This document shows, in pieces, positions 1 through 58,734 of a stretch of DNA of 58,734 nucleotides (positions within the stretch are counted from its first letter, which is position 1; each line of letters begins with the position of its first letter). The stretch is from the NCBI GenBank assembly GCA_019429055.1, contig JAHYJP010000003.1, positions 1 to 58,734 on the forward strand. Direction: 5' to 3'. Under the pieces are notes generated by a model. The model was not told the origin of the DNA. It saw only the letters and a list, made by a program, of their open reading frames with translations, and did no database searches. A program made the translations under genes and the position numbers. Source of the stretch: Bacteroidales bacterium. GTDB taxonomy: Bacteria > Bacteroidota > Bacteroidia > Bacteroidales > UBA7960.

Positions 1-324
1 AATTGCACATCCTGTTCAATTTCAATAACTGTTTGTCCTGAATGATCCATATCGGAAACAGGATAGTGCGTTGTTTTATATCCAATACCTTTTATGGTAA
101 GTTGAGCATCCTGTTCTGTTATTCCGGAGATAAAGAAGAAACCATTTTCATCTGTTGTGGTGCCATGGTTAGTACCTTTTATATAAACCGCTACAAAAGG
201 AACTGCTTCACCCCCGTTTGTAACTTTTCCTCCCAGACTAAGCTCTGTATTTTCCGCAAAAGAATGATGTGAAATAATAATTAAAGCTAATAATAGTATC
301 AATTTTTGCAAGTAGGCCTCCATT
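1..324 (-). CDS. TonB-dependent (SusC-type) outer-membrane receptor, N-terminal fragment; the gene continues past the left edge
   Basis: A minus-strand frame is open from the window edge to the ATG at 324 (rc of 'cat' at 322-324). My translation is MEAYLQKLILLLALIIISHHSFAENTELSLGGKVTNGGEAVPFVAVYIKGTNHGTTTDENGFFFISGITEQDAQLTIKGIGYKTTHYPV. That is a signal peptide followed by the carboxypeptidase-regulatory-like beta-sandwich that prefixes Bacteroidota TonB receptors. It is absent from the ORF track because it has no in-window stop. Confidence 0.6.
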
Positions 325-616
325 TAATGTTCATTTAAGAAATAATAATATTTGAACCAGTTAATAAGCAAAAAGGTATTAAATTGCCTTTTATTTTTCA
401 AAAAAGACACCCAAATTAATTTACCCATTTAGAGTTAAACTTTACAATAAATGATTTCGAATCCGGGTGTTCTTTCTTGTTAGGGAATAAATTCTAATGA
501 CATTTTTAACTGATGCAAAATTAGGACTAGCCTGGTAACCCTGCAATCCCTAAAAATAATGATTTTAAAATGCCCTTAAGCTAATAAGGTAAAATCTCCT
601 CACCACAATAGGTTAA

Positions 617-649
617 AATAAAAAAGGATTCCTGAAAATCAGGAATCCT
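617..649 (-). terminator. Rho-independent terminator downstream of the acyl-CoA ligase gene
   Basis: An 11-bp perfect stem (aggattcctga at 625-635 pairing with tcaggaatcct at 639-649) has a 3-nt loop. On the minus strand it is followed by TTTTTAT. It lies 27 nt past the stop at 676. Confidence 0.65.
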
Positions 650-675
650 TTCTCGAATGTTTTTTGTGGAGAATC

Positions 676-2505
676 TTAATCGCGCGATTGATTTTTGTTA
701 TCACTCTTTACGCGAATGGGTTCAGACCGGGGATTATATAACGCTTCCACAAGGTCTTTATATTTCTGAATGATATATTGCCTCTTCAGCTTCAGTGAAG
801 ATGAAAGCTCTCCGGTTAATGGACTCCATTCATCAGCAATCAGAATAATCTTTTTTACCTGATCATTTTCGCTGAGCTTTTTATTGAATTTCCTTATTTC
901 TTCCTGGAAATGTTTTACCACCTGGGCATTTTTAATCAGTTCAGCATGATCCTGAAACTGAATCTTCTTTTTCTGCGACCATTGCACAAGCTCCTGAAAA
1001 TTCGGACTTATAATAGCGGCAGGATATTTCTGGTTTTCTCCTACAATCATTAACTGCTGAATATAAAAGCTCTCTTTGAGTTTATTCTCAATTTGTTGCG
1101 GAGCAACGTATTTACCATTCGACATTTTGAAGATTTCTTTTTTACGGTCGGTAATCTTCAGAAATCCATCATCTGTAAATTCGCCAATATCGCCACTGCG
1201 AAACCAGCCATCCTGATCAATAACATCGGATGTCGCTACCGGATCTTTGTAATATCCAAGCATAAGTCCGGGGCTTTTGATAAGGATCTCACCATCTTCG
1301 GCAATTTTTACTTCTACATCATTCAAAACTTTCCCTACTGATCCTGGTAGTGTATATCCGGGTTTAGAGTAGTTAACGGCAACCACAGGTGATGTTTCAG
1401 TAAGTCCGTAACCTTCAAAAACGGGTAAACCTGCTGCCCAGAAAATTCTGGCCAGGCGAGGCTGCAAGGCTGAGCCTCCACATCCAATAAAAGTAAGATT
1501 TGGACTCAATGCTTCGCGCCATTTGCTGAACACCAGTTTATCGGCCAAAGAATGACGGATTCTGAAGGATAGAGATTGTTTTTTGTAAGGAGTAAATTTT
1601 TCGGCAAGTTTAAGTGACTGAAGAAAAATGTAACGTTTGGGTGCACTTAGTTTTCTTGCTTTCTGCATGATCTTGTCGTAGATCGATTCAAGCAACCGGG
1701 GTACCGCGATAAAACCATCTACCTGCAGATCTTTGATGTCGCGCGCAATGGTGTTAATATTTTCTGCATAATATATGCTGACTCCCAGGTAATGATACTG
1801 GTAGTTAACCATATGCTCAAAAACATGAGAAAGAGGCAAAAAGCTCAGGGCTTTATGATTATGATTCAGGTGTTGAATTCGTGCTGTGGTAATGGCATTA
1901 CTCATCAGGTTTTTGTGGGAAAGCATCACTCCCTTAGGAACACCTGTGGTACCTGAAGTATAGATAATAGTGAGCAGGTCATCTTCATTGATCTTCTCAC
2001 GAATTTCCATAACTTCATCATAGTAGCGGGTTGCATTAGTTTTACCTGCTTGGGTTATTACCGACCAATGTTCTGCACCCTCAACCGGGTTAAAAGTAAG
2101 GATCTTGCGGGTATAAAGAAGTTTGTCTTTAATACTCTGAACCTTTTTGTAAAGTGTAGCATCTGAAACCACAACCATAGCTGATTCTGAGTGGTTAATG
2201 ATATACTCCAGTTCATCTGTGGAAAGCGTGGAATGAATGGGCACATGAACCATGCCGGCCATGGCAACACCCATTTCCATAAAGTTCCACTCGGGCCGGT
2301 TATTGGTTATAGTTGCAATTTTATCACCGGGTTTAAAACCCATAGCCAGAAGGCCCATGCTTACATTCCAGACATTATCTTTATATTCCTCAGTATTGTA
2401 TTCTCTCCATTTGCCGTTTTCAACACCGGCAAGTTTAAAACGACCTACCGTATCCGGCAGAGCGGTAAACCTTTCCAGAAGGTCAAAGTTTCTCTTAATT
2501 TGCAT
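676..2505 (-). CDS. Long-chain-fatty-acid--CoA ligase (AMP-dependent synthetase/ligase family)
   Basis: 609-aa ORF. It carries the AMP-binding signature 'IIYTSGTTGVPKGV', the 'GYGLTETSP' linker motif, and 'GWFRSGDIGEF...ITDRKKEIFK' (the A8-A10 region of adenylate-forming enzymes). Confidence 0.9.
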   Translation of the reverse strand: MQIKRNFDLLERFTALPDTVGRFKLAGVENGKWREYNTEEYKDNVWNVSMGLLAMGFKPGDKIATITNNRPEWNFMEMGVAMAGMVHVPIHSTLSTDELEYIINHSESAMVVVSDATLYKKVQSIKDKLLYTRKILTFNPVEGAEHWSVITQAGKTNATRYYDEVMEIREKINEDDLLTIIYTSGTTGVPKGVMLSHKNLMSNAITTARIQHLNHNHKALSFLPLSHVFEHMVNYQYHYLGVSIYYAENINTIARDIKDLQVDGFIAVPRLLESIYDKIMQKARKLSAPKRYIFLQSLKLAEKFTPYKKQSLSFRIRHSLADKLVFSKWREALSPNLTFIGCGGSALQPRLARIFWAAGLPVFEGYGLTETSPVVAVNYSKPGYTLPGSVGKVLNDVEVKIAEDGEILIKSPGLMLGYYKDPVATSDVIDQDGWFRSGDIGEFTDDGFLKITDRKKEIFKMSNGKYVAPQQIENKLKESFYIQQLMIVGENQKYPAAIISPNFQELVQWSQKKKIQFQDHAELIKNAQVVKHFQEEIRKFNKKLSENDQVKKIILIADEWSPLTGELSSSLKLKRQYIIQKYKDLVEALYNPRSEPIRVKSDNKNQSRD

Positions 2506-2819
2506 TTGTTTTTCCAGATAAGTGATGCAGAAGGATTATTACTGCAGTAAATTTTGATTTCCTATTTATTTAACAATCAGGATAGTATAATGTTTATATT
2601 TCAGACTTTTGCCAAATGTTTTGCAAATGTACTACTATCTCATGGAATAACTCTCATAATAATATCTAATAATAGGATGTGTATTGAGTAAATTGAGAAT
2701 TTACGGAATCAGCTAAAAATTAATTTAACATAGTTTAACCTAAAATAAAGGCTCTTTTTTTAGGAATCAGGACAACAAGGCTGTTATCTTTATATAGTAA
2801 ACCTGAAAATATTGATTTT

Positions 2820-3947
2820 ATGAAAGTTCAAAAAATTTTATTTGTTATTGCATTACTCACTTTTTCTTTTGTTTCATGTACATCTGCCGAAAAAGATCCT
2901 TCACAACTGGTTGGGGATCTTGATGTAACGATCGACACACTTGCAACAGGTCTTGAAAACCCATGGGGTCTTGAATTTTTACCGGATGGAAGAATTCTTA
3001 TCGTTGAACGCCCCGGAAGATTGCGAATTTGGGAGGACGGACAATTACACAGTGAACCTGTACCCGGATTACCCGAAATATGGGCACACGGACAAGGCGG
3101 ACTGCTCGATGTTGTTATGCACCCCGATTATGATCAGAATCAATGGCTTTACTTTGCCTATTCAGCCCCCGGACCCGGAGGCGGCAATACAGCCATTGGA
3201 AGAGGTAAGTTACAGGATCATCAGATAGTGGAATTTGAACAGCTCTTTCATGGCTATCCCAGCTCCTCCGGCGGAGCCCACTTTGGCAGTCGTATTGTTT
3301 TTGACTCTGAAAATTATCTTTTTACAACCATTGGTGACAGAGGTGTAATGAATGATGCCCAGAATATTGAAAATCACAGAGGTACGGTTCTGAGAATGTA
3401 TGATGACGGCACGGTTCCCCAGGATAATCCATTTGTAAATGAACCGGGTGCTATGCCCGAAATATGGTCATATGGGCACAGAAATATCCAGGGAATGGTA
3501 ATTCATCCCGAAACAGGGGATTTGTGGACGCATGAGCACGGACCTAAGGGAGGTGATGAAATCAATGTGGTTTTCAAAGGCGAAAACTATGGCTGGCCCC
3601 TTGCTACTTATGGAATCAACTACAATGGTACTGTAATTACGCAGGATACAACACTCCCGGGTAAGGTTGATCCTGTTTTGCACTGGACGCCATCTATTGC
3701 CCCCTGCGGGCTCGATATTGTTACAAGTGACAAATACCCTCAGTGGAAGGGAAATCTTCTTGTGGGTGCACTTGCAGGACAGCATATTCACAGAGTAGTA
3801 ATTGAAGGTCGTAAAGTTGTTGAAACCGAAAAACTGCTTCAGGGATTTGCCCGTTTCAGGGCCATCAGGCAGGGACCAGACGGTTACATATATGTTTTGA
3901 CTGAGTCTCCGGGGCTATTTGTAAGATTGGTTCCGCTGGAAGAATAA
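2820..3947 (+). CDS. PQQ-dependent sugar (glucose/sorbosone) dehydrogenase family lipoprotein
   Basis: 375-aa ORF with a lipoprotein signal (LLTFSFVSC). 'GLENPWGLEFLPDGRILIVERPGRLRI', 'GGLLDVVMHPDY' and 'HFGSRIVFD' are typical of the soluble aldose sugar dehydrogenase (YliI/GSDH) beta-propeller. Confidence 0.85.
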   Translation: MKVQKILFVIALLTFSFVSCTSAEKDPSQLVGDLDVTIDTLATGLENPWGLEFLPDGRILIVERPGRLRIWEDGQLHSEPVPGLPEIWAHGQGGLLDVVMHPDYDQNQWLYFAYSAPGPGGGNTAIGRGKLQDHQIVEFEQLFHGYPSSSGGAHFGSRIVFDSENYLFTTIGDRGVMNDAQNIENHRGTVLRMYDDGTVPQDNPFVNEPGAMPEIWSYGHRNIQGMVIHPETGDLWTHEHGPKGGDEINVVFKGENYGWPLATYGINYNGTVITQDTTLPGKVDPVLHWTPSIAPCGLDIVTSDKYPQWKGNLLVGALAGQHIHRVVIEGRKVVETEKLLQGFARFRAIRQGPDGYIYVLTESPGLFVRLVPLEE

Positions 3948-3970
3948 AGAATTTAAGATATTACTACCAA

Positions 3971-4117
3971 AGAGGGTGACTCAATAGTCAGTTTTGATTT
4001 GGATACTGAGCAATTCGATAAACTCATTGTAACACTTGTCGAAGTGAGTATCTGACTGATAATCAGATGTAGTTTCGACAGGCTCAACGGCCAACTGGCA
4101 GTTTTGAGACAGCCTCT
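3971..4117. repeat. Intergenic long-hairpin repeat element, copy A (degenerate, with a partial internal duplication)
   Basis: It shares 'cttgtcgaag..(loop)..gtttcgacaggctcaacg(g/a)cc...tgagacagcctcttt' with copy B at 10635-10755. The outer arms 'agagggtgactcaa' and 'ttgagacagcctct' are inverted. It sits between the stops of two convergent genes (3947 and 4122). Confidence 0.6.
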
Positions 4118-4121
4118 TTGT

Positions 4122-4727
4122 TTAAAACCTTTCCTGCGAATCTTTTAAAATATTGAATAAAAATTCACGTGCCCTGAATAGCTGTGCTTTGACCGTTCCC
4201 AGGGGTAAATCCAGCTCCACGCAAATTTCTTCATACGAATATTCGTCAAAATATCTTAGTTGAATGAGTTTTTTGTAGCGCGGTTTCAGCTTATCAACAA
4301 CTTTGCGCATCAGTTCAATTTTCTGAGATTTGATCAGGTTTTCTTCAGGATCGAGGCTGCCGGATGCCATGCTCTTGACATGGTAAGATTCCGTTACATC
4401 TTCATAATTATCGTTGGCCAGCACATTCTTCTTTTTCTTGCGCATAAAGTCAATACAATTATTGGATGCAATTTTAAAGAGCCAGGTACTGAAAGCGTAA
4501 TCAGGTGTATATTGCGAAAGATTTTTAAAAGCTTTTCCAAAAGCTTCGAGGGTAAGATCTTCGGCATCGTCAACATTGCCGGTCATTTTTACCAGCATGA
4601 AATAAATGGTGTCTCTGTATAATCCCATGAGCTCGGTAAACGCCAGCTGGTTGCCATTTTCAACGGCCTCCCTTACCAGTTCATAATCTCTTTGAGCTTT
4701 TTCTGTGAGATTGGGGTTTACTTCCAT
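4122..4727 (-). CDS. RNA polymerase sigma-70 factor, ECF subfamily
   Basis: 201-aa ORF. Region 2 reads 'AFTELMGLYRDTIYFMLVKM...DAEDLTLEAFGKAF...FSTWLFKIASNNCIDFMRKK'. Region 4 reads 'YKKLIQLRYFDEYSYEEICVELDLPLGTVKAQLFRAREFL'. Confidence 0.9.
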   Translation of the reverse strand: MEVNPNLTEKAQRDYELVREAVENGNQLAFTELMGLYRDTIYFMLVKMTGNVDDAEDLTLEAFGKAFKNLSQYTPDYAFSTWLFKIASNNCIDFMRKKKKNVLANDNYEDVTESYHVKSMASGSLDPEENLIKSQKIELMRKVVDKLKPRYKKLIQLRYFDEYSYEEICVELDLPLGTVKAQLFRAREFLFNILKDSQERF

Positions 4728-5908
4728 TTATTTTTCCTGTAAAATAGATTTGAAATTGCAAAAACAGGGTTTAAAAATGCAAAAATCATATCAAATATTG
4801 GCGAATATAAAAATAATTTCGGTTCATTAAACCTTTTCCCTGCATAATAATAAATGAGCATGAGTGAAAAGAATTTAAGGAAAACCAAACCTGCTGCAAT
4901 ATATAAAACTAAGAATGATTGGGCTAAAGCCAAAAATACAACGAGCGAAATGTAAAACATGGTATTGGAAAAAGCGAGCAAACCTAATCTGAATTTATCT
5001 CCGGCCTTGTAGTATCCTCCGGTGGAGAGATGACGTTTTTTTTGCTTAAACCATGTACCAAAAGATTTTTTGGGTTCGGAAAGGGTAAAACTATCAGGGT
5101 GTATTACAATTTGAGTGTTTTTGCGGTTTGCGGTTTTATTTACGAAAAGATCGTCATCACCTGAATTAATTTTATAATGCGAAGTAAATCCCCCGCTTCT
5201 GAAAAACAGCTCTTTTTTGTATGCAAGATTTCGCCCAACACCCATGTAAGGTTTACCAGCAAGTGCAAATCCCAGGTATTGAACGGCAATTGAAACCGTG
5301 TCGAATCGGATCAGGTTGTTAAGAAAACCCTTAATTTTTCGATATCCACCATAACCGAGAACAATTTCAGTTTTATCATCAAAAGCCGACATCATTTCTG
5401 ATATCCAGTTTTGGCTTGCAGGCGAGCAATCGGCATCTGTAAGAAGAATAGTATCGAATTTAGCAGATTTGATTCCTAAGGCAAGGGCTAGTTTCTTGCC
5501 CGCAAAGAAGTTTACATTTTCGCGTAAATTGATGACATTAAAATTATGATACTTTTCCTGTAAGGACTTTAAAAAAAAATAACTGTCATCTTCAGAAAAA
5601 TCATTTACAAGAATTACTTCGAAGGCTGGGTAATTTTGTTCCAGCACAAGGGGCAAATTACTCTTCAGATTTTCATACTCATTTCTTGCACAGATCACTA
5701 CGGATACCGGAAGATCCGGTTTTATTGAAGCATTGGCCTTTGGGGTATTTCTAAATGCAATACGGCTATAATAAAGCCAGTAATAAACTAAGATTACAAC
5801 TGTAAAAAATACAAATATCAGAAGACTGATCCATTGAAAATCACTGAGTAAATCATTAAATGGAATCATACAAAACCCCTTCTTTTGGAAACCTGCAAAA
5901 ATAGCCAA
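4718..5908 (-). CDS. Family 2 glycosyltransferase, membrane-anchored
   Basis: 396-aa ORF. It has the GT-A core 'VSVVICARNEYENL', 'VILVNDFSEDDS' and the DxD motif 'LLTDADCSP', plus N- and C-terminal TM segments. An alternative start is the ATG at 5869 (MIPFND...). Its stop overlaps the sigma-factor ATG by 10 nt. Confidence 0.85.
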   Translation of the reverse strand: MAIFAGFQKKGFCMIPFNDLLSDFQWISLLIFVFFTVVILVYYWLYYSRIAFRNTPKANASIKPDLPVSVVICARNEYENLKSNLPLVLEQNYPAFEVILVNDFSEDDSYFFLKSLQEKYHNFNVINLRENVNFFAGKKLALALGIKSAKFDTILLTDADCSPASQNWISEMMSAFDDKTEIVLGYGGYRKIKGFLNNLIRFDTVSIAVQYLGFALAGKPYMGVGRNLAYKKELFFRSGGFTSHYKINSGDDDLFVNKTANRKNTQIVIHPDSFTLSEPKKSFGTWFKQKKRHLSTGGYYKAGDKFRLGLLAFSNTMFYISLVVFLALAQSFLVLYIAAGLVFLKFFSLMLIYYYAGKRFNEPKLFLYSPIFDMIFAFLNPVFAISNLFYRKNKWK

Positions 5909-5958
5909 TCTTAAGGAATATCAGCTATCTTTGAAAAATTTTTAATTAAGCTTTCTTC

Positions 5959-7089
5959 ATGCAGTTTAAAATTCATCATTTCGATAAAACCAGTAACGCC
6001 CGAAGCGGCACAATTATTACAGATCACGGGAATATAGACACCCCCATTTTCATGCCTGTGGGCACAGCAGGCACCGTTAAAGCCATTCATAATAAAGATC
6101 TGCATGAGCAGGTAAAGGCTGAGATCATCCTCGGAAATACCTATCATCTTTATTTACGGCCCGGACTGGAAATTCTGAGAAAAGCAGGCGGATTACACAA
6201 ATTTAATGCCTGGGATAAGCCTATACTTACCGATAGTGGCGGCTACCAGGTTTATTCCCTGGCTCATCGTCGTAAGATGAAAGAAGATGGCGTGGTTTTT
6301 CAGTCACATATCGACGGGTCGCGTCATATGTTCAGTCCCGAAGGAGTTATGGATATTCAAAGAGTAATTGGTGGTGACATTATCATGGCATTTGATGAAT
6401 GCACTCCCTATCCCTGTGATTATAATTATGCAAAAGAATCCATGGAACTTACTCATCGCTGGTTAAAAAGGTGTTGCGATCATTTTGACAACACCACAGG
6501 ACATTACGGTTACAACCAGACACTTTTTCCCATTGTACAGGGAAGTACTTACAAGGATTTACGTGAGAAGTCAGCAGCGTTTATTGCTGCACAAAACCGC
6601 GATGGTAATGCCATTGGTGGTCTTTCAGTGGGCGAACCGGCAGAGATGATGTACGAAATGACCGATCTGGTTTGTTCCGTTTTACCCAAAGATAAACCGC
6701 GATACCTCATGGGTGTGGGAACTCCGGTAAATATCCTGGAAAGCATTTCACTTGGTATTGATATGTTTGATTGTGTAATGCCTACCCGAAATGCACGCAA
6801 CGGAATGATTTTTACCAGCGAAGGTATCCTGAATATGCGCAATAAAAAATGGGAAAAGGATTTTTCGCCTATCGATCCGGCGGGGCAAACCTTTGCTGAT
6901 ACAATGTACTCCAAAGCCTATCTGCGTCATCTCTTTGTTGCCAATGAGATGCTCGCTTCCATTATTGCAACCATGCATAACCTCAGTTTTTATATGTGGT
7001 TGGTTAAGCAGGCTCGCGAACAGATAAAGCTTGACAATTTTGCAGCATGGAAGAATCAGATGGTTGCAAAGCTCTCAGCCAGATTGTAA
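5959..7089 (+). CDS. tgt: tRNA-guanine transglycosylase (queuine tRNA-ribosyltransferase)
   Basis: 376-aa ORF. 'ARSGTIITDHGNIDTPIFMPVGT', 'ILTDSGGYQV', 'GGLSVGE' and 'PRYLMGVGTP' are canonical Tgt motifs. Confidence 0.95.
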   Translation: MQFKIHHFDKTSNARSGTIITDHGNIDTPIFMPVGTAGTVKAIHNKDLHEQVKAEIILGNTYHLYLRPGLEILRKAGGLHKFNAWDKPILTDSGGYQVYSLAHRRKMKEDGVVFQSHIDGSRHMFSPEGVMDIQRVIGGDIIMAFDECTPYPCDYNYAKESMELTHRWLKRCCDHFDNTTGHYGYNQTLFPIVQGSTYKDLREKSAAFIAAQNRDGNAIGGLSVGEPAEMMYEMTDLVCSVLPKDKPRYLMGVGTPVNILESISLGIDMFDCVMPTRNARNGMIFTSEGILNMRNKKWEKDFSPIDPAGQTFADTMYSKAYLRHLFVANEMLASIIATMHNLSFYMWLVKQAREQIKLDNFAAWKNQMVAKLSARL

Positions 7090-7128
7090 CAGTTGTAATG
7101 CTCAATAATACACGAACACGAAAAGTAT

Positions 7129-7136
7129 TAACTTTG
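7129..7136 (+). promoter_or_regulatory. Candidate Bacteroidota -7 promoter box (TAACTTTG)
   Basis: It matches the TAnnTTTG -7 consensus of Bacteroidota primary-sigma promoters and lies about 98 nt upstream of the permease ATG at 7234. This is a motif match only. Confidence 0.3.
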
Positions 7137-7233
7137 CGTTCTTATTTCAGCTGAAAAGCTTGTCAGAAATGAAGCCAGTAAAAAATAATTAACCTGATTA
7201 TCAACCATAGATTCTGATCATAATTAATTGCTG

Positions 7234-8316
7234 ATGGGACTGAAAAAACTTGACTGGTATATTATCGGAAAATTTCTGGGTACATTCTTTTATGCAATTG
7301 CATTGATCATTCTGATTGTTATCATTTTTGACCTTTCTGAAAGAATCGATAATTTCATAGAAAACAGGGCACCTTTATACGACATTCTATTTGTTTACTA
7401 CCTCAACTTTATTCCCTATTTTGTCAATCTGTTCAGTCCGTTATTTACTTTTATTGCGGTAATCTATTTCACATCCCGCATGGCTTTCAACTCCGAGATC
7501 ATTGCCATTCTGAGCTCGGGGGTAAGTTTCAGGCGAATGCTTATCCCCTACTTTCTGGCATCAACATTTCTGGCCATCCTTTCCATTTATCTTTCCAATG
7601 TAATGATACCTGATGCCAACCGTAAGAGGCTGGACTTTGAAGAAACCTACATCAGAAGTCAGCGGCAATTCAGAGAAAGGAACATTCATTTACAGATCAG
7701 ACCCGGTGAATTTGTTTACCTTGAATCCTTCAACGATCGCATCAACGTGGGATACAAATTTACACTTGAACGTATTGAAGACGGAATATTGGTAAGAAAA
7801 GTAGCCGCCGACAGAGCAGAGTGGATTGACAGTACGGCAACCTGGTCTTTAAGAAATTATTTCACTCGCGAAATTGATGGAACTCATGAAAAACTTGAAT
7901 TTGGCCAAAGAAAAGATACCATTATTAATTTGAGTCCTGATGATTTTATTCAGAACCTGAGAGATATGGATGCAATGAATTTCAGGGAGTTACAGTCATT
8001 TATTGACAATGAAAGGCTAAAGGGTTCAGAAAACATTAAATTCTACCTAGTGGAGAAACACAGGAGAATTGCATTCCCATTTGCTACTCTTGTGCTCACA
8101 TTAATTGGAGTTTCTCTTTCAAGCAGAAAAGTGAGAGGAGGGCTGGGTTTACACCTGGGGATCGGACTCACACTTAGCTTTGCTTTCATATTATTTATGC
8201 AGGTTTCAACAACATTTGCCACCAATGGTAACCTTCCACCTATCCTTGCCGTGTGGATCCCCAATATGGTATTTGCTGTATTGGGATTTTATCTTCTGAA
8301 AACAGCACCTAAGTAA
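7234..8316 (+). CDS. LptF/LptG-family (YjgP/YjgQ) LPS export permease
   Basis: The N-terminus 'MGLKKLDWYIIGKFLGTFFYAIALIILIVIIFDLSERI' is typical of the family. The layout is 3 TM, a periplasmic beta-jellyroll region, then 3 TM. The ORF track opens at TTG 7228; I prefer the ATG at 7234. Confidence 0.85.
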   Translation: MGLKKLDWYIIGKFLGTFFYAIALIILIVIIFDLSERIDNFIENRAPLYDILFVYYLNFIPYFVNLFSPLFTFIAVIYFTSRMAFNSEIIAILSSGVSFRRMLIPYFLASTFLAILSIYLSNVMIPDANRKRLDFEETYIRSQRQFRERNIHLQIRPGEFVYLESFNDRINVGYKFTLERIEDGILVRKVAADRAEWIDSTATWSLRNYFTREIDGTHEKLEFGQRKDTIINLSPDDFIQNLRDMDAMNFRELQSFIDNERLKGSENIKFYLVEKHRRIAFPFATLVLTLIGVSLSSRKVRGGLGLHLGIGLTLSFAFILFMQVSTTFATNGNLPPILAVWIPNMVFAVLGFYLLKTAPK

Positions 8317-8325
8317 AAATAGAAG

Positions 8326-8357
8326 CAAAAAAAAGAGCCTGGAAAAGGCTCTTTTAA
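8326..8357. terminator. Bidirectional rho-independent terminator
   Basis: The stem pairs aagagcc (8333-8339) with ggctctt (8347-8353). It is flanked by an A-run upstream and a T-run downstream, and sits between convergent stops at 8316 and 8359. Confidence 0.6.
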
Positions 8358-8358
8358 A

Positions 8359-8610
8359 TTATTCTTCAGATTTGGGTTTCAGAAAAATATCCGGAAGCAA
8401 ATAACCCATTGCTCCTCCCCAGACCATCGACAAATAGGGATTGGATTGAATAGTACAACCACTTTCACATCCTATGAGCGCATAATAGGCATAACCTCCA
8501 ATTACCCCGACCAGGGTTAATGAACCTATGATCCAGAGATAATTTTTACGGGAAATATTACCTTTATTGTTCGTTGTTTCCGGGTTCTCTTTAACAGTGT
8601 TATTTTCCAT
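8359..8610 (-). CDS. Small 2-TM membrane protein with a CxxxC motif (resembles the DUF6132 type)
   Basis: From ATG 8610 (MENNTVKEN...) there are two hydrophobic helices flanking 'YYALIGCESGCTIQSNP'. The ORF-track start at 8658 is a TTG. It lies directly downstream of two thioredoxin genes on the same strand. Confidence 0.6.
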   Translation of the reverse strand: MENNTVKENPETTNNKGNISRKNYLWIIGSLTLVGVIGGYAYYALIGCESGCTIQSNPYLSMVWGGAMGYLLPDIFLKPKSEE

Positions 8611-8667
8611 ATTTCTGATTATTAAATTTCTGAAAAATGAATGGATTCGAATCAACAAAAATGTCGA

Positions 8668-9024
8668 TTATTTTGCCACTCCTAAAACATCCTCAATTGC
8701 TTTTTCAAATGCGGCTTTTGGAAGTGCTCCGGCTGCCATTTGTGGCTGTGCATCCTGAGGTACAAAAAGAATGGAAGGAATACTTCTGATACCGAAAATA
8801 GCACTTAATTCACGTTCCTTTTCTGTATCAACTTTATAGATATCAACTTTGCCGTCATATTCTTTGGAAAGTTCTTCAAGCAAAGGAGCTACCATTTTAC
8901 AGGGTCCGCACCAGTCGGCATAGAAGTCGATGATACAAGGTTTGTCTCCTTCAAATTTCCAGTCTTTGTTTTTTTCAAAATCAAAAACTTTGGTTTTGAA
9001 TGTTTCTAAATTTAAATGTTCCAT
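8668..9024 (-). CDS. Thioredoxin
   Basis: 118-aa ORF with 'IIDFYADWCGPCKMVAPLLEELSKEY' (WCGPC active site) and the cis-Pro context 'IRSIPSILF'. It has no signal peptide. Confidence 0.9.
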   Translation of the reverse strand: MEHLNLETFKTKVFDFEKNKDWKFEGDKPCIIDFYADWCGPCKMVAPLLEELSKEYDGKVDIYKVDTEKERELSAIFGIRSIPSILFVPQDAQPQMAAGALPKAAFEKAIEDVLGVAK

Positions 9025-9091
9025 TTTAATAAAATATATGGGGAAGCAACTGTTGGTTACTTCCCTTCGTTTGACTTTTGTTATTTACTTT

Positions 9092-9571
9092 TTAAAGGTG
9101 ACTTTTAATGGCAGCAACAAGGGTTTCCTTTTGCTGAACACCAACGTAGCGCTGAACCGGCTCGCCATCCTTGAAAATGATAAGGGTAGGAATATTCTGC
9201 ACCCTGTTCATGTTCGCTGATCGGGGATTGTGATCCACGTCCAGTTTGGTAATTTTGGCTACATCTCCTAATTCCTGGGCAACTTCTTCAATAATTGGGT
9301 TTTGAATTCTGCAGGGAGGGCACCAGACAGCCCAGAAATCCACAAGTGTAACTCCTTCGGCAATGGTTTGCTCAAAAATGTCATCGGTTAAACTCAATAC
9401 CATACTTTCATCAGCCGAAACTTCTGCATAAGTATTACTGGCTGTTCCGCTTCCGGTGCTGAATACCATAACACTACCAACGGCAATTGCAATAACCAGA
9501 ACTGCAATCTGCAGAGATCTGGTTTTTTTCCAGAAATTTTCTACTTGTGGGTTTTGATTCGTTTTACTCAT
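9092..9571 (-). CDS. Membrane-anchored (exported) thioredoxin-family protein
   Basis: From ATG 9571 (MSKTNQNPQ...) there is one TM anchor 'LQIAVLVIAIAVGSVMVF', followed by 'LVDFWAVWCPPCRIQNPIIEE' (WCPPC) and 'VQNIPTLIIF'. The ORF-track start at 9646 is a TTG. Confidence 0.85.
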   Translation of the reverse strand: MSKTNQNPQVENFWKKTRSLQIAVLVIAIAVGSVMVFSTGSGTASNTYAEVSADESMVLSLTDDIFEQTIAEGVTLVDFWAVWCPPCRIQNPIIEEVAQELGDVAKITKLDVDHNPRSANMNRVQNIPTLIIFKDGEPVQRYVGVQQKETLVAAIKSHL

Positions 9572-9855
9572 AAATTCTATTTGTTGTTGAATGTTTGAAA
9601 TTACAAAAATATACTGATTGGTTTGTTGCTTATGGTTTGAAATCAAACTAAATACAAAGATATCTAATAATCTATATATATAAAAGTTAATTTTTGTTAT
9701 CCGGTTTTGAATCGGGTAAAACCCGGATATCAGGGTTTTAAAAAATAACGATCTTTGGAATAAACTTTGTGTATAACTCTAAAGTGAACGATTTGTTCAT
9801 ACTTAAATTCATCATACCATCTGTGAAATTTTTATAACCATAAAATAACGTTGCC

Positions 9856-10611
9856 ATGCAAAATTCTACATTCTCCACGAAATTATCAAAAAACCTGAGG
9901 GTTTTACTTGTTATTTCTCTAGTAACTTTTGGTTTTCAATCCTGTGATGAGGACGGAAACCTTCTTTTACCACCGCTTGGACTAACTGAAGCAGAAGTAG
10001 CCCAGGGTCTGAGAGAAGCTTTGAAGGTTGGAACCAATAACTCTGTGGAAGAAACCAACAGACTTGATGGGTATTTTGGTAATCCTGATATAAAAATTCC
10101 CTGGCCTCAGGATGCAATGGGTGCCTACAATTACATTAATAATAACATGGGTTTTATAAGACCCCTGCTGGATGAAGTTGTACTGCTCATGAACCGCGGT
10201 GCTGAAGCAGCTTCAGATAAGGCTAAACCCATATTTATTGATGCAATTACCGGTATTACTATTCATGATGCCTGGGAAATTTTAAATGGTGCCGATAATT
10301 CGGCTACTATGTACCTGCATAGCAGAACATTCAGCAGTTTGCACGAAGCATTTAAACCCGATATTCATAACGCTCTTCAAACAGTTGGTGCTGCTGCCCT
10401 CTGGACACAAATTGCAAACGCCTACAATCCTGTTGCAACAATAAGTCCCGGTTTAAATCCCCTTGACCCTGATCTTGCAGGTTACGCTACAGAAAAAGCT
10501 CTCGATGGTCTTTTCTTTCTTATTGCCGAGGAAGAGTACAAGATAAGGACTGACCCCATTGCTCGCATTAATGATATTCTCAGAAGGGTTTTTGGAACAC
10601 TCGACAATTGA
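9856..10611 (+). CDS. DUF4197-like secreted lipoprotein
   Basis: 251-aa ORF with a lipoprotein signal (FGFQSC). 'LTEAEVAQGLREALKVGTNNSVEETNRLDGYFGNPDIKIPWP' matches my recollection of the DUF4197 N-terminal signature. Its function is unknown. Confidence 0.65.
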   Translation: MQNSTFSTKLSKNLRVLLVISLVTFGFQSCDEDGNLLLPPLGLTEAEVAQGLREALKVGTNNSVEETNRLDGYFGNPDIKIPWPQDAMGAYNYINNNMGFIRPLLDEVVLLMNRGAEAASDKAKPIFIDAITGITIHDAWEILNGADNSATMYLHSRTFSSLHEAFKPDIHNALQTVGAAALWTQIANAYNPVATISPGLNPLDPDLAGYATEKALDGLFFLIAEEEYKIRTDPIARINDILRRVFGTLDN

Positions 10612-10634
10612 TCCTTTAGGTTACCATAAAAAAA

Positions 10635-10755
10635 GGGGCTGTCTCATAAGCAGAATTCAATCTGGACGCTGAGCTTGTCGAAGCGGTTATCTTACTGATA
10701 TTCAGCAATCGTTTCGACAGGCTCAACGACCAGAAAGAACTTCTGAGACAGCCTC
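10635..10755. repeat. Intergenic long-hairpin repeat element, copy B (intact)
   Basis: The terminal inverted repeats are 'ggggctgtctca' (10635-10646) and 'tgagacagcctc' (10744-10755). In the inner arms 'gacgctgagcttgtcgaagcg' pairs with 'cgtttcgacaggctcaacgac' at 19 of 21 positions, counting G-U pairs. An A-run lies 5' and a T-run 3'. It sits between convergent stops at 10611 and 10778. Confidence 0.7.
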
Positions 10756-10777
10756 TTTTTTTTAATTAACGTTTTTA

Positions 10778-11764
10778 CTAATCTATACCCGCAAAATGTT
10801 TCATAAATTGTACCCTTTGGAATACTGCAGGATTTTCTGACTTTTTAAAGCTCATTTTACCCCTGAAATCTTCTATTTTGGAAAAATTATTCTTTTCCAT
10901 CCACGATTGCAGTTGATCAATAATTAATGAAATCTGATCAAATCCGTGTTTGTAAAGAGTACTGCATATCTGAACTGCATGTGCACCGGCCAGTAATTGC
11001 TTTACCACGCCATATCCGTCGTGTACACCGGTTGAAGCGCAAAGATCTGTTTGTACACGACCGGAAAGGATGGCAATCCAGCGAAGTGAAGTTGAAATTT
11101 CATCAGGAGTACTGTATAAATTGCCGGGTTTTACAATGAATTTTTCCAGATCAAAATCAGGATTAAAGAAGCGATTAAAAAGAACTATTCCCTGAACTCC
11201 CGACCAGGATATTTTCTTAACCACTTCTGCCAGTCCTGAAAAATGGTAAGAAATTTTCAGTGAAATAGGTATTTGAACTTGTTTCTTAACATTCTCAATA
11301 ACGTGAAAATAAAGTTTTTCATATTCTGAACCGGGCATATCAATATCCGATGGTAATACAAATACATTCAATTCGAGTGCATCGGCGCCGGCTTTTTCAA
11401 TTTCTTTTGCAAAAGCAGGCCACTCATCGGCGCTCACACAATTGATGCTGGCAATAACCGGAATAGAAAGTTTTTCTTTGGCATTTTTGATAACTTTCAG
11501 ATACTCATCAATGGTTTGGGCACGAGAATAATTTCTTATGTAATCATCCGCCTCAGTGTAAGCACTTTGCACATCATCGTAAGAAAAAACTTTGCGTATT
11601 TCAAATTTAATCTGCTCCTCGAAAAGAGATTTCAGGACCACTGCGCCAGCTCCTTTTTCTTCGGCCTTTATGAGTTGGTCAACAGTACGGGTTAAGCCTG
11701 AGCTGCCTACTATTACTGGGTTTCTGAGCGTTAAACCCATGTAGCTGGTTGATAAGTCTGTCAT
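10778..11764 (-). CDS. Dihydroorotate dehydrogenase-like TIM-barrel flavoprotein
   Basis: 328-aa ORF. 'LTLRNPVIVGSSGLT', 'GAGAVVLKSLFEEQ', 'PVIASIN' and 'ADALELNV' follow the class-1 DHOD/DHPD-like barrel pattern. It is probably not the canonical PyrD. Confidence 0.75.
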   Translation of the reverse strand: MTDLSTSYMGLTLRNPVIVGSSGLTRTVDQLIKAEEKGAGAVVLKSLFEEQIKFEIRKVFSYDDVQSAYTEADDYIRNYSRAQTIDEYLKVIKNAKEKLSIPVIASINCVSADEWPAFAKEIEKAGADALELNVFVLPSDIDMPGSEYEKLYFHVIENVKKQVQIPISLKISYHFSGLAEVVKKISWSGVQGIVLFNRFFNPDFDLEKFIVKPGNLYSTPDEISTSLRWIAILSGRVQTDLCASTGVHDGYGVVKQLLAGAHAVQICSTLYKHGFDQISLIIDQLQSWMEKNNFSKIEDFRGKMSFKKSENPAVFQRVQFMKHFAGID

Positions 11765-12050
11765 AATCCGGATTTTTTATTTGAATTTTTGCTTAGTGTT
11801 CAAAGATTAGCTTTTCAGAACTCTTTTTGTTCTGTTCGACAAACCTACACAAAATTTAAAAAAGTTAAACATACATAGCCAAAAAAATTGTTCTTTTGTT
11901 AAGATAATGCCTGCTTAAAAACCGAAATTCACTGAATTATGGTACATTATATGCAGTAACTTTGATTCGATTAATTTTGGGGTTGCGATAAACATTTCAA
12001 GGTTTAAGTTATTTATCTTATCCCCGGGGCAACCAATAAAGTATAAAGGA

Positions 12051-13568
12051 ATGGATACCGTAAAACTCAAAGGAAAGCACGAAACACTTTTTTCAAAAAC
12101 TGCCTTCAGAAACCTGATGGAGCCTTTACTGGTTTTATTTAATAAAGCCGTATCTGAAGTTTTTGAGAACCGTGAATATTACATAGCTTACAGTATTCCA
12201 GGCGGAGTTTATGGCTACTTCAAAGATTTTGAAATATCCGATGATGAAATTAATGCTTTAAAAAGTAAAATCAATAAGCTCATTTCTGCAAACCTTGATT
12301 TTCAGCAGGAAATACTTCCCAAAGAGAAGGTTTTAAGGTACTTTACGGAAAACCACCGATCTGATATTATTGAATTATTGCAATCGAAGCCTAATGACCT
12401 GGATGATAGTATGCATCTTGCGCATCTTAACGGTAATGGTGAATTGTTCTTTAATCATGTAAACGAGCATTATGAAAGGCTTGATAAGTTCAGACTCTTT
12501 CGTTTTAAAAAAGGTTTCTTTTTAATTGCCGATCCTGACTTTTTCGGGAGGGTAATGCCTCAACGACTTGAAATAAGTAAATATCTGAAACGATTTGATG
12601 AATCGGAAGAAACCATGAAGCAACTGGGCATAGAAAGCATAGCCCAGTTAAATGATGTGATTGAAAACGGAGAATTACCCGAGTTTATTAAAATATCAGA
12701 AGCTTACCAGGCCAAAAGGATTGGCCGTATTGCCGATAATATTGTCTGTCATCCGCTTAAACCCCGATTGATCTTTCTTGCCGGCCCAACATCTTCAGGA
12801 AAAACCACATCTGCTAACCGGCTGGCCATCGAGTTGAAGGTTCTTGGCAAGAAAGTTCTTATCATGTCGCTTGATAATTTCTACTTACCTCATTCAAAGA
12901 TTCCTTTTGATCCCGAAACCGGACTTCAGAACTTTGAGCTTATTACTGCTCTCGACCTTGATTTGTTTTGCAAAACCATTTATCAGCTTATGGATGGTGA
13001 AAGCATTTACATGCCCCGCTACCATTTCGACGGTAAAGGTGCTGTTCCTGATGATAAACCCACCAGCATAACTCCTGATACTTACTTAATAGTGGAAGGA
13101 ATACACGGACTTAATCCTGATTTATGGCAAAACACCATGAATATTGATTCCTACCGGTTATATGTTTCGGCTCTGAATACCCTTAACATTCATGATCATC
13201 TTCCGTTATCCACATCTGATCACAGGTTGATAAGGCGACTGGTCAGAGACCACCTTTTCAGGGGGTACAGTTTTAATGAAACCATAAAACGCTGGCCCGA
13301 TGTAATGGAAAACGAATACCACTCCATATTTCCCTTCCAGGAGAGTGCACATGCCATTTTCAACTCTTCACTCATTTACGAAATTGCTGTTTTTGCGCAT
13401 TATGCCCCCGGAATTCTCAGGCCGGAGCTTGCCGAAAATGAAGTGATCAGAGAAGAAGTAAAACGGTTAAACCGTATCCTGAATTTGTTAAAACCTATTA
13501 ATCCCAAAGACATACCCCCTACCAGTATCCTCAGGGAATTTATCGGAGGCAGCAGTTTTACGTATTAA
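12051..13568 (+). CDS. Uridine/nucleoside kinase family protein with a long N-terminal extension
   Basis: 505-aa ORF. It has the P-loop 'LAGPTSSGKTTSANRL', and 'LIVEGIHGLNP' and 'RRLVRDHLFRGYS' typical of the PRK/uridine-kinase fold. The preceding domain of about 220 aa may be like the ThrRS/AlaRS second additional domain. Confidence 0.75.
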   Translation: MDTVKLKGKHETLFSKTAFRNLMEPLLVLFNKAVSEVFENREYYIAYSIPGGVYGYFKDFEISDDEINALKSKINKLISANLDFQQEILPKEKVLRYFTENHRSDIIELLQSKPNDLDDSMHLAHLNGNGELFFNHVNEHYERLDKFRLFRFKKGFFLIADPDFFGRVMPQRLEISKYLKRFDESEETMKQLGIESIAQLNDVIENGELPEFIKISEAYQAKRIGRIADNIVCHPLKPRLIFLAGPTSSGKTTSANRLAIELKVLGKKVLIMSLDNFYLPHSKIPFDPETGLQNFELITALDLDLFCKTIYQLMDGESIYMPRYHFDGKGAVPDDKPTSITPDTYLIVEGIHGLNPDLWQNTMNIDSYRLYVSALNTLNIHDHLPLSTSDHRLIRRLVRDHLFRGYSFNETIKRWPDVMENEYHSIFPFQESAHAIFNSSLIYEIAVFAHYAPGILRPELAENEVIREEVKRLNRILNLLKPINPKDIPPTSILREFIGGSSFTY

Positions 13569-13781
13569 AAATTAATTCAACATTTTAAACGAGTGTTGTT
13601 ATTAAGGTATTTTTTATACTTTTGTGCCTTTATTTGCTATAAATATCCTTATTTTCGTATCTATTTTTTCTAATAAGCGTAAAAAGTAAACCGATTGATA
13701 TAATTTTTGTCAATTACCTGAGTTTATATTTTTATTTTTCACCAAAATCAACAGATTAAATTTCACTAAACACGAGAAATT

Positions 13782-15341
13782 ATGAACTTACGTTTGATTA
13801 GATTCTTGCTGGTAGGTTTAATCCTGCCTATTAACGTTTGGGCTGGAGGTATTGTAAATAACACCAACCAAAGTGCATCTTTTATCAGAAAACCCGTTCA
13901 GGATGCTGTGATAAATGCTACAGGTACTTATTATAACCCTGCCGGACTTGCTTTTCTTGAGGATGGTTTTCATCTGTCAGTAAGCAATCAGAGCATTTTT
14001 CAAACCCGTAAAATCAACAGTACATTTCCCGGTCTGGCAACTGACGAATTTGAGGGTATCGTAAGAGCACCTTTGTTTCCAACGGTTTATGCTGTTTACA
14101 AATCCGGTAATCTGGCTTATTCATTTGGAGTTAATCCTATTGGTGGCGGTGGAAGTGCCGATTTCAAGGAGGGGTTGCCTTCATTTGAGCAGGAGATTGC
14201 AGTTTTACCCCCCGGACTCACTCAAGCCGGAATCAACACAACAGCATATCAGATGGATGCAGCCTTCGATGCCAGTTCTTTGAACTGGGGCCTGCAGCTC
14301 AATGCATCTTATGCATTTAACGAGGTGTTGTCTGTTAGTGCCGGGTTGCGCTACATCATAGCAAATAATACCTACAAGGGACATCTGCGCGACATTATGA
14401 TAAATCCAGTACATCCCCTCAATGCCAATGGCCCCGGTAACATGGTATCTGCCCCTTTGTTTTTTGGAACCGTTGCTTTTGCAGCAAACTCTGCGGTAAC
14501 AGCTCTTCAGCCTGTTATTGATAACAATGCAGGGGGTCTTACATTGAATCAGCTTGTTGGATTGGGTGTTATAACACAAGATGAAGCTAACCAGTTGGCT
14601 GGCGGGCTGGGAAATGCTTATAACCCTGATATGACAGCAGCAGAGATTCAAGGTACCTACGCAGGAATTGCAACTCAAATGACAGGTCTTGCAAATGCCA
14701 CTGAGGACAGAGCCCTCGATGCATCTCAAAGCGGTTGGGGCATTGCTCCGATTTTTGGTTTGAATATCAAATTCTCCGATGATTTGAATATGGCAGTAAA
14801 ATATGAGCACAGAGCTACCATAAAAATGACCAACAGCACAACTGTTGATGATGTAGGAATGTATCCTGATGGACTGGAAGTCCCCAACGATATGCCATCT
14901 ATGCTGGCTGTTGGCCTTAATTATAAGCCAACCAGGGAACTTAGTTTATCTGCAGGTATGCATTATTATTTCGACAGGGATGCAGATTACGGAAAGCAGT
15001 TGGGAGGCGATTTTGTTCCGAACAGCAGGGTTATTGACAATAATTTCCTGGAACTTGGCTTTGGAGTTGAGTATTTCGTAAATCCTGATTTAAGCATAAG
15101 TACTGGTTATTTGCGTACTCAAACAGGGGTAAATGACGACTATCAGAACGATATTAGCCATAGCCTTAGCACAAATTCAATTGGTATCGGCGGAAGCTAC
15201 AGATTCACTCCCAATCTTTTATTTAACCTTGGCTTCATGACCACCATGTATGAACCTTATACCAAATCCTTTACAGGATATAATCAGACTTACGACAGAA
15301 TTGCCTATACACTTGCAATAGGTTTTGATTTCAAATTCTGA
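13782..15341 (+). CDS. FadL/OmpP1-like outer-membrane transport barrel, long variant
   Basis: 519-aa ORF. A signal peptide (ILPINVWA) is followed by 'NPAGLAFLEDGFHLSVS'. It has alternating beta-strand patterning and a C-terminal aromatic end '...IGFDFKF'. It is followed by a second FadL gene and an SGNH lipase gene. Confidence 0.65.
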   Translation: MNLRLIRFLLVGLILPINVWAGGIVNNTNQSASFIRKPVQDAVINATGTYYNPAGLAFLEDGFHLSVSNQSIFQTRKINSTFPGLATDEFEGIVRAPLFPTVYAVYKSGNLAYSFGVNPIGGGGSADFKEGLPSFEQEIAVLPPGLTQAGINTTAYQMDAAFDASSLNWGLQLNASYAFNEVLSVSAGLRYIIANNTYKGHLRDIMINPVHPLNANGPGNMVSAPLFFGTVAFAANSAVTALQPVIDNNAGGLTLNQLVGLGVITQDEANQLAGGLGNAYNPDMTAAEIQGTYAGIATQMTGLANATEDRALDASQSGWGIAPIFGLNIKFSDDLNMAVKYEHRATIKMTNSTTVDDVGMYPDGLEVPNDMPSMLAVGLNYKPTRELSLSAGMHYYFDRDADYGKQLGGDFVPNSRVIDNNFLELGFGVEYFVNPDLSISTGYLRTQTGVNDDYQNDISHSLSTNSIGIGGSYRFTPNLLFNLGFMTTMYEPYTKSFTGYNQTYDRIAYTLAIGFDFKF

Positions 15342-15364
15342 TAATACACCAGATTATTTTGCTG

Positions 15365-15399
15365 AGCCGGTAAACTTTAATTGGTTTGCCGGCTTTTTC
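15365..15399 (+). terminator. Rho-independent terminator after the first FadL-like gene
   Basis: An 11-bp stem pairs agccggtaaac (15365-15375) with gtttgccggct (15384-15394), with one G-U pair, and is followed by TTTTT. Confidence 0.65.
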
Positions 15400-15539
15400 T
15401 TTCATTTTACAGGGAGGTAATTGCGAAATAAAGCGTAATCGATCGTTTGATGCCTGATTAGTATTGCCGTTCACGGTTTTCATATACACATCGGGCTTTC
15501 TGACAATGAGCTGATATCAATAACTAAAGATTTATTTAT

Positions 15540-15547
15540 TACTTTTG
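15540..15547 (+). promoter_or_regulatory. Candidate -7 promoter box (TACTTTTG)
   Basis: A TAnnTTTG match about 93 nt upstream of ATG 15640 and downstream of the terminator at 15365-15399. This is a motif match only. Confidence 0.3.
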
Positions 15548-15639
15548 TCTGCCGGCTATCCCTGCAGGAAAGCAACATTTAGCTACGTGTATCAAATATG
15601 GGCATTTTCATAAATTACCAGCTGAATTAAATTTAGTCA

Positions 15640-16872
15640 ATGAAGAGAATATTTATCTGCATTTTTTTCTTACAATTTCTGGTTGTTAATACTGCTCAGA
15701 GTGGCGGTTATCAGGTAAGTCTCCATGGTCATAAGAATATGGGTATGGGCTTAATTGGTACTTCTCTCAATTTTGATGCAAGTACTGTATTTTTAAACCC
15801 GGGAGCGATGGCCACACTTTCGTCAAAATACAGCTTCATGGCAGGTATAAGCGGAATCAGGTCCACAACAAAGTTTCAGCTCGAAAAACCATCAATATAC
15901 CAGGCAGCTACCGACAACCCACGCAGCACACCTTTTTATTTGTATGCAACCGCACGTATAGCCGAAAACCTTAGTCTGGGTTTGGCAGTAAACACACCCT
16001 ATGGAAACAGTCTTAAATGGGAAGAAGGCTGGGCAGGGCGGTTTTTAATTCAGGAGATATCACTTCAGGCTATTACGATTCAACCCACAGTGGCATACAG
16101 GTTAAGTGAAAGTATTTCACTGGGAGCAGGTTTTGTTGTGGCCACCGGAAAAGTTGATTTAAAAAGAAAACTTCCTGTTCAGAATGAATCGGGTGAAGGC
16201 GAAGTAAATATTTCAGGAAACACGGTGAATTATGGATTCAATGCCGGTGTTTTCTTTGTTCCCATCCCTGATTTAAACATCGGGTTGAGCTACCGTTCTT
16301 TAATAAAAATGAAACTGGATAAAGCAGAAGCTGTTTTTTCTGTTCCCGAATCCCTGAGTTATCTTTTCCCGGAAGCCAATACTGTGGCAACATCGCTTCC
16401 TTTGCCTGCCAATCTTGATCTGGGTATCTCTTATCGGTTTTCCGATAAGCTGATGGCAGGAATTACCCTCAACTATGTTTTCTGGAGTGCTTATGAAAGT
16501 CTTGATTTTGACTTCGAAATCAATACAACGGCCCTTAATGATGTTCAGAGTCCAAGAGAATACAGCAATACAATTATTTTCAGAACAGGGGCCGAATACC
16601 GGGTACTGGAAAATTTATTTTTCAGGGCAGGAGCATATTTTGATCCATCTCCGGTTAATGAGATCTATTTCTCTCCCGAAACACCAGGATTGAATAACAT
16701 TGGTTTAAGCACGGGTTTGTCCTTTGTGCCAATGGATAATCTCAGCATTGATCTGGGCTTCCTTTATGTTATGGGAATTGAAAAGGATATAAGCTTTTTA
16801 CCGGCAAATTTCAATGGCACATATAAATCCAGAGCCTACATTTCCGGGTTTGGTGTCAGTTATAATTTTTAA
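15640..16872 (+). CDS. OmpP1/FadL/TodX-family long-chain fatty acid outer-membrane transporter
   Basis: 410-aa ORF. A signal peptide is followed by 'GGYQVSLHGHKNMGMGLIGTS...FLNPGAMA', the family N-terminal hatch motif. The C-terminus reads 'GFGVSYNF'. Confidence 0.8.
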   Translation: MKRIFICIFFLQFLVVNTAQSGGYQVSLHGHKNMGMGLIGTSLNFDASTVFLNPGAMATLSSKYSFMAGISGIRSTTKFQLEKPSIYQAATDNPRSTPFYLYATARIAENLSLGLAVNTPYGNSLKWEEGWAGRFLIQEISLQAITIQPTVAYRLSESISLGAGFVVATGKVDLKRKLPVQNESGEGEVNISGNTVNYGFNAGVFFVPIPDLNIGLSYRSLIKMKLDKAEAVFSVPESLSYLFPEANTVATSLPLPANLDLGISYRFSDKLMAGITLNYVFWSAYESLDFDFEINTTALNDVQSPREYSNTIIFRTGAEYRVLENLFFRAGAYFDPSPVNEIYFSPETPGLNNIGLSTGLSFVPMDNLSIDLGFLYVMGIEKDISFLPANFNGTYKSRAYISGFGVSYNF

Positions 16873-16889
16873 TACAGGTTTTTTGAAAA

Positions 16890-18182
16890 ATGAAGTTCAG
16901 AACTCTCATATACTTATTATCGGCGCTATTCTTAATCTCCTGTGAGCCTGAGATTGAAGCCTTTAAGCCCGATGCCGGCGAAGCCGATTTTTCGGTATAT
17001 GTTGCATTGGGAAATTCTTTGACGGCAGGATATGCCAACGGTGAGTTGTATAAATCAGGGCAAATGGTTTCTTATGCCAATATCATGGCCAAGCAGATGA
17101 TTCATGCAGGTGCAGGAGAGTTCAGGCAACCCCTTATGAAAGATGAACTTGGGTTTGGTAATAAAGTTATTCTGGGAGAGGTATCTGACTGTTTGGGTAA
17201 TGATATTCTTGCCCCTGTTCCGGCAGGCGGCACACCTGATCCGGCTAATTTTACCAGTATATTTTCAGAAGAAGGACCCTTTCATAATATCGGAGTACCT
17301 GGTGCACAGATTTCTCATCTTCTTTTACCGGGTTATAGCTTGTATAATCAATACTTTGGAAGATTTGCAAGTAATGCATCTACAAGAGTTCTTGATGATG
17401 CTCTTGATCTTGATCCAACATTCTTTTCTTTATGGATAGGAAGTAATGATGTACTCGGGTATGCCATCAGTGGAGGGGAAAGTGGGGTTATAACGCCTTC
17501 GGAAGAATTTAAGCAGCTTTACAGGCTCATACTTAATGAACTTACATCGAAATCTGATAAGGGTGTTTTAGCCAATATTCCCGAAATTATAAGTATACCT
17601 TTTTTCAATACAATACCGGCTCACGGACTTCTTCTTACCCGTCAGGGGCAAGTTGACAGCCTTAATTTGCTTCATGTCGGAAATCCCTACATAACTTTTC
17701 GTTTAGGCTACAATGGATTTGTGGTGGCCGACGCTGCATCTGAATATGATGCTATGCGACAGCTTGAAGAGGATGAGCTGGTTTTACTGACTGTTCCGCA
17801 AGACAAAATAAAATGTGAAGGCTGGGGATCTGAGTTTCCTATACCTGCAAACTTTTATCTTTCCCAACAACAGATTATTGAGGTAGCAACAGCCATTGAA
17901 GCTTATAATATGGCCATTAACGAATTAGCCGGTGAATTTAACCTTGCTTTGGTTGATATTAACAGCTTGCTCAAGGAAAGCATTACCGGAATTAATTACG
18001 ATGGGCTAAACTTTAATACACAATATGTAATGGGAGGTGTTTTTTCACTGGACGGTATACATTTGAGTCCACGCGGGAATGCCATTGTAGCTAATCATTT
18101 TATCAAGGCAATCAATAGCAAGTATGGCTCTACCATTCCTAAGGTTAGTCCTACGCAATTTCCCGGAATAATTTTTCCTTAA
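16890..18182 (+). CDS. SGNH/GDSL-family hydrolase lipoprotein (probable lipase/esterase)
   Basis: 430-aa ORF with a lipobox (LFLISC). It has block I 'VALGNSLTAGY', block III 'GSNDVLGY' and block V 'DGIHLSPRG'. It starts 17 nt after the FadL gene. Confidence 0.8.
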   Translation: MKFRTLIYLLSALFLISCEPEIEAFKPDAGEADFSVYVALGNSLTAGYANGELYKSGQMVSYANIMAKQMIHAGAGEFRQPLMKDELGFGNKVILGEVSDCLGNDILAPVPAGGTPDPANFTSIFSEEGPFHNIGVPGAQISHLLLPGYSLYNQYFGRFASNASTRVLDDALDLDPTFFSLWIGSNDVLGYAISGGESGVITPSEEFKQLYRLILNELTSKSDKGVLANIPEIISIPFFNTIPAHGLLLTRQGQVDSLNLLHVGNPYITFRLGYNGFVVADAASEYDAMRQLEEDELVLLTVPQDKIKCEGWGSEFPIPANFYLSQQQIIEVATAIEAYNMAINELAGEFNLALVDINSLLKESITGINYDGLNFNTQYVMGGVFSLDGIHLSPRGNAIVANHFIKAINSKYGSTIPKVSPTQFPGIIFP

Positions 18183-18953
18183 TTATTCAATGATCTGGTA
18201 TCTTTCCCTTGCCTCTGCCCTGCTGCAGGCATTAAAATGCCACCATTCACTTTGAATACCCCAGAAACCACCATGCCGCATTACTCTTCTCAGCAAATGC
18301 CTGTTTTCAATATGAACAGGCTTCAGTTTACCCTGCTCAAGCATTTCATCTTCAAGTGAAGGATAAGCAAGTTCTCCCATGTGATCAAAACCGGTTCCCA
18401 TATCAAGCGGATCTCCATCGGCATCAACAATACTAACATCTACTGCTGCCCCGAAATTATGTATGGACCCATTGGCGGGATTGGCCAGAAACCTGATCTT
18501 CTCCTGGAAGGGAGCATCAACAGCATCCCACATCTTTTGCTGTATGCTGCGGGGGCGGGCAGCATCATAAACTATCAGGGAGTATTCAGGATGTATTGAC
18601 TTTAAAAACTTTTGCGACCTTATAAGCATTTCGGCAACATCAGGCTGTAAATAGGCATTTTTCATTCCACCATAAACAGCTTTACCCAGAAAATTATCAG
18701 TAGTACTGTATTTCAACTCTACCATGATGGATGTATCCAGATCATGAATATTAACAAGGCCATGTTCAATCATTTGTAGTTCAATGGGTGGAACAACTGG
18801 GATATCTTCAACAATTGTTTTTGTTAATGTATCCTTTTCCGGGTAGATCTCTCCGGCTGTTTCCTCTGTTGATGAATCACGAACACCACAAGAGATAAAC
18901 AAGGTAAGCCAGAAAAACAAAAACAATGAGGTATATTTTCGAAATAAATTCAT
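18183..18953 (-). CDS. M15-family D-alanyl-D-alanine dipeptidase (VanX/DdpX-like) lipoprotein
   Basis: 256-aa ORF with a lipobox (LFISCG). 'YDAARPRS', 'SIHNFGAAVDVSI' (the SxHxxGxAxD zinc site) and 'EWWHF' match the VanX-type signature. Confidence 0.85.
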   Translation of the reverse strand: MNLFRKYTSLFLFFWLTLFISCGVRDSSTEETAGEIYPEKDTLTKTIVEDIPVVPPIELQMIEHGLVNIHDLDTSIMVELKYSTTDNFLGKAVYGGMKNAYLQPDVAEMLIRSQKFLKSIHPEYSLIVYDAARPRSIQQKMWDAVDAPFQEKIRFLANPANGSIHNFGAAVDVSIVDADGDPLDMGTGFDHMGELAYPSLEDEMLEQGKLKPVHIENRHLLRRVMRHGGFWGIQSEWWHFNACSRAEARERYQIIE

Positions 18954-19088
18954 TATAAATGAAACTTTGATTGATGAATTTTGATTTTGATTTTATTAAT
19001 TTCGTAGATATATTGAGTTGGAAAATACATCAATGATTAATTTTTTTATTTGTCAAAAATATTCAAAATTTAAAACTTTAATTCAGCC

Positions 19089-19655
19089 ATGGAATCCAAA
19101 GATATTAAAATAGGTGCCAAAGTAGAACATCCGCAGTTTGGAACAGGCATTATAACTAACGTTACATTAACATCTTATACCGTATATTTTGGTACCAAAG
19201 GTGAAAAAAGTATAGCTGCAGGTTTTCAGGGTTTGAAATTACTGGCACCCTCGAACCTTCCGGATGAAGATTCAGGTAGTGGTGGCAGTTCGGGAATAAG
19301 TATCCAGGACCTTGAGAAGGTTTTCACGAATGTACTCAGACGATATGCCGATTTTCCTGAAACCGTTGAGCTGGGCGATCGCTGGAAAAAAGGTATGATG
19401 ATCCTGAAGCCCGGTGATCCCAATCTGAAACCCAAAGAAGTACCCGTTGAATCCTTTTTTCATAAAATAGTGCTTGTACGGGACCGTCTGAGAGTACTTG
19501 AGCAGCGCATCAATTCAAATGAGAGCCTTTCTGACGAGGAGAAAGTAAATCTTCAGCAATACATTACACGTTGTTATGGTTCTTTAACCACATTCAATGT
19601 ATTTTTCAAGCACAAACAGCAATTTTTTGTGGGTGAGAAAGGCCAGACCGAATAA
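19089..19655 (+). CDS. Hypothetical two-domain protein
   Basis: 188-aa ORF. The N-terminal 'IGAKVEHPQFGTGIITNV' resembles the small beta-barrel (Tudor-like) motif found at the C-terminus of UvrD/PcrA. It is followed by a Gly/Ser linker (DEDSGSGGSSG) and a helical C-terminal domain. I recognise no enzymatic motif. Confidence 0.55.
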   Translation: MESKDIKIGAKVEHPQFGTGIITNVTLTSYTVYFGTKGEKSIAAGFQGLKLLAPSNLPDEDSGSGGSSGISIQDLEKVFTNVLRRYADFPETVELGDRWKKGMMILKPGDPNLKPKEVPVESFFHKIVLVRDRLRVLEQRINSNESLSDEEKVNLQQYITRCYGSLTTFNVFFKHKQQFFVGEKGQTE

Positions 19656-19750
19656 CCCTTAAAGTAGCACTTTCGTTTCATGTAATAAAAAACCGGATAT
19701 CAATTATTTACAAATTCTGGTCTCCGGTTTTATTAGCTTCCAGGCTTAAA

Positions 19751-20506
19751 TTAGTCATTATTCATAAAACCCTGTTGTTCCAGAACTTTCAGCAGAACCT
19801 TACTGAAATGTAAATTATCGGCCTTTTTATAGCGGTTTTGAGTAAATATCTGCGCAAGTGTTTCCAGTTGATTTTCTTCCAGCAGTTTTTGGGTTAAAGG
19901 CAAACTTTCCTTTTCGGCATATATCTCATCAATATCTTCCTGGGTATAATCGGCATATTTCTCATAGTGTACAACACCTTTTGCCGGAAGACGATCTGCC
20001 TGTTCGGGGTCTTCAGCCGGGTAACCTACCACCACCGTGGTAACCGGAACAACACCTTTGGGCAGATCAAAAAAATCGATCAATTTATCAGCCTGGTAGG
20101 TTGTAGTTCCCAGGTAACAGATGCCCAGGCCAAAATCTTCTGCTGCAACACATGCATTTTGAGCAACCAGCAACGCATCAATAGCAGCCGTAAAAAATGA
20201 CAGGAAATTATCATAACCCGGTTCTGCTTTTCTTTGGCTGCACCATTTGTTAAAACGGTTAAAGTCAGCACAGAAAGTCAGAAGCACAGGCGCCTGTTCT
20301 ACCATTTTCTGGTTAAAATGGAGCTTGCAGAGTTCTTTACGCTTTGACTCATCTTTGGTAACAATAACGCTGTATACCTGCATATTACCGGTAGTAGATG
20401 CCCGGAACCCTGCTTCGAGAATTTTACCAAGAATTTTTTCATCCACAGGGTCAGATTTATAATTTCTTATTGTCTTGTGATTCAATAGAGTATCAAGGGT
20501 TTGCAT
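19751..20506 (-). CDS. Nitroreductase-family NADPH-dependent oxidoreductase (NfsA/Frp-like)
   Basis: 251-aa ORF. 'LLNHKTIRNYKSDPVDEKILGKILEAGFRASTTGNMQ' is the nitroreductase FMN-binding N-terminus. The length and C-terminal extension fit the NfsA group. Confidence 0.85.
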   Translation of the reverse strand: MQTLDTLLNHKTIRNYKSDPVDEKILGKILEAGFRASTTGNMQVYSVIVTKDESKRKELCKLHFNQKMVEQAPVLLTFCADFNRFNKWCSQRKAEPGYDNFLSFFTAAIDALLVAQNACVAAEDFGLGICYLGTTTYQADKLIDFFDLPKGVVPVTTVVVGYPAEDPEQADRLPAKGVVHYEKYADYTQEDIDEIYAEKESLPLTQKLLEENQLETLAQIFTQNRYKKADNLHFSKVLLKVLEQQGFMNND

Positions 20507-20584
20507 AAAAAGGTATATTTTGAATTTTATAATGCAAACCTACAATTTTTCGCTCTCTTATAAAAAATTATTCAAGTAGTTTAA

Positions 20585-20667
20585 GGAAGCTTCCAATTCC
20601 TCCGGAAGTTGGAAGTTCCTTCCCCGTCAGGAACTGGAAACTTGCGGAGCAATTTCCAGCTTCCGGG
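20585..20667. repeat. GGAA/TTCC-rich imperfect palindrome (83 nt)
   Basis: The left arm 'ggaagcttccaattcctccggaagttggaagttcct' matches the reverse complement of the right arm 'aggaactggaaacttgcggagcaatttccagcttcc' at 28 of 36 positions, around the centre 'tccccgtc'. The region contains 5 GGAA and 6 TTCC tetramers. Confidence 0.5.
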
Positions 20668-20782
20668 ATATCGTTAATATTGCCTCAGTTGTTAATTGCA
20701 GGATGGGCACCTGAAGATTTCATCTGGATAAAATTAGTTTAAGTTATTGGTCAGATGGAACTTACATGAATGACCTTATCCA

Positions 20783-22234
20783 TTATTTTTTGTGAGCGTG
20801 GTGCTCCTGTAAGTTTCTTTTGCGGGGAGTATAATAAATATCAATAGCCACCAGTATGGCCATAAACCCCCAGAAAGGAACAGATGCTTTATCTGTATCG
20901 AGGAAGTTATTGAGTAAACCATGCACAAAATAGGTGATAAAACCAAGGGTAATTCCTAAAGATAGCCATCGATGTTCTTTGGAGGGTGCCCTTTTGAAAT
21001 TTTGAACCCCGGTAACAATAACCCAAAGCGCAAGAGCCATAAAGCTAAGCATACCTAATATACCTGATTCGGCCAGCGGACCCAGGTATTCGCTATGGGC
21101 ATTTCCGAGATCTCCAAAATTGGTTGTGATGATCGTATGATCCTCCGAGAGCTGGAATGGAGCATACACCAACTGGTAAGTCCCGGGCCCCCATCCCAGA
21201 ATGGGACGCTCCTCAAACATTCTTAAAGCTGCACGCCACCTGTTAATCCGTTCCAGGTTGCTGGCATCTGATGTTATATTGGTTACTGACCGGGCATGCT
21301 CACGAAAATCTCCTGATGATTCCTGGCGGTTTCTTTCAAGTGACATAATAATACTGTCCTGAAATATAAAAGCTGTTCCAACCAAAAGAACTAATCCCGC
21401 AAAGATCAGTTTATAATCTATTTTCAGCGCAAGGATCCAGAAGGCAGCAAAAGAAACGGCAATACTAACCCATGCAGCCCTGCTGTAACTGAATATGATT
21501 CCCATAACAAAAACAAAAAAGAAAATAAGGGCAATTCTTTTTCTGAGTACACTGTATTCGCCAATGAATGCTTTGATAATAAATACCGGTGCCACCAGTG
21601 CCAGCACAGCACTATAGTTGGTATGATCGTTGAAAAAAGGGCGTACCACCCACGTTCCGACCTGTCGTTCGAAACCATAGGTACTATGCTTAAAAGTAAT
21701 ATAGCCTATAATTATTACGAGGGAGGTACCAAAAAGCCAGAGAAATAACCGGATCTTCTCAGGTTGTTTAAAGAGTTGTATCAGAACAAAATAAAAGGTT
21801 ACCACAAACCATAAGCGACTGATAAAAAACTTAAAAGAAACTAAAGGTATCTCGCTTGTTACGGAAGTAACAAACATCCATAAAAGATTAATGATCAGCA
21901 GAATTGTTATGGGATGTTTAATAACCTTTATATCATATCTTTGCTCATAAAACAGCCGAAGAAAGAACAAGCACATTATGGCAACTATGATAGGTTCGGT
22001 AGGAATATTTACTGTAAAACCCATTCCTTCATTCCCATATTTGAATGTAAATGGTGTAATGAAAACCACAGCTAAAAGCAGCTTATCAAGAGAAAAGAAA
22101 AATAACAAAACCACCACCAATGCAGCCGGCAAGGCCATAAACCAATAAATTTCATTGGCAATGAATAGCATATTCAATGCAATAAAGGCCAAAGCGGCAC
22201 CATAGAAAAGTTTTATCCTGAAACTTTCAATCAC
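20783..22234 (-). CDS. O-antigen ligase/polymerase family (Wzy_C-type) membrane protein
   Basis: 483-aa polytopic membrane ORF. It has 'FSYSRAAWVSIAV' and a large loop carrying 'INRWRAALRMFEERPILGWGPGTY', typical of the O-antigen ligase/Wzy family. Confidence 0.8.
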   Translation of the reverse strand: MIESFRIKLFYGAALAFIALNMLFIANEIYWFMALPAALVVVLLFFFSLDKLLLAVVFITPFTFKYGNEGMGFTVNIPTEPIIVAIMCLFFLRLFYEQRYDIKVIKHPITILLIINLLWMFVTSVTSEIPLVSFKFFISRLWFVVTFYFVLIQLFKQPEKIRLFLWLFGTSLVIIIGYITFKHSTYGFERQVGTWVVRPFFNDHTNYSAVLALVAPVFIIKAFIGEYSVLRKRIALIFFFVFVMGIIFSYSRAAWVSIAVSFAAFWILALKIDYKLIFAGLVLLVGTAFIFQDSIIMSLERNRQESSGDFREHARSVTNITSDASNLERINRWRAALRMFEERPILGWGPGTYQLVYAPFQLSEDHTIITTNFGDLGNAHSEYLGPLAESGILGMLSFMALALWVIVTGVQNFKRAPSKEHRWLSLGITLGFITYFVHGLLNNFLDTDKASVPFWGFMAILVAIDIYYTPRKRNLQEHHAHKK

Positions 22235-22248
22235 CTGGTAGAATTAAT

Positions 22249-23271
22249 TTATTTTTTTCCTGCAGGAATTATTCCCCTGTTCGCAAGATGTTCATAGGTC
22301 ATAAGAGCCAGAATACCCATTACTCCGGCAGCAAAAGCAGAGAGGAAAACAATAAGCCATCTGGTAGGGTATACTTTTTTTTCTGCAATAAACGCGTCAT
22401 CAATAAGAAATTTAAAAGAAACGAAGTTATCAAGGTCGGCTCTTGCTTCCTGCATTACACGCTGCACAACATGAAGATTTCGTGAGGTTTGTTCAAGATG
22501 TTCCTTTTGCGTCATAAAACTACCACCGTATTCCCTGATGACATCCAGCTGTTCTTCAATTGCCCTGACCCCTCTGGTATTGCCCGTAGAAAGGTCGATG
22601 GCAAGCTGTTGGGTAAGCATTTCTGCCTGTGCATTGTACTGGTATATACCAAGGCTCATGAGTGTGGTCAGTGAATCACGTGTTGTATTGATTTCGTGCA
22701 GCATATTCTCATAGCTTTGCCTGGCTACCTGGTAAGCAAGCAAAGCTCTTTGTTGTCTGATGTCATTTTGTATGGTATCGGCAAGTGCAGCAATTTCGTT
22801 GGCCATGTCAGCAGCCATTTCAGGGCTCTTATCACGAACTCTTATCTCTACAGCGCCATAAGGCGTGCGGCGGGATGAAATATTACTATTATAAATTTTC
22901 CGAAGCGTCGTATTTCTGTATTTATCATCTTCCTCAATTTCATAATGTTCAAAAAGATCAAAGCGTTCAACGACCTTGTCTCTTATGGCAGTTGATCCCA
23001 GGACCTGAAGCAATCGCTCAGCATCATCCACATCACCATATTCCAGAAAGTCTACGTTGGTGCCAAAGACTGCACGGCTCAAACTGCTTGATTTAGCCGG
23101 AAACATAAGCACTGTGGATTCGAAAAGCGGTGTAATAAAAATGGGTGAAGAAAAAATCACCCCCAGTATTGCTGCCGAAAAACCGATTATACCCAGATGT
23201 TTCCACCAGCGGATAAAAAACATGAAAATGTTTGTGGAATCAAATTCGTTGTTCACATTTTTGTCGTCCAT
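22249..23271 (-). CDS. Wzz-like polysaccharide chain-length determinant protein
   Basis: 340-aa ORF. TM helices at the N-terminus (LGIIGFSAAILGVIFS) and C-terminus (WLIVFLSAFAAGVMGILAL) flank a long helical periplasmic region. It is sandwiched between Wzy-type and Wzx-type genes. Confidence 0.6.
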   Translation of the reverse strand: MDDKNVNNEFDSTNIFMFFIRWWKHLGIIGFSAAILGVIFSSPIFITPLFESTVLMFPAKSSSLSRAVFGTNVDFLEYGDVDDAERLLQVLGSTAIRDKVVERFDLFEHYEIEEDDKYRNTTLRKIYNSNISSRRTPYGAVEIRVRDKSPEMAADMANEIAALADTIQNDIRQQRALLAYQVARQSYENMLHEINTTRDSLTTLMSLGIYQYNAQAEMLTQQLAIDLSTGNTRGVRAIEEQLDVIREYGGSFMTQKEHLEQTSRNLHVVQRVMQEARADLDNFVSFKFLIDDAFIAEKKVYPTRWLIVFLSAFAAGVMGILALMTYEHLANRGIIPAGKK

Positions 23272-23403
23272 AATTATGATTGTTGTTTTATAATTGTTTT
23301 CGTTTAGAAAATACGATTAAACAGAGGTATTTATTGCATTGGGGCAGGTTTTGAAAAACGAGCCCAAAGATAAATAAAAATCATTTGGCAAAATGGAAGC
23401 ACT

Positions 23404-24888
23404 TTATTGTTTTTCACCATATTTGATAATTCCGAACAAATACCTGATACTTATCAGTCTTATGGCTAATGCAATTAAAAAGGATGAAATTACCAAAAGC
23501 AGGAAACTCAAATGCCAACTCAGGGGTAATTGTTTTGAGAAATACCCCAGGAAAATAACACCGAAAATAAAAATAATCAACTTGATGATCAGAAGGTAGT
23601 TTAGTTTGAACTTAAAGAGGCGGTAAACAACCAATACCTGAACTCCGGCAATCAGGAATTGAGTGAAAAGGGTAGCAACTGCCGAGCCGAAGGCCTGGTA
23701 ATGAGGTATGAGAATAAAATTCAAACTTATATTAATCACCATACCGGTAAACGCTATATAATTCAAGTATCTCAGATTGCCATTGGCAGTTAGCAAAGTG
23801 CTGAAAATGTACATGGTAGAAATGGCACAGAAGCTGATCATCAACAACTTGAAAACCTGCGAACTGTGCATGATGCGGTAATCAAATTCAAGCAGCGATT
23901 CACCCCCGTGAATGGGATATAAAAGCTTCATGAATTCCTCAGCATAAATAAATGATGCTGCAGCAATTATTATTGCAGGAGTAATTAAAAGTGTATAGGA
24001 TAGTTTTATGAGTTCTTCGATTGATTCATTTTGCTTGAGCATACGGGCGAAAATAGGTAGCAACAAAACAGCAAAAAGGTAAGCAAACATTGTGGCTGCA
24101 TCAAGCAACCTGTAAGCTGATGCATATATACCTGAATACATGGCTCCTTCATCAAGCAGCCGTTCCAGCATTACACTGTCAACCCGGTTGTAGAATGTCA
24201 TCAATAAAACCAGCACAGCATATGGAAAGCTTTGCCTTAGCATCATCATAAAGAACGGAGTACTCCAGTTAAGTTTAAGAAATTGTGCTTCAGCCTTTCT
24301 GAAAACTATAATCATAGTTATGAGTGCTGTGATTGACAAAGAAAGGGTTTGCGCATATACAAAATACTTGATCTTAAATTCGGGTACAATATTTCCCCAA
24401 AGCAAAAGGGCGCAGATAAAAATCATAACGCTCCGGTCAAGTACCGAGATAAAGCTATCTGTCCTGAACAAATGCAGTCCTCCTAAGTTAGAGCGTAAAT
24501 ACATTATAAAACCGATAAGGAACTGGTTTAATCCCAGAAAAGCCAGGAGGTACAATTGTTCCCTGGAATATTTGATAACAAATGCTGCAAAAAAAGTAAA
24601 TACCAGGTAAACAATAAAAAGTACAAGTTTTAATACGATAATATTCGATAAGTGCTTTCTCAGGAGCTGATTATTCTGCGCTATATTTTTATTGTTAAAG
24701 GTTGTAATTCCGAAATCGAGCAGGATATAAAAAAGGAAAGAAAAGTTAAATATAGCGAAATAAAAGCCATACTCTTCTGCTCCCACAGTATTTTGAACTG
24801 TACGGTCGATGCCAAAGATCCAGAAGGGTTTGATCAACAGATTTAAAACCAGCAAAAGTGCCAGGTTTTTCAGAAATTTCCGCTGCAT
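23404..24888 (-). CDS. Wzx-type oligosaccharide flippase (polysaccharide biosynthesis protein, MOP superfamily)
   Basis: 494-aa ORF with at least 12 predicted TM segments. The N-terminus 'MQRKFLKNLALLLVLNLLIKPFWIFGIDRTVQN' is typical of Bacteroidota flippases. Confidence 0.8.
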   Translation of the reverse strand: MQRKFLKNLALLLVLNLLIKPFWIFGIDRTVQNTVGAEEYGFYFAIFNFSFLFYILLDFGITTFNNKNIAQNNQLLRKHLSNIIVLKLVLFIVYLVFTFFAAFVIKYSREQLYLLAFLGLNQFLIGFIMYLRSNLGGLHLFRTDSFISVLDRSVMIFICALLLWGNIVPEFKIKYFVYAQTLSLSITALITMIIVFRKAEAQFLKLNWSTPFFMMMLRQSFPYAVLVLLMTFYNRVDSVMLERLLDEGAMYSGIYASAYRLLDAATMFAYLFAVLLLPIFARMLKQNESIEELIKLSYTLLITPAIIIAAASFIYAEEFMKLLYPIHGGESLLEFDYRIMHSSQVFKLLMISFCAISTMYIFSTLLTANGNLRYLNYIAFTGMVINISLNFILIPHYQAFGSAVATLFTQFLIAGVQVLVVYRLFKFKLNYLLIIKLIIFIFGVIFLGYFSKQLPLSWHLSFLLLVISSFLIALAIRLISIRYLFGIIKYGEKQ

Positions 24889-25084
24889 TCAGTTTAATAG
24901 TTCATGAACCACAGGTGCTCCCGGAAAATATAGTTTCGCTTATCCGTGTCAAATTTAGCAACTTTTGATTTCAAAGATACTTTTTAAATCAAAAGATTAA
25001 TGACCAATGCCCAAAACAAGGAATAATTCCCCGAAAAAGGAGTAATTTTGCTCTAAAGTAGTCTAAAATTTTAAAACTGAAAGC

Positions 25085-26176
25085 GTGAAATTTAAACCAG
25101 GAGACAGAGTTAGTTTTTTGAATGAAAAAGGTGGTGGCATTGTAACAAAAGTTATAGATGAAAACCTGGTACACGTCACCATCGAAGATGGTTTTGAGAT
25201 ACCCGTTATTGCAACTAACCTCATAAAAACCGGCACAGCCGAAATGAATGAAAATATTCAGAAAGCTTACCAGAGAATCCAGGCACAGCAGCAGGAACCT
25301 GAAGAAGATGAAGATATTCTGCCGTTGTACATATCCCACAACGATCCTGATCAGCGACCTGATGGAGTTTACCTGGGCATAGTGCCTGAAATGCAGGAGA
25401 ATCCATTGACCGGATCTCTCGAATTGTACCTTATAAACCATACAGTTTTTGAGGTACTATTCAGTTTATTTCAAAATCATTCAGGCAACTGGCATGGCAC
25501 AGAATATGGTTTTATTCCGCGCGAGTCTAAAATGTTTCTCGGTACAATAGGAAGATCCGAGATTGAAAAATGGGCCAATTCTCTGCTGCAGACTGTATTC
25601 TTTGTCGAAGGAAAGACTGATCCTCTCCCACCCTTTGCTGGTTTGCTGAACTTTAAGCCTGTAAAGATTTATAAGGAAGATAGTTTTCAGTATGAAACAC
25701 TGCTTCGAAGCAAAGCCTTTTTTGTGGAAGGTTGTAAAATTGACGAATTGCAACAGAAACCCATTTTTGAAGAAAAGTTCAGCAAGGAAAGTATAATGAG
25801 CCTGCAGGAAAAAATGAATATCAATCAGCGATCTGAATCTGCTCCGGCTGCCAAGCCTTCTTTTCTTGACAAACACAAAATTGATGATAAAATAGCTGAG
25901 GTAGATCTGCATATTGGAGAACTTGTAGATAATTTTACGAATCTGGATAAAAACGATTTGCTGAATGTTCAGCTGGATTACTTCAGGAAATGCCTGGATC
26001 AGGCCGAAAAGGAGAAACTGGTCAAGATCATTTTTATTCACGGAGTTGGAAACGGGAAGCTGAAGACTGAAATTGTCAGACTTCTTCAAAATATCCGTGG
26101 GATTGAGTTTTATGATGCTCCCTATGCGCGTTACGGCATGGGAGCAACTGAAGTTCATTTTTATCGCAATAAATAA
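25085..26176 (+). CDS. Smr-domain protein (DUF2027-type N-terminus)
   Basis: 363-aa ORF with a GTG start. The N-terminal KOW-like motif is 'KPGDRVSFLNEKGGGIVTKV'. The C-terminal Smr domain reads 'EVDLHIGELV...KIIFIHGVGNGKLKTEIVRLL'. Confidence 0.8.
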   Translation: MKFKPGDRVSFLNEKGGGIVTKVIDENLVHVTIEDGFEIPVIATNLIKTGTAEMNENIQKAYQRIQAQQQEPEEDEDILPLYISHNDPDQRPDGVYLGIVPEMQENPLTGSLELYLINHTVFEVLFSLFQNHSGNWHGTEYGFIPRESKMFLGTIGRSEIEKWANSLLQTVFFVEGKTDPLPPFAGLLNFKPVKIYKEDSFQYETLLRSKAFFVEGCKIDELQQKPIFEEKFSKESIMSLQEKMNINQRSESAPAAKPSFLDKHKIDDKIAEVDLHIGELVDNFTNLDKNDLLNVQLDYFRKCLDQAEKEKLVKIIFIHGVGNGKLKTEIVRLLQNIRGIEFYDAPYARYGMGATEVHFYRNK

Positions 26177-26180
26177 AATA

Positions 26181-26564
26181 AAGACAGGCTTTCCTGCCGC
26201 TATGCCTGATCAAGGCAGAGAGGAAAGTCCGGGCAACACAGGGCAGCATACTTCCTAACGGGAAGCTGTTTTCCGGTTTTTGACCGGAGAGCAAGAGAAA
26301 GTGCCACAGAAAATAACCGCCCCGACATGTGCGGGGTAAGGGTGAAAACGTGAGGTAAGAGCTCACGGCAGGTGGTGGTGACATCATTTGCGGGTAAACC
26401 TTATGCGTTGAAAGACCAAATATACCGGGGGTTGAGGGCGGCCCGCCCAATCCCGGAGGGTAGGTCGTTAGAGATCAGGTGCAAACCTGTTCCCAGATAA
26501 ATGGCAGGAGTTTCATATCCCCTTGGGGATTTGGAAAACAGAACCCGGCTTATAAGCCTGTCTT
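26181..26564 (+). ncRNA. rnpB: RNase P RNA, bacterial type A
   Basis: It has the universal P4 5' strand 'gaggaaagtccgggc' (26219-26233) and the P4 3' strand and end 'acagaacccggcttat'. P1 pairs 'aagacaggctt' (26181-) with 'aagcctgtctt' (-26564) and is followed by a T-run. It also has the J-region element 'gtaagggtgaaa'. The overlapping ORFs on both strands are artefacts. Confidence 0.92.
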
Positions 26565-26739
26565 TTTTTTATTGCTTTTCCAATAATATTAAACAACAAG
26601 CGTTTTCCTGTAAATTTTAAGTGATGCTGTTGTTTTTCCAGAACACTTTGTAAATGTTGAAAAATAGGCGCTAATGTTGAAAAGCATGCAACATGGTGTC
26701 TGTTTTTTATTTGTAATTTCGTGCAAAATTTCATTTCAT

Positions 26740-29700
26740 ATGATAAAAAAGTTCATTCCTTCAATTGTGCTGCTGATGTTTGTCATGTCTGTAAGCGCAT
26801 ATTCCCAGCAAACAGCCATTTATGACCAGCCCGAGGCCGATTATCGCCTGGCACTGGAACTTTTTAATAAAGGCAAGTATGGAGCAGCCCAGAAGCTTTT
26901 CCTGCAAACACTCGATAATATTGATGATCCGAAATCAGAAGTTCGAATTAATTCAGAATATTATGCGGCTATTTGTGCAGTTGAGCTTTTCCATCCGGAT
27001 GCTGAAAAACAGCTTACTGATTTTATTTTCGGAAATCCATCCCACCCCAGGCAGGGAATTGCAAGTTTTCAAATGGGAAATCTTAAGTACAGGGGCCGTA
27101 AGTATGATGAAGCTCTGCTCTGGTATTCGAGAGTTGGATCTCATGACCTTACATGGGAACAACGTGAAGAATTGGGCTTTAAAACCGGATACAGTTATTT
27201 CATGACCGATAATTATGCAAGGGCAAAACAGTTCTTTTTTGATATCCGCGATCCGGTATCAACCTACTTTGCTCCTGCTACTTATTATTACGGACATATT
27301 GCCTACAGTGAAGGTAATTATGAAACTGCCCTGATTAACTTTCAGAAACTTGTTGATGATGGAAATTTTGGTCCGATAGTTCCCTACTATATTACACATA
27401 TTTATTTTCTGCAGGAAAGATATGATGAGCTCCTGACCTATGCCCCTGCTCTGCTTGAAGATGCCGGCACCCGTCGCGGAGCGGAGATTTCACGCATGAT
27501 TGGTGAGTCGCACTATAATATGGGCAATTTCAGTGATGCCGTCCCCTTTCTTGAAGAATACCAGAGACAAACCCGGCAGCGTATCAGCAGAGAAGATTAT
27601 TACCAGCTGGGATTTGCACACTACAATGCGGGTAATTTTGAAAAGGCTGTTCCTTATTTTGAAAGGGTAACCAATGCTGAAGATGAGTTGGCACAAAATG
27701 CTTTATACCATCTGGCCGACAGTTATCTCAAAACCAATCAGAAGCGATCTGCAAGAAATGCGTTTTTGGCAGCTCACCGCATGGAATTTGTAGAAGAGAT
27801 CAGCCAGATCTCTTTGTTTAACTATGCAAAACTATCCTTCGAGTTGTCACTGAATCCCTTCAATGAGGCTATAATTGCATTTCAAAGTTACATTGACAAG
27901 TACCCCGATTCGCCCCGGCGCGAAGAAGCCTACAGACACCTTATTGACCTTTATCTAACTACCCGCAATTACAAAGACGCATTAACCAGTATAGAAGCCA
28001 TTCCCATTAACACTCCTGCCCTGAGGTCGGCACACCAGCGTATAGCCTACTTCAGAGGTGTTGAACTTTTCAATAACGGCGATTTCAGGGGGGCAATTGA
28101 ACACTTTGAGAAATCATTGACATATGCCGACAACAGAACTATCCGTGCACAGGCACTTTTCTGGCAAGGGGAATCGCACTACAGACTTGAACAATATTCT
28201 GAAGCCATAAGTGTTCATAACCGGTTTTTGCTTGCCCAGGGTGCTTTCAGTTTACCGGAATACAATCTGGCCAATTATACCATCGGATATTCCCATTTCA
28301 AGAAAAAAGAATACCCGCAGGCCATTACTTCTTTGCGGAAATTTATAAATGATCGTGAGGTAAGCAAAAATATGCGCAACGATGCCTATTTACGTATTGC
28401 CGACAGTTATTTTATTACCAAAAGCTATACTGCATCATTGGATTTTTATGACAGAGCCATTGCGCTTAATGCCAGCGACATAGATTATGCTATTTTTCAG
28501 AAAGCTCTTGTGCAGGGGGTAACAGGTAATTTCAACGGTAAAATTCAGACCTTGCAGAATCTATTACAGCAGTATCCCTCATCAGCTTTTATTGTAGATG
28601 CAAGATACGAACTGGCAAATACTTATGTTATCCAGGATAACCCCACCAGAGCTTTGCAGTATTACAATGAAATTATAAACCGCCATCCTAATTCCAGTTA
28701 TGTTCGAAGTGCCATGCTTAAATCCGGACTTATTCATTTCAATCTGAACCAGGATGAACAGGCTCTCCAGGTATTCAGGCGTGTAATAGAGAGTTATCCC
28801 GGTTCACCGGAATCGCAGGAAGCCCTTACCAGCATGCGTAACATATACGTTGCCATGGACAGGGTTGATGAATACGTCAGATTTTCACAGAATCTTGGTT
28901 TTGCCAATGTAACGGAAGCGCAGCAGGATTCATTAAGTTACATTGCAGCCGAAAACCGCTATATGCAGGGAGACTGCGAAAATGCAGTCAGAAGTTTCAC
29001 CAACTACATTGACAGGTTTCCCCGTGGTATTTTTGCATTAAATGCGCATTTTTACAAAGCTGAGTGTGAGTTCAGGATGAATGAACGACAGAGAGCCCTT
29101 GCAGGATATGAATATGTGCTGGCAAGGCCCAAATCAAAATTCTCTGAAAATGCTGCCATCAGGGCTGCACAGATCAATTTTGCCATGGGGCATTATGCTG
29201 CAGCCCTTGGGCATTATGAAACCCTGGAAGAGATTGCAGAATTCCGTAGTAATAAACTCGACGCGCAGATTGGTCAGATGCGTTCATTGAGCCGTCTAGA
29301 GCGTACCGGCGAAACCATTGGTGCAGCACAAAAAGTACTCCAAGCCGAAAAACTGAGCCAGGAGGTTACACAGGAAGCAAATCTGCTTATTGCCAGGGCA
29401 GCTATGAAAGAAGGCAATATGAATCTCGCAAGAGAACATTTCGGTATTACCAACCAGATTGCAGAAAATGTTATGGCTGCCGAAGCCAAATACAACCTTG
29501 CCCTGATCGAATTCCGCCAGGGTAATTACAGTAAGTGCGAAGAACTCATTTTCAATTATATAAATTATCTTACTCCTTACGATTACTGGCTGGCCAGGAT
29601 ATTTATACTGCTTGCCGATAATTATCTGGAGCAGGATAATGTATTCCAGGCAAGAAGTACCCTGGAGAGTATCATCGAAAATTATGAAGGAGAAGATCTG

Positions 29701-29829
29701 AGGATGGAAGCCATCCGTAAACTGGAAGAAATCAACAGGCAGGAAAGAACAGGAGATCAGGAAGAGGACCCCGATCCGCTGGAGATTGATTTCGGCACCC
29801 GTCCGGGCAGCAATACAGAAATTTTTTAA
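26740..29829 (+). CDS. Large secreted tetratricopeptide-repeat protein
   Basis: There is a signal peptide from ATG 26740 (MIKKFIPSIVLLMFVMSVSAYSQQ). It is followed by about 1000 aa of repeated TPR-like 34-mers (for example 'YYQLGFAHYNAGNFEKAVPYFERV' and 'ALFWQGESHYRLEQYSEAISVHNRF') and an acidic C-terminal tail. Confidence 0.85.
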   Translation: MIKKFIPSIVLLMFVMSVSAYSQQTAIYDQPEADYRLALELFNKGKYGAAQKLFLQTLDNIDDPKSEVRINSEYYAAICAVELFHPDAEKQLTDFIFGNPSHPRQGIASFQMGNLKYRGRKYDEALLWYSRVGSHDLTWEQREELGFKTGYSYFMTDNYARAKQFFFDIRDPVSTYFAPATYYYGHIAYSEGNYETALINFQKLVDDGNFGPIVPYYITHIYFLQERYDELLTYAPALLEDAGTRRGAEISRMIGESHYNMGNFSDAVPFLEEYQRQTRQRISREDYYQLGFAHYNAGNFEKAVPYFERVTNAEDELAQNALYHLADSYLKTNQKRSARNAFLAAHRMEFVEEISQISLFNYAKLSFELSLNPFNEAIIAFQSYIDKYPDSPRREEAYRHLIDLYLTTRNYKDALTSIEAIPINTPALRSAHQRIAYFRGVELFNNGDFRGAIEHFEKSLTYADNRTIRAQALFWQGESHYRLEQYSEAISVHNRFLLAQGAFSLPEYNLANYTIGYSHFKKKEYPQAITSLRKFINDREVSKNMRNDAYLRIADSYFITKSYTASLDFYDRAIALNASDIDYAIFQKALVQGVTGNFNGKIQTLQNLLQQYPSSAFIVDARYELANTYVIQDNPTRALQYYNEIINRHPNSSYVRSAMLKSGLIHFNLNQDEQALQVFRRVIESYPGSPESQEALTSMRNIYVAMDRVDEYVRFSQNLGFANVTEAQQDSLSYIAAENRYMQGDCENAVRSFTNYIDRFPRGIFALNAHFYKAECEFRMNERQRALAGYEYVLARPKSKFSENAAIRAAQINFAMGHYAAALGHYETLEEIAEFRSNKLDAQIGQMRSLSRLERTGETIGAAQKVLQAEKLSQEVTQEANLLIARAAMKEGNMNLAREHFGITNQIAENVMAAEAKYNLALIEFRQGNYSKCEELIFNYINYLTPYDYWLARIFILLADNYLEQDNVFQARSTLESIIENYEGEDLRMEAIRKLEEINRQERTGDQEEDPDPLEIDFGTRPGSNTEIF

Positions 29830-29860
29830 TCATTTCAGAAAAAGCTAAATACCAAAATAT

Positions 29861-31582
29861 ATGCAAAAGTTATTTTCAGTTCACAGCATTATTTTTGCCG
29901 GCATGATACTCTTCCTGGCAAGACCAGTAAGCAGCTTGTTTGCCCAGCAACTGGACTTTGATGAGATAAAGGTTATTGCTCCCTATGAGCCTACCATCTC
30001 CGATGCATTTAAAATGAACTTTAACCCTCGACTTGATGATACTTTACAGATTGATATATCTTTTGATTACAGTATCAACCCTGTACAGATACCAACGAGA
30101 TTTTCCCTTGAGCCGCTGAGTCCGGCACGCATGCGCGGAGAGCCTCTTGCGAAACTTTATAATGGTTTCGTAAAAGCAGGATTGGGCAACTATGCCACTC
30201 CTTATGGAGAAGTTTTTTACAACTCACTTCGCTCAAATGAATATGCTTATGGTGTGCACCTGAAGCATATTTCATCAGGTGGTGGAATTGATGATTACGG
30301 CCACAGCGGCTATTCCGATAACAAAATACATCTTAATGGGAAAAGGTTTCTACGTAATCACACCATCGAAGGCGATTTGAATTATGAGCGCAATATGATG
30401 CATTTTTACGGTTTCAAACGCGATGACTATAACGAAGACCTTGGAATGCTGCAATATATTGATGAATTATCGAACAAAGATATCAGGCAGGTTTTCCATT
30501 ACATATCGCCTGCTATGGGATTCAGGAGCAATTATCTTGATCCCACCAGGCTGCAACATGATCTGAATCTGAAATATCATTTCCTGACCGACTCATATGA
30601 TGCCACTGAGCATAGACTTGAATTTTTAACCACCCTTGAAAAGAGTATCGTTGAAGATCCGCTTGGATTTGCAGACAATCAAAGCTTTCAAATTGATTTT
30701 GGTACCGATTATTTTCATAATAAGACTGCAACCGATACCATCAATTCAGGACTTATAAAAATTGCTCCGAGTATTATGGCCCAGATCGGTGATTTCAGTT
30801 TCCGGGTAGGTTTGAATGCATCTTTTCAGCTTGATTCAACGGGCCATGCCAGGTTTTATCCCATTGCAGCAGCCGAGTTGAATCTGATCGATAACCGTCT
30901 CTTTGCATTTGCAACATTTGATGGTGAAGTTCAGAAAAACACCTTACGCGATATCAGCCTGGTTAATCCTTTTGTAAATACCAACAGTCCACTGGCATTT
31001 ACCAATAAAAAACATGAACTCCGGGGCGGTTTAAAAGGATCCATAAGTTCCTTTGCATCATTTAACCTGGCTGTATCTACCAGCTCGTGGGAAGATTATG
31101 CCTTGTTCGTTACGGATACGTCACAGATTTTGAATAATCAGTTTAATATCATTTATGATGATATGCGTATGTTCAACTTCCGCGCTGAACTATTCGGTAA
31201 TGTGGGTGAAAGGTTAAAATTACGACTGGGAGCTGATTACTATGAATACACACTTGAAAATGAATTTGAAGCCTGGCATATGCCTACTTTGAAGCTAAGC
31301 CTGTCGGCCAAATATAATATGCAGGACAAGATAATCCTGAATGCGGGCGCGTTTGGCCGCAATTCAACCTATGCAAGAGTATTTGATGATGAAGGAAATG
31401 TTTCAAGAAGAGAAATTCAAGGTTTCCATGTCGATCTGAGTTTCGGGATTGAATACCGCTATACCAAAATTCTTTCCGTATTTATTAACCTTAACAATGT
31501 TTCCAATCAACCCCTGGAACGATGGTTTAATTACCCATCGCAGAGAATCAATCTCATGGGTGGTGTTAGTTACGCTTTTTAG
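29861..31582 (+). CDS. Outer-membrane beta-barrel protein (putative porin-like)
   Basis: 573-aa ORF with a signal peptide (LFLARPVSSLFAQQ), amphipathic beta-strand patterning throughout, and the terminal strand 'INLMGGVSYAF'. It starts 31 nt after the TPR gene. Confidence 0.6.
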   Translation: MQKLFSVHSIIFAGMILFLARPVSSLFAQQLDFDEIKVIAPYEPTISDAFKMNFNPRLDDTLQIDISFDYSINPVQIPTRFSLEPLSPARMRGEPLAKLYNGFVKAGLGNYATPYGEVFYNSLRSNEYAYGVHLKHISSGGGIDDYGHSGYSDNKIHLNGKRFLRNHTIEGDLNYERNMMHFYGFKRDDYNEDLGMLQYIDELSNKDIRQVFHYISPAMGFRSNYLDPTRLQHDLNLKYHFLTDSYDATEHRLEFLTTLEKSIVEDPLGFADNQSFQIDFGTDYFHNKTATDTINSGLIKIAPSIMAQIGDFSFRVGLNASFQLDSTGHARFYPIAAAELNLIDNRLFAFATFDGEVQKNTLRDISLVNPFVNTNSPLAFTNKKHELRGGLKGSISSFASFNLAVSTSSWEDYALFVTDTSQILNNQFNIIYDDMRMFNFRAELFGNVGERLKLRLGADYYEYTLENEFEAWHMPTLKLSLSAKYNMQDKIILNAGAFGRNSTYARVFDDEGNVSRREIQGFHVDLSFGIEYRYTKILSVFINLNNVSNQPLERWFNYPSQRINLMGGVSYAF

Positions 31583-31620
31583 TCCGAACCGAATTCTGAA
31601 TACCCCCCTCAGTATTTTTA

Positions 31621-31647
31621 AAAAGCCCGTTTTAAGGGCTTTTTTTG
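31621..31647 (+). terminator. Rho-independent terminator after the barrel gene
   Basis: The stem pairs aaagccc with gggcttt around the loop gttttaa and is followed by a T-run of 7 or more. Confidence 0.6.
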
Positions 31648-31776
31648 TTGAAAAAACCCGGGTTTTGTCACACAAATTTAACTTCTTCAAATATGAGTTT
31701 TCAACGCTTTGTTAAAAACATCATATAATTCTGTATATCAACACTTTGTGAATACCTAAAAGTGTTAATAAAATAG

Positions 31777-33825
<2,049 letters not shown>

Positions 33826-33851
33826 TCTTTTTCAGGAGTCGATACAATAGT

Positions 33852-33887
33852 AAAAAAGCTTTCCCTTGACGGGATAGCTTTTTTTTA
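33852..33887. terminator. Bidirectional rho-independent terminator between gyrB and the SNF2 helicase gene
   Basis: The stem pairs aagct-t-tccc (33856-33865) with ggga-t-agctt (33871-33880), with one mismatch. An A-run lies upstream and T8 downstream. It overlaps the helicase stop codon. Confidence 0.6.
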
Positions 33888-36881
33888 TATCAGTTCCTGA
33901 AGTTCCGTGAAGGAAAGCGATTTCAAAGGATTGTTCTGGTTGATAAACATTCCTGCAATATTTGATTTTTTCCGCTGAAGTTTCAGTATTTTTTCTTCAA
34001 CCGTATTGCGGGAAATGAACTTATAAACAAAAACATTTTTGTCCTGACCTATACGGTGAGCCCTGTTTATGGCCTGGTTCTCCACAGCCGGGTTCCACCA
34101 GGGGTCAAGTACAAATACATAATCGGCCCCGGTAAGATTTAACCCCACCCCTCCTGCTTTGAGGGAAATCAAAAACAATTTGATGTCGCTCCTGGATTGA
34201 AAATCATTGATCACCTTTTTTCTGTCCTTTTCCGCAACATTTCCGGTAAGAAAACTATAGGGATAATTACTTTCATCAAAGTAGTTTTTAAATAAATTCA
34301 GATGCTTTACAAATTGTGAATAAATAAGCACTTTGTGGTCTTCTGCCATAAGTTTTTCTACACTTCGGATAATTTCGGTATACTTACCAGACAGGTGACT
34401 GTAATCCTGATCTACAATAGAAGGGTGATTGGCAATCAGTCTTAACCTGGTCAAACCACTGAGAACCACAAACCGGGTCTTATCAACTCCCCGTTCATCT
34501 ACCCCTTTTAAAATTGCGTTCCTGATCTCAGATTTTTTGGTTTCGTAATAGCTTTCCTGTTCAGGAGTCATTTCGCAGTAGTGCACTTTTTCAACGAGAT
34601 CGGGTAATTCTTTGGCTACCTGACTTTTGGTTCTGCGCAAAATAAAAGGGCGAATGAGTTTCTGCAACTTTTGTGCTGCTTTTTCATCCTGTTTTTTCTC
34701 AATGGGAATAACAAACTCGTTTCTGAAGAAATTAAGGCTTCCCAGCATACCAGGATTTATGAAAGAGAACTGTGACCAGAGGTCCGTAAGTGAATTTTCT
34801 ACAGGTGTACCCGAAAGTACAAGCCTGTTTTGGCTATGCAGATTTTTGATTGCTGAAAATATTTTGGATGATGCATTTTTTATGATCTGGCTCTCATCCA
34901 GAATTACATAGCAGAAATAAAAATTCTTCAGCATTTCAATATCGTTTCTTACAGTACCATAGGTTGTAAGAATCAGGTCATAATTGCTGAATATTTGCGT
35001 ATTTGCAGGCCTGTTGGTGCCGGTATGCTTAAAAACTCTGAGATGGGGAGAAAATCTTTTGACTTCTTCAATCCAATTATGAATCAGGGAAAGAGGCATT
35101 ACGATTAAAGAAGTTTTACCCGGCAAAAATTCAGAAAAGTGATTTTCGTATGAATCAAATAATCCCAGTTGCATACCAGGCTTTGGTTCTTCTGATTCAT
35201 AAAGAATACTGTTTAAATCAACCACCCTGTCATTAAGATGCACGTTTGAAAGTAAAGCCAATGCCTGCAGGGTTTTTCCAAGTCCCATATCATCTGCGAG
35301 GCAACCACCCAGATTATTTTCATTTAGAAACATCATCCAATTGTAACCAGCAACCTGGTATGGACGCATTTTTACGTTTTTAAGCTCAGGCAAAACGCGA
35401 TTCTGCTTTGCATCCGTGAGGTTGAATACTGGTATTTTTATTCCCGTCTCATTTAATTTTGAGAGTAAAGAAAAATGGTATTTTTTTACCTGCAAATGGT
35501 CTCCTTTTTTAGCGGCAAATTTCAGTATATCATGAAACATACTCATCCATTCCTGGGGGATTAGTGCGATACTTCCGTCAGGCAACCCAAATTCTCTATC
35601 TCCCTTAAGGATATTTTCTCTGAGGCTGATAAACGGTACTTCAAACTCACCGAATCTGACTTTCCCTGCCAGATCAAACCAATCAAATTTCTCCTCGGAT
35701 TCCAGCTTAAGCTCTGTCAGACCTGAGAAATACTTTCTATGTGAGATTTCCTTTTCCAGCACAAATCCTTTCTTTTCAATACTTTCATGATGATCATTCA
35801 GCCAATCGATCAAAATGTGTATTTGTGCCTTGCTTCTCAGAACATCATCATTTGACTGGGTTTCCGGACTGTTTTCCAGGGTAAGAAAGGGTCCATCCTT
35901 TTTAACAAGCCCAAGTTCTTTCAGAAATTCTGAAATTTCATTTTCAAATTCAAAATTTCTTTCTAATTTTTCAAAATGAAACCGTGGCCATTGGTCTATG
36001 AACTTAACTTCGGACAGGATGCCGTCTCCGCGAAAAAAAACCATACCCTTACCATACCTGAAATAAAGCGCAAGCATGATATCGCCCTGCCAGTGTTCTT
36101 CAACTTTAAGAACCGGTTCAGGTTTTTCATCAAAAGTTTTTACTTCAAAGCCCTTATTGGTAAAGGAATGGTTTGAGATACTTTTCAGTACGAATTTTTT
36201 ATAGAACTGCCTTTCTGATGCTTGGGGTACTTCAAGAAATTCTTTTCTGATAAATGGTTCCAGCATCTTTCCGTTCAGTTCGGGATTAAACCTGAACAAT
36301 TCATCATTGAACAGAAGCAAGCATGGTTTCTCTGCAATGAGCTGTGCGTTGCTGTTGAAAAGGAGAAGATCCTTTTCAGGTAATTTTATCTGGAGCCTGT
36401 AAAGTGTTTTGTCAGATAGTTTCTCAAAATGAAAACAGGTATCGGCAATCTCCTGTTTCAGCTTCAAGGGCTTTTCCTTTATTCTTTCAGCGTTATCCCC
36501 TTTGTAAAATAATGGTGTATGGCTTTTAATCATTAAGGCAACAACTTCATATAAAACCCTGTCGATAAAGGGCCTCATATGTTTTTTTACATAATCCGGC
36601 TCCAGTTTATCATAAAATGTGCGGGTTTTTGTGTGAGCAGGATTGAAACGCTTTTGAAGGTTGTCGTCATTGTATTTATCCAACACATCAACAAGAGCAA
36701 TTTCTTCAGAAGTTAAGCTGTCAAAATAATCATAAGAAGTGTTTTTTACTATTTTTTTGAAATCATACCCAAACTGACCTTTGGCACTTATGCTTACAGC
36801 AAAAGGCTCGATGAGAAAACCCAGCACCGGATTTTCAGTGATTGCAAACACAAGTACTTTACTACCAAAGATATCGCTCAT
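33885..36881 (-). CDS. SNF2-family DNA/RNA helicase (RapA/HepA-like) with a long uncharacterised N-terminal region
   Basis: From ATG 36881 (MSDIFGSK...). The SNF2_N motifs are 'CLADDMGLGKTLQALALL' (I), 'YVILDESQIIKN' (II, DESQ) and 'LSGTPVENSL' (III). The helicase-C motifs are 'LISLKAGGVGLNLTGADYVFVLDPWWNPAVENQAINRAHRIGQ'. I recognise no domain in the first 480 aa or so. Confidence 0.9.
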   Translation of the reverse strand: MSDIFGSKVLVFAITENPVLGFLIEPFAVSISAKGQFGYDFKKIVKNTSYDYFDSLTSEEIALVDVLDKYNDDNLQKRFNPAHTKTRTFYDKLEPDYVKKHMRPFIDRVLYEVVALMIKSHTPLFYKGDNAERIKEKPLKLKQEIADTCFHFEKLSDKTLYRLQIKLPEKDLLLFNSNAQLIAEKPCLLLFNDELFRFNPELNGKMLEPFIRKEFLEVPQASERQFYKKFVLKSISNHSFTNKGFEVKTFDEKPEPVLKVEEHWQGDIMLALYFRYGKGMVFFRGDGILSEVKFIDQWPRFHFEKLERNFEFENEISEFLKELGLVKKDGPFLTLENSPETQSNDDVLRSKAQIHILIDWLNDHHESIEKKGFVLEKEISHRKYFSGLTELKLESEEKFDWFDLAGKVRFGEFEVPFISLRENILKGDREFGLPDGSIALIPQEWMSMFHDILKFAAKKGDHLQVKKYHFSLLSKLNETGIKIPVFNLTDAKQNRVLPELKNVKMRPYQVAGYNWMMFLNENNLGGCLADDMGLGKTLQALALLSNVHLNDRVVDLNSILYESEEPKPGMQLGLFDSYENHFSEFLPGKTSLIVMPLSLIHNWIEEVKRFSPHLRVFKHTGTNRPANTQIFSNYDLILTTYGTVRNDIEMLKNFYFCYVILDESQIIKNASSKIFSAIKNLHSQNRLVLSGTPVENSLTDLWSQFSFINPGMLGSLNFFRNEFVIPIEKKQDEKAAQKLQKLIRPFILRRTKSQVAKELPDLVEKVHYCEMTPEQESYYETKKSEIRNAILKGVDERGVDKTRFVVLSGLTRLRLIANHPSIVDQDYSHLSGKYTEIIRSVEKLMAEDHKVLIYSQFVKHLNLFKNYFDESNYPYSFLTGNVAEKDRKKVINDFQSRSDIKLFLISLKAGGVGLNLTGADYVFVLDPWWNPAVENQAINRAHRIGQDKNVFVYKFISRNTVEEKILKLQRKKSNIAGMFINQNNPLKSLSFTELQELI

Positions 36882-36967
36882 AATTAATAGCAAAAAAAAT
36901 ATTTTGGCGAATCAATAACCAAACCCACAAAAATAATTGATTTTATAATGCCCGGCGGTTTTTTAAG

Positions 36968-37010
36968 ACAAAAAATAAACCCGCCTGATTTCATTCAAAC
37001 CAGGCGGGTT
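36968..37010 (-). terminator. Rho-independent terminator after the glutathione peroxidase gene
   Basis: A 10-bp stem pairs aacccgcctg (36978-36987) with caggcgggtt (37001-37010). On the minus strand it is followed by TTTATTTTT. It lies 22 nt past the stop at 37032. Confidence 0.65.
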
Positions 37011-37031
37011 AGCATAGTAAGTTTGCAGGGT

Positions 37032-37598
37032 TTATCCCTTTATCCAGTTGATTATCTCTTCAGAAAGCGGATCTTGCCTGGGAGAAAAATATTTTACAAG
37101 GTTTCCTTCTTCATCAATAAGATATTTCTGGAAGTTCCAGGCAACTTCAGAATCTGATACACCATTCCTTTCTTTTTGTGTAAGCCATTGATATAAAGGA
37201 TGAATATCATCGCCCTTTACAGAAATTTTAGACATCATGGGAAAAGTAACACCGTAGTTTTCTTCACAAAACGCTATGATATCTTCATTGGTTCCGGGCT
37301 CCTGATTCATAAAATTGTTGGCAGGAAAACCTATAATAACAAAATTCTCAGATGAATAGGTACGGTAAAGCTTCTCCAGTGATTCAAACTGGGGTGTTAA
37401 GCCGCATTTGGAAGCGGTATTAACAACCATAACTTTTTTGCCCTTTAATTGAGAAAGATCAAATTCATCGCCGTAAATATCTTTTACCTGAAAGTCATGT
37501 AAATTTTTGTGATGATCAGCCATAATAGGTTGAGAAATAAAGAAAAGAGAGATAAGAATAACTAAAAAACGAAGATTAATTTTAATTTTTGTTTGCAT
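37032..37598 (-). CDS. Glutathione peroxidase (Cys-type), exported
   Basis: 188-aa ORF with a signal peptide. It has 'VMVVNTASKCGLTPQ' (catalytic Cys, codon TGC), 'FPANNFMNQEPG' and 'WNFQKYLI'. Confidence 0.9.
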   Translation of the reverse strand: MQTKIKINLRFLVILISLFFISQPIMADHHKNLHDFQVKDIYGDEFDLSQLKGKKVMVVNTASKCGLTPQFESLEKLYRTYSSENFVIIGFPANNFMNQEPGTNEDIIAFCEENYGVTFPMMSKISVKGDDIHPLYQWLTQKERNGVSDSEVAWNFQKYLIDEEGNLVKYFSPRQDPLSEEIINWIKG

Positions 37599-37774
37599 GA
37601 CATTTAATTTTTGAGTGGAACTTTATTTGTTGACGTTTGAAATACATCAGAAAGCATTAAATAAACAAGATTTCTTTTCAAATGTTTTCATCCGGCTTAA
37701 TATCAAAAAGAATATAACTATTCTTTCCAAAACACTATATTTGCTTTAATACTCAACCATAAAACTTACCGGAT

Positions 37775-38629
37775 TTGATCATTGACCAGAAAATTCTTTT
37801 TACTGCATTCAGGGCTGCGCTTGAAGCCGGCAAGGAGATTATGAATATTTACAAAAAGGGCTTTAAAGTTGAGCATAAAGCTGACGGCTCTCCCCTTACC
37901 CTTGCCGACCAAAGAGCCAATGAAATCATAATTAATGCGCTCAGCCGATTTGGTATTCCTATAATCAGCGAAGAAAAACCCTTGCCCGGTTATTCGCAAA
38001 GAAAATCCTGGGAATATTTATGGATGATAGACCCCCTGGATGGTACCAAAGAATTTGTAAACCGTAATGATCAGTTTACTGTAAATATTGCACTGATTCA
38101 CAAATCAAAGCCCATTGCGGGTATCGTTACGGCACCGGCATTGAACTTCGGATATTTGGGTATGCAGAATGCAGGAGCATTCAAGATCACTGATCTTCAA
38201 AAAGCAGAAATGCTTTCTGAAAAAGATTTTTCCAAACCTGATGAAAATTTTTCCAGGCTGAGCCCTTCAGTACCCGCTGACAACAGGATTCTTGCCGCAA
38301 GCCGCTCGCACATTGATGAAGGCAATGCAGAGATCATCAGAAAATTATTTGGTCATGAGAATGCGCTTAAAACTATTCATGCGGGCAGTGCACTAAAGTT
38401 TGGGCTGGTAGCAGAAGGCAAGGCACATTTTTACCTCCGAAACGATAAAATATGGGAATGGGATACTGCTGCGGGTCATGCCCTTCTGATTGCCGCCGGT
38501 GGCGATCTGTTTACCTGGCCCGATGGGTCAGAGCTTCTTTATAACAAAGAAATTTTAAAAAATCCCGGTTTTGTAGCATGTGCCGGTAAAGATGCTTCAG
38601 AACTTCTTAAAGCTAAACTTTCGCTTTAA
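37775..38629 (+). CDS. cysQ: 3'(2'),5'-bisphosphate nucleotidase / inositol monophosphatase family
   Basis: 284-aa ORF with a TTG start. It has the metal-site motifs 'IISEE', 'WMIDPLDGTKEF' and 'WDTAAGHALL'. The CysQ assignment is by motif pattern only. Confidence 0.7.
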   Translation: MIIDQKILFTAFRAALEAGKEIMNIYKKGFKVEHKADGSPLTLADQRANEIIINALSRFGIPIISEEKPLPGYSQRKSWEYLWMIDPLDGTKEFVNRNDQFTVNIALIHKSKPIAGIVTAPALNFGYLGMQNAGAFKITDLQKAEMLSEKDFSKPDENFSRLSPSVPADNRILAASRSHIDEGNAEIIRKLFGHENALKTIHAGSALKFGLVAEGKAHFYLRNDKIWEWDTAAGHALLIAAGGDLFTWPDGSELLYNKEILKNPGFVACAGKDASELLKAKLSL

Positions 38630-39499
38630 ATAAGGATAGGTAAATACTGAAATTAAGATAATTATAGTTCCCAGATAAAACCCGCCCGACATTCTTTCCG
38701 TTTCGCCGAAGAAAAGGAAAGCCAGGAAAATACCATAGACCGGTTCAAGATTTACCGCCAGTACCACTGAATAGGCCGTTAACTCCTTCATAATCTCTAC
38801 TATGGCAGCAAATGCATATGATGTACACAAAAAGCTAAGCACCAGTATCCACAAAAGGTCCTGCGATGTCATGTCTGATAAATGTAATGACATTGTGCCT
38901 GCAATGATAAGGAATACAGTTATTCCGGCAAATCCCCCGATCATTTCATAATAGCTTATCAGGGCAGGATTCCACCTGCGGCTTATATTCCGGTTCAGAA
39001 CCACAAACAAACCGTTGAGAAAGGCTGATAAAAGTGAGAACAGGATTCCCTCCACATATTCCATTTCATACTGAAAAATGAGGTAAATTCCGAAAATTAT
39101 CACGAACCCTATAAGAACTTCCAGCCACAGTATTTTTCTTTTTTGAAGCACCGGTTCCAGAAAACTGGTAAACAAAGTTGTGGATGCAAATACACCAAGT
39201 GTAACCGAAACATTTGAAACTTTTATGGCATGAAAAAAAGTGATCCAGTGCAGGGCAACAAGAAGGCCTATAAGGTAGAGATGTATTTGTTCCTTTAGCG
39301 GCAGCCAGATTTTTACTCCTTTTAACCTGAGATAAACAAACAGACCAATGGCAGCAAAAAACATTCTCAACCACACCAATGGAATGGCATCTATGGTAAT
39401 TAATGCTCCCAGTATGGCTGTAAATCCAAGCAAAACCACAATAAAATGCAAATGAGCATACTGTCTGTATAGTTTTACATCAGTCATTTCTGTCGCCAA
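38597..39499 (-). CDS. DMT-superfamily (EamA-like) transporter
   Basis: 300-aa ORF with 10 predicted TM helices in two repeats of 5, which is the typical EamA duplication. Confidence 0.75.
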   Translation of the reverse strand: MATEMTDVKLYRQYAHLHFIVVLLGFTAILGALITIDAIPLVWLRMFFAAIGLFVYLRLKGVKIWLPLKEQIHLYLIGLLVALHWITFFHAIKVSNVSVTLGVFASTTLFTSFLEPVLQKRKILWLEVLIGFVIIFGIYLIFQYEMEYVEGILFSLLSAFLNGLFVVLNRNISRRWNPALISYYEMIGGFAGITVFLIIAGTMSLHLSDMTSQDLLWILVLSFLCTSYAFAAIVEIMKELTAYSVVLAVNLEPVYGIFLAFLFFGETERMSGGFYLGTIIILISVFTYPYLKRKFSFKKF

Positions 39500-40007
39500 A
39501 AAAGTGGTTAATTATATGGATGGCATTTTGTATTCTTTTTTCTCCCTCACCGGATACTATTTCATAGTTGAAGTCATAATTTTCCAGTTCATTCTTATAC
39601 CAATCGAAGAAAAACTGACGAAGATGTGGATGCTCGCGCTGAACATCAAACTCCCAGGGTAGATCTACATCGCAGAGCAGGTAAAGATCACAGGGGTTCT
39701 TTTCTATTTGCTCCAGTATCCACGGATGACAGTTTTTGTACTTATGTAAACTCCACACCTTGGTTACGATCAGTTCGGTATCGCAAAAAAGAAACCGGTT
39801 CGCATTTAACATAGATTTCCTTTCATTCATAAGCTGGTTTTCGGCAATATGAATAATGTCGTTCTGGTTGTAACTTCGCGATAAGCCGTTGATATAATCA
39901 CGCGCAAATTCAGGCACATAAACCGTTTGAAAGTGTTCTGCCAGTTGTTTTGCCAGATTTGATTTTCCTGTTGATTCAGGTCCGGTGATTGCTATTTTCT
40001 TTACCAC
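39480..40007 (-). CDS. NadR-type P-loop ATPase (nicotinamide riboside kinase-like)
   Basis: 175-aa ORF. 'KKIAITGPESTGKSNLAKQLAEHFQTVYVPEFARDY' matches the C-terminal RNK domain of NadR. It overlaps the downstream DMT gene by 20 nt. Confidence 0.7.
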   Translation of the reverse strand: MVKKIAITGPESTGKSNLAKQLAEHFQTVYVPEFARDYINGLSRSYNQNDIIHIAENQLMNERKSMLNANRFLFCDTELIVTKVWSLHKYKNCHPWILEQIEKNPCDLYLLCDVDLPWEFDVQREHPHLRQFFFDWYKNELENYDFNYEIVSGEGEKRIQNAIHIINHFFGDRND

Positions 40008-40016
40008 TTATCGTTT

Positions 40017-40274
40017 TTACTTTTGTTTTTTCTGCAAAAAAGCATTGATGATCTTCATAACAAAAACACTTTTACCGTGCTTTTCAAAAGACTTTTCAAT
40101 TTCATCTGTCAATATTTGCATAATGGTTCTGTATTCTCCAAAAATCTGTGTACTCATACCGTTTACCTCCACAATGATCTGTTCATGCATTTTCAGGCAG
40201 TCAATAAAATCCTTAATGTCAGGTATAAATTCTCTTCCAAGCGGATACATACTTATTTCTACGGATGCTTTCAT
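40017..40274 (-). CDS. MTH1187/YkoF-family (UPF0045) thiamine-binding-like small protein
   Basis: 85-aa ORF. 'ASVEISMYPLGREFIPDIKDFIDCL' and '...GMSTQIFGEY' fit the ferredoxin-like UPF0045 pattern. Confidence 0.65.
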   Translation of the reverse strand: MKASVEISMYPLGREFIPDIKDFIDCLKMHEQIIVEVNGMSTQIFGEYRTIMQILTDEIEKSFEKHGKSVFVMKIINAFLQKKQK

Positions 40275-40475
40275 AACTTCATAAGATTTATTTCAGTTTA
40301 TAAGTTTTCTGCCAGAAAATACGTATAAATTTTTTCGGGTAATACCGGCAGAAGCTTTGCTGCAAAGATAGAATTAAGATGAAAGTGTCAGAATAATATT
40401 TTTGAAAAACCTTTTGTCTCGTTTCTCTTTTAACAAAAGCCGTTTTACACATAAATCATTCAAACATTAATTTTT

Positions 40476-40483
40476 TAAATTTG
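40476..40483 (+). promoter_or_regulatory. Candidate -7 promoter box for the signalling island (TAAATTTG)
   Basis: A TAnnTTTG match 27 nt upstream of the cheR-like ATG at 40510. It sits in a 235-nt AT-rich divergent intergenic region. Confidence 0.4.
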
Positions 40484-40509
40484 CTGCGTTCTTATATAAA
40501 CTAATCGCC

Positions 40510-41361
40510 ATGAAACCATTTCCGGGGGAAGAAATAAGCATTGGTATACTGGGATTAAGAAGACTTAACCATGTAACTTCAAGGCTGTATAATTTTGATC
40601 TCAGATCTTATGCAGCCACTTCTCTAATAAGAAAAATTGAAGCTGTAATTCAAAGAAATCATCTGAAAGATATTGATGCATTGATCCATTTGCTTGAAAC
40701 CAGGAGTTCGTTTTTCCCGGTTTTTCAAAGCCAGTTGTCCTATTCCTGTTCAGAATTATTCAGAGATCCTGCCTTCTGGAGAAGTTTTCGCGATGATGTT
40801 TTACCCGTTCTTAACAAAAACAATCAAAAAATCCGGATCTGGGTAGCAGGTTGTTCTTCAGGGGAAGAAGTCTTAAGTATTGCCATTATATTATACGAAG
40901 CAGGTTTGTATGAAAAAACTTCTGTACTTGTTACCGGCTTAAATGAATTAAGCATCAGTGAAACAAGAAGAAAAACCTACCAGGATAAACAACTGGAAAT
41001 TTCTGAAAGCAACTATAAAAGATTCTCCAGTAATGAAAATGCCCCAATTTCAAGGTATCTTAACAGAAAAGATAACCGATTTGTATTTAAAGATGAACTT
41101 TACAAAAATCTGAGATACGAAGTTTTCAACGGTTCAGAAACCAATGAAATTAAGGGTTTACACCTAGTTCTGTGCAGAAATTATTTCATATATTGCACCC
41201 CGGAATACCAGAATGAAATGCTGGGTCTGTTTACCGGAAGTTTATTACCGGGTGGTTTTCTTGCAATCGGAAATAAAGAGGATATCTCCTTTTGCGATGA
41301 TTTTAGCAGATATCTGGTATTCAACAAAAAGGAAAAGATTTTTCAGAAAAGGCCCTATTGA
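40510..41361 (+). CDS. CheR-family protein-glutamate O-methyltransferase
   Basis: 283-aa ORF. 'SELFRDPAFW' corresponds to the TxFFRD motif. 'IRIWVAGCSSGEEVLSIAIIL' is the SAM-binding motif and 'LVLCRNYFIYC' is the CRNVLIYF motif. Confidence 0.85.
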   Translation: MKPFPGEEISIGILGLRRLNHVTSRLYNFDLRSYAATSLIRKIEAVIQRNHLKDIDALIHLLETRSSFFPVFQSQLSYSCSELFRDPAFWRSFRDDVLPVLNKNNQKIRIWVAGCSSGEEVLSIAIILYEAGLYEKTSVLVTGLNELSISETRRKTYQDKQLEISESNYKRFSSNENAPISRYLNRKDNRFVFKDELYKNLRYEVFNGSETNEIKGLHLVLCRNYFIYCTPEYQNEMLGLFTGSLLPGGFLAIGNKEDISFCDDFSRYLVFNKKEKIFQKRPY

Positions 41362-41402
41362 AAGGGTTTTTAATTGTAGAAAAATATACCGGGGATGCTG
41401 TT

Positions 41403-41963
41403 ATGAACTACAGACTAGTAATAATCGGGGGTTCTGCAGGGAGTTTTCAGGTTGTGAATCAGATGCTTGCAAAGTTGCCTCAGGATTTTAAAATTCCGAT
41501 AGTTCTTGTTTTACACAGGCTTAAGCATGTAAGGCATGGATTTGTTGAGGCTCTTTCCCAGAAGTCTAATTTACCTGTTATTGAACCCGAAGATAAATCG
41601 AGCATCAGGCCAGGATATGTTTATCTTGCCCCTGCCAACTATCATCTGTTTATTGAAGTGAACGGCAGATTTGCCCTTTCTACTGAAGAGCCGGTAAACC
41701 ATTCAAGGCCTGCGATTGATTTATCATTTAAAACTGCAGCTTATTGTTTCAGAGAAAAGTTAATCGGAATAATTCTTTCCGGTGCCAATAAGGATGGGGC
41801 TTATGGCCTTAAAGCTATCAAACAAACCGGAGGATTAACTATTGTTCAGGATCCGATGGAAGCACAGATCCCTGTGATGCCCATGGCGGCGATTGAAAGA
41901 ACCGGGAAGGTTGACCATATTTTTCCGGTTAATGATATATTCAGTTTTTTATGCAAATTGTAA
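41403..41963 (+). CDS. CheB-type protein-glutamate methylesterase, catalytic domain only (no receiver)
   Basis: 'LVIIGGSAGSFQ' (nucleophile Ser), 'PIVLVLHR' (His) and 'LSGANKDGAYGL' (Asp) follow the spacing of the CheB catalytic triad. The ORF track opens at TTG 41358, which would overlap the cheR stop by 4 nt. I prefer the ATG at 41403. Confidence 0.85.
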   Translation: MNYRLVIIGGSAGSFQVVNQMLAKLPQDFKIPIVLVLHRLKHVRHGFVEALSQKSNLPVIEPEDKSSIRPGYVYLAPANYHLFIEVNGRFALSTEEPVNHSRPAIDLSFKTAAYCFREKLIGIILSGANKDGAYGLKAIKQTGGLTIVQDPMEAQIPVMPMAAIERTGKVDHIFPVNDIFSFLCKL

Positions 41964-42024
41964 ACACATTTAATTATATATATAATTCTATTCAAAACAT
42001 AAAAACATTAATACCACCAAAACT

Positions 42025-42867
42025 GTGAGGTATACCAAAATTTATATTTATTTCGGATTGAAACTTTTTCTGCTGGCTATGGGATGGATCATTTTTTACC
42101 AGCTTAAATTAATGAAATATTATACTGAGTTTGTAGATTTTCCTGAGCAGGTTTATCCTTCTTTTAATCGTGTTATTATTTCAATCAGCATCCTGCTAAT
42201 CATAAGTTTTTTGATATTAACTGTATTGACATGGAAGGAGTTTATAAGGTTAAATGCAAAAAATACCATTTCAGCAGATCAGAAGTGCGGTTCCGATTCA
42301 TTAAAGTCTCATAAAGAAAAACCTTCAACAAAAGCCAATGACCAAACCAGCGAGGAATCAGTAAAAAATATTTATGAAGTCAAAAGACAAAAACTTATAA
42401 GTTGCATTGAAAAAGATGTTACCAGTTATTCGGGAAATTCTGAAAAGATTATTGGGAAAAAGATATTAAGCTGTATATCTAAGGTATACGAGCTTACGCA
42501 GGCTGAAATATTTCTTAAAGCCGGCAATGCTGAAAAAAAGACCACATTCAGGTTATTGGCTGCCTTTGCAATTCCTGTATGCGATAATGATCCGGCAGAG
42601 TTTGATTTGGGTGAAGGGTTGATTGGACAGGTTGCACAGTACGGCAAACATCATTACATTGACGAACTTCCTGAAGGTTATTTGAATGTCCGGTCAGGTC
42701 TGGGTCAGTCTGATCCCGGCTGTTTGCTGATCTTTCCCTGGAAAGATCGAAAAGGAAAAACTTTTGCAGTCGTTGAGCTGGCATCATTCAGGCCTTTCAG
42801 CCAACAGGATATTAAATTACTGGAAAGCATTTCCGAAAATCTCATCCCGTTATTTAACCTGGATTAA
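42025..42867 (+). CDS. Membrane-anchored GAF-domain protein
   Basis: 280-aa ORF with a GTG start. It has two N-terminal TM helices and a low-complexity linker. The C-terminal GAF domain 'GEGLIGQVAQYGKHHYIDELPEGYLNVRSGLG...CLLIFPW' is paralogous to the GAF domain of the next gene. Confidence 0.7.
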   Translation: MRYTKIYIYFGLKLFLLAMGWIIFYQLKLMKYYTEFVDFPEQVYPSFNRVIISISILLIISFLILTVLTWKEFIRLNAKNTISADQKCGSDSLKSHKEKPSTKANDQTSEESVKNIYEVKRQKLISCIEKDVTSYSGNSEKIIGKKILSCISKVYELTQAEIFLKAGNAEKKTTFRLLAAFAIPVCDNDPAEFDLGEGLIGQVAQYGKHHYIDELPEGYLNVRSGLGQSDPGCLLIFPWKDRKGKTFAVVELASFRPFSQQDIKLLESISENLIPLFNLD

Positions 42868-42976
42868 TCCTGCGAAAAATGCGTAAAACACAGGGATTTT
42901 CATGTTCTTTAAAAGCTATTTTTGTCTCTGTAGGTAAAACATATAGAAATGACGGTATTATTCCTTTGTTAAAACA

Positions 42977-45592
42977 ATGAATTTGAGACATATAGTCCAT
43001 CAGGAAATCATTAGTAAAAGACAGTTTGTTCTGTATTCTTTTTTTGCAGGACTTTTTTTTCTTTTACTTACATGGGCATTGGAATCAGGAAGACAGGGAC
43101 TGGGATTTAATCTGTCATCCATACGATTCATTCACTTACAGAATCCCTTGCTCATTGTGATTGTGCTGCTGCCGGTTTCTTTGGCAGTATTATCCTGGAT
43201 TTTTTACAATTACCTGGAAAGCAGGCAAAAACTTATTAATGAGTTAAAGCAGAAACTCATAATCACGGAACAAAATACACATGACATTGCCTTGTTTGCC
43301 GGGCATATTACAAACGGGAATTATGATGTAGAGTTTGATGTTGCTGATGAGTCCGATAATCTGGCATATACTCTGCTAAACCTGAGAGATAAGCTAAAGC
43401 AAAACAATGAAAAAGAATCTCTGCAAAACTGGGAGATGACCGGAAAGGATAAAATCAGCCAGATTTTGCGGATGCATACTGATCTGAATGATCTTTCTTA
43501 CGAAGTGCTGGAGGCTTTAATCCGTTATATGGGCATTTTGCAGGGTATTTTTTACATCTACGATGAAGATGTTTCCAGGCTCAGAATTTCAGCAACCTTT
43601 GCCTATAACCGCAGAAAGTTCTTACAAGCTGAAATTTCAATTGGTGAAGGACTTGTGGGTCAGGCTGCCATTGAAAGAGACATCATTTACCGTACCGAAA
43701 TACCGGAAAATTATGTTAGCATCAGTTCCGGATTAATTGGCGATAAAAAACCTCATAGTTTACTCATTGTGCCGATGTTTATGGAAGAAAAGCTTCAGGG
43801 TGCTTTTGAATTTGCTTCTGTAAAAGAATTTAAAACTCATGAAATAGCATTCATCAAATCTATAGCTGAAATTGTAGCCCGCACAGTTTTCAATCTTAAA
43901 ATCACTGAAAAGACAGAAAAACTGCTCTACGAGGCACAAACCATGACAGAGGAATTGCGGCAGAATGAAGAACAACTGCGGCAGAATGCCGAGGAAATGA
44001 TTGTAACCCAGGAGGAACTCGAAAAAGCCAATGCACACCTTGAGGAGAAGATCCAGGAAGTAAATCAGAGCCAGAAAAGGCTTTACTCGCTGCTTGAGAA
44101 TGCTTCAGAGCTGATCTTCATCTATGATCAAAACAAAAAACTGAAATATGTCAGCCCCTCGTCCCGAAATATCCTGGGCTATTCGGAAGAAGAGATGTTT
44201 GAAGAGAAAGATATGGGTCAGATTTCTGAGAACGGCAAAAGCATAATTGATCAGATGTTTGATGATCTGTTAAGGTTTCCTGGAAAATCGCAAACTATAC
44301 AGTATAGCTTCAGACATAAGAACGGGTCAACAATTTTTCTGGAAACCACCGGCCGTAATCTTTTATATGACAATGCCATAAATGGCCTGATTCTCAATAC
44401 CAGCGACATCACCGAAAGGAAAAGAGCTGAAAAGGAACAAAGAATGAGGGGGCAAATGCAAACCCTTTCCGACAACTCTCCTGATATCATCCTTAGAATT
44501 GATACTCAAAAAAATCTGTTTTATGCAAATCCGGCACTTGAAGCCTACACCGGTATAAAAGCGGAGGAAATACTCAAAAAACAAATAACTAAAACAGAGC
44601 TTCCCAGTGACCTTACCGGTGCTATTAATAAAATTGCAGATAAAGTTTGTAAAACCAGGAAAAAAATACATCAGGAAATTACATTCATGGCCACTTCTGA
44701 TAAAAAAATAATGAGCCTGAATGCTATTCCCGAATGCGGTGAGGATAACCATCTTGAAACCATATTGTTTATACTTCATGATATCAGTGAGTTAAAGGAG
44801 ATCCAGGAAGAGATAAAGCATAAGAACGCCAAAATAACCGACAGTATAAACTATGCTTTTCGTCTGCAAAATGCAATTATGCCCAGCCAGCGATTAATGA
44901 AGGAATGCTTCCCTGATTCGTTTATGTATTATCTGCCACGCGATATTGTAAGCGGAGATTTTCCCTGGCTGTATAAAAAAGATGAGTTTATTTATATTGC
45001 TGCTGTTGATTGTACAGGTCATGGTGTGCCGGGTGCCATGCTGTCGCTCATTGGCTATTTTACCCTCAACCAGATTGTAAGCCGGACTGATAATCTGAGT
45101 CCTGATGAAATTCTGCATGAAATGCATGAGGGGGTTAAGCAAACACTACGTCAGAATATGGAAGGTGCGAGTGCCAGGGACGGAATGGACATAGCATTAT
45201 GTAAAATTGATACCAAAAACAGGAAGCTGGAGTTTTCCGGAGCTCACAGGCCCCTTTATCATGTTCATGATGGCGCTTTATATGAATACAAAGGCACAAG
45301 ATCAGCAATAGGTGGAATTTCCATGCCGGGCAAACCTGAACCTGATTTTAAAAACTACAGTATTGATATTTCAGAAAATGATTTAATATACCTTTTTTCC
45401 GATGGACTGCCTGATCAGTTTGGCGGACCACACGGTACCAAATATTTACCAAAAAGAATTAAGGAGATTGTTGTTGAGAATAATGCTTTACCCATGCATA
45501 AGATCTATGACATTTTCAATAATGACTTTAAAAAATGGCTCGGAAAAGGAAACCAGATTGATGATGTTTTGCTCATAGGAATCCGCTTATGA
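42977..45592 (+). CDS. Membrane sensor PP2C (SpoIIE/RsbU/SiaA-like) Ser/Thr phosphatase: 2TM, HAMP-like, GAF, coiled coil, PAS, PAS, PP2C
   Basis: 871-aa ORF. It has TM helices at about aa 15-40 and 55-80. The GAF domain reads 'GEGLVGQAAIERDIIYRTEIPENYVSISSGL'. PAS regions surround 'LYSLLENASELIFIYD' and 'TLSDNSPDIILRID'. The PP2C metal-site motifs are 'DIVSGDFPW', 'AAVDCTGHGVPGAMLS', 'FSDGLPDQ' and 'DDVLLIGIRL'. Confidence 0.9.
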   Translation: MNLRHIVHQEIISKRQFVLYSFFAGLFFLLLTWALESGRQGLGFNLSSIRFIHLQNPLLIVIVLLPVSLAVLSWIFYNYLESRQKLINELKQKLIITEQNTHDIALFAGHITNGNYDVEFDVADESDNLAYTLLNLRDKLKQNNEKESLQNWEMTGKDKISQILRMHTDLNDLSYEVLEALIRYMGILQGIFYIYDEDVSRLRISATFAYNRRKFLQAEISIGEGLVGQAAIERDIIYRTEIPENYVSISSGLIGDKKPHSLLIVPMFMEEKLQGAFEFASVKEFKTHEIAFIKSIAEIVARTVFNLKITEKTEKLLYEAQTMTEELRQNEEQLRQNAEEMIVTQEELEKANAHLEEKIQEVNQSQKRLYSLLENASELIFIYDQNKKLKYVSPSSRNILGYSEEEMFEEKDMGQISENGKSIIDQMFDDLLRFPGKSQTIQYSFRHKNGSTIFLETTGRNLLYDNAINGLILNTSDITERKRAEKEQRMRGQMQTLSDNSPDIILRIDTQKNLFYANPALEAYTGIKAEEILKKQITKTELPSDLTGAINKIADKVCKTRKKIHQEITFMATSDKKIMSLNAIPECGEDNHLETILFILHDISELKEIQEEIKHKNAKITDSINYAFRLQNAIMPSQRLMKECFPDSFMYYLPRDIVSGDFPWLYKKDEFIYIAAVDCTGHGVPGAMLSLIGYFTLNQIVSRTDNLSPDEILHEMHEGVKQTLRQNMEGASARDGMDIALCKIDTKNRKLEFSGAHRPLYHVHDGALYEYKGTRSAIGGISMPGKPEPDFKNYSIDISENDLIYLFSDGLPDQFGGPHGTKYLPKRIKEIVVENNALPMHKIYDIFNNDFKKWLGKGNQIDDVLLIGIRL

Positions 45593-45650
45593 TCAGACTA
45601 TCAGGTTAAGATATAAAAAAAATAATCATAACTAATTGTAAATAATAGAG

Positions 45651-46244
45651 ATGGAAAAATTTGATTACAAAGAACTTGTTTACAGTTTCCATAAGGAAAT
45701 GCTGGCCAATAATTTCACACTGGTTTACGAGGGTGAAATAACGCATCAGATCACCAAAGCCTTTACTTCGCTTACCGAAAATAAGATGGATAGTTACAGC
45801 GAGGATGCAAACATGAAAAAGAAAGTATTTCACGTGATGGTAGAATGTTTGCAAAACTTAAGTAAACATGCGGAGGATATCAGAATTTTAAAAGATAAGG
45901 GTTACTCCGGAAGTGGAATTTTTATCATTGGCAGAGTGGGGCCTGATAACGAAGACTATCATGTTCTTACCGGAAATTTAATAGAAAATTCCAGGGTTCC
46001 TGAACTTACAGAATTTCTGGATAAAATAAACAATCTGGATAAAAATGGCCTGAAGGAACTTTATAAAAAGCAAATGCGCGAAGCTACACTCTCAGAAAAG
46101 GGTGGTGCAGGGCTTGGACTGATAGATATTGCAAGGAAAACCGGAGAGAAGCTCGATTACAACTTTATTGAGATTGATGAAAAAAAATCATTTTACACCT
46201 TGAGGACCAAAATTTCAAGAAAACACCAAAGCAATAATATATAA
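45651..46244 (+). CDS. SiaB-like anti-sigma-type (HATPase_c fold) protein Ser/Thr kinase
   Basis: 197-aa ORF. 'VFHVMVECLQNLSKH' resembles an N-box and 'EKGGAGLGLIDIARKTG' is a G2-box. Its size and position, between a PP2C gene and a DUF1987 gene, match the SiaB arrangement. Confidence 0.7.
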   Translation: MEKFDYKELVYSFHKEMLANNFTLVYEGEITHQITKAFTSLTENKMDSYSEDANMKKKVFHVMVECLQNLSKHAEDIRILKDKGYSGSGIFIIGRVGPDNEDYHVLTGNLIENSRVPELTEFLDKINNLDKNGLKELYKKQMREATLSEKGGAGLGLIDIARKTGEKLDYNFIEIDEKKSFYTLRTKISRKHQSNNI

Positions 46245-46249
46245 CTGAA

Positions 46250-46624
46250 ATGGAAGTAATAAAAATAAGAGGGACTGAGGATACCCCTGATGTGTTTATA
46301 GATGCTAAAAACGGGGTTTTCGAGTTTTCAGGAAGATCATTGCCTGAAGATGTTCTGAGTTTTTATGCAACGATTTTACAAACAATTGAAGAATATATCC
46401 AGAGGCCTAATCCACGTTCTGAAGTGATATTCAGGCTCGATTATTTTAATACAGCATCATCCAAAATGATTCTCGATATTTTGATATATTTTGAACACCT
46501 TTCAAAGGAAGGACACGAAGTACTGGTGAAATGGTTTTATCATGCAGATGATGAGGACATGGAAGAAGCCGGTGAAGAATATTTTGAGATTGTAGATATA
46601 CCTTACGAAATGCATAGCTACTAA
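46250..46624 (+). CDS. DUF1987 (SiaC-like) partner-switch target protein
   Basis: 124-aa ORF starting 5 nt after the kinase gene. 'IRGTEDTPDVFIDAKNGVFEFSGRSLPEDVLSFY' and 'LDYFNTASSKMILDIL' match my recollection of the DUF1987 signature. The Thr codon ACA lies at 46451-46453 (residue 68). Confidence 0.75.
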   Translation: MEVIKIRGTEDTPDVFIDAKNGVFEFSGRSLPEDVLSFYATILQTIEEYIQRPNPRSEVIFRLDYFNTASSKMILDILIYFEHLSKEGHEVLVKWFYHADDEDMEEAGEEYFEIVDIPYEMHSY

Positions 46625-46655
46625 ACTATTGTATTTCTGCTAAATTGAATCAGTC

Positions 46656-49600
46656 ATGAGTGAAGAAATTCTCAAAGCCCTGATGCAACTCTTTGCCATC
46701 ATTGCAAGGCAGGATGTTGGTTTGTCATTGAGGGAAAGAGAATTTGTGGAAAGCTTTTTAAAGCAACAGCTCAGCGAAAGCTCCGTTAATGAATATTTAA
46801 AACTGTTTGATAGTTACATTTTACAGGAAGGAAAAACCAGGGAGGAAAATGATTCCGGAGAGGTGAAATTAACTTCGGTAAAAGACTCTGTAAAAATCCT
46901 GGGTATTGCAAAAAAAATCAATCGAACTCTTGCCCAGAAACAAAAGGTGGTAGTTCTGATCAGATTGCTGGAGCTGATTAATTCTGATCAGAATTTTACA
47001 CCACAAAGAATGGCAATTATCAACACCGTTTCTGAAGTATTTAATATAAGCAAACAGGAGTATAAGGCAATCTCGGGCTTTGTTATCAGGGAGGAATCTG
47101 AGGAACTCGATATCCCGGAGATACTCATTTCTCACTCGTATCCAAATCAAAATATAAACTCACATTTTATCCTGTCGCATCAACTTAGTGGCAGCATTAT
47201 CATCCTGAGGGTGCAAAGCGTTGATTTGTATTTTTTAAAATATACCGGCAACAGTGAATTGATGCTTAACGGACTACCTGTAAAATCAGGCCGGATATAT
47301 AATTTTGCAAATGGTTCAGTTCTTAAACAACCCATTGGCAAACCCATTTTTTACAGCGACATAGTCGCAAAATTTATTTCGGACACTGTAGAAACCAATA
47401 TTTTCTTTAGTGTCGAGAATGTAAGCCATATTTTTCCCAACGGCTGCATGGGGCTTGAAAAAATCAACATCAGCGAAATTTCGGGTAAAATGGTGGCAAT
47501 TATGGGCAACAGCGGATCCGGAAAAACTACTTTGCTGAATGTTCTTTCGGGGTCAGAGAACCCATCGCATGGAAAAGTAAATATCAACACCATAAATGTA
47601 CACTCCGACAAAGAAAAAATAAAAGGGGTAATTGGTTATATTCCCCAGGATGACCTGCTGATTGAAGAGCTCACTGTTTATGAAAATCTCTTTTACAGCA
47701 CCATGCTGGTATTCAGAGATCATTCAACACTACAGATCACCGAAAAGGTTGATAAAATGCTTACCAGTCTGGGGTTATACCAAATAAGGAATCTGAAAGT
47801 AGGCAACCCCATGAATAAAAAGATCAGCGGAGGCCAGCGCAAAAGACTCAACATCGGACTTGAACTTATTCGCGAACCTTCAGTACTTTTTGTGGATGAA
47901 CCCACATCTGGTCTTTCTTCGCGCGATTCTGAAAATGTAATGGAATTGCTGAGGGAGCTTACAGTAAGGGGAAAACTCATTTTTGTTGTAATTCACCAGC
48001 CTTCATCTGAAATCTTTAAAATGTTTGATAAGGTAGTTATTCTTGATGATGGTGGTGTGCAAATCTACTATGGTAATCCTGTGGAGGCTGCTATCTACTT
48101 TAAAAAAATTGATAACCAGATCAACAGCGATGTGGGCGAATGCCCCAAATGCGGTAATGTTACTCCTGAAGCCATCTTTAACATCATTGAATCTCAAATT
48201 GTTGATGAGTATGGCAAAACAACAGGCTTGAGAAAAGTACAGCCTAAGGAGTGGGCAAGGTATTTTGAAAATTTTTACAAGCCGGAAAAAGAACTGCAAA
48301 AGAAAACAGACCTGCCCGCCACGTATATGAAACAAGGCTGGTGGAGGCAGTTAAATATCTATTTCAGACGCGATATCAGTTCCAAACTTGCCAACAGGCA
48401 ATACATCCTTCTGAATTTACTTGAGGCCCCGGTTTTGGCATTTTTGCTGGCCTATATTATCAGGTATATCGACGATCCGGCATCTGGTGTTTATATTTTC
48501 AGAGAGAATGCCAACATAATGCCCTACCTGTTTATGTGTACGATTGTGGCACTGTTTACAGGCTTGATTGTTAGTGCCGAGGAAATTTTCAAAGACCGGA
48601 AAATACTCAAACGCGAATCGTTCCTGAACCTCAGCAGAAGCAGCTATCTGATCTCTAAAATCAATATTCTTTTTCTCATTTCAGCCATTCAGGCAATATT
48701 GTTTATATGGGTTGGTAACAGTGTGCTGGGCATCAAAGGGATGTACTTTGAGTACTGGCTGGTATTCTTTTCATTAGCTGCCCTGGCCAATGTAATCGGG
48801 CTCAATATTTCATCTGCATTCAATTCAGCAGTTACAATTTATATCATTATTCCCTTTTTAATTATACCTCAAATGGTGCTTACCGGGGCCATGTTCAGTT
48901 TCGACAGGATCAACTTTAACCTCGGGGGTGGACGTGAAAAGGTTCCTGTTATTGCCGAAATAATGCCATCCCGTTGGGCTTTTGAAGCACTTGCTGTAAA
49001 TCAGTTTATGAATAATGATTATGAAAAACACTTTTATGATATGCGAAAGCTTGAGAGTGCTTTCAATTTTAAAAATGTGTATTACATTCCGGAGTTAAAA
49101 GGATACGTTGAATCATATAAATCGAGAGTTATTGCAGGAGATGATGACCCTTTAAAAAAAGCTGACATTCTTCTTCTCCACAATGAAATATTAAAGGAAA
49201 ATAGTTCATTTTATGCTGACCATCATCAGATAATATTCGAAGATGTAAGCAGCATAAGTCCGGAAAATTTTAATTTGAATACGGCTGATGCAATTCTTTT
49301 TTACCTTGAAAAACTGGAAAGTTTTTACAGTGAAAACTTTAACAGGGTCAACTCCATTATCGACAGGCAAATTTCTGAAATGGTGAGCACCCCTGAGAAA
49401 AGGAAGGAGTACCAGCAATGGTATGATGAAAATTATAACTCGCCCCTTGCGGCATTCGTTAAAAATACATACGCTCCCCTACCCCTTGTAAGGCTCGGAA
49501 ATAAACTTGTTCAAAAGATAGACCCGGTATATCTCGACCCTTCTGACAGGCGTTTGCTCAGTTTCAGGTCGCATTTCCTGGCACCGAATAAAAACATTGC

Positions 49601-49835
49601 AGGAAGATTGGTCCCTACCTTCTACCTGAATATTACCATACTATGGTTTTTCACATTAATAGCATATCTGGCCTTGTATTTCGATATTCTCAAAAAGCTT
49701 CTTTTGTTTTTTGAAAGAAATTCCGGCAATAGTAAATCATCATTAAATGAAAATGAAAAGAATCCCATAGGAAAAAAGCTGTTTTACAAGGACCTGGAAG
49801 ATGAAAGGATTTTATCGAACACAAATTTCAATTGA
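46656..49835 (+). CDS. ABCG-type ABC transporter, fused ATPase and ABC-2 permease, with extra N-terminal modules
   Basis: 1059-aa ORF. It has Walker A 'GNSGSGKTTLLNVLSG', the signature plus Walker B 'ISGGQRKRLNIGLELIREPSVLFVDEPTSGLSS' and the H-loop 'VVIHQPS'. These are followed by about 6 TM helices and a C-terminal extension with one more TM. About 270 aa precede the ATPase: a helical TerB-like segment (aa 1-150) and a beta-rich FHA-like segment (aa 170-250). Both of those assignments are low confidence. Confidence 0.85.
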   Translation: MSEEILKALMQLFAIIARQDVGLSLREREFVESFLKQQLSESSVNEYLKLFDSYILQEGKTREENDSGEVKLTSVKDSVKILGIAKKINRTLAQKQKVVVLIRLLELINSDQNFTPQRMAIINTVSEVFNISKQEYKAISGFVIREESEELDIPEILISHSYPNQNINSHFILSHQLSGSIIILRVQSVDLYFLKYTGNSELMLNGLPVKSGRIYNFANGSVLKQPIGKPIFYSDIVAKFISDTVETNIFFSVENVSHIFPNGCMGLEKINISEISGKMVAIMGNSGSGKTTLLNVLSGSENPSHGKVNINTINVHSDKEKIKGVIGYIPQDDLLIEELTVYENLFYSTMLVFRDHSTLQITEKVDKMLTSLGLYQIRNLKVGNPMNKKISGGQRKRLNIGLELIREPSVLFVDEPTSGLSSRDSENVMELLRELTVRGKLIFVVIHQPSSEIFKMFDKVVILDDGGVQIYYGNPVEAAIYFKKIDNQINSDVGECPKCGNVTPEAIFNIIESQIVDEYGKTTGLRKVQPKEWARYFENFYKPEKELQKKTDLPATYMKQGWWRQLNIYFRRDISSKLANRQYILLNLLEAPVLAFLLAYIIRYIDDPASGVYIFRENANIMPYLFMCTIVALFTGLIVSAEEIFKDRKILKRESFLNLSRSSYLISKINILFLISAIQAILFIWVGNSVLGIKGMYFEYWLVFFSLAALANVIGLNISSAFNSAVTIYIIIPFLIIPQMVLTGAMFSFDRINFNLGGGREKVPVIAEIMPSRWAFEALAVNQFMNNDYEKHFYDMRKLESAFNFKNVYYIPELKGYVESYKSRVIAGDDDPLKKADILLLHNEILKENSSFYADHHQIIFEDVSSISPENFNLNTADAILFYLEKLESFYSENFNRVNSIIDRQISEMVSTPEKRKEYQQWYDENYNSPLAAFVKNTYAPLPLVRLGNKLVQKIDPVYLDPSDRRLLSFRSHFLAPNKNIAGRLVPTFYLNITILWFFTLIAYLALYFDILKKLLLFFERNSGNSKSSLNENEKNPIGKKLFYKDLEDERILSNTNFN

Positions 49836-49934
49836 ATTTTTAGTTACTGTTAAAATGGGTTATTTGCATAACCAATATGTTTCAAATATCGTAAAACCTA
49901 ATTGCACTATACACAGAACAAAAAAACCATCATT

Positions 49935-50843
49935 ATGAAAAAACAAAAAACAATACTGGTAATCTTGTTACTTATCCTGGGGCAATTTATGTCAGGGTGT
50001 CAGCAAGGTCAAAGGCAGGAAGCATCAGATTTGCTCTCCGATTCTTTCAGTGAAGGTGATTTAAGGCTCAACAATGCCATGATTGCCGAAGTTATTTCTT
50101 CCGTGCCTAACCCGGTTGAAATTACCTCAATTCTCCAGAAATCCGGAGTTGTTTATTCGCAGGATCTATTAAACCCTGCAGGTAATATAAGTAATTACAA
50201 TACCAACTTTCAGCGTGCACTCAATATTGGAGTTTACGGCACTGACCTGATATATATGAACATATATGATCGTACCGTTGCAACTTTAAGATACCTAAGC
50301 AATATCAGGGAACTGGCCGGTGATCTGAGAGTAGAACAATTCTTTGATTATGCAACATTAAACAGACTATCAGAAAGCAGTAAAAATGTTGATTCTGTTT
50401 TATTTATCACCAATACAGGTTTTGATAAAATGTCGAGATACCTGATTGACCAGGGAAGAAGCAATATTGCCGTACTTATTTCTGCAGGTACCTGGATTGA
50501 AAGCCTTTACATTGCTGCACATGCACAAACTACTGAAGCCAACAGAGAAACTATTAATAAAAGAATAGGTGAGCAGAAAAAAGTACTTGATAACCTGCTT
50601 TTGTTAATGAATTTTTATGGCGCAGATTCCGGTCTGGATGAACTCATTGAAGACCTTATGACAGTTAAAAAAGAATTTGATAATGTAACCATTACCTATC
50701 AATACGCCGAACCATCCATAAGAGAATCTGACGGTATGCTTGTAGTTGTTGACAATTCAAGAAGCAAAGTAGATATCAGCGACGAAACAGTCAGAAATAT
50801 TGCTAATGCCATAGCGGTTGTTCGTAATAAAATTATTGAATGA
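49935..50843 (+). CDS. Hypothetical lipoprotein
   Basis: From ATG 49935 (MKKQKTILVILLLILGQFMSGC), which gives a lipobox. The rest is predicted to be mostly helical. I recognise no family. The ORF-track start at 49902 is a TTG. Confidence 0.55.
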   Translation: MKKQKTILVILLLILGQFMSGCQQGQRQEASDLLSDSFSEGDLRLNNAMIAEVISSVPNPVEITSILQKSGVVYSQDLLNPAGNISNYNTNFQRALNIGVYGTDLIYMNIYDRTVATLRYLSNIRELAGDLRVEQFFDYATLNRLSESSKNVDSVLFITNTGFDKMSRYLIDQGRSNIAVLISAGTWIESLYIAAHAQTTEANRETINKRIGEQKKVLDNLLLLMNFYGADSGLDELIEDLMTVKKEFDNVTITYQYAEPSIRESDGMLVVVDNSRSKVDISDETVRNIANAIAVVRNKIIE

Positions 50844-50923
50844 AACGAAACCGAGCTGATAATTGAATGACTATGCCTTATTTAACACTGAAAAGAATTG
50901 TAAAACACCAAAAACGATTTAAA

Positions 50924-51364
50924 ATGAAAAAATATATTTTACTTTTTAGTTTGATTTTCCTTGTATTGTCTGTCAATAAGAGTTACTCGCAATGCGGAGA
51001 TGCCCTCCTGCAAATATGCCACAGCAAACTGGAAGATGCAAGGTTTATAAAAAGCTGGCCCATACAACTTCCTTCAAGAGCCAGGGGAGAAACACTCCCA
51101 CAGGTAAGTTTTAAACTTCCTCTAACCAGCGGAAATACATACAAGATCTTTGCCTGCAATGCATCTGAATACCAGGGTAAGGTAATTGTGAGTATCCGAA
51201 ACCAGAATGACGACCTGGTGGTTACATCTTATGTGGTTGAACAGAACAGGCATATTCCTGTGATTTTGTTTCCTGTTTCCATGAGCGGAATCTACACTTT
51301 CAGCTTCTACTTTGAGGATGGGAAAGAAGGTTGCGCCGTTGGAGTTGTATCAATTGCCGATTAG
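50924..51364 (+). CDS. Hypothetical small secreted Cys-containing protein
   Basis: From ATG 50924 (MKKYILLFSLIFLVLSVNKSYSQ), which gives a signal peptide. The mature part is about 125 aa, beta-rich, with 4 Cys. I recognise no family. Confidence 0.5.
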   Translation: MKKYILLFSLIFLVLSVNKSYSQCGDALLQICHSKLEDARFIKSWPIQLPSRARGETLPQVSFKLPLTSGNTYKIFACNASEYQGKVIVSIRNQNDDLVVTSYVVEQNRHIPVILFPVSMSGIYTFSFYFEDGKEGCAVGVVSIAD

Positions 51365-51482
51365 TTCTGAAACCACAAATAATTCCCGGAATCGGCATAA
51401 AATCTTGTTTTTAAGTAAAACTCGGTAATTAAGTGTTCGGGTTTTTCTTAGTTTAGCGTACTTTCTCCAAATATATAATATC

Positions 51483-51875
51483 ATGAATACCAGCAAGAAA
51501 AAGCAAATATTTGTAATTGAAGACAACAAAACCGAAGGTATGTTGCTTAAACTTTGTTTGGGGTCAGTTAAGAATGTATCAGTTACTAATTATAGCTATG
51601 GTGAAGAACTTCTGAAAAACCTTGACAAGCATCCGGAAATAGTAATTGCCGATATGATGCTTCCTGATATTGCAGGCGAAGAACTTATCCATGCAATCAA
51701 GGAAAACAGTCCGCAAACAGAGGTTATTGTGGTTTCCTCCCAGAAAGATGTTGATCTGATAGCGAGGGTTCAGGAAATGGGTATATACAATTACCTGGTA
51801 AAGAGCGAAACCTGCATGGAATTGCTTCAGAAGGCCATAGAAGATCTCACCTTTCTTATAGATAACAGACGATAA
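51483..51875 (+). CDS. Stand-alone response-regulator receiver protein
   Basis: 130-aa ORF. It has 'IFVIEDN', the phospho-acceptor context 'VIADMMLPDIAG', 'VIVVSS' and 'YNYLVKS' (conserved Lys). There is no output domain. Confidence 0.85.
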   Translation: MNTSKKKQIFVIEDNKTEGMLLKLCLGSVKNVSVTNYSYGEELLKNLDKHPEIVIADMMLPDIAGEELIHAIKENSPQTEVIVVSSQKDVDLIARVQEMGIYNYLVKSETCMELLQKAIEDLTFLIDNRR

Positions 51876-51894
51876 GAACTTACTGGTTTAATCC

Positions 51895-51922
51895 AACGGG
51901 CTTTGCAAAGCCCGTTTTTTTA
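51895..51922 (+). terminator. Rho-independent terminator
   Basis: The stem pairs aacgggcttt (51895-51904) with aaagcccgtt (51907-51916) and is followed by T7. By eye, this is the first strong GC hairpin plus T-run downstream of 40510. Confidence 0.7.
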
Positions 51923-51946
51923 TTTCATATCTGTTCCTTATTGATT

Positions 51947-51954
51947 TATATTTG
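51947..51954 (+). promoter_or_regulatory. Candidate -7 promoter box (TATATTTG)
   Basis: A TAnnTTTG match 225 nt upstream of ATG 52180. The extended context 'gatttatatttgct' resembles 'gattatatttgct' at 53926-53939. Confidence 0.35.
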
Positions 51955-52179
51955 CTAAATTTAGTTAGGATTTCTTGCGTCATACGATGGCTGTTAATAA
52001 CTTTCGTAAGTTATAAATCCTGTAAATGAAAAACCAACAGGAAAAATATCTGTTATTTTTTAGTTATTCGTAAAAAGTAACTTCAAATAGAGAAATCCCG
52101 TAAATAGTTTAAAGAAATTTTTGATAAATTGGCCACGTTTTAAATAAACATAAAAAGTACAGGTAATTATTCCCGCATT

Positions 52180-52617
52180 ATGAATAAAAATGTAACCATT
52201 ATTATTGCCGAGGATGATGAAGGACATGCTTTTCTCATCAAAAGAAATCTCAGCAAATCGGGTTTAATTAACCCTATCATTCATTTTAAGGATGGAGACG
52301 AAGTTCTTAATTTTTTCAAACAGATCAGCAAAGGAGAACTTGCAGATCCTGGCAAAGGATATATTGTTTTGCTGGATATTAAGATGCCAAAGGTTGATGG
52401 TACGGAGGTGCTTGAAAAAATGAAATCGGATCAGGTGCTGAGAAAAATTCCCATCATAATGATAACTACTACCGATGCACCTGCCGAAGTTGAACTTTGT
52501 CATAAACTGGGCTGTAACAGTTATATCGTGAAACCTATCGATTATGAAAAATTCATTGATGTAGTTAAGAGACTGGGTTATTTTCTTGAAATAGTAGAAA
52601 TTCCAAATGCAGGTTAA
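52180..52617 (+). CDS. Stand-alone response-regulator receiver protein
   Basis: 145-aa ORF. It has 'IIIAEDDEGH', 'IVLLDIKMPKVDG', 'IIMITTT' and 'NSYIVKP'. There is no output domain. Confidence 0.9.
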   Translation: MNKNVTIIIAEDDEGHAFLIKRNLSKSGLINPIIHFKDGDEVLNFFKQISKGELADPGKGYIVLLDIKMPKVDGTEVLEKMKSDQVLRKIPIIMITTTDAPAEVELCHKLGCNSYIVKPIDYEKFIDVVKRLGYFLEIVEIPNAG

Positions 52618-52620
52618 AAC

Positions 52621-53877
52621 ATGGCAAAAACCAGGAAAGCGAAGTCGGAAACGGGGCAAAAAAACCTGATTCCTGTATGGATTATTGAAGATGACCAGTA
52701 TCTTAATGGTATTATTAAACGAACTCTCCAAAAGCAGGGATTTAATTGTATTTCATTTCTGAGTGCAAAAGAAACATCCGATCACATCAATACATTTCCT
52801 GGAGGCAAGATAAATGCAATCATGCTTATTGACTACCTGCTTGGAGAAAGTGATGCAGTTAAACTGCTGAATGAAATAAATGAACTTGGGTATTCTATCC
52901 CGTTTGTTGTAATGACAGGTCAGGGCAGCCAGAAGACAGCCGTTGAGCTTATGAAATTGGGTGCGATGGACTATGTCATTAAAGAAGATGATTTCGTTGA
53001 CCAGATTGTTAGAAGCCTGATGCATGTTACAGAAAAAATTGCTGTTAACCGGAAGCTTGAAGAATCAAAAAAGAAATTAAAATCGAATGCCGAAAAACTC
53101 AAAGCTCTCAACGATGAAATCATAATGCAGAAAATCCTCGTTGAGAATGAAAAGGCCAAAACAGACAAGTTGCTGCAAAGTATTTTGCCATTGAAAATTG
53201 CCAATGAGCTTCTTGATAAAGGTTATACAAAACCCAGGGAGTACGATTCAGTTTCTATTCTTTTTGCTGATGTGATTGGGTTTTCTGACCTGGCTAAAAG
53301 CAGTCCGGCTATTGAACTGGTTACCCGTCTCGATAATTACTTTTACATTTTTGATGAGATAATAGAGCAATTCGGATTGGAAAAAATTAAAACCATCGGT
53401 GATTGTTATATGTGTGCGGGTGGCATACCTGAAGAAAATAATCATAATGCTGTTATTGCTGTAATAGTAGGATTGAAAATACAGGCAACTACTCTTAGTT
53501 TGCTCGATGAGAACGATGAAAGCCTCCCCAGTTTCAGGCTGAGGCTGGGTATTCATAGCGGGCCGGTGGTAGCAGGCGTTGTAGGTAAAAATAAATTCGT
53601 TTATGATATTTGGGGAGACGCCGTAAATATTGCAAGCAGGATTGTTGAAGCCAGCGAAAGAGACAAAGTGAATATTTCCGAAGAGACATATAAGCTGGTA
53701 AAAAAGTATTTTATTTTCTCTGAAAGAGGCGAAATCATTACCAAAAGGAATTATCCCATAAAGATGTATTTTGTTGAGCGGTTAAAACCTGAGTATTCTG
53801 CTGATGATGAAGGTTTATCGCCCAGTAAAAAATTACTTAAAGAACTCAACATTAACCAGGGTGTAAAATACTATTAA
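52621..53877 (+). CDS. Response regulator fused to a class III adenylate cyclase
   Basis: 418-aa ORF starting 3 nt after the previous stop. The receiver motifs are 'VWIIEDDQ', 'IMLIDYLLG', 'VVMTGQG' and 'KLGAMDYVIK'. A coiled coil follows. The cyclase motifs are 'VSILFADVIGFS', 'KIKTIGDCYMCAGG', 'LRLGIHSGPVVAGVVG' and 'YDIWGDAVNIASR'. Confidence 0.9.
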   Translation: MAKTRKAKSETGQKNLIPVWIIEDDQYLNGIIKRTLQKQGFNCISFLSAKETSDHINTFPGGKINAIMLIDYLLGESDAVKLLNEINELGYSIPFVVMTGQGSQKTAVELMKLGAMDYVIKEDDFVDQIVRSLMHVTEKIAVNRKLEESKKKLKSNAEKLKALNDEIIMQKILVENEKAKTDKLLQSILPLKIANELLDKGYTKPREYDSVSILFADVIGFSDLAKSSPAIELVTRLDNYFYIFDEIIEQFGLEKIKTIGDCYMCAGGIPEENNHNAVIAVIVGLKIQATTLSLLDENDESLPSFRLRLGIHSGPVVAGVVGKNKFVYDIWGDAVNIASRIVEASERDKVNISEETYKLVKKYFIFSERGEIITKRNYPIKMYFVERLKPEYSADDEGLSPSKKLLKELNINQGVKYY

Positions 53878-53929
53878 ACCATTCGCAAAACCTCATTCTT
53901 TTAAAATCTGCAAATTGCCTACTTATGAT

Positions 53930-53937
53930 TATATTTG
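53930..53937 (+). promoter_or_regulatory. Candidate -7 promoter box (TATATTTG)
   Basis: A TAnnTTTG match 91 nt upstream of ATG 54029. Confidence 0.35.
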
Positions 53938-54028
53938 CTGTTAATTGGTTGTCAGGTAGTTCTTATTACCTAACTTTATATGCTAATTTTAAAGTATAAC
54001 AAGGAATTTACCAAGAATTAAACCCGTT

Positions 54029-56398
54029 ATGCAAAATCAATATTTTACAAAATCTTCCGAAAACTACACCATAATTGTAGTTGAAGATGATGTATCTCTC
54101 AATACATTAATCCAGAAAACCCTTCAACGAAGTAATTATACTACAAGGGGCTTTTATTCCGGGCACGAAGCAGTTGAATGGTTGAAGAAAGATGAACAAT
54201 CTTCTGCATTATTGCTTCTTGATTACCAGCTGCATGAAATGAGCGGGGAGCAATTGATAAAAATCCTCAGAAAAGATAATATTGAAATACCATTCATAAT
54301 CATTACAGGACACGGTGATGAAAAAACCGCCGTGGAGATGATGAAACTGGGTGCACTGGATTATATGATCAAAGACAGTAGTTTTATTGACCTACTTCCT
54401 ACGGTTATACAGCAGGTTATCAATCATCTTGACATTGAGCATAAACTCAATGAATCCCAGATTGCCCTGAAAAGAAGCGAAGAAAAGTATCGGAGTATTT
54501 TTGAAAACATTCAGGATGTTTATTTTGAACTTTCCCTGAATGGTAATGTACTTGAAGTATCACCTTCTATAGAAGCAATGCTTGATATCAGCAGGGATAA
54601 GATCATTGATCATACATTTTTTATTGATAAAGAACAGGAGGAGGAATTCCTTGCCGTACTTCATGAAAAGGGTGTTCTTTCAGATTATGAAATTTTTCTT
54701 ACAAAGGAAAGCGGACAAAAGATACCTACCTCATTTACCTGCAAATATATTTACGATCATGAAGGCCTCCCACGGAAAATTATTGGCACAATCAGAAATA
54801 TTACCGAGCGAAAACAGGCCGAAGAAGTTATCAGGCACAGCGAAGAGCGTTACAGAATTCTTGCTGAGAATTCAAGTGATATGATCTCCAAGCACAACTG
54901 GGACCGAACCTTTTTGTATGTATCGCCTGCCTGCAACAAATTGTTAGGTTATGATCCTGATGAGCTTGCCGGTGTTTCGGCTTATCATTTTATACATCCT
55001 GATGATGTTGAGAATATGAGAAAGAATCATATTCTGCTTCTCGAAAACAGGGCCGGTTCCTTTATTGAAAGCTACAGAATTCGTAAAAAAGACGGATCTT
55101 ATATTTGGTTTGAAACCAACAACCAGGTCATTTATAATCAGAACACCAATCTGGTGCAGGAGATCGTATGTGTATCGCGCGATATTACAGAAAGAAAAGA
55201 TAAGGAAGAGTTGTTCAAAGCCAAAGAAATTGCCGAAAGAGCCAATAAAACAAAATCAGAATTTCTGGCAAACATGAGCCATGAAATAAGGAATCCCCTC
55301 AATGCCATCATAGGAATGACCCGAACACTAAGCAAAACTCCTATGACTGATGAACAGCAGGAATATCTTAATTCTATCAGTATATCTTCAATAAGCTTGC
55401 TGGGTATCCTCAACGATATTCTTGATTTTTCAAAAATTGAGGCCAACAAAGTGGAACTCACCTTTGCCAATTTCAATCTTGAAGAAATGCTGAGTTCAAT
55501 AACCAGAACCTTTGAACCTCTTGCAAGATCAAGAAAGCTATCACTAACCTACCATATCGAAGCAAATACTCCGGTCGATTTATACGGTGATGAGAAAAAA
55601 ATAGTACAAATACTGAATAATCTGATCAGTAATGCGATTAAATTTACCAACCAGGGAAAAGTTGAAATTATAGCTGATTGCGAAAAAATCAAACCGGAAA
55701 ACGCCATTATCAATTTCATAGTTAAAGATACCGGTATTGGTGTGAAAAAAGAAGATATACCGCGTATGTTTGATTCATTCAGCCAGCTGGATATCTCCAC
55801 CAAGAAAGAATACCAGGGCACAGGACTAGGTCTTAGCATCGCCCGAAGCCTCGCCTTGATAATGAATGGAAATATCAGCTTTGAAAGTGAATATAAAAAA
55901 GGAAGCAAAGTAACTATAAGTCTGCCTCTGGTAATAACAGGCAGTGAAAAGTATAGAGATATCAATAAAAGCAGCGAGCAAACTCACAATATACCGGTGA
56001 AAGATAAAAAAATTAAAATACTTGTAGCGGAAGACGATGCTATAAACCAGCTTTATCTTGCAGGTTTTCTTAAATCGCAGGGATGGCTGGTAGATACCGC
56101 ACCCAATGGTCTTGTTGCATTGGATAAATACCAGAAAAACTCTTATGATATAATACTTATGGACGGGCAAATGCCCAAGATGGATGGTTTTGAAACTACA
56201 CAAAGAATCAGGGAAATTGAAAAAGATAACAATGATGGCTCACATATACCCATTGTTGCCATAACCGGATATGCTATTCCAGGCGACAGAGAAAGATTTA
56301 TCAATGCAGGTATGGATGATTATGTATCCAAGCCCATTGATGAAAACAAACTGATTGAGATCATCAACTCTAAAATAGAAGACCAGATAAAAACGTGA
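54029..56398 (+). CDS. Hybrid sensor histidine kinase: REC, PAS, PAS, HisKA, HATPase_c, REC
   Basis: 789-aa ORF. The N-terminal receiver has 'IIVVEDD', 'LLLLDYQL', 'IIITGHG' and 'KLGALDYMIK'. Two PAS regions surround 'YRSIFENIQDVYFEL' and 'YRILAENSSDMISKH'. The H-box is 'FLANMSHEIRNPLNAIIGM', the N-box 'LNNLISNAIKFT' and the G-boxes 'KDTGIGV' and 'GTGLGLSIA'. The C-terminal receiver has 'ILVAEDD', 'IILMDGQMPKMDG' and 'YVSKP'. Confidence 0.92.
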   Translation: MQNQYFTKSSENYTIIVVEDDVSLNTLIQKTLQRSNYTTRGFYSGHEAVEWLKKDEQSSALLLLDYQLHEMSGEQLIKILRKDNIEIPFIIITGHGDEKTAVEMMKLGALDYMIKDSSFIDLLPTVIQQVINHLDIEHKLNESQIALKRSEEKYRSIFENIQDVYFELSLNGNVLEVSPSIEAMLDISRDKIIDHTFFIDKEQEEEFLAVLHEKGVLSDYEIFLTKESGQKIPTSFTCKYIYDHEGLPRKIIGTIRNITERKQAEEVIRHSEERYRILAENSSDMISKHNWDRTFLYVSPACNKLLGYDPDELAGVSAYHFIHPDDVENMRKNHILLLENRAGSFIESYRIRKKDGSYIWFETNNQVIYNQNTNLVQEIVCVSRDITERKDKEELFKAKEIAERANKTKSEFLANMSHEIRNPLNAIIGMTRTLSKTPMTDEQQEYLNSISISSISLLGILNDILDFSKIEANKVELTFANFNLEEMLSSITRTFEPLARSRKLSLTYHIEANTPVDLYGDEKKIVQILNNLISNAIKFTNQGKVEIIADCEKIKPENAIINFIVKDTGIGVKKEDIPRMFDSFSQLDISTKKEYQGTGLGLSIARSLALIMNGNISFESEYKKGSKVTISLPLVITGSEKYRDINKSSEQTHNIPVKDKKIKILVAEDDAINQLYLAGFLKSQGWLVDTAPNGLVALDKYQKNSYDIILMDGQMPKMDGFETTQRIREIEKDNNDGSHIPIVAITGYAIPGDRERFINAGMDDYVSKPIDENKLIEIINSKIEDQIKT

Positions 56399-56425
56399 GA
56401 AGTTTGCCTCACGTTTTTGTTTTTA
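56391..56425 (+). terminator. Rho-independent terminator after the hybrid kinase gene
   Basis: The stem pairs aaacgtgag (56391-56399) with ctcacgttt (56408-56416), overlaps the TGA stop and is followed by TTTTTGTTTTT. Confidence 0.65.
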
Positions 56426-56596
56426 TCCAAATCCCGCTGTTTTAATAAATCATATTCGCTTAGTAAATATGAAACTTAAAACAAATCATCAAAAAACCTT
56501 TCAGATTAACGCCTTTTTTTGTCATTATATTAAAAGATTGTTATAATTTAGCAATCTGAGTAAACAATTTGTTACATATAAACAAAACGTATAGTT

Positions 56597-57616
56597 ATGC
56601 AAAATATAGACTGGGCCAAGCTTCCTTTTGGCTATTTCAAGACTGATTACAACGTTCGCTGCTACTATCGCGATGGCAATTGGGGCGAAATGGAGGTATC
56701 ATCATCTGAATATGTAAATATACACATGGCTGCAACCTGTTTACATTACGGACAGGAAGCTTTTGAAGGGATGAAAGCCTACAGGGGAAAAGATGGAAAA
56801 ATAAGACTTTTCCGATGGAAGGACAATGCTGCACGCATGCGCCAGTCATCGAAGGGTATTCTTATGGCAGAAGTACCTGATGACATCTTCTACAAAATGG
56901 TGGTTGAAGCAGTAAAACTCAATGAAAAATATGTGCCACCACACGGGCATGGAGCAGCACTTTACATCAGACCCCTGCTCATCGGAACCGGTGTGCAGGT
57001 AGGTGTTAATCCTGCAAAAGAGTATCTTTTTATGGTATTTGTAGGACCTGTAGGCCCCTATTTCAAAGAAGGATTTAACCCGGTAACCATCCAGATTGTC
57101 AGAGATTATGACAGGGCTGCACCTTTGGGTACAGGAGCTATTAAAGTTGGAGGTAATTATGCCGGAAGTTTGAAAGCCAGTGAAAGGGCTAAATCCGAAG
57201 GATTTGCAGCAGTACTTTTCCTCGAAGCCAAAGAGAAAAAATATATTGATGAAGCAGGCCCGGCAAACTTCTTTGCCATAAAAGGCAATAAATACATCAC
57301 ACCCAAATCAGACTCTATTTTGCCATCTATCACCAATAAAAGCCTTATGCAACTGGCAGAAGATATGGGTCTTATAGTTGAGCGCAGACCTGTTGCTGTG
57401 GAAGAACTTGCTGATTTTGAAGAAGTGGGTGCATGTGGAACGGCAGCCATCATTTCTCCCATAAAGAAAATCGTTGACAGGGAAAGTGGAAAAACTTATG
57501 AGTTTTGCAAGGATGGAAAAGCAGGTCCGGTTTCTGAAAAGCTTTACAGAAAACTGCAGGCCATTCAATATGGAGAAGAACCTGATACCCATGGATGGGT
57601 TACGATTCTTGACTAA
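56597..57616 (+). CDS. ilvE: Branched-chain amino acid aminotransferase (class IV PLP enzyme)
   Basis: 339-aa ORF. 'HYGQEAFEGMKAYR', 'LYIRPLLIGTG' and 'IKVGGNYAGSL', together with the length, fit the long-form IlvE. Confidence 0.9.
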   Translation: MQNIDWAKLPFGYFKTDYNVRCYYRDGNWGEMEVSSSEYVNIHMAATCLHYGQEAFEGMKAYRGKDGKIRLFRWKDNAARMRQSSKGILMAEVPDDIFYKMVVEAVKLNEKYVPPHGHGAALYIRPLLIGTGVQVGVNPAKEYLFMVFVGPVGPYFKEGFNPVTIQIVRDYDRAAPLGTGAIKVGGNYAGSLKASERAKSEGFAAVLFLEAKEKKYIDEAGPANFFAIKGNKYITPKSDSILPSITNKSLMQLAEDMGLIVERRPVAVEELADFEEVGACGTAAIISPIKKIVDRESGKTYEFCKDGKAGPVSEKLYRKLQAIQYGEEPDTHGWVTILD

Positions 57617-57635
57617 CTGCTGGTTATAAAATTTT

Positions 57636-57669
57636 AAAACGGGTTTCCTGCAAAAGAAACCCGTTTTTT
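57636..57669. terminator. Bidirectional rho-independent terminator
   Basis: A 12-bp stem pairs aaaacgggtttc (57636-57647) with gaaacccgtttt (57656-57667). It sits between convergent stops at 57616 and 57683. Confidence 0.7.
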
Positions 57670-57682
57670 ATTGAAAAAAATA

Positions 57683-58534
57683 TCAGATAATATCTTTCTC
57701 TTTTAAAAGTCCTTCCATTTCTTTTTGCAGTTTCGATGCTTCATAAGCGGCAGCTTGATCAAAGTTCTCATCTGAAGCAGCGAAAATTATGCTTCGTGAT
57801 GCATTGATAAGTAATCCGCAATTGCCGGTAAGACCGGCATCAGCAACATCTTTAAGGCTTCCGCCCTGAGCACCTACTCCAGGTACCAGTAAAAATGAAT
57901 CAGGCGCAATTTTCCTTATGCTTTCTATCATTTCAGCTTTGGTGGCACCCACAACGAACATGATATTCCGGCTGTTTTCCCAAGTTAATGACTTTTTAAT
58001 CACCACTTCAAAAAGCTTACTGTCTTGTCCGGACTCAATATTTTGTTTCAGCACCTGGAAATCATCAGATCCTTTATTGGATGTTAGTGCAAGTAAAATG
58101 GTCCATTTGTCTTTATAAGCCAGGAAAGGTTGAACGGAATCATATCCCATATAAGGGCTAACAGTTACAGAATCGAAACCGAGGGTTTCGAAAAAAGCCT
58201 TTGCGTAGCGGGCAGCCGAGTTGCCGATATCTCCTCTTTTGGCATCCGCAATGGTAAATACTTCCCCATCCAGGCTGCGAATGTATTCCATGGTTTTTTC
58301 AAGGCTTCTCCAACCCTTGCTTCCGTAGCTTTCATAAAATGCCAGGTTAGGTTTATAGGCAACGGTAAAAGGCAAAGTAGCGTTGATGATCCTTTTGTTA
58401 AACTCAAAAACAGGATCTTCAAAACTATTGAGAAATGCAGGAATTTTATCGGGGTCAGTATCCAGTCCGACGCATAGAAAAGACTTCTTTTCTTTAATCA
58501 GACCCACAAGTTTTTCAAAATTCATTTCAAGCAA
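57683..58534 (-). CDS. pyrF: Orotidine-5'-phosphate decarboxylase (type 2, long form)
   Basis: 283-aa ORF. It has 'LCVGLDTD', the catalytic 'IADAKRGDIGNS' and 'VPGVGAQGG'. Confidence 0.9.
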   Translation of the reverse strand: MLEMNFEKLVGLIKEKKSFLCVGLDTDPDKIPAFLNSFEDPVFEFNKRIINATLPFTVAYKPNLAFYESYGSKGWRSLEKTMEYIRSLDGEVFTIADAKRGDIGNSAARYAKAFFETLGFDSVTVSPYMGYDSVQPFLAYKDKWTILLALTSNKGSDDFQVLKQNIESGQDSKLFEVVIKKSLTWENSRNIMFVVGATKAEMIESIRKIAPDSFLLVPGVGAQGGSLKDVADAGLTGNCGLLINASRSIIFAASDENFDQAAAYEASKLQKEMEGLLKEKDII

Positions 58535-58537
58535 AGA

Positions 58538-58734
58538 TTATGCAACACCGTCTTTAAGTTTTTCAGCATTTTCTGCAACCTGCAGTGCTTCAATGATTTC
58601 TTCTATTTCTCCATCCATAATGGCAGAAAGGTTGTAAAGTGTTAGACTGATCCTGTGATCTGTTACCCTTCCCTGTGGATAGTTGTAGGTTCGGATTTTT
58701 GCTGAGCGATCGCCGGTTGAAACCATAGTTTTGC
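58538..58734 (-). CDS. prfA: Peptide chain release factor 1, C-terminal fragment (the start lies beyond the right edge)
   Basis: '[42 protein letters not shown]' is the conserved class-I RF C-terminal region. The reading frame stays open to the window edge. RF1 versus RF2 cannot be fully discriminated from this fragment. Confidence 0.8.

Follow-up and report, generated by a model that had tools for sequence, protein, structure and literature searches.

A chemotaxis-type CheR/CheB pair is encoded at this locus beside a PP2C/SiaB/SiaC partner switch. The window, that is, the whole stretch of DNA analyzed (58,734 nucleotides), contains 59 ORFs of at least 110 amino acids (aa). MCPsignal, CheA, CheW, and GGDEF domains were found in none of the 47 ORFs scanned, in agreement with a sequence-only reading of this DNA that had noted no such genes; the other 12 mostly overlap annotated genes on the opposite strand. 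The six plus-strand ORFs described in that reading were recovered at the same coordinates, and its domain assignments were all upheld by Pfam/NCBIfam profile searches. The unit, however, comprises nine genes and not six: a TerB–ABC exporter and two exported proteins are conserved to an equal degree. Because the module contains no classical chemoreceptor, methylation-based adaptation here probably tunes a non-chemotaxis pathway.

Gene content and conservation of the operon

The nine genes (cheR, cheB, 2TM-GAF, GAF-PAS-PP2C, siaB, siaC, TerB-ABC exporter, lipoprotein, and small secreted protein) are tightly packed on the plus strand. The first gene, cheR (40510–41361), encodes a protein-glutamate O-methyltransferase of 283 aa (Pfam CheR, 2.1e-28; the CheR_N match is weak). 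Its nearest solved structure is that of B. subtilis CheR (5ftw), to which the conserved SAM-site motifs IWVAGCSSGEE and LCRNYFIY align. The cheB gene encodes a methylesterase/deamidase (CheB_methylest, 5.7e-51) in which the Pfam scan detected no REC domain, and kinase feedback is therefore not evident. The earlier reading had offered two starts for cheB. A TTG at 41358 would yield 201 aa and an overlap with cheR, which is disfavored by homologue lengths; the ATG at 41403 is likelier because the copy in a public collection has 186 aa and the homologues have 184–199 aa. With the ATG, cheB spans 41403–41963 (186 aa), and the gap to cheR is 41 nt. In an alignment to T. maritima CheB (3sft), Ser26, His53, and Asp146 (numbered from the TTG) fall in the GSSTGG, vqH, and GxDG motifs. 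With the SAM motifs and the Ser/His/Asp positions conserved, both enzymes look active.

The third gene (42025–42867) encodes a small protein with two TM segments and a GAF domain at its C-terminus (GAF_2, 5.3e-8); this putative accessory sensor is retained at every orthologue locus, always between cheB and the PP2C gene. The fourth (42977–45592) encodes a sensor phosphatase of 871 aa with the order 2TM, helical region, GAF, signaling helix, PAS, PAS, and PP2C (Pfam matches to GAF_2, PAS families, and SpoIIE, the last at 1.3e-19). More than 100 full-length orthologues share at least 50% identity with it, and the PP2C metal motifs DxxGHG, DG, and DD are invariant in orthologues. The AF2 model of this protein has a mean pLDDT of 77. 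The NCBIfam SiaA model covers only its C-terminal part (171 bits; cut-off, 700); for both the SiaA and SiaC equivalog models, the scores are well under the cut-offs. The siaB gene (45651–46244) encodes a SiaB-family Ser/Thr kinase with a HATPase fold (NF038262, 2.6e-50, 170 bits with the cut-off at 85; DUF6272, 2.3e-41) that aligns to P. aeruginosa SiaB (6kko_A). Starting 5 nt past siaB, siaC (46250–46624) encodes a SiaC-family switch phosphoprotein (DUF1987; PF09345, 1.3e-36) that aligns to P. aeruginosa SiaC (6kko_C) and conserves the phosphosite motif YxNT(68)xS. In P. aeruginosa SiaC, T68 is the phosphorylation site (PMC8457831). siaB and siaC are present in 23/23 and 22/22 loci, respectively.

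The seventh gene (46656–49835) encodes an ABCG-like exporter of 1059 aa, a fusion of a TerB domain, an ABC ATPase, and an ABC-2 membrane part (Pfam TerB, ABC_tran, and ABC2_membrane). It lies 3′ of siaC in 20 of 21 loci, and in L030, a locus without cheR and cheB, it is still linked to siaB, siaC, and both exported proteins. One of these, unk313 (49935–50843; alternative TTG start at 49902), is a conserved lipoprotein of unknown family with a lipobox (...MSGC) and without a Pfam or NCBIfam match; its 502 homologues are all named hypothetical, and its AF2 model is confident, with no fold match in the PDB. The other, unk165 (50867–51364), is a conserved small exported protein, also of unknown family (no Pfam or NCBIfam family match), with a signal-peptide-like N-terminus. 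They are present in 19 and 18 of 21 loci, respectively. Only the window and L003 carry a single-domain response regulator gene 3′ of unk165 (51483–51875 in the window; Response_reg, 6e-18), which forms a lineage-specific operon tail. The likely operon end is a terminator-like hairpin on the plus strand (51895–51916; a T run follows the 9-bp stem), which has the longest and most G+C-rich stem of the five plus-strand terminator-like sites listed between 39900 and 52700. The remaining four have 5-bp stems and all lie within coding sequence, so that the strongest site occurs only 3′ of the REC gene.

The sequence-only reading had proposed a neighborhood comparison for the linkage of cheR and cheB to the PP2C/SiaB/SiaC genes, and this linkage proved strongly conserved. 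In Bacteroidales and Cytophagales, 21 of the 22 loci with a PP2C orthologue have both genes immediately 5′ of it, with cheR directly upstream of cheB, whereas cheR or cheB occurs in none of the 47 loci of other PP2C relatives used as controls (Fisher 8e-17, for loci that are not phylogenetically independent). The module recurs in dozens of genomes with flanking genes that vary by lineage, which confirmed that the arrangement is more than chance; it is a conserved Bacteroidota signaling operon. Among the 120 closest CheB homologues, the two that were looked up (approximately 64% identity) both sit in the same module, and this CheB clade appears to be dedicated to it.

Candidate methyl-accepting helix

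A candidate methyl-accepting segment with Glu pairs one heptad apart lies in the signaling helix of the sensor phosphatase (aa 318–365; 43928–44071, plus strand; YEAQTMTEELRQNEEQLRQNAEEMIVTQEELEKANAHLEEKIQEVNQS). The Glu-pair heptad helix between GAF and PAS (NEEELRQNAEEMRATQEEL) is nearly invariant. In its core (aa 313–352), 24 of 40 positions (60%) are invariant in 23 orthologues, compared with 26% over the whole protein, and the invariant positions include polar E, Q, N, and T. Specifically, E326, E331/E332, E339/E340, and E346/E347 are 97–100% conserved in more than 100 orthologues, and position 325 alternates between Q and E, as deamidation sites of chemoreceptors do. Deletions in the helix among orthologues are exact heptad multiples. 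The segment is predicted to be helical in the AF2 monomer, with low confidence precisely at residues 333–353. The classical MCP methylation site has the pattern Glu-Glu-X-X-Ala-Ser/Thr, which is matched by EEMRAT in the helix. Against methylation, the site in the window itself is EEMIVT, and the helix fits only half of the extended MCP consensus. Since the PAS1–PAS2 linker is as conserved as the candidate helix, conservation alone is not methylation-specific. The PP2C protein plausibly holds a methyl-accepting segment, and sequence and gene neighborhood suggest that this protein or the GAF protein may be methylated.

The helix signature (QEEEMRQNMEEMQATQEEM) is also found in output-less Cache/4HB_MCP-HAMP-GAF-helix-PAS proteins, here called X receptors. 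Their sensor modules (Cache, 4HB_MCP, and HAMP) are of the chemoreceptor type, no output domain was found in them, and neither they nor the PP2C sensor contain an MCPsignal domain. Some X receptors adjoin a cheR of their own, as those in the module do, or lie within CheW/CheD/CheB clusters. The signature also occurs in 108 database representatives. In an unbiased metagenome sample, cheR or cheB was directly adjacent to 11 of 80 signature genes, compared with 0 of 47 controls. Against the methylation reading, neither gene was nearby in 69 of the 80, nor in the two cases looked up individually; most signature-bearing genes are orphans.

Proposed mechanism and alternative explanations

We give roughly even chances to the explanation that CheR and the receiver-less CheB form an adaptation pair acting on the GAF-PAS sensors of the module itself and not on classical chemoreceptors. 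The pair would reversibly methylate the heptad-spaced Glu pairs on the signaling helix between GAF and PAS of the membrane PP2C, a helix that is also present in the related output-less receptors. The methylation level would bias the coiled-coil conformation and, through it, the activity of the fused PP2C, which would remove the phosphate from Thr68 of phosphorylated SiaC in opposition to the SiaB kinase. The phosphorylation state of SiaC would then control its binding to an effector. The module includes no diguanylate cyclase, and the best effector candidate is the TerB-ABC exporter immediately downstream with its two exported partner proteins. Synteny alone suggests the link between SiaC and this candidate output, for which no interaction domain was identified.

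CheR and CheB might instead serve only X receptors, either adjacent to the module or orphans elsewhere in the genome; methylated X receptors would then control PP2C by heteromeric contacts, and the Glu-rich helix of PP2C would be a structural or dimerization element. We regard this as doubtful, although several loci speak for it. In L025, an exact 42-aa deletion takes the Glu-rich segment out of PP2C and cheR and cheB are intact, so the PP2C helix is not the sole substrate and perhaps not a substrate at all. The Glu pairs are degenerate in the PP2C helix of L015 and L019 and intact in the X receptors of these loci, many loci carry an extra cheR per X gene, and GAF-(helix-PAS)n proteins are the most frequent carriers of the signature. 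In L015 and L127, an X-type gene directly adjoins CheD and REC-CheB genes, where an MCP gene might be expected. However, cheR and cheB still adjoin the PP2C gene in the window, L003, L018, L021, L024, L026, and L027, which have no X gene within reach; the Glu pairs are almost invariant in the PP2C orthologues, and the X–PP2C interaction is itself an assumption of this explanation.

That the two enzymes simply serve adaptation in conventional MCP arrays encoded elsewhere in the genome, with the operon position reflecting co-regulation or history, seems unlikely. They are genuine members of their families, and their motifs are intact. In L015, three CheW genes together with CheR, CheD, and REC-CheB genes directly adjoin the module on its upstream side, so some carriers own further Che-type genes; the earlier description "MCP-less" is supported only for the window and the module. 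No MCP gene was seen in the fetched parts of the L015 and L127 clusters, which hold a HisKA-type kinase and an X-type receptor instead of CheA and an MCP, and a search of 84 loci with the L015 proteins detected CheW/CheD homologues at only one of them. The synteny spanning two orders despite changing flanks, the apparently dedicated CheB clade, and the lack of MCPsignal, CheA, and CheW domains in the scanned ORFs also count against conventional arrays, as does the reported general lack of flagellar chemotaxis systems in Bacteroidota. It is quite improbable that the Glu-rich helix serves to dock another partner, for example SiaC, and that CheR and CheB modify SiaC, SiaB, the TerB domain, or the small GAF protein. 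The invariant polar surface of the helix implies recognition by some partner, and in P. aeruginosa the parallel coiled-coil stalk helices of SiaD carry conserved motifs to which SiaC binds (PMC8457831). The distribution of proteins with the helix signature is, however, much wider than that of the module, these proteins are often encoded on their own, and no Glu-pair or Glu-rich helix is evident by eye in the small GAF protein of the window. Moreover, CheR-family enzymes act on Glu residues in helical coiled coils, namely those of MCPs and RsbK.

Comparison with known systems

RsbM of B. cereus, which we take to be a member of the CheR family, is an orphan methyltransferase without an esterase, whereas the module here has a dedicated CheB (21/22 loci). 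RsbM was shown experimentally to methylate the post-GAF signaling helix of RsbK, a HAMP-GAF sensor that acts on the PP2C RsbY and, through it, on the RsbV/RsbW switch (PMC4574943). The sequence-only reading had known of no described example of such a coupling, and RsbM–RsbK upstream of a PP2C partner switch is a precedent (PMC4574943). In both systems, the methyltransferase shares an operon with a membrane sensor (sensor, HAMP, GAF, and signaling helix in RsbK) and the signal ends, here presumably, in a PP2C driving a kinase/antagonist partner switch. As a hybrid histidine kinase, RsbK acts by phosphorylating RsbY, a distinct REC-PP2C protein, whereas the sensor here is directly joined to PP2C in one protein, with neither a histidine kinase nor a REC step in the core module. 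The Rsb switch, from Firmicutes, consists of RsbV (STAS) and RsbW acting on a sigma factor, while the Bacteroidota module has SiaB/SiaC, no sigma factor, and an ABC exporter downstream. The paired esterase, the direct fusion of sensor and PP2C, the SiaB/SiaC-type switch, and the absence of a diguanylate cyclase are new.

The module resembles P. aeruginosa SiaABCD in its membrane PP2C (SiaA), SiaB-family kinase, and DUF1987 switch protein with Thr68, and in the gene order phosphatase, kinase, and switch protein. It differs in lacking the SiaD-type GGDEF cyclase, both in the module and in the scanned ORFs of the window; in its GAF-helix-PAS-PAS sensor part, only the C-terminal phosphatase region matching the SiaA model; and in its conserved downstream genes for the exporter and two exported proteins. 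CheR is not mentioned in one paper on the Sia system (PMC8457831).

With canonical MCP/CheR/CheB adaptation, including alternative-function pathways such as Wsp, the module shares a CheR methyltransferase and a CheB esterase/deamidase, putative targets in heptad-spaced Glu/Gln pairs on a transmembrane sensor coiled coil, receptor-like genes of which some cluster with the enzymes and others are scattered, and the co-occurrence of CheD and CheW in some loci. In contrast, no candidate substrate has an MCPsignal domain, no CheA was seen, CheB has no receiver domain, and the proposed output is a Ser/Thr phosphatase switch instead of CheA-to-CheY phosphotransfer. Sensors annotated as "chemotaxis family, CheB/CheR fusion protein", whose function we take to be uncharacterized, likewise have CheB and CheR domains that are not associated with an MCP. 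In L003, a gene for such a fusion follows the module at a distance of approximately 700 nt, read from a fetched part that stops before the C-terminus. The fusion protein carries a Glu-pair heptad repeat in the same phase (NEELQxT, five copies), which speaks for the candidate site in the PP2C helix; PAS domains follow. In this fusion, a single polypeptide combines the enzymes with the putative acceptor helix, whereas in the module they are encoded by separate genes and the candidate acceptor is linked to PP2C.

Gene content of the window module

An ORF check placed six consecutive genes on the + strand where the sequence-only reading had put them (40510–46624), and the HMM searches it had proposed supported the CheR, CheB, GAF, PAS, SpoIIE, and DUF1987 assignments. 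The cheR product (40510–41361, + strand) matches PF01739 with an E-value of 2e-28 (99.5 bits; cut-off 27), while CheR_N scores 23.6 bits, under the Pfam cut-off of 27. It aligns to the CheR structures 5ftw (B. subtilis) and 1af7, and the SAM-site motifs of 5ftw are kept, confirming the intact SAM motifs described earlier. The next gene, cheB (41358/41403–41963, + strand), encodes an esterase domain only (PF01339, 6e-51, 173 bits). Its Ser/His/Asp triad motif positions are conserved in an alignment with T. maritima CheB (3sft), and neither the Pfam scan nor homologue lengths indicated a receiver domain in the protein (186–201 aa), in agreement with its description as receiver-less. Of the TTG and ATG starts that had been offered, the one preferred here is the ATG at 41403, because the CheB copy in the public collection has 186 aa and the homologues have 184–199 aa.

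The 2-TM GAF protein (42025–42867, + strand) was recognized by GAF_2, as expected. The 871-aa membrane sensor phosphatase (42977–45592, + strand; hereafter PP2C) matches GAF_2, PAS families for both PAS domains, and SpoIIE (71 bits), and the metal-binding Asp motifs noted in it are invariant across aligned orthologues. The SiaA equivalog NF038263 aligns only to the C-terminal part of PP2C, with a score of 171 bits where the cut-off is 700. The SiaB-like kinase (45651–46244, + strand) was verified as a SiaB-family member by NF038262 (170 bits, cut-off 85) and aligns to 6kko_A; the narrower SiaB equivalog gives 84 against a cut-off of 225. The DUF1987 protein, SiaC (46250–46624, + strand), likewise held up (PF09345, 1e-36, 125 bits), with a SiaC equivalog score of 80 against a cut-off of 150. 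Its NT68 phosphosite aligns with the NTS motif of P. aeruginosa SiaC (6kko_C). MCPsignal, CheA, CheW, and GGDEF domains were absent from the 47 scanned ORFs, among 59 ORFs of at least 110 aa in the window, which is consistent with the earlier statement that such genes are missing.

Extent and conservation of the module

An exact look-up of the window PP2C gave no record, and homologues were used for the context analysis. Over 100 full-length orthologues of PP2C share at least 50% identity with it. The three orthologue contexts examined have a nine-gene block in common with differing flanking genes; thus, the six genes first recognized stand, but the conserved unit in the compared loci extends to nine. 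The order is cheR (sometimes in two copies), cheB, the 2TM-GAF gene, PP2C, siaB, siaC, a TerB-ABC (ABCG-like) fusion, a lipobox protein, and an exported protein, the last three being 1020–1060, ~300, and ~150 aa long, respectively, across the three contexts. The genes of the window module are packed in an operon-like manner.

A scan at one genome per species gave 80 loci, which were annotated with profile HMMs made from the proteins of the window and counted only where the contig reaches the feature in question. The proposed linkage of cheRB to the PP2C/SiaB/SiaC genes was clear: cheR and cheB lie upstream of the PP2C orthologue in 21 of 22 loci, and neither occurs within 10 kb in any of 47 control loci holding only PP2C-domain relatives (Fisher 8e-17, a value that is not a true probability because the loci are related). 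The other components are present in 23/23 (siaB), 22/22 (siaC), 20/21 (TerB-ABC), 19/21 (lipoprotein, 313 aa, no family), and 18/21 (small exported protein, 165 aa, no family) reachable loci. Carriers in the Bacteroidales are MAGs (one labelled Rikenellaceae), Salinivirgaceae, Breznakibacter, and Saccharicrinis, and those in the Cytophagales are Chryseolinea lacunae, Flexithrix dorotheae, Cesiribacteraceae, Cyclobacteriaceae, Flammeovirgaceae, and Roseivirgaceae.

In the N-terminal part of the exporter (window 46656–47435), a TerB domain comes first and is succeeded by ~110 conserved residues (aa 140–250). Pfam and PDB sequence and profile searches detected no family for this region, and an FHA-like phospho-Thr reader, considered as a candidate, was unsupported by the same searches. 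Behind the exporter, the conserved lipoprotein (49935–50843) and the conserved small secreted protein (50867–51364) were not assigned to any family. The AF2 model of the lipoprotein is confident (pLDDT 82.6) and mostly helical; used as a query, it retrieved no PDB match with E < 0.4. At locus L030, a different HAMP-PP2C, siaB, siaC, the exporter, and both family-less exported proteins occur together without cheRB. This synteny, L030 included, suggests that the exporter may be linked to the switch.

Downstream of the module, a terminator-like hairpin with a 9-bp stem (51895–51916, + strand) directly follows a single-domain REC gene. It is the strongest of the + strand sites listed; the other four have 5-bp stems and all lie within coding sequence. 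The REC gene follows the module only in the window and in L003, its closest sequenced relative. Beyond the hairpin, window 52180–56398 encodes a second single-domain REC, a REC protein with a class III adenylate/guanylate cyclase domain, and a PAS-HisKA-HATPase-REC-REC hybrid kinase. The cyclase and the hybrid kinase were considered as the module output and rejected as core parts, because they lie 3' of the hairpin and the other loci lack them. This region is a lineage-specific signalling cluster that is not conserved beside the module elsewhere.

Several loci carry variant switch genes. SiaB of L025 (12888–14030) consists of two tandem SiaB domains in one protein, and SiaB is about twice the usual length (366–394 aa) in L025, L018 (22266–23366), L031 (12292–13476), L062 (2655–3785), and L079 (15480–16625). 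In L065 (3006–14807) and L079 (5031–15102), four to five PP2C paralogues, each of ~710 aa, are arrayed in tandem, and a divergent siaC-siaB pair adjoins the array of L079.

Candidate methyl-accepting helix and related receptors

We propose that CheR and CheB would reversibly methylate Glu pairs in a signalling helix of PP2C, in separate receptors that share the helix signature, or in both. The methylation level would set the PP2C activity and through it the level of SiaC-P, and SiaC would in turn regulate the TerB-ABC exporter encoded in the module, together with the two exported proteins that partner it.

The PP2C helix lies between the GAF domain and the first PAS domain and is predicted at residues 287–335 and 346–374, with low confidence at 333–353 (monomer model). 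In its core, MT[Q/E]ELKENEEELRQNAEEMRxTQEELEKTN, a hydrophobic residue follows each Glu pair, every seven positions. Among 120 orthologues, E326, E331/332, E339/340, and E346/347 are 97–100% conserved, and position 325 is mostly Q (69%), with E in 13%. Invariant positions make up 24 of 40 in the helix core versus 26% over the whole PP2C, a conservation that is no specific evidence for methylation because the PAS1-PAS2 linker equals the helix in this respect. Cytophagales orthologues retain an LRQNAEEMxATQEEL core. The classical chemoreceptor methylation site has the pattern Glu-Glu-X-X-Ala-Ser/Thr, which is matched by EEMRAT in many PP2C orthologues; the site in the window PP2C is EEMIVT, and the N-terminal half of the extended MCP consensus is unmatched by the helix. 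In-frame deletions in the helix remove whole numbers of heptads (7 aa in L022:7897–10500 and 42 aa in L025:10393–12858), as expected of a register-sensitive coiled coil. In L003, a CheB-CheR-PAS_10-PAS fusion of more than 1190 aa (19018–22592) is encoded ~700 nt downstream of the module and, C-terminal to its CheR domain, repeats the heptad NEELQxT five times in phase. PF28175, listed for some orthologues, was a weak T4SS_LegC2C7 coiled-coil match and was set aside as uninformative. No published description of this helix signature was found in the literature searched.

At many loci, an extra cheR followed by a gene for a 630–950-aa protein, designated X, is located beside the module. X proteins combine a Cache-like or 4HB_MCP sensor with HAMP, GAF, the helix, and PAS-PAS, and the domain scan found neither an output domain nor MCPsignal in them. 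Their helix, QEEEMRQNMEEMQATQEE[ML], has the same signature as that of PP2C, with EEM/LxAT at the site.

The X-type receptors, instead of the PP2C helix, may be the real substrates of CheR/CheB. L025 keeps intact cheR and cheB though its PP2C lost the Glu-rich segment, and the Glu pairs of the PP2C helix are degenerate in L015 and L019, both of which favor such a role for the receptors. The single case of L020, in which loss of cheB coincides with degraded pairs (ADEM and QLEL), fits methylation of the PP2C helix itself. It could also be supposed that the enzymes serve conventional MCPs encoded elsewhere in the genome. This explanation is disfavored because the CheB clade appears to be dedicated to the module, the synteny is conserved, and CheW and CheD homologues were found in only 1 of 84 loci. 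All of the 120 closest CheB homologues are receiver-less, and the two that were sampled (~64% identity) both lie inside the same module.

A search of the 55-residue helix against 1.84 billion representative proteins returned 108 matches, almost all bearing the signature, often in 3–9 copies between PAS domains. Ten scanned matches are GAF-(helix-PAS)n proteins with no recognizable output domain and no MCPsignal (Pfam). Members of this family (L084:8001–10778 and L085:8001–11162; P0121–P0228) have 500–2100 aa, and many are stand-alone genes; the repeat is [AS]QEEE[ML]RQN[ML]EE[LM]xATQEE[ML] in 3–9 copies. Neither cheR nor cheB was found within 8 kb of two signature genes that were checked individually. 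Metagenomes were also scanned for the signature with an unbiased DNA pattern; of the 80 readable loci obtained, 11 have cheR or cheB directly adjacent to the signature gene, as compared with 0 of 47 control loci (Fisher 0.007). Strict co-occurrence of the signature with cheR was rejected because most signature genes are orphans. Like MCP genes, X-type genes are partly clustered and partly scattered.

Both L127 and L015 (Breznakibacter) have an X-type gene directly next to genes for CheD and REC-CheB, and their clusters include a HATPase-type kinase gene. The L015 cluster (72–6867), directly upstream of the PP2C module, encodes three CheW proteins, CheR, a soluble HisKA-type kinase core, CheD, REC-CheB, and an output-less GAF-(Glu-pair helix)-PAS receptor; the kinase is nearest to HK853-type histidine kinases, not CheA. 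In L127 (4664–10195), the kinase gene is truncated by the contig end and is accompanied by genes for CheD, REC-CheB, and the receptor, as well as by an additional gene of 360 aa. Neither an MCP nor CheA was found in the fetched parts of either cluster. Together with the cheR/cheB neighborhoods, these clusters indicate that X-type proteins accompany three receptor Glu/Gln-modifying enzymes.

Comparison with known systems and significance

By analogy, the module appears to combine adaptation of the chemoreceptor kind with a partner switch of the Sia type. It shares the CheR methyltransferase and the CheB esterase with its triad with canonical Che systems, in which, however, the CheB receiver is phosphorylated by CheA and the substrate is an MCP acting with CheA/CheW. 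Because no MCP, CheA, or CheW is encoded in the module and its CheB is receiver-less, it is not a canonical Che member; the candidate substrates scanned (X receptors and signature proteins) are without MCPsignal. In SiaABCD, SiaA dephosphorylates SiaC-P, SiaB phosphorylates SiaC, and unphosphorylated SiaC binds its target, with a described role for SiaC T68 (PMC8457831). The SiaB-family kinase and the DUF1987 protein with Thr68 are common to both systems, whereas the SiaD cyclase is co-encoded there and the TerB-ABC exporter follows siaC here. The lack of SiaD and the SiaA and SiaC equivalog scores far under cut-off place the module outside SiaABCD.

The nearest described analogue is the RsbK/M/Y system, whose RsbM we take to be a CheR-type methyltransferase. 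In B. cereus, RsbM methylates the post-GAF signalling helix of the non-MCP sensor RsbK and thereby controls a PP2C partner switch with RsbY (PMC4574943). The sequence-only reading knew of no described example of such coupling, for which this methylated sensor and PP2C switch provide a precedent (PMC4574943). As in the module, the methyltransferase is encoded with a sensor of GAF-then-signalling-helix architecture (PMC4574943), and X receptors contain HAMP as well. Signalling there runs from a hybrid histidine kinase through REC-PP2C to RsbV/RsbW and a sigma factor, whereas the module sensor is fused directly to PP2C. The core module contains no HisKA/HATPase histidine kinase, REC-PP2C, STAS protein, or sigma factor and is therefore not an RsbKMY member. 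No published account of cheR/cheB linked to SiaB/SiaC-type genes was found in the literature searched.

CheR/CheB genes are common in Bacteroidota. To our knowledge, these bacteria either glide or do not move and in general have no MCP/CheA arrays, and we know of no explanation for the role of CheR/CheB in them. A tentative proposal, which we consider rather improbable as a whole, is that Bacteroidota own a methyl-accepting receptor class, membrane-bound or soluble, of (Cache/4HB-HAMP)-GAF-(Glu-pair helix-PAS)n architecture without the MCP signalling domain. Dedicated CheR/CheB (and CheD) would adapt these receptors, which would signal via PP2C/SiaB/SiaC, or in some clusters via a HisKA-type kinase with CheW, not via CheA, with an envelope ABC exporter as the output. 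If true, bacteria that lack flagellar chemotaxis would possess a sensory system that resembles chemotaxis and has a memory. Reversible glutamate methylation, if confirmed, would be a general adaptation device for Ser/Thr phosphatase switches, beyond CheA kinases, and a large GAF-PAS family now named “PAS domain S-box protein” would become methyl-accepting receptors. In the module, the candidate substrate is narrowed to a helix of 40 residues bearing four Glu pairs, phosphorylation of SiaC-Thr68 provides a defined readout, and the ABC exporter with the two exported proteins is a candidate for the physiological output. It is also a first conserved setting in which a SiaB/SiaC switch occurs without a diguanylate cyclase, and it pairs the switch with a putative non-Pseudomonas input.

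An input cassette of a helix-bearing GAF protein, cheR, cheB, and a small GAF protein was also observed at L156 (2686–7198). There, a YfiR/HmsC-like DUF4154 protein, at which the stretch ends, follows the cassette in place of PP2C and may be a different output of the same input cassette.

Follow-up and report, generated by a model that had tools for sequence, protein, structure and literature searches.

What does a SiaC-like phosphoprotein control when no diguanylate cyclase is encoded beside it? SiaABC is understood in Pseudomonas alone, as the controller of a c-di-GMP cyclase, and the question is raised here by a SiaC-like gene in a 58,734-nucleotide stretch of Bacteroidales DNA, which we analysed at its full length and refer to as the window. 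We found that the chemistry of the switch appears to be retained in this lineage, yet in several Bacteroidota orders the arrangement of the genes ties it to an ABC exporter.

A SiaC relative with a predicted phosphosite threonine

The gene in question (46250–46624, + strand, ATG start) encodes a protein of 124 aa that the first-pass annotation of this DNA had called SiaC-like (DUF1987). A Pfam search agreed, with PF09345, ‘SiaC family regulatory phosphoprotein’ (formerly DUF1987), matching residues 6–123 (E = 1.3e-36) at a score of 125.4 bits (cut-off 24.5) and over profile positions 1–119 of 120. A phmmer search against the PDB returned P. aeruginosa SiaC chains (6kko_C, 6kkp, 7e6g and 6k4f) with E = 8e-13, and the alignment to SiaC is a single ungapped block, query residues 4–122 on PDB chain positions 5–123, in which 34 of the 119 residues are identical. 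The PDB chain carries one additional N-terminal residue (L-H-I-P-G-T runs from chain position 5, which is native L4), and this extra residue together with the ungapped alignment places query Thr68 on native SiaC Thr68, as had been proposed at first pass.

Thr68 of SiaC is the SiaB/SiaA phosphosite, mapped by experiment in a protein with a STAS-like fold (PMC7647112; PMC8457831). In the query, Thr68 is the predicted phospho-acceptor by virtue of the ungapped alignment; it falls within LDYFNTASSKMILDIL and its codon is ACA at 46451–46453 (+ strand), the same residue, codon and coordinates that had been read from the DNA before. Around it, YFNTASSK in the query pairs with YLNTSSIK in P. aeruginosa SiaC. 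Thr68 and the entire YFNTASSK block are invariant in the clade (81/81 sequences), where N67, T68 and S70 are fixed throughout and the N-T-S/A-S motif is present. Judged by its sequence, the product of 46250–46624 is a genuine SiaC relative that retains the predicted phosphosite threonine.

A kinase and a phosphatase beside the SiaC-like gene

Gene neighbourhoods were compared across 80 loci, drawn from Bacteroidales and from one MAG of the Vicingaceae (Flavobacteriales), with denominators that vary with the available flank. In the window, a gene for a putative SiaB-family serine/threonine kinase (DUF6272; 45651–46244, + strand) stops 5 nt before the SiaC-like gene, and the two genes adjoin in 77 of 77 loci. 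The kinase scores 170 bits against NCBIfam NF038262, SiaB_fam_kinase (cut-off 85), matches PF19788 with E = 2e-41 and SiaB itself (6kko_A) with E = 1.2e-14, and retains the E..QN and GAGLGL boxes. Upstream of it, 42977–45592 (+ strand) encodes a SiaA-like sensor phosphatase with two TM helices, a GAF domain, two successive PAS domains and a PP2C (SpoIIE) domain, assigned through the Pfam families SpoIIE (E = 1e-19), GAF and PAS and encoded adjacently in 67 of 70 loci. Its PP2C part matches SiaA-PP2C (6k4e) with E = 1.6e-35, and the metal-binding motifs GDF, DCTGHG, DGLPDQ and DDV are retained (conserved PP2C residues are catalogued in PMC7647112).

The pairing of SiaB with SiaC is confirmed by fusion proteins of the two, which occur elsewhere among the best 150 SiaC-family representatives. 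Both the kinase and the phosphatase had been overlooked at first pass; by homology, the SiaC-like gene is no orphan but belongs with them to a complete partner-switch set of the SiaA/SiaB/SiaC type.

Organisation of the cluster

The switch genes belong to a conserved, operon-like series on the + strand, in the order CheR, CheB, TM-GAF protein, SiaA-like, SiaB-like, SiaC-like, ABC exporter, lipoprotein and secreted protein. The first gene (40510–41361) encodes a CheR-type methyltransferase; 57 of 62 loci have a homologue in the equivalent place, and that of Fulvivirga maritima matches PF01739 (CheR). It overlaps by 4 nt with the gene for a CheB-type methylesterase without a receiver domain (41358–41963; 58/64 loci; PF01339 in Fulvivirga), and a small membrane protein with two predicted TM helices and a C-terminal GAF domain comes next (42025–42867; GAF_2, E = 5e-8; 61/66 loci).

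Downstream of the exporter lies the gene for a predicted lipoprotein of 302 aa with its lipoprotein cysteine at Cys22 (49935–50843; the listed ORF begins at 49902), present in 67 of 68 loci. Its homologues, all labelled ‘hypothetical’ and devoid of Pfam domains, are likewise 302 aa long with Cys22 invariant. The protein had no Pfam, NCBIfam or PDB sequence match, and its AF2 model (pLDDT 84.5) matched no PDB fold (best E = 0.6). The following gene (50924–51364; the listed ORF begins at 50867; 64/67 loci) encodes a small secreted protein of ∼146 aa with a predicted signal peptide and no family match in Pfam or NCBIfam. A resemblance of this protein to cystatin A was rejected as a chance-level match (E = 0.006 over 54 residues).

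A single-domain response regulator (51483–51875, + strand; Pfam Response_reg) probably closes the transcription unit in this genome but is not a conserved member, being found in 9 of 60 loci. Beyond it, at 51895–51926 (+ strand), is a terminator-like hairpin with a 9-bp stem of which five pairs are GC, followed by a T run; it is the sole strong + strand terminator-like hairpin in 40000–52700. A sigma-70 promoter scan found 53 sites where 40 were expected, Bacteroidota promoters lying outside the coverage of the model. As to expression, the sequence was found in one DNA run (a volcano metagenome) and in no RNA run.

No diguanylate cyclase gene in the window or the related loci

That the window holds no GGDEF or EAL gene, as the first-pass annotation had stated, held up in both searches that we ran: the GG[DE]EF motif is absent from all six frames, and no window ORF of at least 110 aa has a Pfam match to GGDEF, EAL or HD-GYP. 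The motif is also absent from ∼1.4 Mb of related loci (80 loci), the search having covered the window and flanks of ∼10 kb in those loci. The REC-adenylate cyclase located 6 kb downstream and offered earlier as a candidate effector does start 5997 nt past the SiaC stop (52621–53877). Its occurrence in just 1 of the 60 loci with enough flank rules it out as a conserved partner.

The lack of a diguanylate cyclase partner is real, and it is less unusual than had been implied, given how varied the fusions of the SiaC family are. The family comprises ∼4,300 clusters at 50% identity and, besides SiaB–SiaC, the fusions among its best 150 representatives include tandem SiaC, cytidylate-kinase-like, HEAT and zinc ribbon proteins; neither a SiaC-ABC nor a SiaC-TerB fusion was seen among these best 150 of ∼4,300. 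A role for DUF1987 proteins as modulators of their genomic neighbours, whatever these may be, had already been put forward by the authors of the SiaC–SiaD structure (PMC8457831). In our literature search one paper alone mentioned DUF1987; of the papers listed, none mentioned DUF6272 and none linked SiaB or partner-switching to a Bacteroidetes system, and a 2025 paper on SiaABCD is silent on distribution and transporters.

An ABCG-like exporter follows the SiaC-like gene

The ABC transporter gene begins 31 nt past the SiaC-like stop, the distance given at first pass. What follows DUF1987 genes in Bacteroidota was a question posed with that annotation, and across the related loci the answer is the ABC gene, which comes directly after the SiaC gene in 79 of 80 (median gap 41.5 nt). 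Fulvivirga maritima (Cytophagales) has this cluster too, and the arrangement SiaB-SiaC-ABC-lipoprotein-secreted protein spans at least three orders, so that synteny lends strong support to the transporter, the other candidate effector named earlier. In Carboxylicivirga and in the Vicingaceae MAG this five-gene core stands by itself, without adjacent phosphatase, CheR or CheB genes, and these reduced loci mark the core as the stable unit. Two loci show that the coupling of switch and exporter is not obligatory in cis: L082 has the exporter (with the same conserved N-terminus), lipoprotein and secreted protein but no adjacent SiaB or SiaC, and L040 has SiaA, SiaB and SiaC without the exporter. 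Conserved synteny may also stem from co-regulation instead of direct binding.

The exporter bears ∼245 additional, strongly conserved N-terminal residues that are predicted to be cytoplasmic. Residues 1–145 (46656–47090, + strand) make up a TerB-like helical domain (Pfam TerB, E = 4e-7), for which the AF2 model (pLDDT 87.8) shows helices over residues 3–144 and Foldseek a match to 2h5n (PG1108); 48 of its 145 positions are at least 95% invariant, including those of MSEEIL.ALMQLF.....QD.G. Residues 146–245 (47091–47390, + strand) form a β domain that Foldseek matched to many FHA domains, a resemblance that is weak to moderate (E 0.01–0.1, probability 0.97–1.0, target TM 0.45–0.54). Pfam FHA (PF00498) is absent from the exporter even at E = 10 and, with respect to the canonical Arg/Ser/His/Asn phosphothreonine residues, no conserved Arg, His or Asn was found in the expected loops of 72 orthologues. 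We therefore rejected a canonical FHA domain and make no claim of phosphothreonine recognition for this protein, as the fold alone resembles FHA; a domain of this kind provides no ready-made docking mechanism.

Residues 250–790 (47403–49025, + strand) hold the nucleotide-binding domain (NBD) and the ABC-2 membrane domain (Pfam ABC_tran at 269–418 and ABC2_membrane at 565–784). ABCG2 aligned across residues 267–752 with E = 3e-38, and TIGR00955 scored 262 bits, under its cut-off of 736. With the NBD placed N-terminal to the membrane domain and ABCG homology across both, the protein classes as an ABCG-like (ABC-2, type V) half-transporter. The remaining residues 791–1059 (49026–49835, + strand) are a poorly conserved extension with an extra predicted TM helix at ∼985–1019 and no Pfam match.

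Proposed mechanism and alternatives

We consider it probable, at roughly 60%, that the cluster encodes a threonine phospho-switch of the SiaABC type in which an ABC exporter module has replaced the diguanylate cyclase as output. Three observations are behind this reading: the switch components are all homologous and keep their catalytic and acceptor residues, no diguanylate cyclase is encoded, and synteny with the exporter module is near-universal. From these we infer phosphorylation, physical contact with the exporter, a sign of regulation and a transported substrate. The exporter is likely to be the controlled target because SiaC and its kinase are encoded directly before it in ∼80 related genomes, and it is, with its module, the sole in-cis candidate for an output since all other conserved genes of the cluster encode signalling proteins.

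In the mechanism that we propose, the SiaB-family kinase would phosphorylate Thr68 at the start of helix α2, and the membrane-bound GAF-PAS-PAS-PP2C phosphatase would strip the phosphate upon signals sensed by its own domains, with CheR and CheB possibly tuning the phosphatase via methylation. In one of its phospho-states, which analogy suggests is the unphosphorylated one, the SiaC-like protein would bind a partner and alter its activity. In this Bacteroidota lineage the partner would not be a diguanylate cyclase but most likely the co-operonic ABCG-type exporter. Contact would be made with the conserved TerB-like/FHA-like N-terminus in the cytoplasm or with the ATPase domain, and the exporter would operate with the lipoprotein and the small secreted protein. 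A more specific form of the idea, to which we would give rather less than even odds, is that the dedicated kinase/PP2C/SiaC switch directly gates the exporter by phosphorylation-dependent docking on the TerB/FHA-like N-terminus or the ATPase domain, while a CheR/CheB pair without MCP, CheA or CheW tunes the phosphatase.

The switch might instead target a partner encoded elsewhere in the genome (a GGDEF cyclase at a distant site, some other enzyme or a transcription factor), the exporter being merely co-operonic. SiaC-family proteins are joined with many domains, so partners need not adjoin; L082 and L040 show that the switch and exporter halves are separable, and our data cover the window and ∼10 kb flanks. 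We nevertheless judge a distal partner unlikely, as the core gene order is kept in 79 of 80 loci and at least three orders, including loci in which the phosphatase gene is no longer adjacent, and neither the window nor the ∼1.4 Mb of related loci contains GG[DE]EF. Many Bacteroidota, moreover, encode few or no GGDEF proteins, and c-di-GMP signalling is sparse in the phylum.

Less probable still is that the exporter serves as input, with transport activity or the load of substrate being reported via the TerB/FHA-like N-terminus to SiaB and SiaC (flux sensing of the Bce type) while the switch acts elsewhere. The extra cytoplasmic domains are of a protein–protein signalling kind, and the N-terminus is still conserved in L082, where SiaB and SiaC are not adjacent. 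Against this, the input side of the cluster is already elaborate (GAF-PAS-PAS phosphatase, TM-GAF protein, CheR and CheB), the cluster has no other candidate output, and the characterised flow runs from phosphatase and kinase to SiaC and then to the effector (PMC7647112, PMC8457831). We give very little credence to the REC-adenylate cyclase as effector in a cAMP analogue of SiaABCD; this nucleotide cyclase is encoded on the same strand within the window and also in L003, the closest complete relative, but apart from its rarity (1/60 loci) it is separated from the cluster by the strong terminator at 51895–51926 and a 304-nt gap, and its own receiver domain and an adjoining hybrid histidine kinase point to an independent input.

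Should the SiaC-like protein bind the exporter, as the favoured exchange of output to the exporter module would have it, the cluster would be a tractable natural case of phosphorylation-dependent ABC transporter control by a STAS-like protein, and the TerB/FHA-like exporter, the lipoprotein and the secreted protein would gain their first functional context. If direct gating is true, an ABC transporter would for the first time be known to have a natural STAS-like regulator under phospho-control, a mechanism that has been proposed for MlaB–MlaF and is unproven there; if tuning by CheR and CheB is true, it would be a new use for chemotaxis-type adaptation enzymes. The cluster has cultivable carriers (Alkaliflexus imshenetskii DSM 15055, Carboxylicivirga taeanensis and Fulvivirga maritima), which makes the idea testable.

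Comparison with known systems

In RsbU/V/W, SpoIIE/AA/AB, HsbA-HsbD and BgrV-BgrR, the phospho-state of a STAS-like protein sets its partner (PMC7647112; PMC8457831). The present cluster, like the classical partner-switching systems, combines a PP2C phosphatase with a GHKL Ser/Thr kinase and a phosphoprotein that is STAS-like, and differs in that it contains no sigma factor or cyclase output and that its phosphoprotein is of the DUF1987/SiaC type, not canonical STAS (PF01740).

Two ABC transporters offer partial parallels. Rv1747 of M. tuberculosis is an FHA-bearing ABC transporter in an operon with the Ser/Thr kinase PknF and is positively regulated by threonine phosphorylation (PMC3138270); like the exporter here, it is ABC-2/ABCG-like with N-terminal cytoplasmic FHA-type domain(s). 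Rv1747, however, carries a pair of canonical FHA domains and is the direct substrate of a Hanks-type kinase, whereas the exporter here has a degenerate FHA-like domain after a TerB-like domain, and the GHKL-type SiaB would act on a separate STAS-like protein. The exporter thus does not qualify as an Rv1747-type FHA-regulated transporter, its FHA-like domain not being canonical. In E. coli MlaFEDB, MlaB, a STAS-domain protein, contacts the ABC ATPase MlaF through an interface centred on Thr52, and the phosphomimetic substitution T52E weakens the binding (PMC7367683). Both systems encode a small STAS-like protein with an ABC transporter, and the interface threonine of MlaB corresponds in position to the phosphosite of anti-sigma antagonists (PMC7367683). 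For MlaB, though, neither a kinase nor a phosphatase is known and phosphorylation is unproven, whereas a dedicated kinase and phosphatase are predicted here; the exporter here is ABCG-like and not of the MlaE type, and the analogy is one of mechanism only.

The closest likeness is to SiaABCD of P. aeruginosa (PA0172-PA0169: PP2C phosphatase SiaA, kinase SiaB, phosphoprotein SiaC and diguanylate cyclase SiaD), whose three switch proteins have homologues here. The gene order of phosphatase, kinase, phosphoprotein and effector is the same, and Thr68, N67 and Y65 are retained, as are the catalytic motifs of kinase and phosphatase. The fourth position, that of SiaD, is taken by an ABCG-like exporter; the phosphatase bears a GAF-PAS-PAS sensor part in place of the SiaA N-terminus, the PP2C part alone fitting the SiaA model; and CheR, CheB and the TM-GAF protein are added upstream. 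The cluster is accordingly no SiaABCD equivalog, as it has no SiaD-type GGDEF gene, the NCBIfam equivalog cut-offs are missed (SiaC 80.3 against 150, SiaB 83.8 against 225, SiaA 171 against 700), and most SiaD-contact residues differ. The SiaC residues at the SiaD stalk are Q10, D29, Y31, Y65, N67, T68, S69, I71, M75, R103, L107 and E110 (PMC8457831), of which four are retained here (Y65, N67, T68 and E110) and the other eight replaced. Seven of the replacements are invariant in the clade (R29, L31, A69, S71, L75, D103 and A107), position 10 alternating between D and E, a pattern of replaced but fixed contact residues that fits a different yet constant partner surface.

A SiaC family protein with an invariant Thr68

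The SiaC-like gene (46250-46624, + strand, ATG start) encodes 124 residues, which match PF09345 across approximately the whole profile (Pfam; E = 1.3e-36, 125 bits against a cut-off of 24.5). This profile, previously DUF1987, is currently named 'SiaC family regulatory phosphoprotein', and these curated sequence criteria place the predicted protein in the SiaC family. A PDB sequence search matched Pseudomonas aeruginosa SiaC (6kko, 6kkp, 7e6g and 6k4f) at E = 8e-13, with the alignment forming a single ungapped block (query 4-122 to chain 5-123; 34/119 identical). As there are no gaps, and the crystallised SiaC chain carries one additional N-terminal residue, Thr68 of the window protein (codon ACA, 46451-46453, + strand, inside LDYFNTASSKMILDIL) falls exactly on native SiaC Thr68. 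The surrounding motif is YFNTASSK, compared with YLNTSSIK in SiaC, and residues Y65, N67, T68, A69, S70, S71 and K72 are all invariant across 81 clade sequences. The first-pass annotation had described a SiaC-like DUF1987 protein whose conserved Thr68 would correspond to the SiaC phosphosite; the profile match and the alignment bear this out on both counts. In Pseudomonas, mass spectrometry and enzyme assays demonstrated that SiaB phosphorylates SiaC at Thr68 and SiaA removes the phosphate (PMC7647112), and phosphorylation at this residue blocks binding to the SiaD cyclase (PMC8457831).

Adjoining kinase and phosphatase genes

The gene is not an orphan, since genes for a SiaB-like kinase and a SiaA-like phosphatase adjoin it. 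The kinase gene (45651-46244, 197 residues) ends 5 nt upstream, and its product scores 170 bits against the NCBIfam 'SiaB family protein kinase' profile (curated cut-off 85), placing it by those criteria in the SiaB kinase family. It also matches DUF6272 and the SiaB chain of 6kko (E = 1.2e-14), and retains the ATP-binding boxes E..QN and GAGLGL. In the predicted phosphatase (42977-45592, 871 residues), two predicted membrane helices are combined with one GAF and two PAS domains, and a PP2C/SpoIIE domain at the C-terminus matches the SiaA-PP2C structure 6k4e at E = 1.6e-35. The motifs GDF, DCTGHG, DGLPDQ and DDV, in which the metal-binding aspartates given in PMC7647112 are located, are kept.

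Upstream of the phosphatase gene lies a gene for a small membrane GAF protein, and the genes that open the cluster (40510-41963) encode the methyltransferase CheR and a CheB methylesterase that lacks a receiver domain. Despite the presence of CheR and CheB, no MCP, CheA or CheW was found in the window, and these enzymes may target the GAF proteins or the phosphatase instead of a chemoreceptor. Within the phosphatase, the GAF and PAS domains are separated by a Glu/Gln-rich coiled coil, TEELRQNEEQLRQNAEEMIVTQEELEKANAHLEEK (43890-44070, residues ∼305-365), which is a conceivable CheR/CheB substrate that fits the MCP methylation consensus poorly. Many relatives carry a second CheR and a GAF/PAS protein of about 720-890 residues farther upstream, and some have a CheB-CheR-PAS fusion of about 1240 residues downstream. 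Elsewhere upstream, and unrelated to the SiaC finding, two FadL/TodX-type outer-membrane channel genes followed by a GDSL lipase gene (13782-18182) suggest hydrophobic-substrate uptake.

No diguanylate cyclase partner in the window

The earlier statement that the window holds no GGDEF or EAL gene stands: no GG[DE]EF motif is present in any frame, and no window ORF of at least 110 residues matches a GGDEF, EAL or HD-GYP domain. The GG[DE]EF motif is likewise missing from the ORFs of all 80 related loci described below. This absence is not itself surprising, given the diversity of SiaC fusions and the proposal by the SiaC-SiaD authors that DUF1987 proteins modulate adjacent proteins (PMC8457831). 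The family spans about 4,300 clusters at 50% identity, and among its representatives (P0370, P0416, P0377 and P0363) the SiaC domain is fused to cytidylate-kinase-like, HEAT or zinc ribbon domains, or occurs in tandem; SiaB-SiaC fusions also occur. Judging by these architectures, a wide variety of outputs or inputs seem to have taken up the switch domain.

Gene order across related genomes

Scanning one genome per species gave 573 confirmed SiaC-like matches, and the top-scoring 80 were compared with 10-kb flanks. Besides MAGs of Bacteroidales, these loci represent Carboxylicivirga, Alkaliflexus imshenetskii and a single Vicingaceae MAG; ORFs were called and searched with the window proteins, and denominators count the loci with sufficient sequence on the relevant side. 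Immediately upstream of the SiaC-like gene is the SiaB-like kinase (77/77), followed by the SiaA-like phosphatase (67/70), with the TM-GAF protein (61/66), CheB (58/64) and CheR (57/62) also upstream. In this survey of what lies 3' of SiaC-like genes, as the first-pass annotation had envisaged, an ABC exporter is immediately downstream in 79 of the 80 loci (median gap from SiaC stop to ABC start, 41.5 nt), with a lipoprotein (67/68) and a secreted protein (64/67) following. The exporter is truly missing in one locus only (L040), the apparent miss in L049 being a 100-N assembly gap.

Two Carboxylicivirga loci (L039, L073) and the Vicingaceae locus (L011) have no adjacent phosphatase, CheR or CheB and keep only SiaB-SiaC-ABC-lipoprotein-secreted protein, so these five genes form the stable core. 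The Vicingaceae locus carries two tandem SiaC-like genes 5' of the exporter (9998-10789, OZ253959.1), the second divergent with YFNTSSSK and its Thr kept, and its SiaA-like phosphatase lies 3', not 5', of the exporter module. The whole cluster was also found, from the exporter N-terminus, in Fulvivirga maritima (Cytophagales), where the precomputed Pfam order is CheR, CheB_methylest, GAF, HAMP-GAF-PAS-SpoIIE, DUF6272, SiaC, TerB+ABC_tran, ABC2_membrane and two unlabelled genes.

In the window, the ABC protein (46656-49835, 1059 residues) begins after the 31-nt gap noted earlier. It is followed by the lipoprotein gene (49935-50843, start probably 49935; 302 residues, invariant Cys22), a gene for a small signal-peptide protein (50924-51364, start probably 50924) and a single-domain response regulator gene. 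From CheR through to the secreted protein, successive genes are spaced by -4, 61, 109, 58, 5, 31, 66 and 23 nt, and the sole strong + strand terminator-like hairpin of the region (51895-51916) lies just 3' of the response regulator, a layout that suggests a single transcription unit. Neither envelope protein has a Pfam, NCBIfam or PDB sequence match; a likeness of the secreted protein to cystatin A, its sole match, was discarded as chance level (E = 0.006). In the confident AlphaFold2 model of the lipoprotein (pLDDT 84.5), a helical bundle precedes a sheet of four strands and a helix; no PDB fold matches it (Foldseek, best E = 0.6), and it may represent a new fold family associated with the exporter.

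A REC-adenylate cyclase (52621-53877) belongs to a second signalling block (51483-56398), together with two single-domain response regulators and a hybrid histidine kinase with a PAS domain (54029-56398). This block is common only to the closest relatives (e.g. L003) and lies outside the conserved cluster; a single-domain response regulator is downstream in 9/60 loci.

Architecture of the exporter

By sequence, residues 250-790 form the exporter core, an ABCG-like half-transporter in which the nucleotide-binding domain comes before the ABC-2 membrane domain; human ABCG2 aligns over residues 267-752 (E = 3e-38). Residues 791-1059 show low conservation and one further hydrophobic helix. N-terminal to the core are ∼245 additional cytoplasmic residues, modelled with AlphaFold2 from 35 homologues (pLDDT 87.8, pTM 0.84) as a helical domain (3-144) and a beta domain (156-235). 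For the helical domain, Pfam gives TerB (E = 4e-7) and the structural comparison gives the TerB-like 2h5n; 48 of its 145 positions are at least 95% invariant and residues 1-22 read MSEEIL.ALMQLF.....QD.G in nearly all orthologues, a constraint that fits a protein-protein interface, although a locus with neither SiaB nor SiaC adjacent (L082, below) shares this conserved N-terminus. The modelled beta domain resembles dozens of FHA domains weakly (Foldseek; E 0.01-0.1, probability 0.97-1.0, target TM-score 0.45-0.54). Pfam FHA is not matched even at E = 10, and none of the phosphothreonine-binding Arg, His and Asn positions is conserved among 72 orthologues, which keep only S188 and the structural N205-G206 at the FHA-like loops. 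The domain is called FHA-like for its fold, and no phosphopeptide binding is claimed for it.

A proposed partner switch with an exchanged output

We propose a SiaABC-type partner switch in which the output has been exchanged. By homology to the experimentally defined Pseudomonas proteins, the SiaB-like kinase would phosphorylate Thr68, the PP2C domain would remove the phosphate, and the phosphorylation state would decide partner binding; that Thr68 is a functional phospho-switch run by the adjacent enzymes is very probable. We put the probability that the exporter module is the output at roughly 0.6, as it is the sole cis-encoded candidate output, all other conserved cluster genes being signalling genes. 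In three orders, the exporter gene directly follows the SiaC gene with almost no exception, and the exporter would be the partner of the SiaC-like protein, although coupling by direct binding is rated somewhat less likely than not. Of the 12 SiaD-contact residues named in PMC8457831, only Y65, N67, T68 and E110 are kept, and seven of the eight replacements are clade-invariant (R29, L31, A69, S71, L75, D103 and A107), with position 10 being D or E. This replaced yet re-fixed periphery around a retained phospho-loop supports a changed partner.

The first-pass annotation had named two candidate effectors, of which the ABC exporter is strengthened by its place in 79/80 loci, while the REC-adenylate cyclase, ∼6 kb downstream as reported, occurs anywhere in the locus in only 1/60 and is essentially excluded as the conserved partner. 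A distal partner elsewhere in the genome, a GGDEF protein included, is unlikely but gains from the separability of the two halves: L040 has the switch without the exporter, and a further genome (L082, 10001-14518 of a 4.99-Mb contig) carries the exporter gene along with those of the lipoprotein and the secreted protein but no SiaB or SiaC nearby; in cis at least, the module can thus stand without the switch. The same exporter N-terminus is conserved there; the L082 genes are broken by apparent frameshifts, as in long-read assemblies. That the exporter is instead the input, sensing flux, is still less probable, since the sensor phosphatase is elaborate and no other output gene is present.

Comparison with known systems

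As far as the searchable literature shows, three features are new: a phylum-wide cluster tying the switch to a TerB/FHA-like ABCG exporter, two uncharacterised envelope proteins travelling with that exporter, and CheR and CheB on the input side. The system should not be filed as SiaABCD, since all three window proteins fall below the equivalog cut-offs set for the Pseudomonas proteins and SiaD, the fourth component that defines that system, is absent from the window. One precedent for the proposed output is the STAS-domain protein MlaB, which contacts the ABC ATPase MlaF through an interface centred on Thr52; the T52E substitution weakens binding, the authors leaving open whether MlaB is ever phosphorylated (PMC7367683); SiaC is itself structurally STAS-like (PMC8457831, PMC7647112). 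Rv1747, an ABC exporter with N-terminal FHA domains, is activated by threonine phosphorylation (PMC3138270), and together with MlaB-MlaF it makes an exporter partner for the SiaC-like protein plausible.
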